Part shown: in pieces, positions 1 through 64,000 of the stretch | Numbering within the stretch: the first letter of the stretch is position 1 | Layout of the letters: the number at the start of each line of letters is the position of its first letter | Virus record (IMG/VR): IMGVR_UViG_3300048091_000425 | Direction: 5' to 3' (one strand) | Origin: a virus | Length of the DNA: 64,000 nt | Program-made: the position numbers and the translations under genes | Notes under the pieces: model-generated | What the model saw: the letters and a program-made list of their open reading frames with translations, nothing else | Databases searched by the model: none | Told to the model about the DNA's origin: nothing

Positions 1-15
1 GATTCTGCGGTCTGG

Positions 16-312
16 TTATTGCTCATGATTGTCACCCTGGTCGGCGCTCGGATTAAGGTAATCCGCAATTTCATCTTGCAGCTGCTCGAAGAGATTGCGA
101 AAGCCACTGTCAGCATGAACCGCATCCAGAAGCCTTCTGGCATCCGTAAGCTGCGCTTGTAATGACGCCAAGACCGGATTTGAGGATGGGTCTGAAGCCC
201 TCTCCCCCTTTCCGATTTCTGCCTCATGCTCATCGATGTAGAGACTGATGCCCTCTGGGCTCATTGTTCTGCTCCTTTTCCTTTCCTGGATTGCCGTTCC
301 GTTATCTTGCAC
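16..312 (-). CDS. hypothetical protein
   Basis: 98-aa ORF, last visible gene of a tightly packed minus-strand run; overlaps the stop of 302..550. Confidence 0.6.
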   Translation of the reverse strand: MQDNGTAIQERKRSRTMSPEGISLYIDEHEAEIGKGERASDPSSNPVLASLQAQLTDARRLLDAVHADSGFRNLFEQLQDEIADYLNPSADQGDNHEQ

Positions 313-550
313 TCGGGGTCACAGCGACCTGGACATCGAGAACGTGCTTCAGCCTGTGTTCAAGCGCTTCGATGTCTTTGATTTTTCTGTTTCGATAGTC
401 AATCTGAGGGCAGCCACGACGTGCAATCTCACCATCCTCATCGTCATCCTTGAATCGCTGGATGACCACCCGGTGGTAAAGCTTCGCCTCGACGAGTGAC
501 TCCAGAATGAGCTTAATGTCCTGACAGGCAACCAAAAGCTTATCGCTCAA
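302..550 (-). CDS. hypothetical protein
   Basis: 82-aa ORF overlapping both neighbours by a few codons in the same operon. Confidence 0.6.
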   Translation of the reverse strand: MSDKLLVACQDIKLILESLVEAKLYHRVVIQRFKDDDEDGEIARRGCPQIDYRNRKIKDIEALEHRLKHVLDVQVAVTPSAR

Positions 551-1328
551 GGCCAGTCACCGAATCGTCTGGGTCAGTTGGTCGTGGGTTCAGGCCAGGC
601 GGCTGCAGATTCCCCTGCCACACACCGTCCAGTCCAGCGTGTTCGGTTTCCTGAATCATCTTGAGATAGGCCTGGCGCTCCACTTCCTTTTGCTGTTTTG
701 CCGCCCACAGCGTACTTGCCAGCGCCGGTACCGCTTCCTCCACGGTCTTGCTGTGGCCGGCCCAGGTGCAGGCGAGCATCAGGTTCATCGGCAGACCGAA
801 GTCCTCGACCATGAAACCTTCGGCGTCATAGCCCCCGGCATCATGCGGCACCAGCTTCCTGAGCGTCTCAGGGCCGTCAAAATAGACCCACACCGGTTTA
901 CCCAGGGCGATGGCCATGCCAACCTCGAAAACCGTCCCAGAATCAGGCTCAAGGCCTCGGAAGCAGTTCAGGTTGGCCAGGACGGCATCGGCCCGGCGAA
1001 TCATGTCCATGTTCATCTGACTGATCATGGCGGCCATCTGCGCCGGGGGCAGGCTCTGATCGACCTCATTGTCGAATGGATACAGGCCAACCATAGCCTT
1101 TTCGCTGCACAGGTCTTTCAGGTAGGCACCACGTTCCAGGCCATCCTGGCGAAACACATCAAAGCCAGCCAGGTAGACTTGTGGCCACCCGAACCCTTCG
1201 ATGAACTCTTCGATGGAAGGCCCTGCGCTGCCGCACTCATGCAACTGCTGGATAACTTCCTCTGGGGTCAGCTCACTGAGACGCTGCCTGATCGTTTCGA
1301 GCATTTGTTTGGTTTTTTCAGTAGCCAT
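540..1328 (-). CDS. nucleoside 2-deoxyribosyltransferase family protein with N- and C-terminal extensions
   Basis: VYLAGFDVF, DxxMIRRADAVLANL and DSGTVFEVGMAIALGKPVW (catalytic Glu motif) are typical of the NDT family. Confidence 0.85.
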   Translation of the reverse strand: MATEKTKQMLETIRQRLSELTPEEVIQQLHECGSAGPSIEEFIEGFGWPQVYLAGFDVFRQDGLERGAYLKDLCSEKAMVGLYPFDNEVDQSLPPAQMAAMISQMNMDMIRRADAVLANLNCFRGLEPDSGTVFEVGMAIALGKPVWVYFDGPETLRKLVPHDAGGYDAEGFMVEDFGLPMNLMLACTWAGHSKTVEEAVPALASTLWAAKQQKEVERQAYLKMIQETEHAGLDGVWQGNLQPPGLNPRPTDPDDSVTGLER

Positions 1329-1333
1329 TTCTT

Positions 1334-3154
1334 TCAGTCTGCCAGTGATTTTGTGATTTTGTGGTTCATGGTATTGAACAGAATCAGGGCGCTGAACATG
1401 ACGCTCGGCGATTTACCCTTTGTCCTGAATTCCCAGCGCTTGTTGATGTTGAACGGAGCGTCACCGTTGACTTCATGAGAGGTCATCCAGCCAAGATCCC
1501 GCTTCCAGAGCTTGAGGTAGTCAGGCAGATAGTTGACCGACTTCATCCCCAGGAGCTGGCTCAGCTCCTCAGCATTTCGAGGGGAAATCCTGGCCACGGC
1601 GTTGATTGGGCTTTTTCCATCAAACACGCACAGCGGGCTAAAACCTTGGCGCTTGGGGTTTTGGGCGTAGAGACTCTTAATGGCCTGGCCGGTTTGTGCC
1701 TTATCGTACGTTGAAAACACCTGGGTGGATTCATGGTCGATGGCCTTTTCCATGTTCTTCTGGATGCGCTTAAAGAACCAGTCTTTATCACGCGCCCACA
1801 GCAGCTCGAATTTCTCATTGCCCCACTTAAACAGGTATTCGGAAAGGTTGCGGGCGAAGATGGTCTTGATCGCGTCATCGATCTCTTCTTCGGTGCCGGC
1901 GATCCCCTGGGAAACAGCGATGAAGTAATAGCGTTCTTTCTTTATTTTTTGCTGCTGGTGGTAGTCGTATTCCTTGTCGTGCTGGTCGGGATAGCGAATG
2001 TAGGTGCGGGTTTGCGCACAAAAGCCGAGCTTGGTCTCCCCCATCGGCAGAAAGGTGTCCGCTGTCATCCCGACCAGCGCCTCAGCAAAGAAGCCAGCCA
2101 TCCACGGATCGTCGAAGCCCAGTAGCGCCAGCATCGAGGCCAGGCTTGGCTTATGCAGTGTCCAGTTCGGACGGAACAGCACCGGCAGTTTGGCAACCTG
2201 ATCAGAATCAGCCGTGGCCAGTTTCACTGTCTCGGAGAGGCGAATCAGGCCTGGCTCAACCTCAGCCATTTTCTGGCCAGCCAGCTCAATGACCATCGCC
2301 ACCCAGATGAGAACGTCGCGATCCAGGTCAGAGATCTCAACAACCCCTGTATCGCCAATGTCGATGTAACGATCTTCTTTGAAAGTCAGATTTCGCCATT
2401 GCGGGTAGCGTTCGTAGGGCGATTGCAGATCCAGCTTATCGCGCATATGGCGCTCGCTGTCGCCGTTTTGCTGCATTTTGCCACTGTAACTGTCGATGGA
2501 GATCGCAGACAGATAGGCGATACGACCAGGCTTCTTGATCCCGATGGCAGTCTTGCTCTTACCTATTTTCGCCAGATAGGCGCCGAACGGCAGGCTGGTC
2601 TTGAGCGCATCAACGAAATCAGCCACCGTCGCGCATTCCACGATCTTGTCGTGCAGGCCAACCGGCTCGTTACTGCCGACCTCATCAAAGCGCACCCAGC
2701 GAATGGTCAGGCCCCGATCCATGCTGTAAATGGCGTCGCGCAGGCAGCAGGCGATCTCACGGGTGGTCGGGCGTCCAAAGTCAGCCGATACCCTGCCGAT
2801 CAAACGCTCGATCCGATCCTGGAACTGTACGGTCGGCGCCAGCACCATGTCATTCAGATCAGCCTTGATCCGCAGAATTTCCCAAAGCTCGTCGAGAAAA
2901 CCCTCTTTACGCAGGACATTGCTCAGTTTGACCTGTGCGCCGTCGATGGTGGCTTCCAACATCTCTTTCAGCAGCATGCCCATGGCCAGGCCGGTTGGAT
3001 CAGCACGTTTAAGCATCGGGAAGGTGTTTCGAACCACATCACGGGTGCTGTAGTTGAAGTGGTCGCGGTCATCGAACAGCACGAGGCTCTTACCATCGCC
3101 ACGATAGGCATCAAGTCGTTCGGAAATGCTGTCCAGCCTGGCGTAGTCAATCAT
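1334..3154 (-). CDS. large hypothetical protein
   Basis: 606-aa ORF in operon context; no motif recognised. Confidence 0.8.
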   Translation of the reverse strand: MIDYARLDSISERLDAYRGDGKSLVLFDDRDHFNYSTRDVVRNTFPMLKRADPTGLAMGMLLKEMLEATIDGAQVKLSNVLRKEGFLDELWEILRIKADLNDMVLAPTVQFQDRIERLIGRVSADFGRPTTREIACCLRDAIYSMDRGLTIRWVRFDEVGSNEPVGLHDKIVECATVADFVDALKTSLPFGAYLAKIGKSKTAIGIKKPGRIAYLSAISIDSYSGKMQQNGDSERHMRDKLDLQSPYERYPQWRNLTFKEDRYIDIGDTGVVEISDLDRDVLIWVAMVIELAGQKMAEVEPGLIRLSETVKLATADSDQVAKLPVLFRPNWTLHKPSLASMLALLGFDDPWMAGFFAEALVGMTADTFLPMGETKLGFCAQTRTYIRYPDQHDKEYDYHQQQKIKKERYYFIAVSQGIAGTEEEIDDAIKTIFARNLSEYLFKWGNEKFELLWARDKDWFFKRIQKNMEKAIDHESTQVFSTYDKAQTGQAIKSLYAQNPKRQGFSPLCVFDGKSPINAVARISPRNAEELSQLLGMKSVNYLPDYLKLWKRDLGWMTSHEVNGDAPFNINKRWEFRTKGKSPSVMFSALILFNTMNHKITKSLAD

Positions 3155-3182
3155 GGTTCGAATCCTTCGTTTTCCGTGATGT

Positions 3183-3473
3183 TTAAAGCGACGGGGTGGC
3201 CGGCGCAGATTCTGGCACAGTCTGGATCAGGGACAACATATCGTTCAGCACAGAGTTGGCGAATTCAGGGCCGGCAGCCTTGGCATCAGCCATGGTCTTT
3301 AACTGATCGCTTTCGTAATTCAGGTAGTTCAGCTTGTAACCACCCTTGTCGTCGGTGATCGCCATCATCCTGTGGCCGGCGAACAGTGCCGTTTGCAGAA
3401 GGTTGTCGCCATTCCACTTTTGCTTGGGGGCGTCTTTAAATAATTTGCCGCCACCGTCTAATTGGATTTTCAT
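3183..3473 (-). CDS. hypothetical protein
   Basis: ORF track 3183..3530; ATG at 3473 (MKIQLDGG) avoids overlap with the upstream gene. Confidence 0.6.
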   Translation of the reverse strand: MKIQLDGGGKLFKDAPKQKWNGDNLLQTALFAGHRMMAITDDKGGYKLNYLNYESDQLKTMADAKAAGPEFANSVLNDMLSLIQTVPESAPATPSL

Positions 3474-3492
3474 GCTTTTCGTTCTCTGAAAT

Positions 3493-3909
3493 TTAGTTGT
3501 GTCGCAATTTGTGGGGAGTGAGCTCGACATCCACCGGTCGTTTGGTGGTCAGCCCAGCCTTTTTCATTTCGTACTGAATCGTCCGGCGCTGGTTGCGCAG
3601 GTGATGCAATTTCTTTTCCAGAGCCACCTGTTCCAGGAACAGGTCATCGTCGGATTCGCGCAAGGCCATCTGCGCTTCAGTCATGACGGGCGCTTTGGCA
3701 TTCTTGCGGTTGATCTTGCTGCACAGGGGTTCACGCAACTCGGATTCCTTGTGCGTCTTGGCGCAGGCCGGGCAGATGTACGTGACGCTCGGCTCGTGAC
3801 GAAACCTGGTTGGCTTTTCGCAGAACTCGCAACGCTCCGACATCTTGTCGACGCCAAAGGCCTCGGCCAGCTCCATGTCCAAGTCGTCATCGTGCTTGAG
3901 CGGGATCAC
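3493..3909 (-). CDS. hypothetical protein with CxxC/CxxC zinc-finger-like motifs and coiled coil
   Basis: CEFC...CPAC, followed by a heptad-like segment; 4-nt overlap with 3906..4235. Confidence 0.65.
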   Translation of the reverse strand: MIPLKHDDDLDMELAEAFGVDKMSERCEFCEKPTRFRHEPSVTYICPACAKTHKESELREPLCSKINRKNAKAPVMTEAQMALRESDDDLFLEQVALEKKLHHLRNQRRTIQYEMKKAGLTTKRPVDVELTPHKLRHN

Positions 3910-4235
3910 TCTTCACCTTCCTTTAGCTTTTTGGCCCGAACAAACGTCCAGCCTGGATTGCTCTCTACAGCGTGTTCAATCCCTTCCTGGCGATTGCGGC
4001 AGGTGACCGTCACCGCGAGGTTGTGGATGTTCCACTGATTGGTCAAGGTAATCCGGTAGCGCAGCATCGCCACTGGCCCAATGGCAGCCGCTGGGCAGTC
4101 AAAGGTGTCAGCGCCTTGCTCATGCTTGATGCGCCCGCTGCCATCGCGCTTGAGTTGCACGGTGAAATTGTCACCGTACTCAGCCGCGAGTGTGTCGAGC
4201 CATTGCGTTACCGCCTGGGGTATATCAGAAGTCAT
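3906..4235 (-). CDS. hypothetical protein
   Basis: 109-aa ORF, coupled to both neighbours. Confidence 0.65.
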   Translation of the reverse strand: MTSDIPQAVTQWLDTLAAEYGDNFTVQLKRDGSGRIKHEQGADTFDCPAAAIGPVAMLRYRITLTNQWNIHNLAVTVTCRNRQEGIEHAVESNPGWTFVRAKKLKEGEE

Positions 4236-4551
4236 TGCTCACCTTCTTGTCTGAGGTGCGGACGATTTTAGGGAGAACGGCGATCCGGGCTTCCAGGTGA
4301 TCCGCAAGAAACGGCAGGGGCATTTCCTCACTGAACAGGCGAATCCTGAGCAGAGTGGCCAGTTCGAAGGCGACCCCAATTTCACACTTTGGGTCACCCT
4401 TCTCGATCCGGTGCAGCAGGCTGCGGGAAATCCCGGCGCGTTCGGCCAGTGCCTGGGCAGTCATCTGGGCTTCTTTTCGGGCCAGGGCAATCAATTGCCC
4501 CATGACCTTAAGAGCGTCCTGCGTCTGCGGTGAGTAGGTGCGAGTAGCCAT
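4225..4551 (-). CDS. XRE-family helix-turn-helix transcriptional regulator
   Basis: LIALARKEAQMTAQALAERAGISRSLLHRIEKG is a canonical HTH_3 pattern. Confidence 0.9.
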   Translation of the reverse strand: MATRTYSPQTQDALKVMGQLIALARKEAQMTAQALAERAGISRSLLHRIEKGDPKCEIGVAFELATLLRIRLFSEEMPLPFLADHLEARIAVLPKIVRTSDKKVSNDF

Positions 4552-4571
4552 GGGTTGACGCCATCGTTTGA

Positions 4572-4655
4572 TTCAATGATGTCAATATACGCTATTAATT
4601 TGATAACGGCAAGTTCAATGTGTCATATACGCTACCAGTTGATATAACCGGTAGC
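4572..4655. promoter_or_regulatory. imperfect ~42-bp tandem duplication upstream of the XRE gene (putative operator/promoter)
   Basis: TTCAATGATGTCAATATACGCTA at 4572 and TTCAATGTGTCATATACGCTA at 4614, in an AT-rich intergenic gap. Confidence 0.4.
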
Positions 4656-4684
4656 GCACATGGAGCATATTGGTTGAATGACAG

Positions 4685-5098
4685 TTACAGTTCGGGAGTA
4701 TCGCTGGCGTTGGTCATTCGACGAGGTACGAGCGGTGCTGGATTAGCAGCCAATTGGAACTCTTGCACCGGCATCAGGTATTCATCAAGCACTCTGACGA
4801 TCTGGGTGGCCGGCACCGGCTCCAGGATCGCGATTTCATACGCATATCCGAGGTCACGCCGGAAGCGCGAACCGGTGTAGGCGAATTCGAGAATGAATAG
4901 CTCACCATTATAGTCTTCGAAGGCTTCACCCAGCCAATTGCTCAACCCGTCTTCCAACGACTCCCGGTCGACAAAGGCAAACACCGCAGGTGTAGGCTCA
5001 TTGGCCTCGGCACTGCGCACGCCGATACGGGGTTCCAGGCCATTGGCAAGGATTGCCTCCATTCCTGGTTTGGTTGTTACATGAAAAAACGTGCTCAT
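4685..5098 (-). CDS. putative ADP-ribosyltransferase-fold protein
   Basis: ATG at 5098 overlaps the upstream stop (ATGA); FHVT...ILANGLEP...AVFAF...YAYE resembles H-Y-E ART/Tpt1-like strands. Confidence 0.5.
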   Translation of the reverse strand: MSTFFHVTTKPGMEAILANGLEPRIGVRSAEANEPTPAVFAFVDRESLEDGLSNWLGEAFEDYNGELFILEFAYTGSRFRRDLGYAYEIAILEPVPATQIVRVLDEYLMPVQEFQLAANPAPLVPRRMTNASDTPEL

Positions 5099-5352
5099 TT
5101 TAGGGTCTCTGTGGTGAGGGCTGGCTGGCAATATTCTCGCTCCCAGCGCCCGAAGTCGGTGATGTAACCATCGTAGGGCCGGCCAATGGCCCGTTTGACC
5201 AGCTCTTCGTACCGGGCTTTGCCGCCGCTTTTCAACCATGCCTCCATACCCATTACGCCGAGTTCTCTCAGGAGGCGGGTGCGCTCGAACCGATTGCGGA
5301 GTATCTCGGGAATGCGAGGTGTGTCATCTCCCCGTCGAGTTTCGATAGCCAT
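5095..5352 (-). CDS. hypothetical protein
   Basis: 85-aa ORF coupled to 4685..5098. Confidence 0.6.
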   Translation of the reverse strand: MAIETRRGDDTPRIPEILRNRFERTRLLRELGVMGMEAWLKSGGKARYEELVKRAIGRPYDGYITDFGRWEREYCQPALTTETLK

Positions 5353-5440
5353 GCCTGATCCCCCTGGTGAAAGCCTGATAGCAGACTTTCAGTATGCCTG
5401 GGGAGACAATTTATGAGCTATCTGCGCACCACCATGGGTC

Positions 5441-5650
5441 TCAGTGGGTGACTTGCTTGCGAAACCAGATGTTCACGTTGCTGCAGTAGGTGTCGATCAG
5501 CAGTCCATTGATGTACTCAGAATAATACTCAGGATGAATACGGATCACGTCGCCGACCTGGATACGATCACCGTCCTGAAGATTCACGTAGCCTTCAGGC
5601 AGCTTATTCCACTGGTGGCATCCGTTCTTTACCCTGTGTGCTTCCCGCAT
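5441..5650 (-). CDS. small hypothetical protein
   Basis: ATG at 5650 within ORF 5441..5737; globular-looking sequence. Confidence 0.45.
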   Translation of the reverse strand: MREAHRVKNGCHQWNKLPEGYVNLQDGDRIQVGDVIRIHPEYYSEYINGLLIDTYCSNVNIWFRKQVTH

Positions 5651-5814
5651 AATCCGCTTCCGTCTTGTTATTAAAGGGCTTGCCAAGCATAGCTGCACAA
5701 AAACAATTTGCGCAACTGAGGCCTGCTGCCTGGGCAATAATTTTATGTGTTACGCAAAATGCTGTACTCCTAGCGTAAATCAGCATAGGCTGTGCATTGA
5801 TACCAAAACCCTAA

Positions 5815-6255
5815 ATGGATTTCTGGATGGACGACAGCGACGCCAGTGTCACAGAAAGGCCCGCATCGAATTCGCTTCGAGGGATTCCTCCGGACGCAAA
5901 GTGCGTACTCAGAGGCAAATCTGGGTCTAAATCCCATGTCGTCACTCTGGCCAGTGGCAAAGTGATCGGCGTCGGGGCTAACCCTGACGAAGCTTGGGCT
6001 CGTGCTGCTCGCTGGGCTGAAGAGCAGCGTACTGCTTCTGGTACCATGCCGACTTCACGCACACCCGGTCGACCACCTGGCACCAAGGTTAAGGATGAAG
6101 ACCAGCGAAAAACACGCTCCGTAAGGCTGGATGAGTCGCGCTGGCGAAAGCTGCAGCGCCTTGGATCTGGCTGGCTGGAGCACGCCATTGATATGGCAAC
6201 CGATCCAAAACCCGAAACAACCCCAGATTCGCAATTCAAGAAGGCTGAACTATGA
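5815..6255 (+). CDS. protein with C-terminal ribbon-helix-helix-like DNA-binding segment
   Basis: GRPPG...RKTRSVRLDESRWRKLQRLGSGWLEHAID resembles plasmid RHH/BrnA-type C-termini. Confidence 0.55.
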   Translation: MDFWMDDSDASVTERPASNSLRGIPPDAKCVLRGKSGSKSHVVTLASGKVIGVGANPDEAWARAARWAEEQRTASGTMPTSRTPGRPPGTKVKDEDQRKTRSVRLDESRWRKLQRLGSGWLEHAIDMATDPKPETTPDSQFKKAEL

Positions 6256-6719
6256 GGCTTGAACAATTTCACACGCTGGTGAAACTGATGCGAGGCAATC
6301 TCGAAACGCCCTCGAACATCGCCGCCAGCCGTGTCCTGTGCGATAACGTGCCGATCCCGCAGGCGACCCGCGAAAGCGGCAAGAAGCGGGCGTCGATTCA
6401 CATCACCGTCAACCGCTACAAGAAAAACTATGACCTGGTGGTGAACGAGTTCAGCGACGCGAACAACCTCGCCGGCCAGTTCGACCTGATCGTGAAGTTG
6501 CACCGTGGCAGTCCGGAAGCGCCGACCACCCTCGCCGCTCGCGCCGTGTTGGTTGATGGCGTGCCTCAGAACGAAATCCCGTTTGAAGGGTTCAGTCCGT
6601 CGGCGTTGAGTCAGGCCGTCAAGCGCTACCGCGATGCCCTGCAAATGGTGTCTGAGGCTTTTCCGCCTGTTGAGGGATTCGTGAGAGAAACCCCGGCGTC
6701 CGAAACCGTAGACGTTTAG
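6252..6719 (+). CDS. tandem KorA/TrfB-like transcriptional repressor
   Basis: Two internal repeats (EQFHTLVKLMRG...AASRVLCDNVP...VNRY; GQFDLIVKLHRG...AARAVLVDGVP...VKRY) resembling the KorA HTH domain. Confidence 0.65.
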   Translation: MRLEQFHTLVKLMRGNLETPSNIAASRVLCDNVPIPQATRESGKKRASIHITVNRYKKNYDLVVNEFSDANNLAGQFDLIVKLHRGSPEAPTTLAARAVLVDGVPQNEIPFEGFSPSALSQAVKRYRDALQMVSEAFPPVEGFVRETPASETVDV

Positions 6720-6775
6720 TTGCCAGGTGGCGCCGGAGCAATCCGGCGTCTCCCTTCTGCCCCAGAGTTATTGCC

Positions 6776-7129
6776 ATGTCCTACACGCTGACGCCGGAAC
6801 AAGCCGCTGCCACGACCGATCTGGAATTGGCCTATGGCACCACCCGCCTTCTGCCCGCCTGGGTCGACATTCCGGAAGAATTTAAGGTCGGACGCAATGT
6901 GTACTGCAAGCTTGCATCTTGCCTGTTCTACGGAACCGAGTTACCTGAGCTTGAAGTGACCATGTTCGATGGTTTTACCCCGCAAATCCTGCAGAAATGC
7001 GTCCGGGCACATTTAGGATCCTTCGAGCCTAAGCATGAACTCAAGATGGCCGGCGTCGGTTACATGATCTCGAAGATGGCGACCCTGACCCCGGTAGATG
7101 CACCCAAAGCCACCGAGAAAAGTGCCTGA
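6776..7129 (+). CDS. phage-like hypothetical protein
   Basis: 117-aa ORF; DIPEEF and SFEPKHE motifs resemble proteins I recall from phages/plasmids. Confidence 0.65.
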   Translation: MSYTLTPEQAAATTDLELAYGTTRLLPAWVDIPEEFKVGRNVYCKLASCLFYGTELPELEVTMFDGFTPQILQKCVRAHLGSFEPKHELKMAGVGYMISKMATLTPVDAPKATEKSA

Positions 7130-7394
7130 TCAACTATTCGCTACTGACCACGGAGGCCTAATGGCCGGCTTTTCGTTTTCCCAGGTTCCCTCGCAGAACA
7201 AGTGCCGGTGGTTTATTAAGCACGGTGCAACCACTCGCTATGATCGCGGTTTTCGTTCCAAAGCTCAGGCGGACGCTTGGATCAGCGCGTTCGGGAAAGA
7301 CATTGACTGGCGAGCTGGGTTTGTTTTTCGCCTGAAAGGCCTAAACGCCGACATCTCTGTTGTCGACCGCAAAGGTCAATTGGCGAAGCCGTAA
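7122..7394 (+). CDS. hypothetical protein
   Basis: GTG at 7122 within ORF 7098..7394, overlapping the upstream stop. Confidence 0.55.
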   Translation: MPDQLFATDHGGLMAGFSFSQVPSQNKCRWFIKHGATTRYDRGFRSKAQADAWISAFGKDIDWRAGFVFRLKGLNADISVVDRKGQLAKP

Positions 7395-7396
7395 TT

Positions 7397-7516
7397 GCCG
7401 AATGGCAGTTTCCAAAGTGCCAAATGGCAGAAGCTGAACTGCCAAATGGCAAAAGCTGAACTGCCAAATAGCAAAAGCTGAACTGCCAAATAGCAAAAGC
7501 CAAGCCGCCAAATGGC
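7397..7516 (+). repeat. 22-bp tandem repeat array (about 5.5 units)
   Basis: Units start at 7397, 7419, 7441, 7463, 7485 and 7507; consensus GCCAAAT(G/A)GCAAAAGCTGAACT with TGCCA-N2-TGGCA dyad. Confidence 0.9.
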
Positions 7517-7555
7517 GGAGGGGCGACTTCTCTCTCCACCCCTGGGACGACGCGC

Positions 7556-8206
7556 ATGAACACTCTGATTGAATTCCTGGAAGCCGACGACCAGATGGTT
7601 GCACGGCAACTGATCACCGCCATTGGCCGTGACACCGGTCTTGGCCATGCCGATTACGATCATCCCGTGGGGCCTGACACCCTGCTGATCATGTCACCCC
7701 TGGACGCCGACTTTTTTGCCGATGGCTACATGGATGCCTTCCCTGATTGGCCTGGCCGTCAGGCGGTACTGTGGTTCAACTCCTACGACCTGCCCAACGG
7801 CGGCGAGAACATCGCCATCCTGATGCACCAGTTCCAATCGTCACAGGCCCCGGTGAAGCACGCGGTGATCATCGCCAGCCTGGCTCAGTCAGCCGGCGAA
7901 ATCCGCGCCATGATCCTATGGGCAGTGGAGCAAGGGATTTCGTTGGAGGAAATCCGCGTTGAAAGCCCGTGGATGACCGACAGTGTGCACCAGCAGCTGA
8001 CCAAAGACTTCGGCGATGATTTTGTTCGCAAAGCACTGGCCTCGGTGGGCGCCGTGCCGGATTCGCTGGGCAAAGGTGTCAACCTCGCTCGCCGCCTGAA
8101 CCTGCCAGATAAGGGCCTGACGTACTTGCCGTCCTTTGTCGTGGAGCGCATCAACAGTGAGCCTAGTGCCAGCGAAAAGAACAAAGTATTTGCCGTGGCA
8201 CCTTGA
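7556..8206 (+). CDS. degenerate phosphoribosyltransferase-fold protein
   Basis: DADFFADGY, LWFN, HAVIIASLAQSAGEI (PRPP-loop-like position) and terminal YLPSFVVER resemble a UPRTase-like hypothetical family. Confidence 0.45.
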   Translation: MNTLIEFLEADDQMVARQLITAIGRDTGLGHADYDHPVGPDTLLIMSPLDADFFADGYMDAFPDWPGRQAVLWFNSYDLPNGGENIAILMHQFQSSQAPVKHAVIIASLAQSAGEIRAMILWAVEQGISLEEIRVESPWMTDSVHQQLTKDFGDDFVRKALASVGAVPDSLGKGVNLARRLNLPDKGLTYLPSFVVERINSEPSASEKNKVFAVAP

Positions 8207-8243
8207 TAATTGACCTCTAGCGTCATACAATAATGTCTAACAA

Positions 8244-9092
8244 ATGCCACGGCAGTATCTAGACATGGATCACCTCATTAAACGCAACGGTCACCACAGC
8301 AGCGAGGCTGTTCCTTTTGCGATGGCGGCTGGAAATCCAGTCTATCCGTGGTGGGTTCAACATATGCGTGTCGCAGGTGATCGGGACGCTGGCCTCGTAC
8401 AAGACATGTGCAACAGCCACAAAAAGTGCACCGTGTTACTCATACTGGATGCGAGTACCCCTGAGCACCGCGAGGCGCACCTGGACATTGCTCGCACGGC
8501 GCTTGTTGATCGAGTGATTGCGGGCGTGCCTTTGGCCGAGCACATCACGGTGCTGGTGTTCGCCGAAGAGTCGGACTATCCCGAGCTTTTCTCTGATCCT
8601 GCTATCGCTGCCGTCGCTCCTACTTTGGAACGAAACGTCAAAGACTTGAACCGCCAGTTGGATGACTCGGTGACGTATGTGCTGAGTGTTAATCACGCCG
8701 ACGTCGCTTTACGTAAGGATCTGGCCGACGCCAGCGCTATGGCGTTGGAGTTGAGCGGGATCATCCGTGAGTACCAGGCGGCGCCCTCTGCTGGCACGCA
8801 AGGCCGACTAGCTCAGGCCGTTGCGCAGCGGCGACCTCTCTACCTTGAGCTTCAAGGTACGCATGCCAATATGGTCGGCGACGATATCGATGCCTACAGT
8901 GATCTGCAAAAGCACCTATCAAAGACTCGCCATCTCGCGCTGGAGCTCAATGCTGTGATTCGCGAGTTCCTCGGTATGCCCTGCAGCTCCCTTGAAAAAG
9001 ACATGTATCGGCTGTTGGATCGCTATAGCAGCCTCCTGAAGGTGCTTGAGCAGGAACAAGCCGACGACTCAGACAAGGTTTCGACGCTATGA
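8244..9092 (+). CDS. hypothetical protein
   Basis: 282-aa ORF; helical C-terminal half. Confidence 0.7.
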   Translation: MPRQYLDMDHLIKRNGHHSSEAVPFAMAAGNPVYPWWVQHMRVAGDRDAGLVQDMCNSHKKCTVLLILDASTPEHREAHLDIARTALVDRVIAGVPLAEHITVLVFAEESDYPELFSDPAIAAVAPTLERNVKDLNRQLDDSVTYVLSVNHADVALRKDLADASAMALELSGIIREYQAAPSAGTQGRLAQAVAQRRPLYLELQGTHANMVGDDIDAYSDLQKHLSKTRHLALELNAVIREFLGMPCSSLEKDMYRLLDRYSSLLKVLEQEQADDSDKVSTL

Positions 9093-9292
9093 GAACCACA
9101 GTTGACGTCCGTACCGTTGGGTGGCGAACCGACTGTGAGTACGAGGTAAAGGTCGACGATAGCTACCAGGACGACTCCGGGCAGACGATCTACGACTACA
9201 AGTGGGAAAGCCGATTGCGGTGCGAGGTCGAGAACGTCAACGCTAAGACCGACTACTGCAAGACCTGCGGCAAGCACCTGCTCTACCCCTAG
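9089..9292 (+). CDS. small hypothetical protein (zinc-ribbon-like)
   Basis: ATGA overlap with upstream gene; C-terminal CKTCG. Confidence 0.6.
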   Translation: MRTTVDVRTVGWRTDCEYEVKVDDSYQDDSGQTIYDYKWESRLRCEVENVNAKTDYCKTCGKHLLYP

Positions 9293-9332
9293 AATTTTCA
9301 AAGTAGCCAAATCTCAACACCAGGATGCAAAA

Positions 9333-9656
9333 ATGTTCCGCACCATCGTTGTTACCGTCACCAGCTCTAAACCTGACAATTTGTGCGGTTTGTATCAGAT
9401 CGACGGTATCGATCCTGAGTTGTCCGTTGGCCAAGTGGTAGACATCGCGCTTGAGTCCCTGATCGATTTCATTGGCTTGAACATTATGTTCGCCAACTAT
9501 GCGCTGAACGTGTTCGACCCTCAGGCCAAAGCCGAATTGACTGAACGCGTAGCCATCAAGTCCACCACCAGCCGCCCTTGCACCAAAGTCGCAGACGAAG
9601 TGCCCGAGTGGATCGCGAATATTCTCCAAGCCAAAGCGGCAGCTGCCCAAGCTTAA
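9333..9656 (+). CDS. hypothetical protein
   Basis: 107-aa ORF with upstream AGGA RBS. Confidence 0.6.
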   Translation: MFRTIVVTVTSSKPDNLCGLYQIDGIDPELSVGQVVDIALESLIDFIGLNIMFANYALNVFDPQAKAELTERVAIKSTTSRPCTKVADEVPEWIANILQAKAAAAQA

Positions 9657-9680
9657 TCACCCAATACATCAGGAGGTTGT

Positions 9681-10157
9681 ATGAGCACTATCCGTGGCAT
9701 CGAACAGGCCTACATCAAGACCAACAAGCGCGGCTGGCCGAATGTGTACTGGGCACTGGATCTGCACGATACCTGCTTGCACGCGACGTACGCGGCGAAC
9801 GAACCTGCCTCGTATGAGTGGATCAACCCCTACGTCAAAGAAGCCCTGCAGCGCCTGGCCGCACACCCGGAAACCCACATCATCCTGTGGAGTTCGGTGC
9901 ACGACGCCGAGAAGGCCCATTACCTGAAGTTCTTCGAAGATGCGGGTATCCGCGTAGCCGGCTTCAACCACAACCCCTACGAAACAGGCAGCGATTCCTG
10001 CGGAGTAGCCGAGAAGTTCTATTTCTCGATCCTGGTCGACGACAAGGCCGGCTTCCACCATAGCGAATGGCTGCACATCCCGGACTTCGTTGATCAGATC
10101 CGTGCGAAGTATCCGCCGAAGCTTGCCGTTGAAACCGAAGTGGCAGATTTGGCCTAA
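9681..10157 (+). CDS. HAD-superfamily hydrolase-like protein (phage type)
   Basis: ALDLHDT (motif I variant), ILWSS (II), ILVDDKAGF (IV); AGGAGG RBS. Confidence 0.7.
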   Translation: MSTIRGIEQAYIKTNKRGWPNVYWALDLHDTCLHATYAANEPASYEWINPYVKEALQRLAAHPETHIILWSSVHDAEKAHYLKFFEDAGIRVAGFNHNPYETGSDSCGVAEKFYFSILVDDKAGFHHSEWLHIPDFVDQIRAKYPPKLAVETEVADLA

Positions 10158-10160
10158 GCG

Positions 10161-10427
10161 ATGATCGACCCAAATGCCGAACGCCACGCCCTGCCCCTGA
10201 CTCTCGATCAGTTGACGCTCGTTCAAGAAATTCTCGAGGCCTCTCCACGTTTGTATCAGCCAGAGGTCTCGAAAGTACTTGGCCAGGTGCAAAAGCTCCG
10301 CAAGCAGGTATTAGCTGATCGAGCGCGGATGGCGAACTGCAAACACGAGTTTATCGAGTTCACGTATGGCCCTTATTGTCATAAGTGCCGCATGCCGGAA
10401 CCGGTAGACCTGAACAGCCTATCGTAA
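10161..10427 (+). CDS. hypothetical protein
   Basis: 88-aa ORF with CKH...YCHKC at the C-terminus. Confidence 0.6.
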   Translation: MIDPNAERHALPLTLDQLTLVQEILEASPRLYQPEVSKVLGQVQKLRKQVLADRARMANCKHEFIEFTYGPYCHKCRMPEPVDLNSLS

Positions 10428-10444
10428 GGAAAGGAGCACCACCG

Positions 10445-11044
10445 ATGGACAACACCACCCCCATAAGCGTCGTTTTGCCGCCCGACATGCAAAATCGCAT
10501 GGAAACCTACCTGCGTGCCGAAATGGCCTACTTCGGTCTCTCGGATCACGACAGTGAGGGCGCGCACCGCACGGCGGCGGAAATCTATGAGGCCACCTGC
10601 CGAAAAGTCGCGATGGGGCTGGTGAACTTGCTGCCACCCGTGTCCACTATGACCGGCACGTTGGGTGAGGCGATTGTCGAAAGTCGACGCTTCACGCCAG
10701 CCTTGAATCATCCTGATCACGACGCAGTTCACGCCGAAGACCTTGAGGATGCCATTCAAGCTGAAGAAAAGAAGATCGCCGATGCCACCCGGCGTCTCGC
10801 CAAGCTCAAAGGCCAAATGGACGTAGTGAAACACCCGAAACTGAAGCGAGATTATCCAGGGAAGCGCGTGCGCACCCTTTCTGATCTGAAGAACGGTCTT
10901 GGCATTATCCCTGCCGGCTCGCTGGCGCTGATCAAAAGCCAAAGTCCGAAAGGCTCGTCGCTCGAGATCGATACCTGTGGCCACTGCGGCTTTAAGCCGA
11001 TCATCAGTGCTATTCAGCCTGCTGATATCGAGTTCGTAGAATGA
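10445..11044 (+). CDS. hypothetical protein with coiled coil and C-terminal CxxCG domain
   Basis: ATG at 10445 after AGGAG; TCGHCG motif; ATGA overlap with the next gene. Confidence 0.7.
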   Translation: MDNTTPISVVLPPDMQNRMETYLRAEMAYFGLSDHDSEGAHRTAAEIYEATCRKVAMGLVNLLPPVSTMTGTLGEAIVESRRFTPALNHPDHDAVHAEDLEDAIQAEEKKIADATRRLAKLKGQMDVVKHPKLKRDYPGKRVRTLSDLKNGLGIIPAGSLALIKSQSPKGSSLEIDTCGHCGFKPIISAIQPADIEFVE

Positions 11045-11568
11045 ACAGCAAGGCGCTCAAGATCGCGCAAGAGGCGCTCGATATCGCTTGGGATGGACGA
11101 CTGCCGGTTAATCCCGCGCTCCTTGCCAGCAAGCTCCTGGTCGACGTTAAAGACGCCGCTGGGGATGTGGTGAAGAGCACTATCGTTGTCCGTGGGGTTG
11201 CCGGCACAGAACTGTTGGGCGCCAGCAGCCAGGTCAGGCTTGAGCAGACGCCTGATGGCCTCAGATACCTCTGTGAGTACAACAGGGACGAGATCAGCTA
11301 CCGCAGCCGTTTCACTGTCGCACATGAAATCGGCCATATTCTTCTCGGGCACGTCCACGCGGGCGAAGCCATGCTGTGCCATCATGAATACGGCGATACC
11401 TCTCCGCAAATGACACAGGCCAACGCCTTCGCGGCGGCTCTGTTGATGCCTGAGCGTTTTTTGCGGCAGGTATTCGACGGCGTCAAATCCTTGCAGCAGA
11501 TGGCGGAGGTATTCGGCGTCTCGAACCAGGCCGCGAGCTACAGGATCAAGGCCCTGCGACTGCTGTAG
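11041..11568 (+). CDS. ImmA/IrrE-family metallopeptidase
   Basis: RSRFTVAHEIGHILL (HExxH), QANAFAAALLMP, and a C-terminal HTH-like AEVFGVSNQAASYRI. Confidence 0.9.
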   Translation: MNSKALKIAQEALDIAWDGRLPVNPALLASKLLVDVKDAAGDVVKSTIVVRGVAGTELLGASSQVRLEQTPDGLRYLCEYNRDEISYRSRFTVAHEIGHILLGHVHAGEAMLCHHEYGDTSPQMTQANAFAAALLMPERFLRQVFDGVKSLQQMAEVFGVSNQAASYRIKALRLL

Positions 11569-11570
11569 TA

Positions 11571-11765
11571 TCAGGTTGGCGGATAGTCGTTGTCTTTAAC
11601 TTGCTTGGCTTGGGCGAGATGAGCGCTCTGCTGACCCGTGCTGGTGCCGGCCTGGGCACTGACACGACTGTGGGATTTTTCGAGGCGGTCGGCGCCGTCA
11701 GAGGCGTAGGCGCCAGCGGACGTGACAGCGAGAATGGCGGCAAAGATACTGCGATACATGTTCAA
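11571..11765 (-). CDS. small secreted protein
   Basis: Sec signal peptide ending AYA/SDGADRL, as in small Pseudomonas periplasmic (PtrA-N-like) proteins; GGAG RBS. Confidence 0.6.
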   Translation of the reverse strand: MNMYRSIFAAILAVTSAGAYASDGADRLEKSHSRVSAQAGTSTGQQSAHLAQAKQVKDNDYPPT

Positions 11766-11917
11766 GCTCCGTTATTGCTCTTTGAAGCATCATCATATAA
11801 ACGCGACAAATAAATTAATCACTTATATCGCAAATCACTATTACCAAAAACGATACAAGTCTCGAAAAACTTGCAGCTTGACACCAATCTGCCTTCAGCA
11901 CTCGCTCCAGTGGTAGA

Positions 11918-13096
11918 ATGAGTCATTGGAAAGCCCAGTCCTACTGGCGGATGGCTCAAAGGTCAAAAATGCCTGAAACTCTCACAAAAAATAGAATCGA
12001 GAACCTCAAGAGCCTACTTGAGATTCATGATCTAACACCTCGCAAGCTATCTTTGACAGCTGGACTGGATGCATCCAGAGTCGGCTCAATACTGTCAGGC
12101 CGAAAAAACCTTTCTGATTCCGTGGCGAGAACCCTCGAAATTGCGCTTGATGTCCCTCCTAATATTCTGGATCAGTCAGCTTCGCTGCTGTTGGAATCAA
12201 AAGCGGCAGTTGAGCAAGAGCGTGCTCACGCCATCAATGCGTTTCTTGGTGATAGTCGCTGTATTAATCGCTACTGGAATGTTCGTGATCTAATGGAAAC
12301 AATGAAACCGGGTGAGTTCTCAACAAAGACCGGAATATTCCATGTTCATTGCTCGCAACTATTTTCAAAAAACCCTAGATATCGAGTTATAGATAGCAGA
12401 GCTAGATTGATTGAGGACGCTTTAGGGCTTACTCCACTTATCCTTGATAAAAGACATGAGTTAAACAACCTCGTTGAGCCACAACACATCGAAAGATTAT
12501 CCACTGAGACTATCGATATTCTCGGAACTGGCACGTACTTGAACCGCTACTTGAATATAAAAAATTACTTTTTGAGCAACCGTCTCACCTACAACCAGAT
12601 TGACACTATTGTGGGTTTTAAACTCAGAGCCTCGGAAAAGCTGGCAGATCCTCCTAAAAATGTGATCGACACTGACTCTGCGCGAGCCTTTGAGCGGCAT
12701 TTCAACCTGGAGCCAGGTGCTGTCGACCAGTTCGTCCCAGCTTTTGATTACGCTTCCCATCAATCGAGCTTCATCATCGGTGAGAAGGCCTTCAATGAAA
12801 TCAAGTCTGGTATTCCGTTGTACCGCTACGTGAACACCAAACGAATTTTGCATGAGCGCGGCATGGCGCTGATCGAATTTGTACCCATGCTTGAACGCAC
12901 CAAAGCCTTTGTTTTTGGGATGCTTTCTGACAGCGTAATCAGCAAAATTGGCGACCAGTCGGCCCGGCGTATTGAACAGGCGCTTGGCCTAAAGCCCCTG
13001 AGTTTGGACGTCCAAAAGACTTTCAGGGTTTTTAAGACTCCGCCTGGCTCCAAACACAATAGAGCCTTGTCGCCGGATACAGACCTTCAGCCGTAA
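11918..13096 (+). CDS. protein with four tandem XRE/Cro-like HTH repeats
   Basis: Four NR(I/Y)xN...AR.(L/I/F)E..(L/F).(L/V).P..(L/V)D units; start uncertain; lower GC than flanks. Confidence 0.75.
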   Translation: MSHWKAQSYWRMAQRSKMPETLTKNRIENLKSLLEIHDLTPRKLSLTAGLDASRVGSILSGRKNLSDSVARTLEIALDVPPNILDQSASLLLESKAAVEQERAHAINAFLGDSRCINRYWNVRDLMETMKPGEFSTKTGIFHVHCSQLFSKNPRYRVIDSRARLIEDALGLTPLILDKRHELNNLVEPQHIERLSTETIDILGTGTYLNRYLNIKNYFLSNRLTYNQIDTIVGFKLRASEKLADPPKNVIDTDSARAFERHFNLEPGAVDQFVPAFDYASHQSSFIIGEKAFNEIKSGIPLYRYVNTKRILHERGMALIEFVPMLERTKAFVFGMLSDSVISKIGDQSARRIEQALGLKPLSLDVQKTFRVFKTPPGSKHNRALSPDTDLQP

Positions 13097-13101
13097 TCGG
13101 C

Positions 13102-13125
13102 AAAAAACCGCCTTCTCGGCGGTTT
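13102..13125. terminator. bidirectional intrinsic terminator
   Basis: AAACCGCC-TTCTC-GGCGGTTT between convergent genes. Confidence 0.75.
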
Positions 13126-13175
13126 CTTATTGTCCGTATCAGCGGCCTACAGCACCGCCCCAGGCTTCGCGAGAC

Positions 13176-13778
13176 TCAATCCGCAACCTTGACCCGCTCC
13201 GGGTTCCACAAGCGCTCAGCGGCCCACAGAGGCTGTTTCCCCTGGAACACCTTGATCGCGGCGATGTAGGCGTCGTAGGTCTGCCGGTCGAACACTGTCC
13301 AGGCCTTACCCAGATTCTTGGCGGTCTCCAGCGCCGACTGAAACTTCTCCAGGTCTTCAGCCTGGTCGACTTTTTTGGAGGCAAACAATGCATCCAACAG
13401 CACCTTGTCGAGCGGAGGGTGCAAGGCGCGCACCTTCTCATGCTTCTCGAAGCCGGCGCAGACGATCTTCAACTTCAAGTACATGTTGACGAGCTTCTGA
13501 GCCCGGCCATAGGTGCATTGGAGCGGAACGACCTGCTTATCCTTGTTGGTGTAGCGGATCGGCAAGCTCGCGGCCATAACCTGGTGGATACGCTCATGAA
13601 TGAAGGCATCCATCTGGTCGGCGGCAGGCAGGTCATCCGGGGTGTTGATCTCGTTAAGTTTCGAGTTCTCGATCAGCTGACGAGCCACAGCAATTGTGTG
13701 GCCAGGCCCCTGGCGGGAGTAGGCACGACCCGCTCCCCAAACAGCCAACCGGTGACGGTGCTCGATAATGTCGTACAT
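13176..13778 (-). CDS. hypothetical protein
   Basis: ATG at 13778 with AAGGAG RBS; TYGRAQKLVNMYLK and HPPLD motifs. Confidence 0.75.
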   Translation of the reverse strand: MYDIIEHRHRLAVWGAGRAYSRQGPGHTIAVARQLIENSKLNEINTPDDLPAADQMDAFIHERIHQVMAASLPIRYTNKDKQVVPLQCTYGRAQKLVNMYLKLKIVCAGFEKHEKVRALHPPLDKVLLDALFASKKVDQAEDLEKFQSALETAKNLGKAWTVFDRQTYDAYIAAIKVFQGKQPLWAAERLWNPERVKVAD

Positions 13779-13840
13779 GGGCAACTCCTTTCTTGTGGCC
13801 ACCCCAGGGATTGGGGCGGACATCTCCTTGGTGGTGCGTC

Positions 13841-14089
13841 TTACTGCCCGCTGACGATAAGCTGAGCGCTATGTTCGATTATGTATTTGGTTCCATTCCG
13901 GTCAAAGAACTCGACCCACAACGGCGTCTCGCCCACGCGAAATACCTGCTGTGCAGTGCCGAAAATCCAATGCCCGGCACGCTCTCGACAGTCAAGCCGG
14001 CCAAGTGGCGCTTGGCGTATTTGGCCATTCTCAACAAAAGCGCGCCCAGTGACCGGGTACGTCAAGTCCAGCAATCGTTTGTCAATCAT
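13841..14089 (-). CDS. hypothetical protein
   Basis: 82-aa ORF in a minus-strand run. Confidence 0.55.
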   Translation of the reverse strand: MIDKRLLDLTYPVTGRAFVENGQIRQAPLGRLDCRERAGHWIFGTAQQVFRVGETPLWVEFFDRNGTKYIIEHSAQLIVSGQ

Positions 14090-14110
14090 GGAAATCCTTT
14101 GCTGGCGGGC

Positions 14111-14314
14111 TTAAACATACAGCCGCAGATCAATGTGGTTACCGTTCAGCGATTGGTGCACGGCGGTAAGGACGTCCAACTCCGCAATATGGCGGTTGCG
14201 CAGGACGACCACCTGAGGATTCTCGGAAGTTAGGTCGGCGATGACTGCCTTAAGGCGCAACATGGCTTGTTCGATGAGCTGAACGGCTTGCTTCGTGTTT
14301 GTTTGGTTGACCAT
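14111..14314 (-). CDS. hypothetical protein
   Basis: 67-aa helical ORF adjacent to 14317..14688. Confidence 0.55.
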   Translation of the reverse strand: MVNQTNTKQAVQLIEQAMLRLKAVIADLTSENPQVVVLRNRHIAELDVLTAVHQSLNGNHIDLRLYV

Positions 14315-14316
14315 GA

Positions 14317-14688
14317 TTATTGAGCAGCTCCAAAAGGCAAATGAAAAGTCGCCATTGCTTTCACCAAATCTAGGTTGGCCTCTTTGACCATATCGCCGAC
14401 CAGACGCATTTCGTGGGTCTGGAGCGTGATCCGATGGTTGCGCAGGTCACGCTGAACATCTGCAAACACATCCTGAATGAGGGTGAGCTCATCGAAGAAG
14501 CCCTCCCTACCCTGTTCCGTATGAAACTGGTGTTCCGCATTTGCGTTGCTGCGCTGGGCCTCCTCCACCTGGAATTCGCCGTAGCCCTTCAAATGGGCCA
14601 GGTAAATCATCAATTGCGGTTTGGTCACCGGCTTCTTGCTTAGCGCTTGCAGCAGGTTGGCCGGCGTTGGGGATTGGGTTGTCTGCAC
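14317..14688 (-). CDS. hypothetical protein
   Basis: 123-aa ORF; AAGGA upstream. Confidence 0.6.
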   Translation of the reverse strand: MQTTQSPTPANLLQALSKKPVTKPQLMIYLAHLKGYGEFQVEEAQRSNANAEHQFHTEQGREGFFDELTLIQDVFADVQRDLRNHRITLQTHEMRLVGDMVKEANLDLVKAMATFHLPFGAAQ

Positions 14689-14735
14689 GATGATTCCTTA
14701 TCATGTGGGTCGCAACCAGTGCGACTCTCGTACTG

Positions 14736-14762
14736 AAAAAGCCCGCAACGGAGGCGGGCTTT
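14736..14762 (-). terminator. intrinsic terminator
   Basis: AAAAAGCCCGC-N7-GCGGGCTTT just downstream of 14780..15166. Confidence 0.65.
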
Positions 14763-14779
14763 GGGAGCTAAGGCATAAC

Positions 14780-15166
14780 CTATTTCCAATAAATCAGGGT
14801 ATCAGGCGAGACCAGAACATCACCGCGATGAAGCACCAAAACACACTTGCCGGAGCGCTGTTCGCGCTCAATGAAACAGTCATGCACAGGGACGGTGTTG
14901 AAGCGGCCTTCGTTACATTCGTCTTGAACCAACAAATATGGCTCTCGACCTCCGTCGATTTGCGTACCACTGAGTTTTCCGCCAGCGACATAATCGGCTG
15001 CAGTTGTAGTGCGTCCCGACGTTGTGATGTCTTTGACGAGTGGGTCACCTTCACGAACAGGGCCAATTCGCTTTGCCAATGACAGACGAGCGCTACGCAC
15101 CGCAATTGCAGATCCAGCTGCGTATGCTGCCCGGCCTATTTCCTTGCGTTGCGACGTGCTTGGCAT
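14780..15166 (-). CDS. hypothetical protein
   Basis: 128-aa ORF followed by a terminator. Confidence 0.55.
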   Translation of the reverse strand: MPSTSQRKEIGRAAYAAGSAIAVRSARLSLAKRIGPVREGDPLVKDITTSGRTTTAADYVAGGKLSGTQIDGGREPYLLVQDECNEGRFNTVPVHDCFIEREQRSGKCVLVLHRGDVLVSPDTLIYWK

Positions 15167-15370
15167 ATCCCATCCCTCTTATTTCAAAATGGCCATGGAT
15201 TCTACCGTCGATGGCCTTTGCCGCCTGCTGAATATAGCCCAGTTCTGATAGCCATCCAATATTTATTTGTAATACATTTAATTAATGCAGAAACACGAAA
15301 GGATCCTTGCTTGTGTGAAAACGGATCCTCTATGCTGGATACAGAACGCCACTATTTAAAGAGAATTGTC

Positions 15371-16114
15371 ATGGCAGATCGTCCGCTGTTCGTTGTCGCT
15401 CTACCCCTCACCGCCAACACCGAATTGCACGCTGAGGACGCCGGCGCTGTTGGCGTTTATGAGCTGATCGCGGACACGTCCACTCCTAGCGGTGTAGCCG
15501 CTGCCAGCGCCCTGGAGTCGTTTCACACAAGAGTCGCCATCTCGTACCCTGAGGATTTTGTCATCAAAGTCGTCGACCCGATGGGAAGACGGGTGATCGA
15601 GCCAAGTGATGAAGACCAACCCTTGGTTCTACCATTCCAAAAAATCAGCTCTGTTGTTCGTGGCTGGATCGCAGACTTGGTCGATGGCGTAGAACCTATC
15701 GTAGAGACCCCTGGACACAGGAAGTCCACCGTGTTGGTTGTCGCAGTGCCTGTCCGGCCACAAGCGGAACTACACCCGTACGACAAGGGTGTTCGCGGTG
15801 TGTATTCGGTCGACATTACTGAATCCAATTTGACCGATGCCCAGAAGGCTGCAAGCGCTGTGAATTCCTTCCACCTCACCGTTGCGGTGGAGGTACCGGA
15901 GGACTTCCAGATCACGGTCGTTGATGCGTTCGATAAGATCCTGGAAGCGGGTGCAGAACCAGAGTCTCGTGCGTTCTACTGCGAGATAGTCACTTCGGGG
16001 ATATCAAAGGACATGCTGGCGCTGGTGGGCGCTCCAGTGATTGAGGAAAAACGTGAGAGCAAGCCAGCGGCTTCCCGCCGCGAAGACGACGACGACCTCT
16101 CCCCTAGCCTCTGA
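15371..16114 (+). CDS. hypothetical protein with two tandem homologous domains and acidic tail
   Basis: VVALP...ELH...GVY...AASA..SFH..VA...PEDF.I.VVD occurs twice; ends RREDDDDLSPSL. Confidence 0.75.
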   Translation: MADRPLFVVALPLTANTELHAEDAGAVGVYELIADTSTPSGVAAASALESFHTRVAISYPEDFVIKVVDPMGRRVIEPSDEDQPLVLPFQKISSVVRGWIADLVDGVEPIVETPGHRKSTVLVVAVPVRPQAELHPYDKGVRGVYSVDITESNLTDAQKAASAVNSFHLTVAVEVPEDFQITVVDAFDKILEAGAEPESRAFYCEIVTSGISKDMLALVGAPVIEEKRESKPAASRREDDDDLSPSL

Positions 16115-16127
16115 TTCCAGCAGTTAC

Positions 16128-16162
16128 AAAAAACCCCGCATGGCGCAAACCAGCGGGGTTTT
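16128..16162. terminator. bidirectional intrinsic terminator
   Basis: AAAACCCCGC...GCGGGGTTTT between convergent genes. Confidence 0.7.
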
Positions 16163-16288
16163 CTCTTTGTACCGGAGTCACACTTCTTTCGATGAGGACG
16201 GGCGCTTACACCAGCGTGCGGAACCTGTTGGAAGTATCCAGGTTAACACGGGAAACAATCCACATGAAATGCCTGGCACCGGCTTAAC

Positions 16289-16939
16289 TCATGGTCGCGG
16301 CCCTTCTTCCTCGCGATTTTGCCAATCCTCTTCGAAATTGATGTCCACCCCATCGGTCTCAGGAAAATAAGGCTCTTCCTCAAGATCAGGTGCTGGAGCA
16401 TCCAACGATTCCGCCTTTACAGCCGCGTACTCCTCTGGGTACTTCAGAATCAGCCGCGCTTTGCCGCGATCCATCGATTCTCCCAGTAAGTTGAGACCCT
16501 GCCACTTGGTCTTGTCGTGGATACGGGAGTCGGTGATACCCAGGCCGATGCCCCAGATTTTGTCGTTCTTGGCCGCTTCCACCATCAGGGTGTCGAGTGA
16601 CTTGAACAGATCCAGGCGCTCTTTCGGATTCTGATCGAACCTGGCAAAGACAATGGCATCTTGAATCCCGCTACGCCGGGCGACCCAAACCTCTTCAACA
16701 TAGCCCTTAACCTTGCGACCTAATGCCTTGTGATCACCAGGCCACTTCGCAGCCAGGATCTGATCTGCGATCTCTTTGTCCCCAAACAGCATGGCTTTTG
16801 AGAACATCATCGCCTGCTCGCCGCAGTTGAACTTATAGCCCTTGATGGTGAAATCCATCATGTACCAATTCGACGGTGGGCAGGTCTTGTCGTAGAAGAA
16901 CGTGTACTTCCCGACGGTTATCATGTTGCTCATTGGCAT
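16289..16939 (-). CDS. NADAR family protein (YbiA/RibX-like)
   Basis: SNWY...F.C.EQAMMFSKAMLFGD, KALGRKVKGY, LMVEAAKNDKIWGIGL, WQGLNLLG. Confidence 0.93.
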   Translation of the reverse strand: MPMSNMITVGKYTFFYDKTCPPSNWYMMDFTIKGYKFNCGEQAMMFSKAMLFGDKEIADQILAAKWPGDHKALGRKVKGYVEEVWVARRSGIQDAIVFARFDQNPKERLDLFKSLDTLMVEAAKNDKIWGIGLGITDSRIHDKTKWQGLNLLGESMDRGKARLILKYPEEYAAVKAESLDAPAPDLEEEPYFPETDGVDINFEEDWQNREEEGPRP

Positions 16940-17466
16940 GCCCTCTTTGGATCGTAGTCAGTCCCTTGCGCCAACCCGGCCTGCCAGGCCGCTGAGAGCG
17001 ATGGGTCGCGTTTGAAGAAGCTTGGGCAGTCAGTGCCCCTTTCGGAGAAGAACGCCATCCAGGTGACCTTATGGAGCACCTCGCGGTGACGCATGGCGGG
17101 AGGGATATGGCCTAGCTTGCGGCCCTCCACTCTCAGCACCTTGGCCACCGCCTGGTCAGCCAGGATCTGCATATTCCCTTTTTCGTACTGAGCACGCAGG
17201 TCGATCAGATCGTTCAGGGTGGGCTCGGTTGGCGCCGGTGGAAGATCGATCTTCGGGGTTTTCCAGGGCTCACCGCTGTACATCGAATCGCGAAAGCACT
17301 TGAACAGCCAGAGGTACTGGGGGCCGGCTTCCGTGGCGATCATCTGCAGCTTGTCGAGTGCGGCAACGCCGATGTTGTAGACCCTGGACTCGTCCGAAGC
17401 GCTGAAGAACCAGTCGGTGCTTTTGAGCTGGTGGTAGAACTGCGCAAGCGTAGGCTGCTGATTCAT
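16930..17466 (-). CDS. hypothetical protein
   Basis: 178-aa ORF overlapping the NADAR start. Confidence 0.7.
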   Translation of the reverse strand: MNQQPTLAQFYHQLKSTDWFFSASDESRVYNIGVAALDKLQMIATEAGPQYLWLFKCFRDSMYSGEPWKTPKIDLPPAPTEPTLNDLIDLRAQYEKGNMQILADQAVAKVLRVEGRKLGHIPPAMRHREVLHKVTWMAFFSERGTDCPSFFKRDPSLSAAWQAGLAQGTDYDPKRACQ

Positions 17467-17778
17467 GTATAACCCTGATGGTTCAGCCGCACCGCCCAGC
17501 GCCAGCAGAATCGTGGGCAGGCAGTCCTCAGAGCGTTGTAACGGCTGTGATGCGGTATTGATCTATCCATCATAGAGCGTGCGCCGGTACGGCATCAACT
17601 AGACAGGCCTCCAGATGAATCGTGTCAATTGACGCCACGTCAAGCAATTTAAGGCCTTTGTCGGCGCATTCCGATGAACGTGACCACAGCCATTAAAAAA
17701 AGTTCCAAACAAATTGCGCTATTGTTTGGCCATGGGTAGACTCCGCGCCCTCATTAAAGCACAACGCCATCTAAAATC

Positions 17779-18486
17779 ATGATCAAGTCCACTTTTTTCA
17801 CCCTTATTACAGCGGCCCTGGCCTTTTTCCCAGTCGATGGTTCTGCGTTGCCAATGCGCCCGGATGCCAGCAAATTAAACCAATCGCACGTGCGATGCGG
17901 CGTGATGGGTAAATACGACGTCAGCGTCCCTTTCACCATTCGCAGCGTCACGACCGAAATGGAAACGCTCAACCCGGCTGAGGTTTGCGACTCCAGGCTG
18001 AAAAAGCTCGAAATGAAGTTGCAGGTCAATAGCCTCCAGACCGTCAGCGCCGACAGCTGGGTCAGAACACCCGTGGCCGATTACAGCCTGATAATTGAGC
18101 CGTCTGACCAAGCCCCTACCGTCAAAACAGGGGCCCTGATCAAAAAACTGTACAGCCGGGAAAGTTATGAGAGCGGCAATGGCTTCCCTTCTCAGGCCCC
18201 TGAGCGAGTCAAAGGGCTGGTGTTCATCAAGGGATCAAAGTTCGAGGGTGCGGAATTTCGCGATGATTTTTACTTGAAAAGCGATAGCCGTGGAAACCTC
18301 GAGTACATGATCCACTGCCTGATCGGCGCCAACGAGGCGGGCCAATGCAAGATGGCTTTCTCCCCCAGCGATATCGACTTGAACATGGTGGTCACCATCG
18401 CATCCTCAGACATCGACAACTACCGGGGCATTGCGAACGCGGCCAAGACCGTCGTCCGCACCCTGATCAAGAAACAAGACACTTAA
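17779..18486 (+). CDS. secreted hypothetical protein
   Basis: N-terminal signal peptide; two Cys pairs; stop overlaps the convergent adhesin stop in TTAA (18483-18486). Confidence 0.7.
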   Translation: MIKSTFFTLITAALAFFPVDGSALPMRPDASKLNQSHVRCGVMGKYDVSVPFTIRSVTTEMETLNPAEVCDSRLKKLEMKLQVNSLQTVSADSWVRTPVADYSLIIEPSDQAPTVKTGALIKKLYSRESYESGNGFPSQAPERVKGLVFIKGSKFEGAEFRDDFYLKSDSRGNLEYMIHCLIGANEAGQCKMAFSPSDIDLNMVVTIASSDIDNYRGIANAAKTVVRTLIKKQDT

Positions 18487-20402
18487 TACATGACGTCGAT
18501 GTAAACGACACCGCTCCGGCCAGCTGCCGTTTGGATAAGAAGGCCAACCGTGTCGTAGGTGACGTACCACTGACCCACTTCGGTATTGCCGCCAGAGCCA
18601 TAGCCGAAGGGTGACTTCCCGCCTTGGATGGTTCCAAATCCTTGGCCATAGCGTTGAGACCCGCTATTTCCTTGTCCGTAATAGACCGGGCCTCCTCCGG
18701 CACCAGGAATGAAGTTTGCAGGAGCTGGGCCACACGTACCAGCACTAGCGTAAGTGGCGTATGGCCCATCTGCAGCAGGTGAAACAGTTGGCCATTTAGG
18801 CTTGCCAGAACCCGTAATGATCATCGTAACGCCACCTGGCCCAACCCCATTGTAGCCGTCGATTCCGCCCATTGCGGCGCCACTGCCGCCCGCACACTCC
18901 AGCAGCGTTCCATTGGTCGCCGAGACGACCTTGCTGGAAGTCCCGTTAAAACCCACCGTCCCATCTTCACCACCTGGTGGAGGGTTGTAGTAGGTGTAGG
19001 GCAACCCAGGGGCTGCTACCCAAGCCGGGTTTGTAACAGGGTTAACACCTTTACCACCCACACCTACTTCAATGGTCAGGGTTTCTCCGGGAACCAATGT
19101 GACCGGGTGGTTGTAGACATAACCGCCGCTATGGCCACCAGATTGCATACTCCAACTACGCCATCCGAGCCCCGACGAACCTCCGCCAGCCATGCTGATC
19201 TGAGCACCGGTGACGCCCTGAGGAACGACCCAGGTGCCATTACTGGTATAGGTAAAACGATACATTTTCGGCGGGTCAGAGATCCCTTTCCACTTCCCTT
19301 CCTGGCACGACACCATTTCATATTTGGCGTTCACGCCCATCGCACCGTTGGCGGTACATGGGGTGCCGTCCGATTTGATTCCTTGAAAGAGTACTGGAGT
19401 TGCAGAGGTAATCTTGCCGCTCACATTCAACCGATTGAGGCGGCTGGACGCACTTGGGTTGAGCGTATAAGCCGCGTTGTCCGCGTCAATCAATTGCGAA
19501 CCGATGGCCTTGCCGGTTTTTACCGAGATGTCCCCGTGATTTACCTGAAGTGCTGTTTGCGCCGAGGTAAGACCGGCGTTAGAGCGAATTCCATTCTGAA
19601 CATACAGTCGCCCCATCTGCTCAACGTCCGCACTCACAATCACCCCAGCGCCAACCGCAGGTACCAAGGTGGCTGTTTTGGCGGAGCTATTACCAATGAC
19701 CAGGGGTTGACCGACCAGGTTCTGAATTCGGCTGACCCCGGTAATCATCCGGGAGGCTAACGTGGGGCCGCTCATCACTAATGGCACATGCAAGCTGCTC
19801 TTGCCATCAGTCCGGATCCAAGCGTCATCCGAAGGATTGGTTCTGGCAACGATGTTTATCGCACCCGTTTTTGGATCAGAGTTGACTGACAAGTGGGTGC
19901 TGGAGAACTGAGGTTGGTTAGCCAACCTGTTGCCTGCTGCCACCACAAGCGCGGCCACCCCAGACAGATCCGAGCGGGCCGCTGCCCCACCAACCGTCAT
20001 CACTTGGTACGGTGACACCTGCAAGGTCGCTGTGGTGAACTCTTTAGGTGCGATGCCGGCGACCGTTATCGATGTTTTGATACTGACCATGCCACCTGGA
20101 ATTGGAACTGCCGTCGTCGCCGCTGGAAAACTGCAGGGCAAATACTCAATCGCTGAAAGGCCGCCGCAGGATGCTGGTTTTAGCCAATTCGAACCAAACT
20201 GGTCGACTGGCTGGGATGGGTTGGCAGCGATCCACTTACGCAAGGCGTTGGTGTATTCGAGTAGCACGTGCCCTGTTTGACGAGCCTGATCAATCTGGAG
20301 ATCGCTGGTTTTGCTCGAAAAATTGAGCATGAGGGCGAACATCGTCAGGCTGACTGCCAGAATCAATTCAAGTAGGGTAAAGCCGCGTTGATTACGTTTC
20401 AT
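18483..20402 (-). CDS. pilV: PilV-like type IV pilus minor pilin/adhesin, paralog 3
   Basis: QRG/FTLLE prepilin site; C..NG.......SCQ.GKW segment like the shufflon PilV constant-region end; Gly-rich C-terminal domain. Confidence 0.75.
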   Translation of the reverse strand: MKRNQRGFTLLELILAVSLTMFALMLNFSSKTSDLQIDQARQTGHVLLEYTNALRKWIAANPSQPVDQFGSNWLKPASCGGLSAIEYLPCSFPAATTAVPIPGGMVSIKTSITVAGIAPKEFTTATLQVSPYQVMTVGGAAARSDLSGVAALVVAAGNRLANQPQFSSTHLSVNSDPKTGAINIVARTNPSDDAWIRTDGKSSLHVPLVMSGPTLASRMITGVSRIQNLVGQPLVIGNSSAKTATLVPAVGAGVIVSADVEQMGRLYVQNGIRSNAGLTSAQTALQVNHGDISVKTGKAIGSQLIDADNAAYTLNPSASSRLNRLNVSGKITSATPVLFQGIKSDGTPCTANGAMGVNAKYEMVSCQEGKWKGISDPPKMYRFTYTSNGTWVVPQGVTGAQISMAGGGSSGLGWRSWSMQSGGHSGGYVYNHPVTLVPGETLTIEVGVGGKGVNPVTNPAWVAAPGLPYTYYNPPPGGEDGTVGFNGTSSKVVSATNGTLLECAGGSGAAMGGIDGYNGVGPGGVTMIITGSGKPKWPTVSPAADGPYATYASAGTCGPAPANFIPGAGGGPVYYGQGNSGSQRYGQGFGTIQGGKSPFGYGSGGNTEVGQWYVTYDTVGLLIQTAAGRSGVVYIDVMY

Positions 20403-20414
20403 GGCCGCTTCCCA

Positions 20415-22298
20415 TTAATACAGCACGTCGATATAAACAATGCCGGGTTTTCCTTTATTGACGTAAACGCAGCTACCGATGAAGTCATGCGTCACGTAAC
20501 ACCCACTAGCGCCGATATCACCGCCCGAGCCATAAGCCAAGGGGGACAACCCTCCCAACTTGATTCCCGAAGAAACCTCATAGATGGCCGTTCCAGAATT
20601 TCCCCGTCCATAGTCAGCCGGGCCACAGGCACCCGGCCCGTTTTCTTTCGCGTAACTCCCGGTTGCCATCCGCGATGGCGTTGCATAAACGCCTGGCGCA
20701 TAGTCTTTCAGCACCGGTTCTATTGGATTGCCAATGGAGGCGGTAGGCGTCACCGCAGAGCCTAACATCGAGTTATAACCATTCATCGACACACCACTGC
20801 CGCCAGAACATTCAATTAATAGACCTCTGGTGAGGGAGGTAACAATTGACGAGCCGCCTGGGTAGCCAGACAAACCATCGGTCGTCGTGCTATCAGGGTT
20901 GTAGTAGATATAATAGGGAGGGCCAGGATCAGCGAGAATACCGGTTCTAATTGGCCCAGAGCCCCTCCCACCAGCCCCCACAGTGATTTGCAAAACCTCA
21001 CCAGGCTCTAAATTCATCGGATGGTTCATCACAAACCCACCCGAGTGCCCTGTCGCCGTGTAGTTGCTGGATCGCCAACCCACCCCAGAGCTACCGCCGC
21101 CAGCTATCGAGATGTAGGCGCTTGTTACCCCTTCAGGGACTGTCCAGGTACCATCGGCGGTGAAGGTAAAGCGGTAAACCTTCGGCGACTTCGTGACCCG
21201 CTCCCAATCGGCTCCACGACAAGTCATGATCCGTCCGGTAGCGTCGGAAGAGATGGCGCCAGGTGTCTGGCAGGTGGTTTTCGATTGCTGACCGGGCATG
21301 AGTGAATCTTTGACGATGAGCTTGCTCACCACATCCGCCGATTTGGTTGAACTGGTCTTGTCCGGGTCAAACAACAGTGTTGAATTGTCAACACTCTGCA
21401 AGGCTTTCGCAGTGATCGATCCAGAGCCTTGATCCAGGTTACCAGTCAGGATATTGATCGACGCATCCGCTATGATTTGATCACGCGCTTGTAATTCGCC
21501 CAGGATCGTTGCATCCGAATCAATCACTACGCCACTGGTCAAGGATGAGCTCAAGCCACTTGCTGGGCCAAGATAGAGCAGTTCTCCAGCAAAACTTTCG
21601 AGGGCCGATGCTCCGACCACGTTTCGCAGCAATGGCGAGACGTTACCCATTTTCAATGAACCGCTCATCATGTTGCCGCCGTCGACGCGCAGCCATGGGT
21701 CGTTGGTGGCGACGTTACTGGCCTCCAGTGTGATCACCCCAGTCTTTGGATCAGCATTCACTTTACCGTCAGAGTTTAGGGCGTCCGCTTGGGTGGGTTT
21801 GCTGCTGGCAACAACGATAGCAATGACGCCGGCCAAGTCCGCCCGCGTCTTGGTGTCCAATTTGTAGGCTGTGACTGACGATGTAGCCCTTGTCTCAAAG
21901 GAGAAACCTTTGGGAACAGAGATAATCTGGGTTTGCACCGACAGTCCACCCCGAGAGAATGGCACCGCTGTACTTAAGGATGGGAAGTTACACGGAAGAT
22001 ACTCAATGCTCGAAAGCCCACCGCAGCTGGTGCTTTTCAACCAGTCAGTGCCGCTGTAGATCCCGTTCGCACCAAGGTTTTGGGACACATACGAGCGCAC
22101 GCCGTTGTTGTATTGAGCCAGGATGTTGCCAGCCAAACGCGCCTGATTTTGGTCATTCTCTGCTCGGTTGGCTTCCATTGTCAGCAAGGAGGCAATCGCC
22201 ACCAGTCCCATGGCTAACACCACTTCGAGCAAGGTGAATCCAGCCTGCTTGGGAGATGTATTGGGGCGGTGGCTTTTTCTCGAATTAATAGAAAACAT
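20415..22298 (-). CDS. pilV: PilV-like type IV pilus minor pilin/adhesin, paralog 2
   Basis: QAG/FTLLE; RADLAGV, WLRVDG, CQTPG...TCRG.DW; Gly-rich C-terminus. Confidence 0.75.
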   Translation of the reverse strand: MFSINSRKSHRPNTSPKQAGFTLLEVVLAMGLVAIASLLTMEANRAENDQNQARLAGNILAQYNNGVRSYVSQNLGANGIYSGTDWLKSTSCGGLSSIEYLPCNFPSLSTAVPFSRGGLSVQTQIISVPKGFSFETRATSSVTAYKLDTKTRADLAGVIAIVVASSKPTQADALNSDGKVNADPKTGVITLEASNVATNDPWLRVDGGNMMSGSLKMGNVSPLLRNVVGASALESFAGELLYLGPASGLSSSLTSGVVIDSDATILGELQARDQIIADASINILTGNLDQGSGSITAKALQSVDNSTLLFDPDKTSSTKSADVVSKLIVKDSLMPGQQSKTTCQTPGAISSDATGRIMTCRGADWERVTKSPKVYRFTFTADGTWTVPEGVTSAYISIAGGGSSGVGWRSSNYTATGHSGGFVMNHPMNLEPGEVLQITVGAGGRGSGPIRTGILADPGPPYYIYYNPDSTTTDGLSGYPGGSSIVTSLTRGLLIECSGGSGVSMNGYNSMLGSAVTPTASIGNPIEPVLKDYAPGVYATPSRMATGSYAKENGPGACGPADYGRGNSGTAIYEVSSGIKLGGLSPLAYGSGGDIGASGCYVTHDFIGSCVYVNKGKPGIVYIDVLY

Positions 22299-24189
22299 CG
22301 ATCATCACCACTCCGTCAGAACCATTTTGAGGAAATCTGCACGATTCTTGCTTCGCGGCTGTGACAAAGCAGCGGGAAATAACCAAATCACCACCGGAGC
22401 CATAACCAAAAGGCGTGCGCCCTCCGCTGATCATGTCGCCGACAGAAGCAGAGTTATACATAGCTTCTACGCCAAGGCCGTAGTTACCAACTCCACACAC
22501 ACCGGGCCCCCAAACATCCCCAGCAGCGGAATGTGTGGTCTTTTGTGCCTGCCAGGTGTAAGTGGACGGCGCAAACGGAACCATGACGATGGAAGCGACT
22601 GAAGCTACTGGGTTCGTGTTATTTTCGCCATGAAGAGCAGCAGACGTGATCCCCGAACCTGAGCTTCCTGCCCCGCCAGAGCATTCAAGCAATAGCCCAT
22701 TGGTTGGGGACGTGACTCTCGTGGTACCGCCTGGAAGTCCGGTTAAACCAGAGTTAGCGGGGTTTCCCCAAAAAACGTAGAACGGGTATCCAGCGTTCGA
22801 GAGTATGCCGCTGTTTACAGGTGCGTAGGCTAATGCACCCTTACCTACGTTTATCTGAATTACTTCACCTGGCACCATAGGCACCTGATGGTTCATCACA
22901 AAGCCACCAGAGTGGCCGGAGCTACTGTGGGATTCGACACGCCAGCCCATGCCGGAACCACCCCCACCGGCAGCGGAGATGAAGCCGCTAGTGACGTGAT
23001 CTGGCACTGTCCAGCTACCACTGGATGTGAACACAAAACGGTGCAATACCGGCGACTTGCCGACTTTTAGCCATAAATTGCCCTGACACGACAACAGATT
23101 GTTCGCAGCATCTTTGGCGACTTCGCCATTCGTGGGACAACCCGCAAGCTCCACGACAACCGTGTTGATCTCCAGTACAGGGTCAGGACGAGACGCCACC
23201 GGCACGGAAAGATCTGGAGTGATGCTGGCCGCGCCGTCGAGCGTCAGGGTACTGAATTTGCTCTGGCCTCCAGGGTTTGCCATGTAGGCACCAGCAGCTG
23301 AGTTGTAGAGGCCCTGCTTTGTGATCAAATTGCCTAGCGGAATTTTCGTGTTACCCGAAGCGATAACCACCGAGTTGGCAGAATCAATGCCCCCGTCGGC
23401 CAGCAGACGGCCAAGCACCTCAGTGTCCGAGTCAACCACCACCGTGGCGCCAGCCGGGATCCCTAGGCCACTTGAAGAACCAAATATCAGAGGTTGGCCA
23501 GGGATAGGCTGGATGCGTGAGGCGCCAACGATGCGGCGATTCGCAGCCAATGAGCTGTCAAAGGACAGGTTGCCATCCATTGTGTTGCCGCCGTCGGCTC
23601 GCAGCCAGGCGTCACCAGATTCCGGCTTTCTGGTCGTCATGGCGATCACAGCGGTTTTTGCGTTGGCATTGATCGAGCCGAACATGGTGCGGTCGAATGC
23701 ATTACCACTCAAGGCAGCCATTGCCGCAACGCCGGCCAGATCTGCCCGAGGAAGGCCGGAGAGCAGGTAAGGCGAAAACGTGGTCTGCCCCATCGTTTCT
23801 GTTTTTTCAGCGTTGGTGACCGTCGAAATGATGGTTTTAACGGTCAGGCTTCCCGGCATCAGGGGCTCTGGATTGACCACATCGGTGATGTCTGCCGTGG
23901 GGAATTTGCAATCAAGATAGCCTGGCGCTGGCGCCAGGCCGCCGCAGGAGACAGGCTTCAACCATTTGGTACCGGAGTAACTGCCGGACGCTCCTGGGTG
24001 GTCAGCAATCCACTTCTGGACGGCTTTTCCATAATCACGCAACTGGCCACCCGTGCCTTTGGCGGCATTGATGTAGAAGTCTGCCGACTGGCTTTCCACG
24101 GTAAACACGGCGGCGATGGAAAGCAGGCTGACGACAAACACAACCTCTATGAGGGTGGCGCCCTTTTGCCTTGATTTGGAAGAATGCAC
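22285..24189 (-). CDS. pilV: PilV-like type IV pilus minor pilin/adhesin, paralog 1
   Basis: QKG/ATLIE; RADLAGV, WLRADG, CPTNG...SCQG.LW; Gly-rich C-terminus. Confidence 0.75.
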   Translation of the reverse strand: MHSSKSRQKGATLIEVVFVVSLLSIAAVFTVESQSADFYINAAKGTGGQLRDYGKAVQKWIADHPGASGSYSGTKWLKPVSCGGLAPAPGYLDCKFPTADITDVVNPEPLMPGSLTVKTIISTVTNAEKTETMGQTTFSPYLLSGLPRADLAGVAAMAALSGNAFDRTMFGSINANAKTAVIAMTTRKPESGDAWLRADGGNTMDGNLSFDSSLAANRRIVGASRIQPIPGQPLIFGSSSGLGIPAGATVVVDSDTEVLGRLLADGGIDSANSVVIASGNTKIPLGNLITKQGLYNSAAGAYMANPGGQSKFSTLTLDGAASITPDLSVPVASRPDPVLEINTVVVELAGCPTNGEVAKDAANNLLSCQGNLWLKVGKSPVLHRFVFTSSGSWTVPDHVTSGFISAAGGGGSGMGWRVESHSSSGHSGGFVMNHQVPMVPGEVIQINVGKGALAYAPVNSGILSNAGYPFYVFWGNPANSGLTGLPGGTTRVTSPTNGLLLECSGGAGSSGSGITSAALHGENNTNPVASVASIVMVPFAPSTYTWQAQKTTHSAAGDVWGPGVCGVGNYGLGVEAMYNSASVGDMISGGRTPFGYGSGGDLVISRCFVTAAKQESCRFPQNGSDGVVMIDVFY

Positions 24190-24635
24190 GGCAACACCAT
24201 TGTTTTTATTATAGTTATGATGATTATTGTAGAGGTGAGTGACCCATTAGTCCATGAATGACGGACTGAGAAAGTGTCAATATATGTGCTTTAGAATTGT
24301 CAGGGCCGCGATTGGAGCCCCGCTACAATGCGGTCAACAAAGTTGGGCTCAACCCGACGCTCTTAGGCTGTCAGGTATAACGCTAGAAGCGGCGCCGAAG
24401 GCGACCTTATTTTGGCTTTCGAAGAAAGCCTAAAATGCCTACCATCTGTACAACCTGCTTTTCGCTGTTGTCTTTTTACCATGCTTTTTACCATGCCGTT
24501 GTCTTGGCCACCCCTACCAGCCTTCCAATCTAAGATGCTGTGATTGGTCAGTATGTGGCCCGAACAGCATAGGACATTGAGAGCAAAACACGCCCCACAA
24601 TGCCCTTCAAAATTGATGTCAAACCTCACACGCCT

Positions 24636-25145
24636 TTAATGTCTCTCCCAGACCTCAAACTGATACGCCGGGCTTTTGTCGGTGGCGAGGTTCGGGGTAT
24701 TCGACGCCAGAACCCACCGACCAGCCTTGAACTCAGGGAACCAGGTATCGCCATCAGGGTTCAAGTCGACGCGGGTGATATAGAGACGGTCGGCCTGCTC
24801 CAAGGCTTGGGCATAAAGCTGCGCCCCACCGATCAGCATGATCTCATCGGCGCAGTGCTCATAGGCCCAGGTCGTGGCTCGCTCTAAGGCAGCATCCAAA
24901 GAATCAAACACCTCGGCGCCATCGAGGTGCAGGCCTTTTTGACGGCTCACCACCAGGTTCAGTCGACCCGGCAAAGGACGACCCAGGGAGTCCCAGGTTA
25001 AGCGCCCCATGATGACCGGTTTGCCGAGTGTCCTGGCCTTGAAGTACTTGAAGTCGCCCGGTAGATGCCAGGGCATGGTGTTGTTGATACCAATCACACC
25101 GTTTTGCGCGACGGCGGCGATCAGACTCAGGGGAATCTGTTTCAT
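24636..25145 (-). CDS. folA: dihydrofolate reductase
   Basis: LIAA..QNGVIG.NNTMPWHLPGDFKYFK..TLGKPVIMGRLTWDSLGRPLPGR.N.V.SR, IGGAQLY, DTWFP. Confidence 0.97.
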   Translation of the reverse strand: MKQIPLSLIAAVAQNGVIGINNTMPWHLPGDFKYFKARTLGKPVIMGRLTWDSLGRPLPGRLNLVVSRQKGLHLDGAEVFDSLDAALERATTWAYEHCADEIMLIGGAQLYAQALEQADRLYITRVDLNPDGDTWFPEFKAGRWVLASNTPNLATDKSPAYQFEVWERH

Positions 25146-25281
25146 GAGTACTGGTTCTCAGAGAGGCTTGCGGTGGATCCAGCTTATCAGAACTTGGGGG
25201 CCTATGATGCTGGACAGCATCTAGCGCATGATTGAGACTTTGGGCTTGTGGTCACCTGTAATTTGAGGCCGGAGGCAGCCT

Positions 25282-25509
25282 GTGAGTATCACCATTTCCT
25301 CGCCAGTGCCTTCTGAGATTCTGAACGCAGACCGCTATTGGTTGATGTTTTTTGAGGCTGGCGTGATCAGCCTGGATGAGGCCGAGCGGAGAGCTCGAGG
25401 ATCGCTGCGCTTGAAAGAGGCATATTCAGACGATCCTTGGTATGCCAGAAAGGCCGAGCGCGACCCAACCTTTTGGAGCAGGTTCTACGCAACCCGTGTC
25501 AATTCTTAA
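25282..25509 (+). CDS. hypothetical protein
   Basis: 75-aa ORF, GTG start. Confidence 0.45.
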   Translation: MSITISSPVPSEILNADRYWLMFFEAGVISLDEAERRARGSLRLKEAYSDDPWYARKAERDPTFWSRFYATRVNS

Positions 25510-25625
25510 CCATGCCGCACAAAGAATCGATCCACGGCTGGATGTTCAGTACTATGGGGGAAAGCCCAGCCAGCTTTTGTTCGGGTTGGCGGGGTTCACG
25601 GTATTCCAAGCAGATGGGGGAAACC

Positions 25626-25979
25626 ATGACAAGACAGCTTTTCGCCGTGTTCGCTTTTTCCGCCCTGGCGGCTAGCTCTGGCTGTAGCTCCACCAGCGCC
25701 TTTGATTATCAGTATGGGACGCCCATCACCGACCAGCAGCTCGCTGCCCTGGTCGAAGGCCGCAGCACGTCAGACGATGTGTTCAAAGCCGTGGGTAAGC
25801 CCGACAAGAAAGGTCAGCTCAGCGGTCGCACGTTCTGGTCGTACCACTACATCCGCAGCCCGGCCCTCCCCTTCGGTGGGCGTAAGCAATACGAGCAGGT
25901 GGTAGTCTTCGAATTCAACAAAGACGGCACCCTGCAGAAAACCCGCAAGAAGCTGATTCCAGATGGGGACGCCTCTTAA
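25626..25979 (+). CDS. SmpA/OmlA (BamE-like) domain lipoprotein
   Basis: Lipobox SSG/C; G.ST.DDV...GKP, W.Y.Y and a VVFEF..DG.L pattern. Confidence 0.75.
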   Translation: MTRQLFAVFAFSALAASSGCSSTSAFDYQYGTPITDQQLAALVEGRSTSDDVFKAVGKPDKKGQLSGRTFWSYHYIRSPALPFGGRKQYEQVVVFEFNKDGTLQKTRKKLIPDGDAS

Positions 25980-26006
25980 CCTGATCCTTCTGTCCGACCT
26001 CCCGCT

Positions 26007-26366
26007 TTGCATGCAGGCAATATATCGGGATACTTGCCTGATATTTGTCGTTCATGGGGAGTGCTGGTGGGAATCGATTTGCTGGTGATAGCCGGATTCT
26101 TGTTGTTCCTGAGCTTGCTTTCGGGGATGTACTCCTCCGTCGCGCTCCAGGATGCCAATCCCAGGCAGAAATCATCCAACTGCGCCGACCATTTCGGATC
26201 CTGGGTTCTCTTTGGGATTTCAGTCGCCTGCTCGTGCCTATTGGGTTATCTCGCCATTGGTGCAATCCAACAGGTAACAGCTTGCTCAGCGTGGTGGTTT
26301 TTGACCCTGCTGCTCCCTGGCTTTGTTGGTTTCGCTCTGCTCACGCCGTTCCTGCTGAGGAAATGA
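26007..26366 (+). CDS. small 3-TM membrane protein (paralog of 27366..27647)
   Basis: Hydrophobic segments; GSW and LPGFVG shared with 27366..27647; true start probably near 26061-26067. Confidence 0.6.
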   Translation: MHAGNISGYLPDICRSWGVLVGIDLLVIAGFLLFLSLLSGMYSSVALQDANPRQKSSNCADHFGSWVLFGISVACSCLLGYLAIGAIQQVTACSAWWFLTLLLPGFVGFALLTPFLLRK

Positions 26367-26415
26367 ATCAACATTAAGCGTATATTGACACCATACTCAA
26401 ATTAGGTGGCTGTCC

Positions 26416-26649
26416 ATGATTGTATTGAAATTGTTGGCCTTGGCCTGTGCATTGTTCGCGCTCCTTGTGTTCGTCCGTGTGCTGCTGCAGGACGATCCTA
26501 AGTTCGGTAAGTACAACTGGAAAGTAGCCCTCGCGTGCGCCGGCTTCAGCACTGTGCTGATGGTGCTGGCCTGTTTGGAATTCATCGTCTCGATCCCGCT
26601 TCGACTCTACTTCTACCTGCAATCTCTGTCCTCGAAAGGAAAGCCATGA
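26416..26649 (+). CDS. small 2-TM membrane protein
   Basis: Two hydrophobic helices. Confidence 0.6.
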   Translation: MIVLKLLALACALFALLVFVRVLLQDDPKFGKYNWKVALACAGFSTVLMVLACLEFIVSIPLRLYFYLQSLSSKGKP

Positions 26650-26942
26650 GCGGCCCGACCGGAAAGTTGTGTGCAAAACATGGCGGTAACTGCAATCCGG
26701 CTGACGCCTACTTTTACTGCGATGAATGCGCTCGCACGGGTATCGACAAGTGCCCCTGCGGCGGCCATGCCAGGTACTTTGGCGAGGCGCTGATGTGCAG
26801 CGTTAGCTGTGAAAGCTGTGGCGCCAGTGTGAGCAAGCTGGGCATGAAACCCAGCGTAAGGACGTTGTGGAACCACGGGTATCGAGGTTTTTTTGATTTC
26901 GATGCCGTTTTTGACCTACCAGGAACACCTGAGAATGTTTGA
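26646..26942 (+). CDS. Cys-rich protein, Lar-like zinc finger in C-terminal half
   Basis: ATGA overlap; CPCGG...VSCESCGA...WN pattern plus an extra N-terminal Cys cluster. Confidence 0.55.
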   Translation: MSGPTGKLCAKHGGNCNPADAYFYCDECARTGIDKCPCGGHARYFGEALMCSVSCESCGASVSKLGMKPSVRTLWNHGYRGFFDFDAVFDLPGTPENV

Positions 26943-27303
26943 GAACACTGCCGAATACCCAGCTCTGGTGATTGCCACGGTTCAGCTCGTCGGTATGATC
27001 GGCCTGATCTGCTTGTCCTACGTCAGCTACAGAGCTGGGTACGCGCCGCACTATGAGTGCTCAGCCACCAGAACCAGGCGGCAGACTTGCATGCGCCTTC
27101 TGCTGCTGTGGATCGGGGCGATCAGCGCCTATGCCGCCCTCTTCATCGCCCTGCTGATGACGGATTACTCGCATCTCATTTTCCCAATGGTGTTTTTGCT
27201 GATGCCGCCGTTTGGATTGCCGTACCTGATGAAACAATGGTTCACCCGCAACTCGAACTCGTACGCCGGCGATCACCAGATTCACGGATCTGACGAGAAG
27301 TAA
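26935..27303 (+). CDS. small membrane protein
   Basis: Three hydrophobic segments; overlaps the upstream stop. Confidence 0.6.
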   Translation: MFENTAEYPALVIATVQLVGMIGLICLSYVSYRAGYAPHYECSATRTRRQTCMRLLLLWIGAISAYAALFIALLMTDYSHLIFPMVFLLMPPFGLPYLMKQWFTRNSNSYAGDHQIHGSDEK

Positions 27304-27365
27304 CGCCACCCCACCCCACGTCTCCTGTCCGACCTCCGGGCTTGAGGCCACTTAGGAGAGATTGC

Positions 27366-27647
27366 ATGAGCTTCATCTTCAATTGCCTGTTGTTCATCGC
27401 CAGCCTGGTGGTGTTGCTGATGGCGGGCGCGTTCGGCGCGGTGTCGGTCAAATACGACGTCAAAGCGTCGCGGGCGGTTGCCCAGGCATTTCTGATCGGT
27501 TCCTGGATGTCGTTGGTGCTGGGGCTGATCGGTATCGCCCTGCTCTGCTGGGGCACGGGATTGAGCTTCTGGCTTTTGCTCTTGGCGCCGCTGCCAGGAT
27601 TCGTCGGCATGTTCCTGGGCGCTCCACCAGCGGGCCGTGGCGTATGA
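27366..27647 (+). CDS. small 3-TM membrane protein
   Basis: AGGAG RBS; GSW and LPGFVG motifs. Confidence 0.65.
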   Translation: MSFIFNCLLFIASLVVLLMAGAFGAVSVKYDVKASRAVAQAFLIGSWMSLVLGLIGIALLCWGTGLSFWLLLLAPLPGFVGMFLGAPPAGRGV

Positions 27648-27985
27648 TGGTTGACTTGCTGACGGGAGTTGGGCTGATGGCCCTGTCCGTGGTGATGGGG
27701 TATCTGTTGCTGACTGACAACCACCAGGGGCCAGAAAAGCCACTGGTGGACGAATACACCATCCTGTTGCTGATCGCCATAGCGATCATCTGTGGTTGGC
27801 GTGGCAGTTCAGAGATCCTGACGCTGGCGAGCCTCAATCTGGAATGGCGATACTATTCCCCGTCTCTGTTTGTGCTGGGGTGTGGCTGGGGGCTGTGGCA
27901 TTCGCTGCGCTCTCGGCCAACAAAGCTTCCAGCCCGAGGCTCGAACCACTCACAATCTGCATGCTGCCGTCAGGAAGTCGAATAG
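27644..27985 (+). CDS. small membrane protein
   Basis: ATGA overlap; three hydrophobic segments. Confidence 0.55.
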   Translation: MMVDLLTGVGLMALSVVMGYLLLTDNHQGPEKPLVDEYTILLLIAIAIICGWRGSSEILTLASLNLEWRYYSPSLFVLGCGWGLWHSLRSRPTKLPARGSNHSQSACCRQEVE

Positions 27986-28094
27986 CGTCACAAGTTTTGG
28001 TGCCGGTGTCGATCACCGCACCTTGCATGTTAAAGCCTTTCAGGTTCGCCTGGAGGCGCTCAGAACTCATCATTTTTCGTTCTCCCATCCGCAT
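27834..28094 (-). CDS. hypothetical protein
   Basis: End of minus-strand operon; overlaps the convergent ORF, so one of the two may be shorter or spurious. Confidence 0.45.
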   Translation of the reverse strand: MRMGERKMMSSERLQANLKGFNMQGAVIDTGTKTCDAIRLPDGSMQIVSGSSLGLEALLAESAANATAPSHTPAQTETGNSIAIPD

Positions 28095-28348
28095 TCATAC
28101 CAATCACAACCATCCCCTGAGTAGGAATAGCAAACATAGGCCTTGTCCCCGACGACTTCGCGCACATCGCGTTTGCGAGGCCTGAAAAAACCTTCCGCTG
28201 AATACCGGATTTGTCGCTCGCCCATCCTCGCCCGCGTGAGCCAGACGATTCGGTCAACGCCCTCGAGGAACGTTGGCACGCCTTTCTCATCCAGCGGATA
28301 CACCGGTGGATTGTGAATCACGTAACCGTCGATGATTTGGTAAGTCAT
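28070..28348 (-). CDS. hypothetical protein
   Basis: 92-aa ORF, coupled to neighbours. Confidence 0.6.
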   Translation of the reverse strand: MTYQIIDGYVIHNPPVYPLDEKGVPTFLEGVDRIVWLTRARMGERQIRYSAEGFFRPRKRDVREVVGDKAYVCYSYSGDGCDWYECGWENEK

Positions 28349-28563
28349 TCGGGTGCGCCCTGCACCGTCGGCTCGCAGGCGTCAGCGTACCGCAGCAGGT
28401 CACGAGCCATGGCACGTGCATGCTCTGGCGTCATCTTGACCCGAACCTGCCGGCCTTCGTCATCCTGCAGCTGCACCAAGGGATACCGGTCACTCCCGAA
28501 ACCTCCGGAACTGACGCCCCAGTGTGTTCCAGAAAGGCTGTCATCCAGGTAGTTGTGTCTCAT
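28345..28563 (-). CDS. hypothetical protein
   Basis: ATG at 28563 after GGAG within ORF 28345..28653. Confidence 0.6.
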   Translation of the reverse strand: MRHNYLDDSLSGTHWGVSSGGFGSDRYPLVQLQDDEGRQVRVKMTPEHARAMARDLLRYADACEPTVQGAPE

Positions 28564-28897
28564 GTCCAAGTCTCCCGTTTTCGTGCTCAATGACTGGATA
28601 GAAATCCTGGCTGGCGCCTGTATCGCAGCAGTGAATCTCGACCAGCGTGCCATCGATAAACTTCAGGTCATACAGAGCGCCTGGCCGCCCGTAAGAAATC
28701 ACGTTCAGCACACCGGAGTAGTTCATATCCCCGATGGGCTCGCTGCGCTCATTCCAGGGCTTTTCCATGACCAGTCGGCCAGCCAGCGTAATCACGTACT
28801 CGTCGAGACGGCAGTCGAGACTCTTCGTTTGGAAGATCCCGCCCTCATACCCATCTGGCATCCGGTGGTCGAAGCTTAAATCGTCGTACATCCCCAT
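28541..28897 (-). CDS. conserved-looking hypothetical protein
   Basis: MGMYD...FQTKSLDC..DEY.I...GRL, resembling an MGE hypothetical family. Confidence 0.65.
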   Translation of the reverse strand: MGMYDDLSFDHRMPDGYEGGIFQTKSLDCRLDEYVITLAGRLVMEKPWNERSEPIGDMNYSGVLNVISYGRPGALYDLKFIDGTLVEIHCCDTGASQDFYPVIEHENGRLGHETQLPG

Positions 28898-28909
28898 GCG
28901 CGTCTCCTA

Positions 28910-29491
28910 TTATGCCGCCCGCGTTGGCTTTTGACAGTTCCTGCGCACCGCACAGCCTCGACAAAGCGCCTCACTGGTCGCAAATACCCTGATCTCTTCG
29001 CCGGCGTTGGCAGCCCTGGCATGTTTGACCAGGGGCTTGATCTGTTCGTAAATCTCATCGCTCGGAAAGTCGACATCGACCTCATGACGTTGGTCGCCGA
29101 CGATCACATACGCCAGGGAGACATCAAAGCGCTCTCGGGCAGCAATGACCGTGGCCTTCACTTGGGCGACATCGGAGCTAAACAGCCGTCCGCTGCTGCG
29201 GCTCTTGTACTCCACCACGGCGTAGGCGCCCATATCAAAACGAAGCACGAAATCAGGCTTGGCCACGATCCCAAACTCTTTCGACACCAGGGAGGGTGTA
29301 GCGCGGCCACGGTCGGCATAAACCACTTCAGCGTCAAAGCCCAGGTGTGCGATCACGGCCTCTCGGCGGCGCTTGCCGACATTGGCAGCGACAAACACCA
29401 GCAACAAGCCAAACAACGTAAGGCCCAAGATCATGAGCACGTCGTACGGCACAGTGGGAACGAGACTGGCAAGCGTATGTAGATCCATCAC
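28910..29491 (-). CDS. membrane-anchored Cas4-like PD-(D/E)XK nuclease (C-terminal part of split Cas4)
   Basis: N-terminal TM helix; KPDFVL, VVEYKS, DVAQ; terminal C-x2-C-x5-C. Confidence 0.75.
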   Translation of the reverse strand: MMDLHTLASLVPTVPYDVLMILGLTLFGLLLVFVAANVGKRRREAVIAHLGFDAEVVYADRGRATPSLVSKEFGIVAKPDFVLRFDMGAYAVVEYKSRSSGRLFSSDVAQVKATVIAARERFDVSLAYVIVGDQRHEVDVDFPSDEIYEQIKPLVKHARAANAGEEIRVFATSEALCRGCAVRRNCQKPTRAA

Positions 29492-29901
29492 TCATCACCC
29501 TTCCTGACCGACCTGCTTATTCGCTGCACCCCGGCCTTAACAATCCGCGCCAACATCGGAGAGCGCCGGCACTGTTTCACCAGCCATGGGGAACACCGGT
29601 AATACACCCGCACCAGCACCCGCCCCCACCACGTCGGTTTCAAGACACGGTCGCGCCAGGCTCGCAGGGACACCGTCACCGCATCATCCTCGCCAAAGGC
29701 ATAGGTCGCCACGTAACAGCGCCTGTCCAGATCGTTCATCACCTTGCTGGTTAGATCCTCATGCATGTGTGTGCCGCGTTGCCGGGCATCATGGGATTCC
29801 GCGCTTTCGGGAGAAAGCTTCTTGGACAAATACAGGGAATGCGGGCAGTACGCTGCCTTGCCGATGTCAGAGGCCGAAACAAGCGCTTTGTTTTTGCTCA
29901 C
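29488..29901 (-). CDS. Cas4 N-terminal segment fused to CFI-box-CTERM-like domain
   Basis: SASDIG..AYCP and RG.HMH (Cas4 N-terminus); CYVATYAFG...LR.WRD..L....GR..V..YY..SP (CFI-box-like). Confidence 0.7.
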   Translation of the reverse strand: MSKNKALVSASDIGKAAYCPHSLYLSKKLSPESAESHDARQRGTHMHEDLTSKVMNDLDRRCYVATYAFGEDDAVTVSLRAWRDRVLKPTWWGRVLVRVYYRCSPWLVKQCRRSPMLARIVKAGVQRISRSVRKGDE

Positions 29902-29978
29902 AACCTAATGCTCCAACAGCTTTTCTTCTGGGGATTCCAGCGAGTCTGAAATGATTAAAGTAAAAAGCCGAAACAAGC

Positions 29979-30028
29979 GCTCTTGTTTTGCTCCCAAACC
30001 TCGCTTCAACCGCGTTTGACTTTCGCTT
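29979..30028 (+). repeat. dispersed ~48-bp intergenic element, copy 1
   Basis: GCTCTTGTTTTGCTCCCAAACCTCGCTTCAACCGCGTTTGACTTTCGCT; near-copy at ~42207. Confidence 0.65.
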
Positions 30029-30088
30029 TTGTGTCCGTTCTGGCCTTGAATAATTGTCGTGAATTGTCAGTGCTGGCGCTGGTCAACC

Positions 30089-30736
30089 CTAAACGAGCCC
30101 CGCCTCACGCAATGCGGTCATCTCGTCCAGCGGCACCGGACGTCCAAGAATCGACTCATGGTAGAGATAATTCGAGAGAATCAGGTGATCTGACTTGATG
30201 GATACCCGTCCGAACTCACCTAAAAAGCCACATAACAGAGGATCAAGCTCGTTGAGCAGGATCGTCAGGGGCTTTTGCGGGATGTACAGGTACGGTCGCT
30301 GGTGCACGGCGGCGTAGAGACTGATCAGTATCGTCCGCCAATAATGCGATTCCTGGCACGCCGGGTCTGGATCGAGCTCATGCCAAAGGCGATCCACCTC
30401 TTGATCCGTTGGGTTCTTGAACAAAATCTCAAGCCCCCTACACCCTGTTTCCGTCCACTTTTGCTTCAGCTTGTGCCAGTCTTTATCTGGCTCCCTTGCC
30501 ACGCAGAGCGTCAGGCCCAAGAAGAGCTGCTTGTAGACCTTGTCGAGTTCTGGTGGTGGCGTGTCATCAAACGGGAATCCAAGCGCTGCCCTTACGCTTT
30601 CAGGGGTAGCATCAAGCATTACAACCTCGGCTATGGATTTTAAGGTGAAGGCGTGGAAATGTTCGGAACGAGCTCTAGGCGAGCTTTTAAGTTCGGTTGC
30701 TGAGCCTTGTACTTCTCCGCGAAACCAGGTTCCCAC
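30089..30736 (-). CDS. hypothetical protein
   Basis: 215-aa ORF; true start probably downstream (e.g. MLDAT) given overlap with the DUF4262 gene. Confidence 0.6.
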   Translation of the reverse strand: MGTWFRGEVQGSATELKSSPRARSEHFHAFTLKSIAEVVMLDATPESVRAALGFPFDDTPPPELDKVYKQLFLGLTLCVAREPDKDWHKLKQKWTETGCRGLEILFKNPTDQEVDRLWHELDPDPACQESHYWRTILISLYAAVHQRPYLYIPQKPLTILLNELDPLLCGFLGEFGRVSIKSDHLILSNYLYHESILGRPVPLDEMTALREAGLV

Positions 30737-31134
30737 GGAAATTTACCGGTAGCGTCCGGCCAGGCCATTTGCATGTACTGTGGAGTCTTTCCGGTGCCGG
30801 CGTAGTAGCGTTCGGTGCCATAGGCATACTGGGCGGCAAGCTTTCTGTTCGCCTGAACCACGTGCATCGACATGGTGAACCACTCATCGGTAACGAACGG
30901 GCCGGGCTGGCGAGTCTTGGCAATGACCATTTCGTGGAAAACCTGGTTCATCCGGCGCCAAATAAGCTCCGAATCCAAGCCCAGGCAGATCAACTCCGGC
31001 AGGCCATGTTCGGTAAATCCACAGGTAATGGTGCGAACTTGCCCATGTTCACCGCCGCAATCGCGCAAAACTATGAGTCCGCACCGCTTGATGGTTTCTC
31101 GAATGTCTTGATTGCTGGCCTGGAACATAAACAA
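30640..31134 (-). CDS. DUF4262 domain protein
   Basis: T.GFTEHGLPELI.LGL and QM.WPDA.G.FPWEPG. Confidence 0.8.
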   Translation of the reverse strand: MFMFQASNQDIRETIKRCGLIVLRDCGGEHGQVRTITCGFTEHGLPELICLGLDSELIWRRMNQVFHEMVIAKTRQPGPFVTDEWFTMSMHVVQANRKLAAQYAYGTERYYAGTGKTPQYMQMAWPDATGKFPWEPGFAEKYKAQQPNLKARLELVPNISTPSP

Positions 31135-31168
31135 AACCCTTTGTGAATGACCGGCATACTACCTCAAA

Positions 31169-31438
31169 TTATTCCGAACGCCCATCCGGGTCATCGGCGA
31201 TCAGTCGATTGCCAATATCGGTAAGAGAGTCTTGCGGCCTCCCCCACACCCAGCGCTCCATCACTCCAGCTGCTGCGATCTGCAAACTCTCCAAAGTGCT
31301 CAGGACATTCATGCTCTCGCAGACCACCTGAATAAGGTCGTCCCGGCTAAGGTCTTCAACTTGCACCGCCTGACCATTGATCCACGTCTGATAGCCAGTC
31401 GAGTCAATTTTCTTTTCGATACGGTTCGGGATGTCCAT
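31169..31438 (-). CDS. hypothetical protein
   Basis: 89-aa ORF. Confidence 0.6.
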   Translation of the reverse strand: MDIPNRIEKKIDSTGYQTWINGQAVQVEDLSRDDLIQVVCESMNVLSTLESLQIAAAGVMERWVWGRPQDSLTDIGNRLIADDPDGRSE

Positions 31439-31457
31439 TGTGCTCTCGCTAGAAATG

Positions 31458-31485
31458 AAAAAAGGCCCGACGAATGCGGGCCTTT
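31458..31485 (-). terminator. intrinsic terminator
   Basis: AAAAAAGGCCCG-N7-CGGGCCTTT downstream of 31498..31836. Confidence 0.65.
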
Positions 31486-31497
31486 GATTGGATCAGG

Positions 31498-31836
31498 TTA
31501 ACGTGCCGATTTGCGCGACCAGAGTTCAACGCCGCTCAGCGTCAACAGCGAGCAGACTGGGGGCAGCAGGGCCAACCACCAGTACTCCAACGCACCTTTG
31601 ACTACGTAGTAGAAGTTAGAGACAAAGCCGTCATCTGGGTTGCCCAAGAACAGGTTGAAGGCCATATGGCCTAACGTCCACGCCAAGCTAACCATCAAGA
31701 CGAAAACCAAGCCCATCAGTACGGATGTTAGCGGGGAAGCCAGAAAAACGTATTTCTTCTGGCCTTTGCTCATGCCTCGCCAGTGTGCAAGGATGACATC
31801 AGTGCGTTTTTGCGACGCTGCATTACGCATGCTCAA
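31498..31836 (-). CDS. membrane protein (2 TM)
   Basis: Two hydrophobic helices; overlaps the upstream gene. Confidence 0.65.
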   Translation of the reverse strand: MSMRNAASQKRTDVILAHWRGMSKGQKKYVFLASPLTSVLMGLVFVLMVSLAWTLGHMAFNLFLGNPDDGFVSNFYYVVKGALEYWWLALLPPVCSLLTLSGVELWSRKSAR

Positions 31837-32107
31837 ACTCCTTTTTGATTACTGCTTCAAAAGTCAGTGCCGGCTGGAGCCCCATACTGATCGCCCACGA
31901 ACCCAAGTAGACAACAATGGTGCAACCCAAAGGCCCCATCACCATGGCGATATTCCAATGGCGCAGAAGGAAATCACTGACCACAGGAGCGATCTGCATA
32001 CCGATACCGGCCTGCCCAAGGGAAGCGGCATAGCCAATGATCACTGACATGCTCATCCCAAAAACGCAGAGCAACACGCCGACCGCAACCGCGATTTCCT
32101 TCTTCAT
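31823..32107 (-). CDS. membrane protein (2 TM)
   Basis: Hydrophobic helices; GGAG RBS. Confidence 0.65.
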   Translation of the reverse strand: MKKEIAVAVGVLLCVFGMSMSVIIGYAASLGQAGIGMQIAPVVSDFLLRHWNIAMVMGPLGCTIVVYLGSWAISMGLQPALTFEAVIKKEFEHA

Positions 32108-32122
32108 CTTGTCTCTCCCTGC

Positions 32123-33067
32123 TTATGCAGTTTGTTGTTTGCTGAACAAGCCTTTGAGCTTGCTGACCATCGAAACCGCTACCAGCACGACACCACCGGC
32201 AATGAAACCAAACAGGCCTTCAATCACCATCGGCGCCACGAAAGACAGAACACCACCCACTACCGGAAGCTCACCCACGCTTTCTGGCAATACCAGCGCA
32301 TGACCCTGCACCGGAATGGAATGCAGAAGGATTGAGCCACCCACCAGCAGCATCGCTGCCGTGCCGACCACGGCAAGGGTCTTCATAAGCTTCGGCGCAA
32401 AGCGCAACACCCAGCGACCAAAAGACTTTTTCCACTCGGCTTCCTGTTTGATCAGATAGAAGCCCAGGTCATCCAATCGAACGATACCGGCAACGATGGA
32501 GTACACACCGACTGTCACACCAACCGCGATCAGGGTCAGTACCAGCATTTGATTCAGCAGCGATGCACCAGCCACGGCGCCAAGCGAGATTACTATGATC
32601 TCAAGCGATAAAATCGAGTCCGTTCTGATAGCGCCCTTAATTTTCTGGCGCTCGAAGGCGACCATGTCGACAGCAGGATCAGCAACGGCTTTCTTCAGTT
32701 GCTCGGCGGCCTCGGCGGCTTCTTTCTTGCCGTGCAGCAACGTGTGGGCAATCTTTTCAAAGCCTTCAAAGCACAGGTAGGCACCGCCCGCCATCAACAT
32801 GGGGGTGATCACCCATGGGGCGAACGCACTGACCAGCAACGCGCCAGGTACCAGGATAGCTTTGTTGATCATGGAGCCTTTGGCTACCGCCCAGACAACA
32901 GGCAGTTCACGGTCAGCTCTGATGCCAGAAACTTGCTCAGCACTCAACGCGAGGTCATCGCCCAGGACGCCAACTGTCTTGGTGGCGGCGGATTTACTCA
33001 TGAGGGCGACGTCATCCAGCAAGGCAATGATGTCGTCGATGAGAGCGAGCAGGCTAGTGCCGGCCAT
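32123..33067 (-). CDS. yedI: DUF808 family inner membrane protein (YedI-like)
   Basis: MAGTSLLALIDDI..LLDDVA.MSK.A..KT.GVLGDDLAL.AEQV.G, RELPVVWAVAKGS, GAIRTD.ILS.EI. Confidence 0.92.
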   Translation of the reverse strand: MAGTSLLALIDDIIALLDDVALMSKSAATKTVGVLGDDLALSAEQVSGIRADRELPVVWAVAKGSMINKAILVPGALLVSAFAPWVITPMLMAGGAYLCFEGFEKIAHTLLHGKKEAAEAAEQLKKAVADPAVDMVAFERQKIKGAIRTDSILSLEIIVISLGAVAGASLLNQMLVLTLIAVGVTVGVYSIVAGIVRLDDLGFYLIKQEAEWKKSFGRWVLRFAPKLMKTLAVVGTAAMLLVGGSILLHSIPVQGHALVLPESVGELPVVGGVLSFVAPMVIEGLFGFIAGGVVLVAVSMVSKLKGLFSKQQTA

Positions 33068-33150
33068 TGAATAGTGTCCTTCCATTGTGTGGCTCTTGCC
33101 ACGGGAAGCACAGTTTGATGGCCTTTTGACCCCTTGTCAATACATTGTGA

Positions 33151-33675
33151 TTATTTGCGGGCCCCGCCACCTTTCTTGGTAAACGACACCGACAACAATG
33201 AGGCCGGGCGGCTGCCCAGGTTCTCACTGATGGTTTCAGTGCCGTAGAGCAAGGCGTGCTCGCGCTTCTGACTGAAGGCATAGATGTGATTGGGCTTCAG
33301 AGCGCACTCCTCGTCCTCCACCCAGAGCAGGTGCAGCGGGCTCACCTCATACGGGATCAGTATCGTGGTGTCGAACTGTTCGTCGTAAAGGTCGCGATGC
33401 TCAATAGTGCTTACAAGGGTCATCGCTATGTGCGTCTGCTGGCCCTTCATGAACTGCCCCAGTTGGGCTTCCAGCACGGGACACTTGGCGGGTTTGGGCA
33501 ACTCGATGACCGGGCCATCTTCTTGCAGCCAATGCCGCTTGATGAAGTTCAGCCGATACAGCGCCGTGCCTTCTTTGATATTGCATCCGGGCTCCAGGAT
33601 GTCCTGCTCCCACTCGTTGAGCGGGTGATCGGATTGGATGCGCTTTTCGCGGTACATCTTCAGTTCGGATCGCAT
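33151..33675 (-). CDS. putative 2OG-Fe(II)/cupin-like protein
   Basis: IEHRD (HxD) followed by beta-strand-like TTILIP and a distal REHAL His. Confidence 0.45.
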   Translation of the reverse strand: MRSELKMYREKRIQSDHPLNEWEQDILEPGCNIKEGTALYRLNFIKRHWLQEDGPVIELPKPAKCPVLEAQLGQFMKGQQTHIAMTLVSTIEHRDLYDEQFDTTILIPYEVSPLHLLWVEDEECALKPNHIYAFSQKREHALLYGTETISENLGSRPASLLSVSFTKKGGGARK

Positions 33676-33752
33676 GAAGCGGCGGTAAGCCAAGGGCAAG
33701 CGGATGGGGCCGAGACAACGAATGAGTGCCATGGGGAATCCTGTCGAAAAGG

Positions 33753-33992
33753 TCAGACAGGATAATGCGGCTTTTCACCAGGTGCCAGCTCTGCGTTCCA
33801 TCGCTCTAGCGCCCCTTCTGGACTGCTGGCGCTTTCGAAATGGCCGCACCCGCCTGCCGTCTCGTAGCAGTTGGCGTCCCATTCGGTTCGGGAAAAGTTC
33901 GTCGGGTACAGAAAATCCGGCTCGTCGAGCGAGACGATGAAGCCGCAATGCTTGCAGGGTTTCAGGGGCTTTTCTTCAAGGCTCAAGCGCAC
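33753..33992 (-). CDS. Lar-like zinc-finger protein (restriction alleviation family)
   Basis: KPCKHCG...C....GCG......EGALERWN. Confidence 0.6.
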   Translation of the reverse strand: MRLSLEEKPLKPCKHCGFIVSLDEPDFLYPTNFSRTEWDANCYETAGGCGHFESASSPEGALERWNAELAPGEKPHYPV

Positions 33993-34079
33993 TCTCCTTA
34001 GACTGCTGCGGGGAAAACCAGGGCGGCATTTTCGCCGGACTAGCTCGACGAAGCAAGCTCATCTAACTATTCATCAATG

Positions 34080-34096
34080 TTATTGCAATGCAATAA
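34080..34096. promoter_or_regulatory. 8-1-8 palindrome, putative operator
   Basis: TTATTGCA-A-TGCAATAA in the AT-rich divergent gap upstream of 34200. Confidence 0.4.
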
Positions 34097-34199
34097 ATTG
34101 TTAATGTTACTAACCATTTAAAGTGTTAGATAAATAACATAAATTGACATTGTTAGTTTTATCTTAAGTCCATATTATGGCACTCAGGAATAACGCTGT

Positions 34200-35408
34200 T
34201 TGTTGAGACAATATCCTGTGAAAATTCATATGATGTTTGCCGGCGTAGTGCTGGCGTATCCGGCTTTTGGCATTGCGTCGTCTCAATTCGAGGGCACCCA
34301 GGACATCCAGAGTTCCATGAGGATGGCCGATGTAACCCCTCGGTTCCACGTCATCGACAACCTGATTGGCAGCTTGCAAGGGGAGTACCCATCAGGCCTT
34401 CTGCCGAGCGAGAAAGATCTGTTAAACCTCGGCGTCACCTATAGCTCGCAAGGTCAGGATGCAACGGGCCGCGACGTTGTAGGTATCAACGCAGAATTGA
34501 ACACCGACTCTGGTTTCAGTGCTGAGGGTCACTACCTCCACGGCCTTGAGGGCCTTCGCACGCTTTCCAAGGAAGGACGGTACGACGCTGGCCGGCTGCG
34601 ACTGGCTCAAGACACCCGCTACGGCAAATTCTTCATCGGTGGGGACATCAGCGGCGCCGACGTGGGGGTCAGCAAGAAAGTCTCCCGCTTCCAGGAAGAG
34701 CTGGCCGGCGAAACGCACAGGGCCGTTGTCGGTCACCGTTATAGCTACGACGGCATCAGTTCGGTGCAGAACTCCTTCGGATGGACACGTCGCGAGCAAA
34801 CTTACGACACGCGTAAGTACCATCTTGTTGAAACCCAGGAATATCAGACCTGGAACACCACCTATAACGGCCAGTTCGGTTACAACCAGTTCAACGTTTC
34901 GGTAACCAAAGGGCTTTCTGGCGAGCGCTCGTTCAACTACGTGCCGTTGATGGGCGAATTCAACCCGAACTTTTACGCTGTTCAGTTGGGTTACGGGCTG
35001 CAGGGGCTGGCGCTGTACGACCAACTCGGCTACGGCGTGTCAGGTTCTTACTTCAAGGGCTCAGAGGACATGCCATCTGCAGAACGCATGACCCTCGGCG
35101 GCAGCGGGCGCGGATCATCCCACGAGGCCGGCGTGGTTTCTGGCTACAAGGGTTGGTTTGCCGAGGCGCGTCTGTACGGCATGAACGTTCCAGGCCTGTC
35201 GTGTTTCTCCCTGAAACCGTACCTCTCCGTCAACGGCGCTGAAACCAGCCACCCTACCGGGGGGGAATACGGCTTGGTCGCGGCAGAGTTCGGTGTGATC
35301 GGTCGCTGGAGTGACGTCAGCAGCACCCTGAGTTACGCCAAATCGGTCAAGGATGAAAACCTCGACCACGATTCGCGCCTGAACCTGGATCTGAGCTACA
35401 CCTACTAA
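34200..35408 (+). CDS. ShlB/FhaC/HecB-like outer membrane beta-barrel (short)
   Basis: Signal peptide; alternating beta pattern; SEDMPSAERMTLGG..RG...G..SG..G (loop-6-like); terminal LSYTY. Confidence 0.6.
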   Translation: MLRQYPVKIHMMFAGVVLAYPAFGIASSQFEGTQDIQSSMRMADVTPRFHVIDNLIGSLQGEYPSGLLPSEKDLLNLGVTYSSQGQDATGRDVVGINAELNTDSGFSAEGHYLHGLEGLRTLSKEGRYDAGRLRLAQDTRYGKFFIGGDISGADVGVSKKVSRFQEELAGETHRAVVGHRYSYDGISSVQNSFGWTRREQTYDTRKYHLVETQEYQTWNTTYNGQFGYNQFNVSVTKGLSGERSFNYVPLMGEFNPNFYAVQLGYGLQGLALYDQLGYGVSGSYFKGSEDMPSAERMTLGGSGRGSSHEAGVVSGYKGWFAEARLYGMNVPGLSCFSLKPYLSVNGAETSHPTGGEYGLVAAEFGVIGRWSDVSSTLSYAKSVKDENLDHDSRLNLDLSYTY

Positions 35409-35428
35409 GCTTCACAGCTGGTCAGCAG

Positions 35429-35458
35429 AAGCCCGAGACTCAGAACCTCGGGCTTTTT
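35429..35458 (+). terminator. intrinsic terminator
   Basis: AAGCCCGAG-N9-CTCGGGCTTTTT. Confidence 0.75.
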
Positions 35459-35500
35459 CGTTGGAAAGTTCTAGGCTGTAGTTAGCAGTCAATCAACGCA

Positions 35501-35917
35501 ATGGAAGCCGACATGCCCCTGAACGACCTGTTTCGCCTTGATGACGGTGGGCGCTCAACCAGCCGTCGCCCCAAGCAACGCAACGACTGCACGGTGCGGG
35601 CCGTGGCCATTGCAGAAGGTATTGAGTACGACCTGGCTTACGACGAGCTGAAAGACGCAGGCAGAAAGTGCGCCAGGGCTTTCCGCTTTACGGACTGGGC
35701 CAACAAGCAGCCAGAGCGCTTCGAAAAGCTCAGCTTCCCCGCCATCAAAGGACAGCCGCGCATGAATGTGGAACGTTTCTGCCGGCGATTCGCGGAAGGT
35801 CACTACATCCTCAACACGGCCAAGCATGTCATGGCGGTCAAGGATGGGGTCATCTATGACGCTGACCCGCCAGGCCTGGAGCGCTGCGTCTACAGCGCGT
35901 ACCGTGTGCGGAATTGA
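35501..35917 (+). CDS. phage-like hypothetical protein
   Basis: NDCTVRAVAIA and KHVMAVKDGVIYD motifs. Confidence 0.7.
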   Translation: MEADMPLNDLFRLDDGGRSTSRRPKQRNDCTVRAVAIAEGIEYDLAYDELKDAGRKCARAFRFTDWANKQPERFEKLSFPAIKGQPRMNVERFCRRFAEGHYILNTAKHVMAVKDGVIYDADPPGLERCVYSAYRVRN

Positions 35918-35983
35918 AGCAAGCGCCTTGACCGTATAACGCTAGAGATGTACGCTTGCTTCATCACTGGTAAGGAATGCCCC

Positions 35984-36205
35984 ATGAAAGCCGAAGAAAA
36001 ATTCAACAGAAAAACAGCTGCACTTCTTGAATGCCAGCAGCCGGTTGTAGATAGCGGTGGCGGCCTGGCGCTGGGTGTACGGGTTCGTGTCTTCGAGCTG
36101 CCGGGGCCAGAAGCCAAAACGCTGAGTCTGCACCTGACGCCAGACGAAGCCCTTCGCCTGGCCGAAGATCTGGTCAGGGAAGCCAGAAACGCCCTTGTGC
36201 CTTAA
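35984..36205 (+). CDS. hypothetical protein
   Basis: ATG at 35984 after AAGGA. Confidence 0.55.
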   Translation: MKAEEKFNRKTAALLECQQPVVDSGGGLALGVRVRVFELPGPEAKTLSLHLTPDEALRLAEDLVREARNALVP

Positions 36206-36310
36206 CAGTTCAAGCTGCCGAGCGCTCTTGTAGAGCGCTCAGAAGCAAAGGCCTTGTTTTTGCCACCAAACCCACCGCTTTAAAAGCTTTCCCCCCGCCC
36301 TGCCCCTGCC

Positions 36311-37873
36311 TTACAGCCCCAGATCTTGACTGAACTGTTGAGTCAAATCTTCGGGCGATAGCTGCTGCAAATACTTGCGGTCGACCAGGTCGTTGTTGAT
36401 CAGGGCGCGTAGGTACTGCGGGACGTTCTTAACCAATTGGACGACCTCGTCCTCTGGCGTCGTCTTGGTGAACAGCGTCGCAGCCGCCTCCATTGACTGG
36501 GTTCGATAAGTGCCATCGATAAATCGCGGGCCATCGTAGGTGTTATTACCTTTGACGAACAAGGAATAGTCACACGCCATCAAGATCAGCGCGTTCCTGA
36601 CGATTTGGGTGCTGGTCAGGGTTTCTGGATCAGGCACGTCCTTCCCTGAAAAGTAGAACCGTGAGTACATTATCGTGGCTTGAGCCTCTAAACCCTCCTC
36701 GATGATCAGCTTACCTTTCTCAAAATGCTCACTCAGTTGTGGGAGTTCCTTTGCGAGCATCAGTTGCCCGGCCAGCTGGTTGTAATCCATGCCGCACAAA
36801 AGGTTGAAGGTCATCCCTGCCTTTTCCATCTGAGGCACCGCCATCAGCTTGGAAATGTGCATTGCACCTCGGCAATGATCCTTCATCAGACTTTTAATAT
36901 AAGGATCAGCGAGAAGACGGGCATTGAATCGCTGAAGCCGGCCAAGAAACACGTTGTCTCTCATGAGGAAGCCATTACACCCGTCCAGATCCAGCCACTT
37001 TCGATTGAGGTAGGCGTCCAGGAAATCGGTATTCACCAGGCGGCGTAATGCCTGATCACTAAGCGTCTCCAGATGATCAAAGACAGTCGCAGGGACATAG
37101 GAGAAGGCTGGTCTTAACCCATATGCGTCGAACTTATCCAAACCGGCGTCAAACTTGGCGATCAGCGACGACATAAATTGTGGGAGGATCACAGGAAGAC
37201 GACCGATCTCGTCGGCTGAAATAACGTCCAACATGGCCGCTAGATCATCAAAATCAAGTTCGGCGAGCGCACGCAAATGCATCTCTGCTGAACTTGAATC
37301 ATCAGTTCCTGTTGCGTTTTCGGCATGAACGTGAAACCGGCACAGTGCCGCGTTGCCCACCGACTTTTCACGCAGTGTCGCCGGGTCGCAAAACATTATC
37401 GATAGCTTGAGATTTTTGGTGAAGAAGTCAATTCGATCCTTGGAAGAAGCGGCATCGTGTCCTTTGAGATGACGCTCGCTGTAGACCTCCATCATCGAGT
37501 TAATCGAGAAATCCACACCCAGCGGCCCAGCCAGGCTCTTGAGTAGATCAAAGTGACCGGTATCCAAATAGGGGCCGGGATGGCTGAAGAACCGGTCACG
37601 CAGCTGGAGGGCCACGTCCAAGCTCTCGGTAAAGCCCGGCAAGGCCAACAGGCCACGATCCACGGCAAAGGCCAGTAGTACGCCGGAGAGTTCCTCTACT
37701 GAGAGGTCAAACAGCGTTCTGAGCGCAGCATGGCGGCTGCCAACCGGAATCTGATCAAAGAGTGCCTCCAGGCCTTCACCGTCTTTCACAAGGCAGTGAC
37801 GGGCCTCATGGGCCACCACGGCAAGCACCTCGGCGGGGCTCAGCGCTGCGAAATCGATTCTGTTCATGATCAC
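36311..37873 (-). CDS. FxxDLGL-tail family protein
   Basis: 520 aa; ends QQFSQDLGL; distant paralog of the two upstream genes. Confidence 0.85.
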   Translation of the reverse strand: MIMNRIDFAALSPAEVLAVVAHEARHCLVKDGEGLEALFDQIPVGSRHAALRTLFDLSVEELSGVLLAFAVDRGLLALPGFTESLDVALQLRDRFFSHPGPYLDTGHFDLLKSLAGPLGVDFSINSMMEVYSERHLKGHDAASSKDRIDFFTKNLKLSIMFCDPATLREKSVGNAALCRFHVHAENATGTDDSSSAEMHLRALAELDFDDLAAMLDVISADEIGRLPVILPQFMSSLIAKFDAGLDKFDAYGLRPAFSYVPATVFDHLETLSDQALRRLVNTDFLDAYLNRKWLDLDGCNGFLMRDNVFLGRLQRFNARLLADPYIKSLMKDHCRGAMHISKLMAVPQMEKAGMTFNLLCGMDYNQLAGQLMLAKELPQLSEHFEKGKLIIEEGLEAQATIMYSRFYFSGKDVPDPETLTSTQIVRNALILMACDYSLFVKGNNTYDGPRFIDGTYRTQSMEAAATLFTKTTPEDEVVQLVKNVPQYLRALINNDLVDRKYLQQLSPEDLTQQFSQDLGL

Positions 37874-39492
37874 AGCCCCAAATCCTTACCGAATTCTTGA
37901 CCCAGCATCGGCAGCGGCAGCTTGGCCATATGCTCTTTCTTCAAGACAGCCTCGTTGATCAGATACCTGAGGAGGTCAGGTCGTTTGCCCACCGCTTCCA
38001 GCAGATCATCTTCACTCAGCGAGCGGGTGATCACCTTCAGCGTCCCAGGGACACCCAAACTGCGGCCTGGCAGATGGTTGTGGCAGAAGAAAAGAACCGG
38101 GGTTATCGCCTTCATCTTTGACTGATGCCAGTCGTCTTCATGGATGGCGCTTTCACAGGCCAGCCTGGCCGCCATGTGATTCACCTTGAAGTCATCTGTC
38201 ACCTTGTCAGGCGCTTTCATGTATTTCTTATCGGCCTGCTCATAAAACTCGTCGTACAGCTTCACCAAAGCAGGCTTCACACCTTCTTTCAGAAGCTCCA
38301 CCCCATGCTCCCGATAGCTGGCCAACAGGGGGTAATCGGCGGCGAATTTAACCAGGGCAGCGAAGCGATCTGTCTGCTGGGCATTGTTATGGACGCTGAG
38401 GGTAACGCCCTGTTCTTTCAGCCGGGAGCTCAACATCAGGGTCACCATGCCTTGGCAGCCAGGTGCGGCGATACCTTGGTGATTGGTGATGTATTTGACG
38501 ACAAACCTATCGCTCAGGATTCTCTCGTTAAAGCTGTCGACCAGGGCCAGGTAAACCGGGTCATCATAGTCATGGCCGTTTTTGGCTAACGGAACCATCC
38601 AGTTCGAAGTCAGATACTGATCCATAAAGCGGCCCCTAACCTGTTTGAAGAAGCTTTCATCTGGTAAGGCCATCAGCTCGCTCAACACGGTGGCTGGGCG
38701 AACCTTGAGCACCGCTGTAATGAATCTGAGGGATTCTTGCTTGAACGGCAGGTTCACGACTGTTTTTATCGCAGCGTCCAAGTGAGGGTTTAGAGGCTCA
38801 AGACCTGGATGAAAACCGCGCCCCAACATGAGGGTCATGGAGCCAACATCATTGATATTGAAGGTAGAGACAGTCTTCAACAACTCAAACTCAGAAGTTT
38901 TATCAATCCCCAAACTGCTGATTGTCTCGGCGAATCGGTAAGCCACCTGGTTCCCGACCTCAGGATCATCCACAGTATCCTGAGCGCAGAACAAGCGTAG
39001 GTACTCAAGGCTGGTAACGGCACCGGTCAGCATGGCATCGCTTCCCTTATCAATCTTGAACCCTATGCTTTTGTCACCGGCGTCATAGCTGTTGAAGATC
39101 GTGTCGACGCTGTCCATGGTGTAGGCCTTGCCATGGTGAGCTGCCGCTTTTCTCAGAATCTTGATGTGCCCAAGAGATGATAATGCCCCTTTCTGGTTAT
39201 CAAACACGCGGCGGCGGATGCGATCAGCGACTTCCAGGTCTTGGTAAAGATCCGGATAGAGCTCATCGATCCCCTTACCCTGCACGTAGTCCAGGATGTT
39301 GGCGCTGAAGAAATGGATCGCACGAGCATAAGCGTGGAGCAACGCCTGACCCTTCAGTGCCTCAGGGAAGGTGGCAAGGAGCATATCCACTTCGATAGGG
39401 TCGGCACCTTTGACCTTCATGCGGTACAGCGCTTTATGGAAGGCCTCGAAATGCTCGTAGGCTTTGAGTTCTGGTAGTTCGAAAATGGACAT
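37870..39492 (-). CDS. FxxDLGL-tail family protein
   Basis: ATG 39492 (MSIFEL) after GAGG; ends QEFGKDLGL; clear paralog of 39562..41193. Confidence 0.85.
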   Translation of the reverse strand: MSIFELPELKAYEHFEAFHKALYRMKVKGADPIEVDMLLATFPEALKGQALLHAYARAIHFFSANILDYVQGKGIDELYPDLYQDLEVADRIRRRVFDNQKGALSSLGHIKILRKAAAHHGKAYTMDSVDTIFNSYDAGDKSIGFKIDKGSDAMLTGAVTSLEYLRLFCAQDTVDDPEVGNQVAYRFAETISSLGIDKTSEFELLKTVSTFNINDVGSMTLMLGRGFHPGLEPLNPHLDAAIKTVVNLPFKQESLRFITAVLKVRPATVLSELMALPDESFFKQVRGRFMDQYLTSNWMVPLAKNGHDYDDPVYLALVDSFNERILSDRFVVKYITNHQGIAAPGCQGMVTLMLSSRLKEQGVTLSVHNNAQQTDRFAALVKFAADYPLLASYREHGVELLKEGVKPALVKLYDEFYEQADKKYMKAPDKVTDDFKVNHMAARLACESAIHEDDWHQSKMKAITPVLFFCHNHLPGRSLGVPGTLKVITRSLSEDDLLEAVGKRPDLLRYLINEAVLKKEHMAKLPLPMLGQEFGKDLGL

Positions 39493-39561
39493 GCTGACCC
39501 CTCTTTTCAACAGTCTACGGGGTGCAGATGGTGCATCACAATGTTGGCGCTGCGCCTTGGA

Positions 39562-41193
39562 TCATAAGCCCAAGTCCTTGCCGAAGAACTCCCCCTGCTC
39601 TTTCAGGGGCAGCCGGGCGAGGTGCTTGCGGTCGAGAATCTCGAGCTGGATCAGCCGCCTGAAGTAGCTCTGGTTCTTGCCGATGGCATCGAGGATCTCG
39701 TCTTCGCTTAACGACCTGGCAACCTCTATGACGACGCCTTTGGAAAAGGCCGTTCGCTTCTTGAAAGCCGAGTTGTCCCGATTATCCATGCCGTGCAACA
39801 CGGGGGTATCGCGTTTCTTGTCAGCTTCGTTGCTCACGCTGACCCCCATTTCACAGGCCAGCCGTACCGCCATGTACTTGTACTTGTAGTCGTCTGAGAC
39901 CTCAGACCCCTGGCGCAAGCCTTTGACTTTCGCCGTCGAAAAGGAATGCAGGTAGAGCCGGGTGAACTCCTTCTCGAAACACTCTTTGAGGTAATCCAGT
40001 CCTGCCTGCCGGTACGATGCCAAGCCAGGAAATTTCCCGGCGTGGGCCACCAAGGCGGCAAAGTTTTCTGCTCGCGGGTGGTGTTCAGGTTTGTCGATTG
40101 GTAAATAAATCCCCATGCTGACCATCCTGGGAAGCATTATCAGCGTTTCCAGTCCGTTGCACTCAGGCTCTTGAAATGCTGGGTGCCGTTCCAGGCGACT
40201 GGCGATCAAAGGGTCAGCAACCAGGCGTTCGCAGATCCGCTCAAGCTGATCAATGAAAGCCTGATCGTTGTAGTCACACATGGCCGTATTCTCGGGCTTC
40301 AGCCAACCTCCACCCAGGAATTGGTCAAGCAGTGGGCCGCGCATGGTCTTTTGAAAGCGCTGGTCATCCAGATTGGCCAGCCGTTGCACCATCGTTTGAG
40401 GGATAAGTTGAAAAGCCCACCCGAGAAACTCGATTCGCTGAAGTGAATAGTGCTCCAGCGCATCTGGTAAGCACCGCGCAAACTGAGCTTGAAAATGCGG
40501 CGCGCTTTTATGGAAGTCAGCTTTCAAAATGGCGGTAAGTGCCGAGGTGTCACTGATGGTGAACCCGCAGACAACCTCCGTAAGCGCCTCAAGTGTGGGC
40601 ATCGTCGGCCCGCTCTTCGCCACGAGTATTCCCTCCTTTCGGATGAACTCGGCGAGGCGGTAGGCAACACGGTCTCCCACCTCCACATCAGCCTTGATAT
40701 CGGTCGGGAAAAGATCCATCAGAAGCTGAAGATTCTTGAGGAAATAGGCCAGGGTTACCTTGGTTCCGGTTTTCATGCCACCGGACTGCAAGTTCTCTGG
40801 ACTGAACAGCGTATCAATGCAATTGAGAACATAGTCAACACCATGGTGAGCAATGGTGTTGCGAAACAACTCGTGATGGCCCGTGGACTTGTCGGTGGAC
40901 TCGCGAAACAAGCTATTACGGATGCGATCTGCCAATTCCAAGTCATGGTGCAACGCCGGGTACAGCTGATCAATCCCCTTAGCGAGGGTGAAGGTCAGCA
41001 GCGGTTCATTGAGGAAGTTGGCAGACAGCTCGTAGGCATACAAAAGCGCCGGGCCACGGAGATCTGCCGGGAAGGCTTCATAGGCCATTTCTAATCGGGT
41101 CGGATCTGTATCTGCACGGAATTGGATGCAGAGCATGTTGAAGCTACTGAAATGCTCTGAATCTCTGAGTGCTTCGTCGTCGAAAATTGACAT
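39562..41193 (-). CDS. FxxDLGL-tail family protein
   Basis: ATG 41193 (MSIFDD); ends EFFGKDLGL. Confidence 0.85.
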   Translation of the reverse strand: MSIFDDEALRDSEHFSSFNMLCIQFRADTDPTRLEMAYEAFPADLRGPALLYAYELSANFLNEPLLTFTLAKGIDQLYPALHHDLELADRIRNSLFRESTDKSTGHHELFRNTIAHHGVDYVLNCIDTLFSPENLQSGGMKTGTKVTLAYFLKNLQLLMDLFPTDIKADVEVGDRVAYRLAEFIRKEGILVAKSGPTMPTLEALTEVVCGFTISDTSALTAILKADFHKSAPHFQAQFARCLPDALEHYSLQRIEFLGWAFQLIPQTMVQRLANLDDQRFQKTMRGPLLDQFLGGGWLKPENTAMCDYNDQAFIDQLERICERLVADPLIASRLERHPAFQEPECNGLETLIMLPRMVSMGIYLPIDKPEHHPRAENFAALVAHAGKFPGLASYRQAGLDYLKECFEKEFTRLYLHSFSTAKVKGLRQGSEVSDDYKYKYMAVRLACEMGVSVSNEADKKRDTPVLHGMDNRDNSAFKKRTAFSKGVVIEVARSLSEDEILDAIGKNQSYFRRLIQLEILDRKHLARLPLKEQGEFFGKDLGL

Positions 41194-41333
41194 GTGTACC
41201 CCGGCTATTTTCAACCAGTGTACGTGGCGCAGCTTCTCGCTCACAACGGCGCCGGCCTGCCCTTCCCGACGACATTGATGCTAATCGTTGGGCGAGTTAC
41301 CCTCTTGGCCTGGTACCCATTGGCGAGAGCGGC

Positions 41334-41696
41334 ATGAGAAAAGTTACGATTAATGGCGTGGTCTACGACCTGATGTTCACCAAAAAGGTCGGCGACGACT
41401 ATTTTTACACCGTCGGCGAGAAGTCGAAACACGTTGTGCCGGCTGACGAGATGCTCGAGGACGTACTCAGTGAAATCTCGGCCACCGGCGCCGGTGTCAG
41501 CGTTTGCTACGAAACGATCACAGACTCCTATCGCAAAAAAGGCTGGGATTGGCAGAAGCTTGAGGCAGAACACCTCAAAAAACTCCTGGCCTATATGAAT
41601 GAGATCCGGGAGGACGACGTGGCAGACAATGAGGAAGACAGCGACTACTACCAGCTAGAGCCATTCACACTTGAGGACTTGCCCTTCCGCCAATGA
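41334..41696 (+). CDS. acidic hypothetical protein
   Basis: ATG at 41334 within ORF 41169..41696; very acidic C-terminus. Confidence 0.65.
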   Translation: MRKVTINGVVYDLMFTKKVGDDYFYTVGEKSKHVVPADEMLEDVLSEISATGAGVSVCYETITDSYRKKGWDWQKLEAEHLKKLLAYMNEIREDDVADNEEDSDYYQLEPFTLEDLPFRQ

Positions 41697-41851
41697 AGGC
41701 TGGAAACCAGCCGTCGGTTCCCCGACAGGAGGTGCTGTCTCCGGGCCGCCTCCTGCCCAACCTCCGGGTTTGACACAAACGGTCGCAGAAGCCTCTTGAG
41801 GCCCACCAACATAGTGCGTAAATTGGAGGGCAAATCAAGAGAGGATCAGAA

Positions 41852-42169
41852 ATGTCTGTTCAAGCCTCCGCCGTACGCCTTTTGACCTTGGTCGAGTCCC
41901 TGGAACCCATGGTCAGTCAGAATGCCTTGCGCACTCCCACCCAGACCCTCTACCTCGCCGCCTCGTCCATCGTTGAATGGTCGCACACGGCTGAACTGCA
42001 ATCGCTGGATGTTTACGGCGCCCGCATGTTTCAACAACTGATGACAGTATCCAGCAACGGGCTGACCGGCAGCGACAAAGACGCCAAGGCCGCGCTGCGT
42101 GCTTTGCAGACCCACGCCATCGTCTTCAAGGCTGCTTTGAAAAAGCACAGGCAACAGCGAAAGGCTTAG
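41852..42169 (+). CDS. hypothetical protein
   Basis: 105-aa helical ORF with GAGG RBS. Confidence 0.65.
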   Translation: MSVQASAVRLLTLVESLEPMVSQNALRTPTQTLYLAASSIVEWSHTAELQSLDVYGARMFQQLMTVSSNGLTGSDKDAKAALRALQTHAIVFKAALKKHRQQRKA

Positions 42170-42206
42170 GATCAAGAGCTTCGGGGGAAAGGCTTTTAAA
42201 GCTTTT

Positions 42207-42253
42207 GCTCTTTTTTGACCCCAAACCTCGCTGTTCCGCGTTTGATTTTAGCT
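42207..42253 (+). repeat. dispersed ~48-bp intergenic element, copy 2
   Basis: GCTCTTTTTTGACCCCAAACCTCGCTGTTCCGCGTTTGATTTTAGCT, matching 29979..30028. Confidence 0.65.
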
Positions 42254-42322
42254 ATGTATTGCCAAAAAGAATGAGACCAGCCAGAGCTGGCCCTACACTG
42301 ACTACCTTCGAGCTGATCGCCC

Positions 42323-42622
42323 GTGCAAGTCATCGCCGGCAACACCCACCTGCTGTCATTACTCGACGAGGTGTCCAACGCCCTACTTACCCCCGCCCAA
42401 GGGGACAGTCATCGTGTGGTAGCGATCAACCGGTTGCTGCACCGCTGGCATTTACTGCACAGCGTGACGGATCTGGCCAGGCACCAGACCTGCTTGCTGG
42501 AGAGCCTGGCGCTGGCGGCCTGCCGGGGATTGTCTGGCGAGGCTGCTGACCTTACTCGCTCCCTCCTCAGTTTGCAGATCAACGTGTCGTATTACCGAAA
42601 CCGAGTGACCGCTTGGAAATAA
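42323..42622 (+). CDS. hypothetical protein
   Basis: 99-aa Leu-rich helical ORF, GTG start. Confidence 0.5.
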   Translation: MQVIAGNTHLLSLLDEVSNALLTPAQGDSHRVVAINRLLHRWHLLHSVTDLARHQTCLLESLALAACRGLSGEAADLTRSLLSLQINVSYYRNRVTAWK

Positions 42623-42754
42623 AGCCAATCGCCTGATCCAAAAGGGATTTTTGCCATCAATTGTCAAGCCTTCCAATTGATTTTTTTAACAATTGACGCA
42701 ATCATGGGGCATATGAATTTTTGCTGACCTTATGGGTTGGCCCAAAGGCCTCAC

Positions 42755-44737
42755 ATGCTCAAGAACAACCAAGTGCTGATGCAGCTGAAAGCCGGTTTTA
42801 CCGCGACCGTCAGCTCCACCTCCAGCGTTAGTCAAAGTGCCCCAACACTGGTCACAGGCATCGTGCGCGGCACCCGCAAGGACTATGGTTTCCTCAAATG
42901 TGCCGACGGCACCGACCACTTCCTGCCACCACCACAGATGAGCCGTTGCTTTCATGGCGATGTCGTGGAAGCCGAGATCATTGATAATCACAGCGGCGAC
43001 GGCAAGACCGAGGCCTGCATTCTGCGCATCGTTGAGTCCTCGATCTCTGGCTTCGTCGGCGTCGTGCGCAACAAGGGCCACAACCCCTACATCCAGCCGG
43101 AGAACCCCAACCTCAAACGGGACTTTCTGATCCCGCGCATTAAGCGTGGCAGAGAGCGTGAAGGCGACTTCGTCTGGGCCCGCGTGATCAAGCACCCGTT
43201 TGAGGATGGTGGCTGCCACGCTGAAGTAGAAGCCGTCATTTGCAGTGATCGTGATCGCCAGGCACCTTGGAAAGTGGCCAGTGCCCGCAACGGCCTCAAG
43301 CACGAAGCACCGCCCTTCGATCACGACGAGATCCAGGCCCTTAATCTGACGGACGACGTTACGGGTGACGAGAGCTTTGACTGGCGCCATGAATGCCTGG
43401 TGACCATCGACGGCGAGAACAGTCGCGACCTCGACGACGCCGTCATGGCCAAGCGTTCCGGTACCGACATTCTGCTGACGGTGGCCATTGCCGACCCTGC
43501 CCGCTTTCTGATTGAAGACGGCATCATGGATCGGGAAGCACGCTTGCGCTGCTTTACCACCTACTACCCAGGCATGAGCCTGCCGATGCTGTCGAAGGTG
43601 ATTTCCGAACAGGGCGCCTCGCTCGTCGCCGGCGAAGACCGTTCAAGCGTCTGCTGCAACATGATCATCAATGAAGCGGGCGAGATCACCGACTCGTACT
43701 TCTTCCTGGCCACCATCAACTCCAAGGCCAAGCTGTCCTATGAAGCCGTACAGGCGTTCCTGGACGGCGACCGCAGCGCTTGCCCTAATCATGTAGCGGA
43801 TGTGCTGGAATGCCTCAATGAGGTCGGCCTACGCCGCAGGAACTGGCGTAACAGCCACGCCCTGGCCTCCAGCCGTTATAAGGACTACACCTTCGTGGTA
43901 GAAGACTTTGCGCTGAAGTCCGTGCGCCCGTCCGTCCAGCTCCAATCCAACCGCCTGGTTGAAGAGTGCATGATCGCGGCCAACTTCAGTTTCGCTCAGT
44001 ACATGAAGCTCCACGGCATGCCGTGCGTTTACCGCCGCCACGACGGCTTCAAGCCAGAACGGCTGGAAGAGCTGGTGCTATTGCTGGCTGAGCATGGGGT
44101 TACCACGACCGCCGAGAACCTGGTGGGATTCGAGGGTTACCGCGAAGTCATGAGGACGGTGCTGGCGCTGGAAAACCCGGCGCTGGAGCAGCTGCTGATC
44201 GGCTTCTACGCCAAAAGCCGGCACTCCACCGAGTTCGGGCCGCACTACTCCCTCGGTCTTGATGGATATGCGACCTTCACCTCGCCGATCCGCAAGTACA
44301 GTGACCTGATGAACCACCGGTCGCTGAAAGCCCTGTTGCGCAATCAAGCCACCACCGTACAGACGTTCACGCCTGAGATGATGGAATTACTGGATGAAAA
44401 GTTCTCGGCCACCGACCGGGCTGCACGTGATGTGCAGAATGACCTCTACATCCAGCTGTACCAGGGCAAGATCGGCGAGCAATTCGACGCGGTGGTGACC
44501 GGGGTGATGCCGGCTGGCGTGAAAGCTGAGATCATTGAAACCGGCGCCCCGGTATTTCTCTCGACCCGCACGCTGGGACGCAAGTATGACGTCTTTGAGG
44601 TCAGTCAGGATGGCATGAGCCTGCTCAAGAAGGGCCACCCCATTGCCAAGATTGGTCAGGAGCTCAAGATCATCATCAACCTGATCGACATTCCTGGCCG
44701 CTCCATCAACGCCACCCTGCCGGCTGCCGAAGCTTAA
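42755..44737 (+). CDS. rnb: exoribonuclease II (RNB family)
   Basis: N-terminal NQVL.QLK; G.VR.T.K.YGFL...F.PPPQM...HGD (CSD1); TIDGENSRDLDDA catalytic motif; YATFTSPIRKYSDL.NHR. Confidence 0.93.
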   Translation: MLKNNQVLMQLKAGFTATVSSTSSVSQSAPTLVTGIVRGTRKDYGFLKCADGTDHFLPPPQMSRCFHGDVVEAEIIDNHSGDGKTEACILRIVESSISGFVGVVRNKGHNPYIQPENPNLKRDFLIPRIKRGREREGDFVWARVIKHPFEDGGCHAEVEAVICSDRDRQAPWKVASARNGLKHEAPPFDHDEIQALNLTDDVTGDESFDWRHECLVTIDGENSRDLDDAVMAKRSGTDILLTVAIADPARFLIEDGIMDREARLRCFTTYYPGMSLPMLSKVISEQGASLVAGEDRSSVCCNMIINEAGEITDSYFFLATINSKAKLSYEAVQAFLDGDRSACPNHVADVLECLNEVGLRRRNWRNSHALASSRYKDYTFVVEDFALKSVRPSVQLQSNRLVEECMIAANFSFAQYMKLHGMPCVYRRHDGFKPERLEELVLLLAEHGVTTTAENLVGFEGYREVMRTVLALENPALEQLLIGFYAKSRHSTEFGPHYSLGLDGYATFTSPIRKYSDLMNHRSLKALLRNQATTVQTFTPEMMELLDEKFSATDRAARDVQNDLYIQLYQGKIGEQFDAVVTGVMPAGVKAEIIETGAPVFLSTRTLGRKYDVFEVSQDGMSLLKKGHPIAKIGQELKIIINLIDIPGRSINATLPAAEA

Positions 44738-44748
44738 GCCATCGCCAA

Positions 44749-44774
44749 AGCCCCCTGACGCTGTTCAGGGGGCT
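44749..44774 (+). terminator. hairpin / probable terminator
   Basis: AGCCCCCTGA-N6-TCAGGGGGCT directly after the rnb stop; short U-tract. Confidence 0.6.
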
Positions 44775-44880
44775 CTTCCCTCCGCTCTGACCCTCGCCCA
44801 GTCCCTGTCAATAAATGCCCATTGTTCCAACTCTGGCTCCCTCAATATGATGGAAGTATCTCAGTTAGGAAGAGTGGTTT

Positions 44881-45180
44881 ATGAAAGCCGAACTCACACC
44901 CCGCTTGGTTGCCCTGATGGACTCATCTGCCCAGTGCGCCAAGGTTGCTTTGCGCGCTTTGGCCAGGGGCGCCATCGATATCGATGACTTCAAGACCATT
45001 GTTGCGCGCTTGAGCGTGATCGAGAGCCGCTCAATTCTGCTCATCGCCTGCCTGAATGTGGAGGAAGTTAAAGCTGACTTCACCGAAATCAGCCTGCCCG
45101 ATGAAATCGAGTTCATGGGTGCTGCCGAGGTTTTTCTAACTGAAATTCAAGCGATGATGGATGAGGCGTCTGAACAATGA
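44881..45180 (+). CDS. hypothetical protein
   Basis: 99-aa ORF, ATGA-coupled to the next gene. Confidence 0.65.
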   Translation: MKAELTPRLVALMDSSAQCAKVALRALARGAIDIDDFKTIVARLSVIESRSILLIACLNVEEVKADFTEISLPDEIEFMGAAEVFLTEIQAMMDEASEQ

Positions 45181-46043
45181 GTACAACCCTGTTTAAGAAA
45201 TCGCTCCAGGCCGCCACTGACGTCTTTGACGGGGTGGCCGCAAGAACCTTTGATTCCTACGACAAGGCCAGTCAGTTTGTGTCGGACTACAACGAATTGA
45301 CCAGAGCCCAGGACTACACCGGCGCTAAACGGATCTTCGACAAGCTCTCCGACATCTTCGGTAAGTACAAATTCGTCGGCGACATCCCGTTCATCAAAGA
45401 CCCGGCAGCGGCTGCCGATTGGTTTTCCGAAACTGTCGGCAGCATCGCCGTGGTGCAGCAATTCAAGAACGCCATGAAGCACTATAAGCTCTTCTCGCTG
45501 GGCACCATTGCCGGCGCGAGCGCCTTGAACACGCTTGCCCCGAATTTGTTCTCAGACATCGCTCTCCTGCTCAATAATGCCGGCATTCCTTATTATGTCA
45601 CGGCGCTTACAGGCGTATCGCTACTCGTGTTGGCACCCGGAATGATCACCGGCAGCAAGACCCTGAAGATGAAATCGTATGCCGATTTTGATCCCGCAAC
45701 GTGCGAACCGGACTTCTCAGCTAAAGAAGTCAGCGCCATCAGCGAGGGTCTGAAAAACGGACGGTCTGAGTCGAAAATGGTGAGTCAGCTGTCTGGTGAG
45801 CAGAAGGACACGATCATAGGCCTCGCCAAAAGATTGCGAGAGGACTTCTTTGTGCCTGAACATCTGGCCACGACAGCGGTATTGACCATGCTGGTTGAAA
45901 AAGAAGGCAAATCCGAGGCCGTTAAGGCCATGTTCAACTGCCGCATCATGAGCCGCGACCTGATCACCCGCTTTGAAATTGATCCGCTGAGTACCGTGGG
46001 TGGAAAACCCGTACCGGATGATGAGTTCGGCCTCAGGTTCTGA
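45177..46043 (+). CDS. hypothetical membrane-associated protein
   Basis: 288 aa with two central hydrophobic segments; ends PDDEFGLRF. Confidence 0.7.
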   Translation: MSTTLFKKSLQAATDVFDGVAARTFDSYDKASQFVSDYNELTRAQDYTGAKRIFDKLSDIFGKYKFVGDIPFIKDPAAAADWFSETVGSIAVVQQFKNAMKHYKLFSLGTIAGASALNTLAPNLFSDIALLLNNAGIPYYVTALTGVSLLVLAPGMITGSKTLKMKSYADFDPATCEPDFSAKEVSAISEGLKNGRSESKMVSQLSGEQKDTIIGLAKRLREDFFVPEHLATTAVLTMLVEKEGKSEAVKAMFNCRIMSRDLITRFEIDPLSTVGGKPVPDDEFGLRF

Positions 46044-46084
46044 CTCGACGAAAAGCCGCCCCGCCCCACGGTGGCGGCTTACCT

Positions 46085-47560
46085 TCAAAGGCCGAGGTCT
46101 TGGCCGAACAGCTCCCCTCTCACCACCAAGCTTTTGACCATCTGCAGGTACTGGGTGTCATTCGTCACCTTGTACAAGAATGACAGCACCTTGTCCTCTG
46201 GGTCGTGCTCTTCGGCCCAGGCCCTGATCTTGTGTTTCGGCTGGCAGAACAACACTGCCAGCAGGTTTGGGGATGTTGAGCACTGCTCAGGGGTGTAAAG
46301 CTTGGCAATCCATTCGAGCAGACCATCCTCGGGGGTCTCCATGATCGCCGCGTGGCTCTCGGTACCTCGCTCACACAGGCACGCCGTAGCCATCTGCTTC
46401 ACTGGGCAGACAGTGTCTTCCAACTCCATGAACACGACCAGGATATTGCGGGTGACATCGACAAGCTCTAGTCCAGATTCACGTGTTAGTTTCTTGGCCG
46501 ACGCTTGCCCACTAGTGATGAATTGTTTGGAACACGACGCCAGCGCACGGAGCGCACTTTGGTAAGCCGGGCTGTTCACCACATCCCTCTGTAGCGCAGC
46601 GTTCTTAACCCACTCAGCTGATTGTTGAAAGCAGTCCTGCACCGCTGATTGCCAGGCTTGAGCATTGCCGTGCGCATATTCATACAGATCCAGCACCTGT
46701 CCCTTTTCGAACGGGTGTTCAGACTTCAGCAGACTTTCAAAGCGCTTGTGAATCTCCTGGCGCTCCGGAAAAGGACTTAAGCCTATGGCGCTGCGATAGG
46801 CCCTGGCGTCCTGGAGTCCCATTGCCTCTACATGCTGATTCGCAGCGAGAACTGGTGGGCTGGCGCGCAAATACTCCGCAAACACCGCATCATCTTCCTG
46901 GCCAAGTACCACGGCCTGGATCACAGGAGTCTGATAGTTCTTAAAGGCACCGAGGATCAATTCTTGCAGATGTTTCCCCATGAGCTTAGTGAAAAAACCA
47001 AGCGACCTGACTTTCCCGCTGGGGCTGGTCAGTGAAACCACCTGCTCAGATTCTGATTTGGTACTGTGGAGTCTGTAGAAGGCAGTCCCAAACGCTTGCT
47101 CTGAATTGATCGCCTGCATCATCACATCGCCCCTCAGAAAAGCCTGCTTCATGCCTTCCAGGAGCTCATCCAGGCGCTCGTGCTCTTGACTGATGGCGAA
47201 ACCAACGTGGCGACCAAAAGCCTTTGTGTGGAGCTGTAATGGCGTGCAGCCCCAGTACAGAACTGATCGTGGCACCGGGTAAGGCTCGCTAAGCGCCACG
47301 GCGAGGCTAATGCTGTGATCGATATACGCATCAAGGCTCGGGAAGCTCAGCGCGTGTAACACCACCTTCCGGGACAGATCTATTTGCGTGAGTGCCAGTG
47401 GGCCATAAGCCAAATCATCCACGGGCAGTGGCATGTGCTGCTCAGGATGGAACGCAAGTCCGTTGAGCGAATCGTCCACTGAAATGATGTAATTGTCTTT
47501 GCTGACCGGGTAGCCGTCCATCCCCTCGTGGCCATGTGGAATCCTGCTGGCGTTGGTCAT
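46085..47560 (-). CDS. FxxDLGL-tail family protein
   Basis: 491 aa; ends RGELFGQDLGL. Confidence 0.85.
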   Translation of the reverse strand: MTNASRIPHGHEGMDGYPVSKDNYIISVDDSLNGLAFHPEQHMPLPVDDLAYGPLALTQIDLSRKVVLHALSFPSLDAYIDHSISLAVALSEPYPVPRSVLYWGCTPLQLHTKAFGRHVGFAISQEHERLDELLEGMKQAFLRGDVMMQAINSEQAFGTAFYRLHSTKSESEQVVSLTSPSGKVRSLGFFTKLMGKHLQELILGAFKNYQTPVIQAVVLGQEDDAVFAEYLRASPPVLAANQHVEAMGLQDARAYRSAIGLSPFPERQEIHKRFESLLKSEHPFEKGQVLDLYEYAHGNAQAWQSAVQDCFQQSAEWVKNAALQRDVVNSPAYQSALRALASCSKQFITSGQASAKKLTRESGLELVDVTRNILVVFMELEDTVCPVKQMATACLCERGTESHAAIMETPEDGLLEWIAKLYTPEQCSTSPNLLAVLFCQPKHKIRAWAEEHDPEDKVLSFLYKVTNDTQYLQMVKSLVVRGELFGQDLGL

Positions 47561-47577
47561 GCACTACCTCAGTAAAT

Positions 47578-48759
47578 TCAAATGCCCAGATCTTTGGAAA
47601 ACGCCTTGCCTCGCTCTTTTACGCTCATCGCGTGAACATAGCGCGGTTCCCCGGTCGCCTCATGCAGGGATCGCAACAGCTTCTCTTTTTGCGGGTGCGC
47701 GAGCACTGCCTCGAGCGGTGCCGTCGACAATAACGGCAAATAGCCTGGTCTGGAAAGCTTGCTGGCGCAAACCGCAACCATGGCCGGGTAATCGCGTGGG
47801 CCGTCACGCCGATCAAGGTAGCCAAGCCGGCCATAGTGCCCCGCCAGGAATCCCTCGTAGCAATCAATGCCAGCCTTGATCATCCGCATGATCAGCAGAT
47901 TCGCGTTTATGAATTCGGCGTTCCCAAGCTTCATCACCTGCTCGATAAACTCCACCGGCGCTCGCTGGATCAGATTGACGTCGAAAAACTGCTCAAGAAA
48001 CCCCAGCCTCTGCGCTGTGGTGTACGGGACATATCCCAGAAACTTCCCGTCGACCTCATGACTATAGCTATCGACGTTGATGAAACTGGCCAACAGCGTC
48101 TGCCAATAGCCATCGAGTGAGGTGCTGGTCGTCGGCGGCTGGGCATGGTTCTCAGCGTTGTATTGCGCCGCCACTCGGTCGACCTTCACACCTTCCGCAC
48201 TCAACTTTGAAATACAGTTGATGACCCATGCTGGCGTGAGATGGCTGTCCGCCCCCTTTAGGGAACACAGCCACTGGGCCGCCTCCAGATCATCATGTTG
48301 GAGTGCAGACTTGCAGAACTCGCGGGCGTACAGTGGCTTCTTGACCAGCTCACCAACCGCTTGAGGTGATCGAAAACCGCCGTCACCGCCGCGACACAGC
48401 TGAGCTTTCATGTACACGTGCTTAGGAGTGAGCATCGACGTGATTTTCAATGCAGCTTTATGCTTGATCAGGTAATCGAACGCCAGATCTGTCCCGTGCG
48501 GGTCAGCCAGGCCAAAAATCACAGCAGCTTGCAGGCAGCCCAGATGCCCATGCCAGGACTTGGCGCCATTCTTCAGGTGCTCGTCTTTCAGCACGTCCAG
48601 CAACCACAGAACATCCTTCGCGCCATAACCCGCAGTGTCGAGCACGAGCATGGCCCTGAAACAAAGTTCAGCCTTGGCCACCCAGGTGTAGGGGTTAGCG
48701 TCGTAAGCACTGCCTAAGGCCCCGCTGAGAATCGCTTTAGCCCTGTTGAAGTCGGTCAT
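47578..48759 (-). CDS. FxxDLGL-tail family protein
   Basis: ATG 48759 overlaps the upstream stop (ATGA); ends KAFSKDLGI; paralog of 48756..49958. Confidence 0.85.
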   Translation of the reverse strand: MTDFNRAKAILSGALGSAYDANPYTWVAKAELCFRAMLVLDTAGYGAKDVLWLLDVLKDEHLKNGAKSWHGHLGCLQAAVIFGLADPHGTDLAFDYLIKHKAALKITSMLTPKHVYMKAQLCRGGDGGFRSPQAVGELVKKPLYAREFCKSALQHDDLEAAQWLCSLKGADSHLTPAWVINCISKLSAEGVKVDRVAAQYNAENHAQPPTTSTSLDGYWQTLLASFINVDSYSHEVDGKFLGYVPYTTAQRLGFLEQFFDVNLIQRAPVEFIEQVMKLGNAEFINANLLIMRMIKAGIDCYEGFLAGHYGRLGYLDRRDGPRDYPAMVAVCASKLSRPGYLPLLSTAPLEAVLAHPQKEKLLRSLHEATGEPRYVHAMSVKERGKAFSKDLGI

Positions 48760-49958
48760 AGCCCAATATCTCCTGAAAATGCCTTGGCCCGCCCAATGAG
48801 GCTCATGTGTCGAACACACTCCGTATCCTCAGACAGCTTGTAAACCAGATCCAGGAGCAGATCCTTTTCCTTGTGGCCGGCGATGATCTCGGGCGCCAGC
48901 GTGGCCAGAATGCCGAGGTAGCCACGCCTGTGCTTGTTGGAATAGCAGATGTTCACGATCTCAGGTTCCGTCAGGCAGAAGTCGGGATGCTCAAGCATGT
49001 AGAAGCGCCCATGGTTTGCCATCAAAAAACCCCTTGCCGTAGGCAGCCCTGCCCTGTGCATCCCATAGATAAAAGCGTTGACCGGGTCTTTCTCGAAATT
49101 GGAGGTCGTCATCAGCAGGTGCACGAACTCATCCGGGGCTTTGCGCAGCATCTGCACGTTGAAAATCGCGTCCAGAGTTTGCTGGGGCTGTCGATTTTTA
49201 CCCTGTAACAAAGGACTGTCGACCACCAACTTGGCATAGTCCTCAAGGCTCATTCTGGTAATGGCGTTGATCAGCGTTAGGTCTTCGGTGCGATGCCCAT
49301 CACTGATCAGTCGGTTGTTCACCACCTTGACGTGATCGGCGAGGAAGGCTTGCGGTAGGTGCTTGGCCATTTGGGGTATGGAAAGCAGATGCTGCACAGC
49401 CTGCAGGTCATCAGCAGCCATAGCAGAATCGCAGAACATCCTCGCAATGGTCTGGTTGCGAGGGAATAGCAAAAATGCCTCTGGCTCTCTCAGCACACCG
49501 ACGCTGTACCTGCAGAGATTGAGTTTACGCTGATTTCTCAGGCTGTCCTTGTGACCAAACCCGTACAACATTCCCTTGAAATTGACGGATGAGTTTTTGC
49601 CGCGCATCAGCAGGTCGAACACTGCGTCGACAAAACTCGGGTTGATCAGCATTTGATTGAGTATGACCGATACGCCCCAACCCCAATCTGGCTCTTTATT
49701 TATGTCGGTGAAGATCATGGGGCTTAATGGTTTGGCTTTCTCTTTGAAGCTTTCAATCAACCCCAAAGGTAGCCCCAGGGCATAGGCGCGTTGAAAAAAG
49801 AACGTTACGTCGTCAAAACTTGAGTTTAAATTGGCCAACATCGTCAGCAGTGGAAATGCCTTCTTACGCTCGCGGCGATAGTAGATCTCGAAGATCAGAT
49901 CTTGGATATGAAGCCCCGTGGTTTCTTCAACCAATGCGCAGAAATCGGCATTTTCCAC
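48756..49958 (-). CDS. FxxDLGL-tail family protein
   Basis: 400 aa; ends KAFSGDIGL; shares AR.FC.SA...DDL.A.Q.L and GFL..(H)(Y/H)GR with its neighbour. Confidence 0.85.
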   Translation of the reverse strand: MENADFCALVEETTGLHIQDLIFEIYYRRERKKAFPLLTMLANLNSSFDDVTFFFQRAYALGLPLGLIESFKEKAKPLSPMIFTDINKEPDWGWGVSVILNQMLINPSFVDAVFDLLMRGKNSSVNFKGMLYGFGHKDSLRNQRKLNLCRYSVGVLREPEAFLLFPRNQTIARMFCDSAMAADDLQAVQHLLSIPQMAKHLPQAFLADHVKVVNNRLISDGHRTEDLTLINAITRMSLEDYAKLVVDSPLLQGKNRQPQQTLDAIFNVQMLRKAPDEFVHLLMTTSNFEKDPVNAFIYGMHRAGLPTARGFLMANHGRFYMLEHPDFCLTEPEIVNICYSNKHRRGYLGILATLAPEIIAGHKEKDLLLDLVYKLSEDTECVRHMSLIGRAKAFSGDIGL

Positions 49959-50195
49959 ACTGATGACCTCTAAAGTGCTACCTGACTGGCCGCAGTTTAG
50001 AGGAAATGAGCTCTGACAAATAGGTCAAGTACAGGTTGGCCGGCAGCGAATGGCTTGCCACCGCCAGTCAGGATGCTGGTCGAAGGCTGTGAAGCCGACG
50101 GTTGGTTTGGGCACAAAAAAAGCTCCTTGCTCTGCTGTTCAGGCATAACAAAGGAGCTTTATTGACAGCCAAAGAAACAATTGAGAAAAATCAGG

Positions 50196-51185
50196 TCAGT
50201 CGAGGAGACCGCTCTGGCCGCTGCCATCGTTATTGGTCAATATGTAGGTGTAGATCTTACGGGCCGAGGCGACTCCCAGTGGACTACCCTCCTCATCAAC
50301 CACCACAACCAGCGGAATCTTGGTCTCTTTCATCCTTACCATCACGTCGATCAGCTTCTCACCGGCGTCGGCCAAAATGATTTGCCGACAAATGTCAGCG
50401 ACGTTACCGCCCTTTCCCGATATCAGCCGGCCTGCCAGGTCGTTGTAGAACATGAGCCCGACGAGCTCTTTGTGGTGCGTTACCAGGATTCGCTTGCCGT
50501 AGTAGTGCTGAGCCAGCTCGCGGCAGTCCTCCAGCGTGCTCTCCAAGTGCACCGACGGCAGATCAGCAGGCTCCAGCACATCACTGATGCGGTACTGCTT
50601 GATCCTGAACACGTTCTGGAGCATGCCGCGCTCGGATTTCCCAAGCAGGCCTTCGGAGTGGTAGTAGTTGATCGTGCTTTTGAGCTCATTCAGGTTCATT
50701 TTCCGCTTTTTGTTCAGGCGGAACAGCTTTACCCAGAACAGGGTCATGAACACCATGGGCATCGCAACGAAATAAATGATCCTGGCCAGCCAGGCGAAAT
50801 GGGTCAGGATCTTTTCGTAGTGGTTGCTGGCCAGGGTTTTTGGCAAGGTTCGAGCAAACACCAGGTTGGCGTAGGTCAGCACCAACATGAAAATGGCCAC
50901 CTGGCTGCCAGACAACGCTTTGTAAGCCATGACCCCGAGCACCGAGTTGGCGGCCACGCCCTGGAACGTCATAAACACCATCGACGCGGCCATATGCTTG
51001 TCGCGTTTCGCGGCGATTCTTTTGAGCCATTTCTTAGTGCGAGCTTTTAGTGTTGGCTGCTCTATAAGTATGCTCATTTTGATATCATCGGCGATAAGCA
51101 ACGCCGTATCCACACTGCTAAAAAGTGCGGACAAGGCGAGAATGCCAATTGATGCCATAACCAGTATGGCGAGTTCCGTTGTCAT
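50196..51185 (-). CDS. CNNM (DUF21) + CBS domain protein, HlyC/CorC-like
   Basis: LSALFSSVDTALL, multiple TM helices, LPKTLA; CBS-like YR(I)SDVL.P and IPLVVVVDEEG..LGV.S. Confidence 0.85.
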   Translation of the reverse strand: MTTELAILVMASIGILALSALFSSVDTALLIADDIKMSILIEQPTLKARTKKWLKRIAAKRDKHMAASMVFMTFQGVAANSVLGVMAYKALSGSQVAIFMLVLTYANLVFARTLPKTLASNHYEKILTHFAWLARIIYFVAMPMVFMTLFWVKLFRLNKKRKMNLNELKSTINYYHSEGLLGKSERGMLQNVFRIKQYRISDVLEPADLPSVHLESTLEDCRELAQHYYGKRILVTHHKELVGLMFYNDLAGRLISGKGGNVADICRQIILADAGEKLIDVMVRMKETKIPLVVVVDEEGSPLGVASARKIYTYILTNNDGSGQSGLLD

Positions 51186-51236
51186 GTCGTTTGGGTAACT
51201 CAGAGAGAAATCGATCAACCTGAGATTCTATGTTAA

Positions 51237-51298
51237 ATGTCAGTTTGATGAAATATGAATTAACTTTTTTGATAACTTCTCAAGTATCAAACTGACAT
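51237..51298. repeat. perfect 13-bp inverted repeat around a 36-bp AT-rich spacer
   Basis: ATGTCAGTTTGAT (51237-51249) and ATCAAACTGACAT (51286-51298). Confidence 0.8.
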
Positions 51299-51310
51299 CA
51301 AACAACAAGG

Positions 51311-51797
51311 CATCTGTCCACATTAAGAGCGGCTGGCGCTTCGAGATACCAGGATCTTGCTACCCGCGACGAGCGGACAATCTAGATGTCCACATTAACG
51401 GAAGGCTGGAGCCCCCGGTTTACGTGGCCTGCAGGGGTGTGGGAGGGTTCAACAAGGCAGATGTCCACATAAGCAGAGAAACTCAGTCCCTGCCTTCAGC
51501 GTGACAAAGCAGCCGATGGCTGCCGAGGTTAAAGGTTGCAGACCTTGGCAAGCAGCTCCTGGCTGACCGCCTTATTCGCCACCTGTTTCTCGATTTCGCG
51601 GTCGTATTCACGCTGGCGCTGGCGAGCTTGCTCAAGCCGAGCGTGGCCGGCGCTGTCCAGTTCGCGGATCTGAGACAGGTCGATCAGGGCTTTGAGGCTC
51701 ATGGGGGTCTCTCATGAAACGGCGTGGATGATTCAAATTACCACGGTGGATCACACGCAAACAACGTGGATTCGGCACACGGAATCTGTCCACATTT
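51311..51797 (+). repeat. four outlying iterons downstream of rep
   Basis: GTCCACAT cores at 51316, 51388, 51463 and 51788, same orientation as the main array. Confidence 0.8.
51529..51702 (-). CDS. small hypothetical protein (57 aa), below the ORF-track cutoff
   Basis: Manual translation MSLKALIDLSQIRELDSAGHARLEQARQRQREYDREIEKQVANKAVSQELLAKVCNL. Confidence 0.55.
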   Translation of the reverse strand: MSLKALIDLSQIRELDSAGHARLEQARQRQREYDREIEKQVANKAVSQELLAKVCNL

Positions 51798-51803
51798 GCC
51801 CTA

Positions 51804-52697
51804 TCAGTAGGTCGCTACGGGCTCTGCTCGGCGGCGCTCAGCAGTCAGCCGGGCAATCACTTCCTGAGTGGATTCACCAGGGCGAGCCGCCGCCATGATT
51901 TCCTTCTCGGTGATTGGCCCGCTCTTGCGCTTGCGTGGGGTCTTCGCCGGCTTTGGCGTCTCATCCTTCTCGGAGATCAAGCTTTCCTGAACCGGGTTCA
52001 TCGAGAAGTCCGCACGCTCGGCGTAGGAGACCTCAATGGCCACGATTTTGCGCCCTTCGCGCTTTGGCTGGAAACCCAGGATCTTGATGTCGGTGAGGTT
52101 GTGGATCATCTCCAGCGCCGGCTCAATCACGCGCTTTCTCAAGTCGGCGTAGAGCGGGTAGGCATCATCGAGGGCCAGACTGAAGCGAATGTCCTCAATG
52201 AATATCAACGCCGTTGGACTGCACTTGAACCGGTGCTTAACGATCAGCTCATACATGCGGAAGGCATGCGGGCTGGAGAGTCGGGCCACCGCGTTGAGGC
52301 TGTACTTCGTGAAGTTGCCTTGGAGGTCGACCAGATAGGGCAGGATATCCTTTGAGAAACGCAGCATCACCCGCCCTTCCCCGGCGATGTAGTCGGCGGT
52401 TTGTATCCAGCGGGTTTTACGCTCCCGGTCATTCATGCTGAGCAGGATCTTTCGGTCGAACAGCTGGTCAACAGCTTCCTTCAGGTCAGAGTAGGCGGCC
52501 ATCAGGCTGATACCACAGGTCTCTGCGAACTCACGGGCGGTGAAACCATACATCTCATCATCCGAAACCAGGGTGTTGCGGTCACGGTCGATTTTGGCGA
52601 TGCAGGTGAGAATGATTCGTGTCTCAGCCACCGTCAGTTTGTAGTTCGCAGTCATCAAATCGTTTGATTTGTAGACCTGAAGGTTTTGCGCGGTCAT
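51804..52697 (-). CDS. repA: plasmid replication initiator, Rep_3 family
   Basis: VYKSNDLMTANYKLTVAETRIIL, RWI....Y..GEG.V...FS..I.PYL..L...FTKY.L..V..L.S....RMYEL, RVIEPAL..I. Confidence 0.95.
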   Translation of the reverse strand: MTAQNLQVYKSNDLMTANYKLTVAETRIILTCIAKIDRDRNTLVSDDEMYGFTAREFAETCGISLMAAYSDLKEAVDQLFDRKILLSMNDRERKTRWIQTADYIAGEGRVMLRFSKDILPYLVDLQGNFTKYSLNAVARLSSPHAFRMYELIVKHRFKCSPTALIFIEDIRFSLALDDAYPLYADLRKRVIEPALEMIHNLTDIKILGFQPKREGRKIVAIEVSYAERADFSMNPVQESLISEKDETPKPAKTPRKRKSGPITEKEIMAAARPGESTQEVIARLTAERRRAEPVATY

Positions 52698-52810
52698 CTG
52701 GCCTTGTCCTTAAAGATTGCAGTACGACATTGCGCTGTAGGTTAGGGACGCATACGGGGAATGCCACCTTTTTCATTCATCGGAATAAACGATCTGACGA
52801 ATGGCCTAGC

Positions 52811-54305
52811 CATTTGTCCACATTAAGCTTTAGAGCATACACGCAACCGTCACCACACACGCCATTTGTCCACATTAAGCGCGTGAGGTGCCGGAGGTGG
52901 CTTCAGATATCTTTGAAATATCCATATTTTTCAATTGGTTAAACAAACCATCTAAAAAGCAGCAACACGGCATCTGTCCACATTAAGTGAAGCCAGCAAT
53001 CAAACCCCCCTGGAAAATTGCATGCCATCTGACCACATTAAGCTTCAAAACCCACCGTTTTAGTCACGCCATCTGTCCACATTTAGGTTTTTGGCGCGGG
53101 ATGCGAAAAACACACGGCATCCGTCCACATTTGACCTTGATCCTGGATGGCCATTCTCTGACCTACAAGTCATTTGTCCACATTAAGGAAGATCTGGGAT
53201 GCGCTCACCAGCCGTCAGACAAGGAATCTGTCCACATAAAGGCCAACGCTCCTGTTCCTGACACGGAATCCGTCCACATTTACCCTCCCAAGACGGTAGG
53301 AAAGACACGGCATCCGTCCACATTAAGGTTATTCAGGCACCGTTGATCGGGTGGCGTGAGCAAAAAACTAAAGAAAACAAAGATTTGGAAGATAAATCTG
53401 AGGCAATGCACGTGGATGACACGCTAGCCGTCCACATTTGAACGGTTTTTTGACTGTACCGAATGGAATTGGATTTAGGCCGGCCCTTATGACACGCCAT
53501 CCGTCCACATTAATGAGGTTGCCAGGCTCCTGGGCAAGGAATCCGTCCACATTTGGCGGAAGAGCCCCGTAATACGGGCACTTCATACAAGTCATCCGTC
53601 CACATTAAGGGATTCATCATGGCCAATTGAACACGGCATCCGTCCACATTAAGGGCTTTTAGGGCTCTTTTTCATTGCCTTTGAGGGGCGGATCCGCTTG
53701 GCGACCAGCAAGTCACGGGATCTGTCCACATTTGAGGGGCAGGACAAGGAATCCGTCCACATTGAAGGGCTTACAGCACCTTTCTCGAGGCCTGGCGCCG
53801 CCATTGAACACGGCATCCGTCCACATATCGATGAACGGACACGCCATCCGACCACATTTGAAGGCTTTCGACCGATTTCTCCTGGCGCCGGCTGGCGCTG
53901 GGCACCTGCTGATCCTCTTGGGAGCACGGCATCCGTCCACATTTGGGGTTGGAGGCACGGAATCTGTCCACATTTGCGAGCTCAGAGCCCCTTCCCAACC
54001 CGCCGTCACCGGCCAAAGCTCCTAGACGCCGTCGATTCTCACGCCATCCGTCCACATCAAGCCGACTGGCGAGCATGGCGGTGGAGATTGGACAGGTCAG
54101 TCACCCCTGGGGCTATACTGAACCTCAATGAAACAAGGCATCCGACCACATTTCGCAGGTGCAACAAGGCAGATGTCCATACATAAGCAGTTATCCACAA
54201 GGCAGGCGTCCACATCAGTACACGGCAGACGTCCACAAAACTCACGGCAGGCGTCCACAGTTCTAAAGCTTCCCGTCCACATCTCTCAAGCCAGTTGTCC
54301 ATATT
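52811..54305 (+). repeat. iteron field / probable oriV (29 direct repeats)
   Basis: Consensus about CA(C/A)GG(C/A)ATC(C/T)GTCCACATT; last five cores 22-23 bp apart (54208, 54231, 54253, 54275, 54297). Confidence 0.9.
54191..54199 (+). promoter_or_regulatory. DnaA box
   Basis: Perfect TTATCCACA immediately before the 22-bp-spaced iteron cluster. Confidence 0.8.
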
Positions 54306-54376
54306 TGGAAGCTGGAGCCCTTATGAACCGTGGTCTCCAGCCCCGCTAAAGAGAAAAGATTGAAAAAGAAAGAAAA

Positions 54377-54964
54377 CTAAAGCGTGCACACCAGCTGTGG
54401 TTCATCACTTACCTCGATGGTGCGGACATCCTCCACCACGGTATGGAACGGCACCAGCAACCGCCAGGCGTGAAGAAACTCATTCAGCAGCGCCAGATTG
54501 CCCGCTTCCCCCGCATCACTGGCCCACACTTTTCCTTCACCCAGCACACACTCCATGGATTTGCGATCCGCCAAAGCGCCACCTCGTTTGAAGCGCTGCG
54601 GCTTCACCCCATTGAACGGTAGCCATTCTTCTCGGCTCACGTCGATCAGATAAGCCACCTGCTTGATACGAGCGTTGGCCTCCAGGCGTAACTGAGTGGC
54701 CTCAGTTATTTTGAAGTCAGCAGCCACTTCAGCCGGTCGCATGGAGAACAGAGCTGAGAGGTAATCAGCGCCGTCGAGCACCTTCCCCACTTCGGTGACC
54801 AGGACATCATGATGCCAAAGACTCAGCGTCACCTCGGCCATTTGCAGCCAAACCAATTGACGCTCACGCCACACCTTGCCGCTGGGAACTCCGACGGTTT
54901 TCTCGTTGGTCACTTTGACAATAGGGTGAGCGGTAACTAACGGCGCAGAAAAGAATGACAGCAT
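54377..54964 (-). CDS. hypothetical protein
   Basis: ATG at 54964 after GGAGG. Confidence 0.7.
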   Translation of the reverse strand: MLSFFSAPLVTAHPIVKVTNEKTVGVPSGKVWRERQLVWLQMAEVTLSLWHHDVLVTEVGKVLDGADYLSALFSMRPAEVAADFKITEATQLRLEANARIKQVAYLIDVSREEWLPFNGVKPQRFKRGGALADRKSMECVLGEGKVWASDAGEAGNLALLNEFLHAWRLLVPFHTVVEDVRTIEVSDEPQLVCTL

Positions 54965-55004
54965 GGGACTTTCCTCCAACTAATGATGAGCAAAATTAGT
55001 TAAT

Positions 55005-55898
55005 TTACACAGCGACTGCTTGAACCTTTCCGTTGATAAACATGCCGCATGAAGCCTTCACATCGAAACCAACTTTTGGAACTATCCGCAACTTCGTTGG
55101 TTGAACTAACTCGCGAAGAATTTGTACGTTTCGCTCAATTACTTTCTCGCTTGATTCACGGCCATAACGCTCAGACGCCGGGTTGTAACGAACAATGTTG
55201 ATGTTGACCTTGAGGGCGCGTGCGTTGATCGCACCGGCCATGGCCACCATGTCCTGCTCACTGTCGTTCTGCCCTTCAATGAACGCGAAGTGCACCTTCG
55301 GGATCTTTCCAGAGAAATCCGCCCAGGCTTTGAGCTTGTCCAGGCCCACTTCGGCAGGCAGTGCTTTACCCAGCCAGCGCCGGCGAAAAGCAGGGTTAAC
55401 ACTGTAGAGTGAGTAGTAAATCTCCGGCAGGATTTCCGGGAAAATGTCTTGCAGTTCACGGCCTGCCAGGCTGTTTGGAAAGATAGAGGAAATCAAGAAC
55501 TTGCATGCAAGATCGCGCTCGTTTGCCAGCATTTTCAGCGAAGATAGCAGCAGTTTGCTGTCAGCGAGAATAAGCGGGTTGTTAAGCGGCTCACCGCGAG
55601 CCATGAAGTTGTAGTGCAGCATATTCGCCGTGGCCTGGCGGTCGTAATGAGCCAGGACGTCCCTCGCCTGGAAAAGGAAATCCTGGAGGGTGGCGTTATC
55701 GAGTGCGGTTTCCCCGTTGGCCGTCAGATGGCACATCCGGCAGGCCATGTCACAACCTGATTGCGAGGAGAGGTAGGCCAATACTTTGTCATTGTCGCGG
55801 CGGACGTAGCGCCTTTCAAAGTATCCGACATTAGGGGCTTTTTCGACGAAATTAACAGAGTTATCCAAGGTACTTTTAAGTGCAATCAGCTCAGGCAT
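55005..55898 (-). CDS. RlmN/Cfr-like radical SAM protein
   Basis: SSQSGCDMACRMC (CxxxCxxC), FMARGEPLNN, ISSI, EGQNDS, VNINIVRYNP, DVKASCGM (C355-equivalent); start uncertain (55898 or 55991). Confidence 0.85.
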   Translation of the reverse strand: MPELIALKSTLDNSVNFVEKAPNVGYFERRYVRRDNDKVLAYLSSQSGCDMACRMCHLTANGETALDNATLQDFLFQARDVLAHYDRQATANMLHYNFMARGEPLNNPLILADSKLLLSSLKMLANERDLACKFLISSIFPNSLAGRELQDIFPEILPEIYYSLYSVNPAFRRRWLGKALPAEVGLDKLKAWADFSGKIPKVHFAFIEGQNDSEQDMVAMAGAINARALKVNINIVRYNPASERYGRESSEKVIERNVQILRELVQPTKLRIVPKVGFDVKASCGMFINGKVQAVAV

Positions 55899-56012
55899 GC
55901 ATTGAAATCCTATAATAATTCGCGATTTACACCCCGAGACATCCTCTACTTCGGGGATCTCGCCCGTCTCCAGACGGGTCGAGCGCGGCATTATAGGACG
56001 TTTTCTGTCAAT

Positions 56013-56861
56013 TCATGCGATATGTTTAGCCGTCGCTTCGACGGGAACCGGCGTCTGCTCAGCACGTTGTTCAGCCAGCACCACCTTGGGCACGCCGATG
56101 TCGCGCAAGGCCTTGGCCAGCCGGGTGTCGAGCTGCGTTTCGCGCCCCTGCACCACGGCAAAGAACCTGTTCAGCACCTCACTGCGCGAGGCCCAGGCCG
56201 GCACAAAGGCGTACGCACCTTCCCATTCAAAGTACGTGTAGCGCCCTTCGCACCACTCCAGATGCTCTGCCAGCAACTCCTTGAAGCGGATCACGAGCTC
56301 TAAACGCCCTTCCCTTGCCATGGCCTGGAGAAATCCATTGGCCTGGATCACGTAGTACATGCCTTCGACCGAGCCGCTGGGCATCGGCAGCTTTGGATAC
56401 AGCATCTTGCCTTGGTGCTGCACCAACTCTGGCAGATGTTTCATGATCTCGAAGTACAGTCGTGCCCCGTCGTACTGGAGGACTTTAGCGTTGGCACGGG
56501 CCTTATCGAGGTAAGGCCTCGACCAATCCTCAATAACTTCCCACCGATTTTTTCCATTCAGGTCACGGTACAGCAGCGTCATGCCGTGGTCAGCCAGCAT
56601 CAGCTGGTGTTCATGCAAAGGATCCCAGCCCGTTACCCGGCTGACCTGCGGCTCGCTGAACGAGGTGTAGCCCACGCAAAAGGCTTCATAGCGCAGGGTG
56701 TCCCACCGCTGAGCTTGCTCTTCCGTTGCCCATCCCTCGACACGGCCATTGCTGGCCTCGAACATTGGATGAATGCCTTTAGGATTGGCGCTTTTCGATT
56801 GAAACAGCGCGCCTTCCAGGTCAGTAACCACCAGATTGTCAAACAAGCTTCTTCGGTACAT
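56013..56861 (-). CDS. hypothetical protein
   Basis: 282-aa ORF in operon. Confidence 0.7.
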   Translation of the reverse strand: MYRRSLFDNLVVTDLEGALFQSKSANPKGIHPMFEASNGRVEGWATEEQAQRWDTLRYEAFCVGYTSFSEPQVSRVTGWDPLHEHQLMLADHGMTLLYRDLNGKNRWEVIEDWSRPYLDKARANAKVLQYDGARLYFEIMKHLPELVQHQGKMLYPKLPMPSGSVEGMYYVIQANGFLQAMAREGRLELVIRFKELLAEHLEWCEGRYTYFEWEGAYAFVPAWASRSEVLNRFFAVVQGRETQLDTRLAKALRDIGVPKVVLAEQRAEQTPVPVEATAKHIA

Positions 56862-57225
56862 CCAAGTCCCCGTTGCGCATTGGTCGAAGCAATTCTTGAA
56901 TTACACGGTTGATTTGCGTGGCATATCCACCGGCCTGACCCACGTTTTCGACCTGCGAACGTAGGTACAGCTCGGTCAATTCTCCCCAGTGTGGCATCAG
57001 CACCGCGAAGCCGGGCACCAATTTAGCCACCAGTGGCAGCAAATTCTGCATCTGCGGGAATGCCTTGAGCAACTCCATGCAGGCAATAAAGCCTTTACCG
57101 GTGCTTGGCCCGACAAAATCCCCGCTTCGTGACCCAAGTGCAATGGCAATGATGGTCATGGCGCTGTCCGGGCGTTTTTCCCTGGCAATCCACACACCTA
57201 ACCGCTGGAACTCTTCAATGCTCAT
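56839..57225 (-). CDS. phage-like hypothetical protein
   Basis: C.ELLKAFP....L..V......WGELTELY pattern. Confidence 0.65.
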   Translation of the reverse strand: MSIEEFQRLGVWIAREKRPDSAMTIIAIALGSRSGDFVGPSTGKGFIACMELLKAFPQMQNLLPLVAKLVPGFAVLMPHWGELTELYLRSQVENVGQAGGYATQINRVIQELLRPMRNGDLDVPKKLV

Positions 57226-57368
57226 CTGACTTTTGGGCTCAAACCATCAACCGCTTCAAAGCCTTCGAGGATAACCATCATCCGCTGGCGCAGCAATGGG
57301 ACAGGAGCATCGTTGCGACCGGTTACACTCCCTCCGGATAATGGTGGTAATCACCAGGACATCGACCG

Positions 57369-58535
57369 ATGAACAAGCCACTCCCGACACTAAGCCCCTA
57401 CCGCCTTCGCGCCATCACCAATGAGTTCCGTGGACGCAAGCACTGGGAGGAAGGCTGGCACGGAGGAAAGCCTGACACCTACAACGACAAGGTGGCCGTG
57501 CTCGAGGCGATAGAGCCTGCGGTTTTGAACAAACTGCTGCAGATTTTGCAGCTGCATGTCGGCGGTGAGACCGTCCGCAACCTTGCACACCTGGATAAGC
57601 TTCTGGATGTTGTGGCAAAGGAGAATGAAGGCGGTTTCGAAGCAGGCTTGCCGAAACCTCACTTACGCGTCTACAGCCTGTGCTTCGCCGGCGTGCATTC
57701 TCACGTTTATTGGCCCAGGCTGATAACTCTGATCCAAGGCGCAAGCCAGGAACATGAACAGCAGATTCGTGGGTTTTTCGGCACGGTGATGGACATCGAT
57801 CTCGACGAGCTACTGAGCAAAGGACAGTTGCCTTTCGAAATGCCTGAGCAGCTGCGCCATATCCTGCCCCGTCAAGCATTCTCCGGCATTGATTACATTC
57901 TCGACCCCCAATCCGGATCCTGGTTACGTGAGGATCGCTTTTCTTCTACCTACGAGCTTCAGTTTACTTGCGAGGAGTTCGATGACGCTGCAGATCGAAG
58001 GCTAAATTGCAAATACACCATTGCTCACGCCGGTACGCTTGAGGAGGCGCTTGCGCTGGCCAGCTTGCATCTAAAGAGCATAAATCCCTATTTTTCTTCG
58101 ATTACAGACATGCGAGAGGCGCAGGAAACCCTGAGTACTCCAGTCAGATATGAGATCTTCAGGGGGCCTTTCGAATTGGTCGTGCAGAGCAAGATCACAG
58201 AGTGTTTTACCGATGCGGATGAGCACACCCCAGACCCTGCTCTGAGGAAAATGATTCGTTACGACAACACCTGGAACCGGCGACCTTGCGCCGTCGAAGT
58301 TCAAAGGCTCCAGCAACAAAACCAGACACTCCAGGAGCGATTGAGAGCCTCCATCAAAGCACGCGACACCGAATATAGCTTTCATCACCAAATTGAGGCC
58401 AACGAAGACCGTATTAAGCAGTACGACTTCTGTGTGCCGAACGCGGTGCTTGAGAAAATGATTTTCGACACCGATCAACGCCTGGGCAACATGCACCACC
58501 TGGCCAGATATTTTAGCCAAGACCTCGGACTTTAA
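57369..58535 (+). CDS. FxxDLGL-tail family protein (solo)
   Basis: 388 aa; ends ARYFSQDLGL. Confidence 0.85.
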   Translation: MNKPLPTLSPYRLRAITNEFRGRKHWEEGWHGGKPDTYNDKVAVLEAIEPAVLNKLLQILQLHVGGETVRNLAHLDKLLDVVAKENEGGFEAGLPKPHLRVYSLCFAGVHSHVYWPRLITLIQGASQEHEQQIRGFFGTVMDIDLDELLSKGQLPFEMPEQLRHILPRQAFSGIDYILDPQSGSWLREDRFSSTYELQFTCEEFDDAADRRLNCKYTIAHAGTLEEALALASLHLKSINPYFSSITDMREAQETLSTPVRYEIFRGPFELVVQSKITECFTDADEHTPDPALRKMIRYDNTWNRRPCAVEVQRLQQQNQTLQERLRASIKARDTEYSFHHQIEANEDRIKQYDFCVPNAVLEKMIFDTDQRLGNMHHLARYFSQDLGL

Positions 58536-58618
58536 GCGGTTCGTGCATGATTTCCATCAATTGACATGGTAGTCTGTCAGCCGTTTATTTCAGACCAACC
58601 TTTACCGACAGGATCGTC

Positions 58619-59029
58619 ATGACTTCCACTACCGCTGCCTCCAGAATGAACTGGTTCAACCTGATGAAAAGCAACCTTGAGGTCATCAAGACGCTCTATC
58701 CGCTGGCGTTCCCAGCCGAAGGTCAGCCCGTCAAACCGCTCAAAAACAAAGTCGCTGATGATCTGGTCGTGGCATTGAAGGACTCGCACCCGGACATTAC
58801 CCCGGCCCACGTGCAGCATGTGCTGGGTTTCTGGTGCACCCGCCGCTTCTACCTGAAGAGCTTCAAGGCCGCCACGCACCGCATCGACCTGGCCGGCCAA
58901 CCTGTGGAAGAGATCAGTGAAGCGTCTCGTGAACACGCCATGAACCGTTTGGACGCCAGTGATCAGCAACGAGCCAAGGCCAAAGCCAAGTCTACTGCCA
59001 CGGCAGCAGCCACTCCGTCCCTTTCCTGA
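58619..59029 (+). CDS. ProQ/FinO-family RNA chaperone
   Basis: YP.AF......PLK..V..DL, L..WC....YL......RIDL.GQPVEEI. Confidence 0.85.
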   Translation: MTSTTAASRMNWFNLMKSNLEVIKTLYPLAFPAEGQPVKPLKNKVADDLVVALKDSHPDITPAHVQHVLGFWCTRRFYLKSFKAATHRIDLAGQPVEEISEASREHAMNRLDASDQQRAKAKAKSTATAAATPSLS

Positions 59030-59047
59030 CCCACCTGAAGGCCACCC

Positions 59048-60031
59048 ATGTCATTCGATCACGCCCAGAAGATCAAAGGGCCGGATGGCCTGGAAGCCAC
59101 AGTGACGCTCTACCGGGTCGACAAGACCACGTATAGCAGCGCCAGTAACCGCCTGCATTTCGACTGTGTGGGCGGTGATCAGTTCGAAGCCAAGCTATCC
59201 AAGGCTCAGCTCAAAAGCCGCTTTGTCGACAAACTCATCAGTGCTTTTCGCTTCAACCCGCCATGGCGTGAACACTTCAGGATCTTTACCAAGCCCCATG
59301 CGGTCTCTGAACTGCGCTACCAGAATGGCTTGGTCGGTTCGGTTGACTGCAAACTCAGGTCTTACGTCCAGGCGTTGAACGACCGTGGCTTCCCCACCAT
59401 GACAAGCTGTGAGGGGGATGCTCACCCAATGGGCCGGCCACCCTTCATCAAGTTCGTTGGGGCGATGCCAGAGGCACTGGAGACGGTCTGGAACAAACTT
59501 GAATGGATCAATCTTGATCGCAGCGTCACACCCTTTGCGATTCATGGCTTCACTCATGAGTACCGGGCCGTCTTTCTTCTCATACTGGATGACTGGCTGC
59601 ACGACGACCTTGACGTCACCGCCAAGCGTTATCGCCTGAATCGGGCCGGCCTTCCGCTCATTCCACCCTTCCCGCCTGTCAATGAAGCAGAGCTGAAAGC
59701 CCATCAGAAAGTGGTTGGCAAGCTAGCGCAGCGCATCAACAAAAAAGGTGGCAAAGAGTCAACCTTTGATGACCTGGTCAAACTGCGCAGTGGCCGCGAC
59801 AGCTACACCAACATGAAATTGCCGGCGCTGTTAGAAGCGCTGGAAGGTGATCCAGAGGTTGTGCACCTGCAACGACTGATCAAGGGTACCCCCGCCCTGC
59901 AACGCGCCCTACGCTGGCGCCTGCGCGGCCTGACGCTCGAGATCATCCTACGCAAGTACGAGGTCGATCAGGTGCTGAGTCGCCATGCAGAACAGAAGAA
60001 ACACGCTCGCTCCATTACTGCCGATTCCTAA
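59048..60031 (+). CDS. hypothetical protein with TYW3-like motif
   Basis: VD..L...V.ALN.RGF.T.TSCEG resembles the Tyw3-type D...N...T.SSC.G motif. Confidence 0.55.
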   Translation: MSFDHAQKIKGPDGLEATVTLYRVDKTTYSSASNRLHFDCVGGDQFEAKLSKAQLKSRFVDKLISAFRFNPPWREHFRIFTKPHAVSELRYQNGLVGSVDCKLRSYVQALNDRGFPTMTSCEGDAHPMGRPPFIKFVGAMPEALETVWNKLEWINLDRSVTPFAIHGFTHEYRAVFLLILDDWLHDDLDVTAKRYRLNRAGLPLIPPFPPVNEAELKAHQKVVGKLAQRINKKGGKESTFDDLVKLRSGRDSYTNMKLPALLEALEGDPEVVHLQRLIKGTPALQRALRWRLRGLTLEIILRKYEVDQVLSRHAEQKKHARSITADS

Positions 60032-60036
60032 AACCT

Positions 60037-60135
60037 GTTGTTCGACATTCATTTGCGATTTGACCGGGTTCATGTCTGGCGCAGCACACCTTGATAGATT
60101 GGTTGTTCGACATCCATTCACTTTTTGACCGGTTG
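60037..60135 (+). repeat. two ~34-bp direct repeats
   Basis: GTTGTTCGACAT(T/C)CATT-N5-TTTGACCGG at 60037 and 60102. Confidence 0.6.
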
Positions 60136-60590
60136 TGCAGGGGCCTTGGCCTTACACCGGCGCGTTCCCCCACACCCCACCAGACAGCTGTTGATCTGCT
60201 CTGGCTGTTTTGCCAGCCCTTGCCCTGCTCTTTGCTCGGTTCCGTTTGATGTGTGTTTGCTGCCGTGGATAGTGGCTATCCAGGGTATGTGACCCTGGGC
60301 ATGGCTTAACGCTCAGAAACTTTGCCAATCAATTGCCGCACAGCGCAACAGCAGGAATCAAAAGCTTCATACTTTAAAGCAAAAGCCCTCTTCTTAAAGC
60401 CTAAAAGCCACCGCAAAAACCAGAGCAAAAGCCAGGCGGTTTAAGATCAAGAGCGCGGAATACGGCTTAAAGGCAAGATCAAGAGCAACAACCAGATCAA
60501 CAGCATGATGGTTAAAAGCAAAGGCAACTTGCTTGCCGGCGCCGGCGCCCGGTACCCTTGCAAGCACCATAATCAGAAGCGAACACCGCC

Positions 60591-61253
60591 ATGTTTTTGC
60601 TCTATTCGACCGCGCTGCTGCTCGTCGTCACCGCCCTCTGCGTGCCTCACCTGGTGCGGCCTTTATTTGCAGCGGTGTACAGCCAGGCGCTGGATAAGGC
60701 CTATCTGCTAAAAGCCTATTGGCCTAAAGATCCAGAGCCTGAGAACTATCATTTAAAACGCCTCAAACAACACCGGAACCGCCTATCCATACGCGCTGAC
60801 GCCCAGATCTGCAGTATGGGCATCAATGCAGATTTGTACCGGCCCAACGAGATCTGCGGGCTCCAGGAGGCGCTGCACAAGCTCCAGCACTGTGACGGCG
60901 TGGTGTTGTTTGAAAACGGAAGGATGATCTTTCCAGACGGCCAGACCTTGGACATTCATTCACTGACAAAGAAAATCCATCACCAACTGGTCAATGCTTA
61001 CGTTGGGCTGGATGAAGCGGCCTCGATTATCACGGACTACGCCGATGACTTGGGCAACGAGGCGCTGGCGGCCAGCACCAACAAGACCCTATACAGTATC
61101 AGTGGCCAGACGGCGAAGTATCCACTGGACGGGGTGATTGGGCCGCTGGCGCTGCTACTCGGCGTAGATCCGGACAAGAATGACTTAGCCGCCCACGGCG
61201 GTGATGCGCTCTGGAGCAGAAACAAAGCTCGGTTGTTTGGCACCAAAAAATAG
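60591..61253 (+). CDS. hypothetical protein with N-terminal membrane anchor
   Basis: 220 aa; hydrophobic N-terminus. Confidence 0.65.
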   Translation: MFLLYSTALLLVVTALCVPHLVRPLFAAVYSQALDKAYLLKAYWPKDPEPENYHLKRLKQHRNRLSIRADAQICSMGINADLYRPNEICGLQEALHKLQHCDGVVLFENGRMIFPDGQTLDIHSLTKKIHHQLVNAYVGLDEAASIITDYADDLGNEALAASTNKTLYSISGQTAKYPLDGVIGPLALLLGVDPDKNDLAAHGGDALWSRNKARLFGTKK

Positions 61254-61324
61254 CGCTCTGTGCTCTTGAGGCCGTGCGCCGCAGGTGCACTGCCGTCGCT
61301 TGCTTTGCCCTCCCCCCAAAAGCT

Positions 61325-61579
61325 TTAAGCCTTGGATTCCGCAAGCTCCAAATCTTTCCACTGGGGCTCAAAAATCTTTTCTTCCTTGTATCGCCCCATT
61401 TTTGGGAACACCACGGTAGGTTGTTTAACGTGGCCTGGAAATTCACGCTGGCCACGATACCCGGTGATTTCCCCGACCCGGCCTTTGTATTTCCTGATCT
61501 GTTTTTCTCCCCCACGAACAAGGTAGCGCTCAGTGAACTGAACCTTCGTGCCTACGGGGAGAGCTTCTGTGACTTCCAT
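61325..61579 (-). CDS. small SH3/KOW-like hypothetical protein
   Basis: ATG 61579 after GAGG; G.KVQF...GRVGEI.G...VVF pattern. Confidence 0.55.
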   Translation of the reverse strand: MEVTEALPVGTKVQFTERYLVRGGEKQIRKYKGRVGEITGYRGQREFPGHVKQPTVVFPKMGRYKEEKIFEPQWKDLELAESKA

Positions 61580-61659
61580 GAATGCACCTCTGCGATACGT
61601 CCCACCAAGATACATTCCTAGAATCATACGTGCAAGGGGGTTACACCCCCTCAGCTGGA

Positions 61660-62226
61660 TCAGAACAGGTTGTTCTGTAGCGGCTCTTCACGCTCTGCCT
61701 TAAGCGATACCTCAAGCGCTCGCTGAATGCTCTCGGAGTGTTGCATGTCGGCGAACGGGTTGACCTTCTGACGGATCTGCTCGAAGTGCGCCAGTATCCA
61801 CGCGGAGTCTTTCGGCTGGACGACACAAGGTTTTCCGCCGAAATTCTGGACGTAGTAGTGCTCAAGCGGCAGCTTGGACTCTTCAAGGGCCTCCTTCAGC
61901 TCAGGATGACTGGCCAGCTTGGCGTCGTTCGCCTGGCAGATCAGCTCCTGGAAGCGTTCAGGGTGCCACTTCCTGACCGTTGGAAGGTCACGGCCAAGTC
62001 TCTTGGCTTCGTACCCATGCGCATGGCGCAGCTCCTCAGCCTGGCGAGTCAGCCAATACCAGTAACCCTCTACAGAGGCGAACCGGCCATGCTCTACGTG
62101 GCAGAAAGGCTTGTGGGCGAAGTGCGACAGATCCTTGCCCAGGTCGGTCTTGCCCTTGCTGTAGATGTTGAGGTGGGTGACCCCATCCTCCTCAGGCTTG
62201 AATTCCTTTTTCTGCGTCATGGCCAC
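61660..62226 (-). CDS. divergent phage-type NADAR-like protein
   Basis: DGVTHLNIYSKGKT.LG..LSHFAH.PF.....G.F.SVEG.W, EAKRLGR; ends QNNLF. Confidence 0.6.
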   Translation of the reverse strand: MAMTQKKEFKPEEDGVTHLNIYSKGKTDLGKDLSHFAHKPFCHVEHGRFASVEGYWYWLTRQAEELRHAHGYEAKRLGRDLPTVRKWHPERFQELICQANDAKLASHPELKEALEESKLPLEHYYVQNFGGKPCVVQPKDSAWILAHFEQIRQKVNPFADMQHSESIQRALEVSLKAEREEPLQNNLF

Positions 62227-62383
62227 GTCCTCTCATTACATTCTGCATTTCTTCCAGCATACCAACGCCGTATCAATGGATTAAAGGCTTCATGAACAAT
62301 ATGCATTAATTGTCATTCCTTAAGGATCAATTGTATGATGTGGCCGATTTTATCCGTCCTATTGCTATGTAATTGAGGCCTCC

Positions 62384-63571
62384 ATGTTCAAGAAAGCCCT
62401 GCTACCCATGCTGATCGTTGCCGCCCTCTCGGGCTGCTACGACAAAAAAACCACGACCGTTGACGGCTCCAGCCAGGTAACGCTCACCGATTCCCTGGGC
62501 AAGATCACCGGCAGCCTGCCTGGCGACCAGCAGATGCAGTACGTCCAAGACGTCACCCTGCTGAAGAATACCTACCAGCTGGATCAACTGCAGATCGACC
62601 TGAACGGCAAGAACGCCCAGGAAATCATGGCTACCGCGCAACAACTGCGCGACAAGCTGATGCTCGATGAGCAGCAGAAGATCCAGGCTCAACTCCAGGA
62701 AGTCGCCGAGCAGTCCAAGCAGCGTGACCTGGCGTCCCTGCGTGCCGACATCGACACGCTCAAAGCCAAGCGTGATGCCGAGCTGACCAAGCTGCAATTC
62801 AAGATCGACAGCGTCGTCTTCGAACATTCGAAAAACAGCGTCACCGACGTCAACGACCCGGTCATCAACCTGCTGGTCACCAACAACACCAAGCTCAATG
62901 TCTTCGGCGCGTCGCTTGAAGGCGTTCTGACCGTTGCTGATCAGGCAGAGCCGCTGCACACCGGATTGCTGGATCTGCAACTGGAAAAGATCCTTCTGCC
63001 GGGCGAGTCGATCTCGACCTCCATCAAGCCGAGCATCATCAGTGACTGGCGTTCGGTCAAAGCCCCTGAAAATGCAGCGCTGGCGCTGACTGTCAAAGAC
63101 CTGCGTGACGAGAAAGGCGAAAGCCTGGTCGGCGGCCTGTCCTTTACCAAAGAAGACGGTGATCAGCTGACCGCTATGGCTCAGCAACTGCTGGCGCTGG
63201 ATCCGACGGCACAGACCGAAGCCGAAGCTCTGATCAACCCGGCACAGATCGCGCTGCCGCTGCCTGTGACCGCGCCAGAAGCCTCGTCTGATGCAGAACC
63301 GGCCCCAGTGGCCCCAACTGCTCCAGAAGCCGCTCAGCCGGACGTCAGCAACGCCATGCCCGTTCAATTGATGCCTGAATCGGAAGTCAGCCTGCCGAAA
63401 GAAGCTGAAGTGGCCCCGGCCCCAGCTCCTGAAGTAGCAGCTCCGGTCACCGCTGAACCTGTTGTAGAAGCGCCAGAAGCCACCCCGGCTGATGAAAACG
63501 CTCCTGACTTCACCCAGATCCAGGCTCCAACCGAAGCGCCTACTGCTGAAAACACCCCCGCGTCCAACTGA
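62384..63571 (+). CDS. lipoprotein (DUF6694-like N-terminus) with Pro/Ala/Glu-rich tail
   Basis: Lipobox LSG/C; DGSS...SL..I..SL and LNGK.A.EI motifs; low-complexity C-terminus. Confidence 0.8.
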   Translation: MFKKALLPMLIVAALSGCYDKKTTTVDGSSQVTLTDSLGKITGSLPGDQQMQYVQDVTLLKNTYQLDQLQIDLNGKNAQEIMATAQQLRDKLMLDEQQKIQAQLQEVAEQSKQRDLASLRADIDTLKAKRDAELTKLQFKIDSVVFEHSKNSVTDVNDPVINLLVTNNTKLNVFGASLEGVLTVADQAEPLHTGLLDLQLEKILLPGESISTSIKPSIISDWRSVKAPENAALALTVKDLRDEKGESLVGGLSFTKEDGDQLTAMAQQLLALDPTAQTEAEALINPAQIALPLPVTAPEASSDAEPAPVAPTAPEAAQPDVSNAMPVQLMPESEVSLPKEAEVAPAPAPEVAAPVTAEPVVEAPEATPADENAPDFTQIQAPTEAPTAENTPASN

Positions 63572-63621
63572 TCCCTCCACTCAGTCGACAAGCGTCTAGT
63601 CCGGCGCTTGTTACTGAAGAC

Positions 63622-63652
63622 AAAAAGGCCGCATTCAGATGCGGCCTTTTTT
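63622..63652. terminator. bidirectional intrinsic terminator
   Basis: AAAAAGGCCGCAT-TCAG-ATGCGGCCTTTTTT. Confidence 0.85.
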
Positions 63653-63670
63653 CGTCCTGCAATTGTGCGA

Positions 63671-64000
63671 TCAGGCGGTTAGGCGTTCCTGGTGGAGAAG
63701 CCTGGATTTGCCAACCACTGCTTTCCACACGACCCGCCAGAACAGCAACTCCTCGTCAGTCACCTTGTAGACCTGGCTCTGCTCGACCACATCCATCAGG
63801 TTTTCCAGGATGAGGTAGGTTTTGAGCGCTTCTACATCCAGGGTCGCGCTGTAAAAGCTGCACATATCCAGGCCAGCGGCGAGGTCATCACTGCTCATCA
63901 CGCCCTTAGTGTGAAGGTCGCGCATGCCCAGTTCGGCCCGCTCAAAGAAGATTTCAGGATCTAGCTCTTGCGTGCCAAGGCTGGACTGGCAACGTGCGGC
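63671..64000 (-). CDS. hypothetical protein, 5' end beyond the window
   Basis: Frame of ORF 63671..63925 stays open to position 64000. Confidence 0.6.
   Translation of the reverse strand, partial: AARCQSSLGTQELDPEIFFERAELGMRDLHTKGVMSSDDLAAGLDMCSFYSATLDVEALKTYLILENLMDVVEQSQVYKVTDEELLFWRVVWKAVVGKSRLLHQERLTA

Follow-up and report, generated by a model that had tools for sequence, protein, structure and literature searches.

Two overlapping genes in a 64,000-nucleotide stretch of viral DNA (IMG/VR record IMGVR_UViG_3300048091_000425; the whole stretch is referred to here as the window) are best explained as encoding the two subunits, A and B, of one permanently split 'iron-staple' PD-(D/E)XK nuclease of the Cas4 family, anchored in the membrane, a reading to which we give a probability of roughly 0.7. 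A preliminary description made from the letters alone had proposed a two-chain Cas4-like nuclease at the inner membrane, with its N-terminal cysteine on a partner protein carrying a CFI-box, and every computational test that was run, i.e., conservation of the split, selection, tiling of the Cas4 models, fold and complex prediction, supports this prediction. The gene pair, its motifs, their conservation and the fold were established in silico.

The ORF list and the sequence place both genes on the minus strand where they had been described, A at 29488..29901 (137 aa) and B at 28910..29491 (193 aa); all coordinates that follow are on this strand. They share a stop/start overlap, GTGA, at 29488..29491, which we read as translational coupling and which becomes TGATG should translation of B begin at the second codon (ATG). 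An overlap of 4 nt was likewise found in the five loci from related Pseudomonas plasmids that gave a clean calculation, and in most other loci A and B nearly abut or overlap.

Subunit A is predicted to be a small soluble protein in which a Cas4 N-terminal piece (residues 1-58; 29728..29901) is joined to a CFI-box domain (residues 62-127; 29521..29718). The AYCP and RG.HMH motifs noted earlier in this frame are present, the sequence reading VSASDIGKAAYCPH and then RGTHMHEDL, and the candidate ligands are Cys19 (codon 29845..29847), as the predicted first Fe-S ligand, and His47 (codon 29761..29763), as the predicted motif-I metal ligand. The Cas4 model TIGR00372 matches A residues 9-56 on model positions 2-47, scoring 17.8 bits and so falling below its curated cut-off of 65; PADLOC Cas4 models match on positions 2-47, 4-47 and 4-51, and the PHROG exonuclease family phrog_69 matches the same piece (E 5e-5). 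With hhalign, the 'aYCP' of A falls on the 'sYCPR' of Cas4 and its 'G...H' on the Cas4 'RG...H', the latter alignment of H47 with the motif-I histidine (His62 in SSO0001) being weak. Individually these similarities are low (E 0.0023 for TIGR00372, 6e-4, and 0.02 with a probability of 2.3% for hhalign), so that the likeness of A to the Cas4 N-terminus appears weak, resting on short motifs and their consistency. C19 and H47 are invariant across an alignment of 67 diverse relatives of A, and are kept even in short variants without a CFI-box. The AF2 model of A is all-helical (mean pLDDT 89.8), no 19-residue segment of A reaches the hydrophobicity of a TM helix (maximum Kyte-Doolittle value 0.55, family median 1.08), and the A profile returned only a chance match to uPAR from the PDB (E 0.43).

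Subunit B holds everything that had been claimed for the coupled next gene, namely a TM helix, PD and EYK nuclease motifs and a C-x2-C-x5-C motif. Residues 18-40 (29372..29440) cover its N-terminal TM helix, followed by a KRRRE cluster, with residues 18-36 forming a 19-residue hydrophobic segment with a mean Kyte-Doolittle value of 2.81. An N-terminal hydrophobic segment occurs in 47 of 48 B relatives, with a median of three K/R in the ten flanking residues after it and none in those before it, and in the AF2 model (mean pLDDT 92.9) residues 16-50 form a single long helix. Given the predicted N-out/C-in topology, the nuclease domain would lie on the cytoplasmic side; from these models, a membrane anchor with a cytoplasm-facing core is probable.

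The PD-(D/E)XK/Cas4 core of B (residues 53-193; 28913..29335) carries the motifs KPDF (D80), VEYK (E94, K96) and QVKAT (Q110) and is closed by C177-x2-C180-x5-C186 (28934..28963). No variation was seen at D80, E94, K96, Q110, C177, C180 and C186 across 48 B relatives, and the catalytic motif aligns with the 'VEYK' of the Cas4 structure 8d3l. The departure from the QxxxY motif that had been pointed out is real, Q110 being kept and the Tyr being absent, and it is family-wide, with T, S, A or C at that position. The four cysteines expected on a single Cas4 chain are divided here, three at the C-terminus of B and the fourth, C19, on A. Given these invariant residues, the motifs of A and B are not chance.

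The Cas4, PDDEXK_1 and CFI-box-CTERM families each matched A or B as expected from the preliminary description. On B, PF12705 (PDDEXK_1) scored 30.9 bits against a cut-off of 22 (E 3.4e-7; profile positions 90-247 of 247), while two Cas4 models fell below their curated cut-offs: TIGR00372 (model positions 61-179, E 2.3e-9; 37.4 bits against 65) and PF01930 (12.4 bits against 22.7). Comparison of B with five intact Cas4 proteins by hhalign gave a probability of 97.7% (E 2.1e-12). A sequence search of the PDB with a small B alignment gave no match and a deeper alignment was needed, for which the best hmmsearch match was 8d3l (E 1.7e-5). At the level of structure, Foldseek matched B to the Cas4/RecB-like fold (E 1e-4, probability 1.00), and VIA-align placed B residues 53-193 on residues 65-213 of the Cas4-Cas1 structure 7mi4 (Z 10.1, rmsd 3.9, 132 aligned), with further alignments to type I-C Cas4 8d3l (Z 8.1, on 56-207) and SSO0001 4ic1 (Z 7.7, on 69-202). 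In the model of B the match to Cas4 thus begins only at residue ~56-69, the first ~55-68 Cas4 residues being absent, and it is in this absent part that SSO0001 His62 falls (PMC13621843, citing Lemak 2013).

The Cas4 models tile across the two proteins, A lying on positions 2-51 and B on 45/61 to the end. Complex prediction with both ORFs, which the preliminary description had put forward as a check, scored 0.82 in three runs, the best of three controls scoring 0.00. Of 80 solved complexes, 58 reach the 0.82 mark, as do 2 of 110 mismatched pairs, counts that are only roughly valid here because our own alignments and a riding 4Fe-4S cluster were used. Agreement in contacts among the three runs is at least 79%, and the partner pLDDT is only 56-57. 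The predicted interface brings A residues 4-29 onto B residues 69-77, 104-117, 151-171 and 176-188, and sets the C19 helix against C177, C180 and C186; neither the CFI-box nor His47 was confidently placed. As halves of a split gene, A and B may pass this test through their likeness to solved Cas4 structures. The heterodimer, its shared cluster, the composite active site and the topology are drawn from homology and models, and on this basis a two-chain enzyme to which A donates Cys19 and His47 is likely.

The CFI-box-like segment claimed for A was likewise borne out: the sequence reads CYVATYAFGE...LRAWRD...GRVLVRVYYRCSP, and NF041770 (CFI_box_CTERM) matches residues 62-127 at the C-terminus of A at 64.8 bits, above its cut-off of 40 (E 4.6e-18; model positions 1-67 of 69). 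Invariant in the A family are C62, G70, R80, R83, G93, Y100, Y101 and P105, and A shares all conserved box residues with canonical NF041770 proteins. The setting differs. All 12 canonical examples have the box at the end of a large protein (11 with open frames of 1305-2265 aa, L009 with 548 aa), with a Gly-rich linker before the box and, after it, a hydrophobic tail of 24-56 residues (Kyte-Doolittle 1.6-2.8) with RRR. In A, by contrast, it ends a 137-aa protein, 10 residues from the terminus, with no signal peptide or TM helix, and the TM + RRR segment opens the next gene, B, instead of closing the box protein. A cytoplasmic CFI-box is topologically puzzling because canonical boxes stand just before the TM anchor of giant, presumably secreted proteins. 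Other CFI-box proteins with no TM helix do exist (L020, L022, L023), and a check of loci L020-L023 for the rule that such a protein is followed by a TM-first gene gave nothing clear. The A/B boundary could, as a hypothesis, cut an ancestral 'CFI-box + TM + RRR' module, an idea that is weakened because short, box-less A variants still pair with TM-anchored B. No convincing fold match was found for the box of A, a helical bundle, with Foldseek against the PDB (E above 3), VIA (best Z 5.8) or Atlas, a result that does not show a new fold.

In gammaproteobacteria, conjugative plasmids, ICE-like elements and Pseudomonas megaplasmids carry the pair as a rare accessory module. It was found on 27 of 72,556 PLSDB plasmids and in one of 400 sampled genomes of the class (G001); the other matches in that sample were giant proteins with a canonical CFI-box or Cas4 genes that are intact. 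Its carriers include ~1-Mb Pseudomonas plasmids, and some are typed as non-mobilizable or only mobilizable. A search of the G001 genome with TIGR00372 gave no match, although B by itself matches this model, which we interpret as a miss by the initial filter. The window itself has a Rep3 initiator. In three loci (L025, L027, L029) the pair divergently adjoins SSB-RecT-YqaJ on a backbone with cobS-like AAA_5, DUF3150 and VWA-CobT; these are not independent observations because the backbone is common to them. Elsewhere the neighbours are TraU, TraC, YqaJ and topoisomerase (L033), ssb and TraG_N genes (L006), or genes with DNA-repair annotations, AlkB and SOS-response-associated peptidase (L007, L008), and in the Pseudomonas megaplasmids the pair is surrounded by small genes unrelated to it, the nearest 4 kb or so being free of tra and recombination genes. 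SSB, RecT and YqaJ, which recur beside the pair, fit recombination as well as defence. With PADLOC and PHROGs, the pair and its eight neighbours gave no defence family except generic Cas4 on the pair itself.

In the enzyme that we propose, B would sit in the inner membrane by its one N-terminal helix and supply the D/ExK metal site, the Q motif and three cluster cysteines. The soluble, translationally coupled A would stand in, with its first ~58 residues, for the absent Cas4 N-terminus: its first helices would dock on the C-terminal Cys loop of B so that Cys19 completes a [4Fe-4S] cluster across the interface, and His47 would complete the catalytic metal site. With cluster and metal site both completed across the two chains, the enzyme would be active only after assembly at the membrane. 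The CFI-box would be an accessory juxtamembrane or docking domain, since short A variants do without it. Judging by analogy from Cas4, AddB, Dna2 and MGME1, its substrate would be free single-stranded DNA ends, and the placement of the enzyme would restrict it to ends appearing at the membrane. The most likely role would be attack on linear DNA entering the cell, such as phage genomes or the transferred strands of rivals, with self and non-self discriminated in space. We suggest defence or exclusion only tentatively, by analogy. More speculative still is the full picture of a spatially gated immunity or exclusion nuclease, complete only when A and B meet through their inter-subunit [4Fe-4S] cluster; this nuclease would be docked by the CFI-box at the DNA-entry machinery and would thread and degrade phage or rival-plasmid ends crossing the inner membrane while sparing circular self DNA.

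A two-gene Cas4 could also be an intact cas4 that has decayed or been mis-sequenced, and the preliminary description had named a frameshift, or homologs that are all fused, as what would undo the split. The 4-nt overlap of the two frames speaks for such an artefact and nothing else does, save that one database protein, P0045, is a read-through of the Aeromonas pair; P0045 was rejected as a fused form for this reason, and P0113 (363 aa) because its A-like N-terminus is joined to an unrelated C-terminal region. Against it, A lies upstream of B on the same strand in 18 of 18 loci examined that hold B, from several genera, and in L002 an unrelated opposite-strand gene parts the two halves. All B relatives (12 close and 80 wider) are unfused proteins of 114-245 aa. 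The A family comprises 399 clusters at E<=1e-10, and ~140 of the best 150 representative matches cover the whole profile, at 125-195 aa and with the same ~135-aa architecture. No fused A-B form was found among the 80 B relatives or the best 150 A relatives in searches that covered up to 349 aa, the split is kept down to about 25-30% identity, and dN/dS values of 0.11-0.25 for both genes indicate purifying selection. Because the CFI-box and the TM helix lie between the halves, a simple fusion would not restore a Cas4. These comparative sequence data already refute a frameshift or pseudogene, to which we leave a negligible chance. It is improbable, though less remotely so, that B works as the nuclease by itself, with three cysteines or no cluster, and that A is a regulator or adaptor (e.g., an inhibitor, chaperone or membrane-docking factor) contributing no ligands. 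The statistically weak similarity of A to the Cas4 N-terminus would fit this, as would the absence of His47 from the confidently predicted interface, and a solo-Cas4 mutant that lacks its Fe-S cluster reportedly stays active (PMC13621843, citing Rentz 2025). Set against this are the invariance of C19 and H47 in 67 sequences, box-less variants included, the lack in B of any element of the first ~55-68 Cas4 residues, and the predicted contact of the C19 helix with the three B cysteines.

If the two-chain nuclease is accepted, its function may still be other than attack. The same enzyme could serve the element's own DNA, by processing the transferred strand at the membrane in conjugative entry or exit, or by feeding ends to the adjacent SSB, RecT (Bet) and YqaJ (Exo); we regard this as possible and rather doubtful. 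The SSB-RecT-YqaJ, transfer and topoisomerase genes beside the pair in L025, L027, L029, L033 and L006 favour it, as do the AlkB and SOS-response-associated peptidase neighbours. It is less easily reconciled with the rarity of the pair, its presence on plasmids that are non-mobilizable or only mobilizable, the megaplasmid loci with no such genes nearby, and the single backbone behind three of the supporting loci. A modulator of host CRISPR, whether an anti-CRISPR or a hijacker of spacer acquisition as proposed for some virus-borne Cas4 genes, is very unlikely. Cas4 kinship and carriage on mobile elements point that way, and Cas4 clades borne by such elements are known (PMC5704561). However, the reported absence of a CRISPR array was upheld across the 64-kb window, which holds two short tandem repeats only (period 22-23), Cas1 was not found in the nearest genome (G001, 100% complete), no cas genes were found in any neighbourhood examined, and a membrane anchor has no obvious place in adaptation.

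To our knowledge, Cas4-family 'iron-staple' nucleases occur as single chains or domains. The pair has in common with CRISPR-associated Cas4 (TIGR00372/PF01930; 8D3L, 7MI4, 4IC1) the core fold, D/ExK and C-x2-C-x5-C, as well as the 'YCP' Cys and 'RG..H' His, and Cas4 is its best sequence match in the PDB and among intact relatives. It differs in consisting of two polypeptides, one bearing the N-terminal Cys and His apart from the core, in its TM anchor and CFI-box, in the loss of the QxxxY Tyr, in scoring under the curated cut-offs, and in having no cas1, cas2 or CRISPR array. The iron-staple domains of AddB/AdnAB, Dna2 and Exo5 and the cluster-less MGME1 are structural neighbours of B (Z 6.4-9.3); they act on free DNA ends as domains of large soluble helicase-nucleases or as mitochondrial enzymes, and we know of none that is split in trans or membrane-anchored. 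The Argonaute-associated Cas4-family nuclease ACE1 (9IAB/9IAC; Z 6.3-7.5 to B) is likewise a non-CRISPR use of the family, but it is single-chain, soluble and pAgo-linked, and there is no pAgo at the A/B locus. Solo-Cas4 and MGE-Cas4 clades (Hudaiberdiev et al. 2017, PMC5704561) also lie outside CRISPR loci and on plasmids, one of them on Burkholderiales conjugative plasmids, but are single-chain, and a term search of that phylogenomics paper returned no mention of transmembrane, split or truncated Cas4 forms. No literature was found on split Cas4, CFI-box-CTERM or Cas4 in SXT hotspots, and the split, membrane-anchored pair appears to be undescribed. In its working the closest parallel is SNIPE, a constitutive inner-membrane nuclease experimentally shown to cut phage DNA on entry (PMC13190303); this is an analogy for a nuclease held at the inner membrane, with no kinship of sequence or fold claimed, and SNIPE differs in being a single protein with other domains (PMC13190303).

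An Fe-S cluster and a catalytic metal site shared between two chains, one of which is anchored in the membrane, would bring a new architecture to the family, and in the pair nature would provide a nuclease whose activity is gated by assembly. The uncharacterised CFI-box domain would gain a first defined partner, and the pair opens to experiment a uniform and tractable clade of 'solo Cas4' proteins from plasmids, the roles of which are little understood. If the role of the pair is attack at the point of DNA entry, it would extend the principle of SNIPE, the discrimination of self from non-self by location, to competition between plasmids.

The two genes lie on the minus strand and, from the ORF call and the sequence, A (137 aa) occupies 29488..29901 and B (193 aa) 28910..29491, overlapping by GTGA, or by TGATG if B begins at its second in-frame ATG, as in one public gene call. 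ORF A carries SASDIGKAAYCPH and RGTHMHEDL followed by a CFI-box-CTERM-like segment, which the preliminary description had proposed and which is borne out by NF041770 (NCBIfam) at residues 62-127 (E 4.6e-18, 64.8 bits against a cut-off of 40). The nuclease motifs listed there are likewise all present in B, i.e., KPDF, VEYK, QVKAT and C-x2-C-x5-C, and PDDEXK_1 passed its threshold on B (30.9 bits; threshold 22). The suggested Cas4 search matched both proteins: positions 2-47 of the TIGR00372 (cas4) model align with A residues 9-56 (E 0.0023) and positions 61-179 with B (E 2.3e-9, below the curated cut-off). As already described, no CRISPR-like array occurs across the 64 kb, and no Cas1 was found in the nearest genome, G001. 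RefSeq gives the proteins generic names, 'CFI-box-CTERM domain-containing protein' for A and 'PD-(D/E)XK nuclease family protein' for B.

Several independent Cas4 models are divided between the two proteins in the same manner, A being matched on model positions 2-47, 4-47 or 4-51 and B from position 45, 46 or 61 through to the end, and a PHROG exonuclease family matches A residues 1-59. AlphaFold2 models were of high confidence, with a mean pLDDT of 92.9 for B and 89.8 for A. Residues 53-193 of B can be overlaid on three solved Cas4 structures: the Cas4 domain of 7mi4 (65-213; Z 10.1, rmsd 3.9, 132 aligned), type I-C Cas4 8d3l (56-207; Z 8.1) and SSO0001 (69-202; Z 7.7). MGME1, AdnAB, Exo5, Dna2 and ACE1 are further structural neighbours. 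As the Cas4 superpositions start at residues ~56-69, B lacks the first ~55-68 Cas4 residues, and the metal-ligand His62 of SSO0001, as given in a passage of PMC13621843 citing Lemak 2013, falls within this missing region. In profile comparisons, B matched 8d3l Cas4 (E 1.7e-5) and five intact Cas4 genes from the sampled genomes (97.7% probability, E 2.1e-12), while A gave a weak match to the N-terminus of the same five (E 0.02), in which 'aYCP' is set on 'sYCPR' and 'G...H' on 'RG...H'. C19 and H47 are invariant in 67/67 diverse A proteins, as are D60, K78, P79, D80, E94, K96, Q110, C177, C180 and C186 in 48/48 B proteins. The Tyr of QxxxY is missing throughout the B family; a distant TM-anchored Cas4-like metagenomic protein (P0239, 175 aa, 23% identity to B) has the motif intact (QVAAY).

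The split is genuine and conserved. Frameshift or decay of an intact cas4, with homologs all fused, had been named as the alternative and is rejected, since B relatives are never fused: down to about 25-35% identity all are 114-245 aa, although the searches admitted lengths of up to 338-349 aa. The A profile returned 399 clusters at E<=1e-10 from 1.84 billion representative proteins, and of the best 150, ~140 matched over the Cas4 piece as well as the CFI-box, in proteins of ~125-195 aa. Two long or odd A-profile matches were considered as fused forms and rejected, neither being a fusion. P0113 (363 aa) has an A-like N-terminus, with Cys/His piece and CFI-box, followed by an unrelated ~220-aa C-terminal region without the Cas4 core. 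In the proposed synteny survey, A accompanied B, upstream and on the same strand, in 18/18 fetched B-bearing loci (local hmmsearch; about 14 non-redundant), the genes mostly overlapping or abutting. At locus L002 (B 46% identical) an unrelated 211-aa opposite-strand gene separates them, which removes any need for a fused or frameshifted product. For both genes dN/dS was 0.11-0.25 (at dS 0.5-2.2); purifying selection acts on A and on B.

The N-terminal TM helix described for B is supported: residues 18-36 have a mean Kyte-Doolittle value of 2.81 and are followed by KRRRE, and such a segment occurs in 47/48 B relatives, with a median of three K/R over the ten positions that follow and zero ahead of it. 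The positive-inside rule predicts a periplasmic location for the short N-terminus and a cytoplasmic one for the nuclease core. A has no TM-type segment (maximum Kyte-Doolittle 0.55; family median 1.08) and its last helix is amphipathic, so in the window B alone has a clear predicted membrane anchor.

In sampled Pseudomonadota genomes, the canonical CFI-box stands at the end of a large protein in 12/12 examples (11 open reading frames are 1305-2265 aa long and that of L009 is 548 aa), between a Gly-rich linker and a hydrophobic tail with RRR. A shares with these the conserved C62, G70, R80, R83, G93, Y100, Y101 and P105. Unlike them, however, A ends before any anchor and a TM and RRR segment opens B instead, a layout that makes it tempting to see the gene boundary as a cut through an ancestral box-TM module. 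Two distant loci weigh against this: their A proteins (L031:7762-8004 and L033:7762-8001; 79-80 aa) lack the CFI-box, consisting of the Cys/His piece plus a short hydrophobic helix at the C-terminus, yet their genes lie directly upstream of TM-anchored B, so the box is an accessory feature of the split. Other CFI-box proteins that have no TM tail also occur (L020:1117-1725, 203 aa; L022:664-1776, 371 aa; L023, minus strand, 105 aa), with unrelated N-terminal parts, so the box is not confined to anchored giant proteins. Structure searches gave no convincing solved match for its fold.

Complex prediction from both alignments with a 4Fe-4S cluster included gave 0.82 in all three runs (best of three controls 0.00), a mark reached by 58/80 solved complexes and 2/110 mismatched pairs, although this calibration is only rough here because our own alignments and a small molecule were used. 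Contact agreement between runs was at least 79% and partner pLDDT at least 56. The confident interface comprises A residues 4-29, a helix pair around C19, and B residues 69-77, 104-117, 151-171 and 176-188; the B side includes all three of its cysteines, C177, C180 and C186. His47 and the CFI-box fall outside. As A and B are split-gene halves from a family with solved structures, this pass may mirror likeness to Cas4 rather than provide independent evidence of binding.

Taken with the tiling of Cas4 models and the B anchor, the prediction favours the heterodimeric inner-membrane nuclease of the preliminary description, and a two-chain, inner-membrane-tethered, cytoplasm-facing Cas4-like enzyme is the best-supported model. 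Its [4Fe-4S] cluster would be formed by A-C19 with B-C177, C180 and C186, and its catalytic metal site probably by A-H47 with B-D80 and E94, both being complete on assembly only. A literature search returned no description of Cas4 in split or membrane-anchored form, nor any paper on the CFI-box.

A Rep3-family replication initiator (WH1 and WH2; 51804-52697, minus) and a tandem repeat of 23-bp units some 1.5 kb from its gene (54197-54259) confirm the plasmid nature of the window. Most closely related to it are Pseudomonas plasmids of ~1 Mb, with B identities of 97% in P. serbica, 77% in P. silesiensis pPL1 and 59% in pPLMAXa; the 910-kb plasmid of strain FeN3W has 35%. By tblastn, B occurs in 27 of 72,556 PLSDB plasmids (Aeromonas 14, Marinobacter 5, Vibrio 5, Pseudomonas 2, Microbulbifer 1), typed as 7 conjugative, 16 mobilizable and 4 non-mobilizable, and when 400 genomes from across the class were sampled, the pair was found in G001 alone. 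On megaplasmids its neighbours are small unknown genes, DUF4262 and DUF808. In metagenomic contigs it is divergent from an adjoining SSB-RecT-YqaJ and cobS-like, DUF3150, VWA backbone, with TraG_N, TraU and TraC close by; the SSB-RecT-YqaJ contigs share this backbone and hence are not independent. This sparse distribution and these settings mark the pair as rare accessory cargo carried by mobile elements rather than as part of the core transfer machinery.

Other features were recorded alongside. An IS605 OrfB/TnpB-type gene with a Cas12f1-like TNB domain (L027:6336-7394) has inserted immediately upstream of the pair in an ICE-like contig, and two related conjugative-element contigs have an Endonuclease_1 (EndA/Dns-like) gene, of a usually periplasmic type, and a DUF4942 protein a few kb downstream (L025:11199-12176, L029:10753-11709). 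The gene immediately ahead of A/B in Marinobacter pMAQU02 is a fused MFS/spermidine-synthase (L008:2074-3489). The window itself carries three tandem ~630-aa paralogs with N-terminal prepilin methylation motifs (N_methyl; 18483-24189, minus), one having an additional Gly-rich C-terminal domain, and a 22-bp tandem repeat (7418-7516; 4.5 copies, 90% match; palindrome TGCCAAATGGCA in the consensus). Also plasmid-borne are a nucleoside 2-deoxyribosyltransferase (540-1328, minus), a NADAR domain protein (16289-16939, minus), a dihydrofolate reductase (24636-25145, minus) and an RNase II/R-like protein (RNB, OB and CSD; 42737-44737, plus). Two runs of large minus-strand ORFs, at 36311-41244 (520-560 aa) and 46085-49958 (400-490 aa), had no Pfam match.

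The molecular identity of the pair is fairly secure from sequence and models; its role is more tentative. PADLOC found no known defence family beside it (8 neighbours). Cas4-family members act on free DNA ends, and since the enzyme would be membrane-confined and its carriage is sporadic, we favour, at a probability of roughly 30%, a role acting on linear DNA as it enters the cell. A function in strand processing or recombination for the element itself is only slightly less likely. Acting on entering DNA, the pair would follow a spatial self/non-self logic, for which SNIPE is an experimental precedent (PMC13190303).
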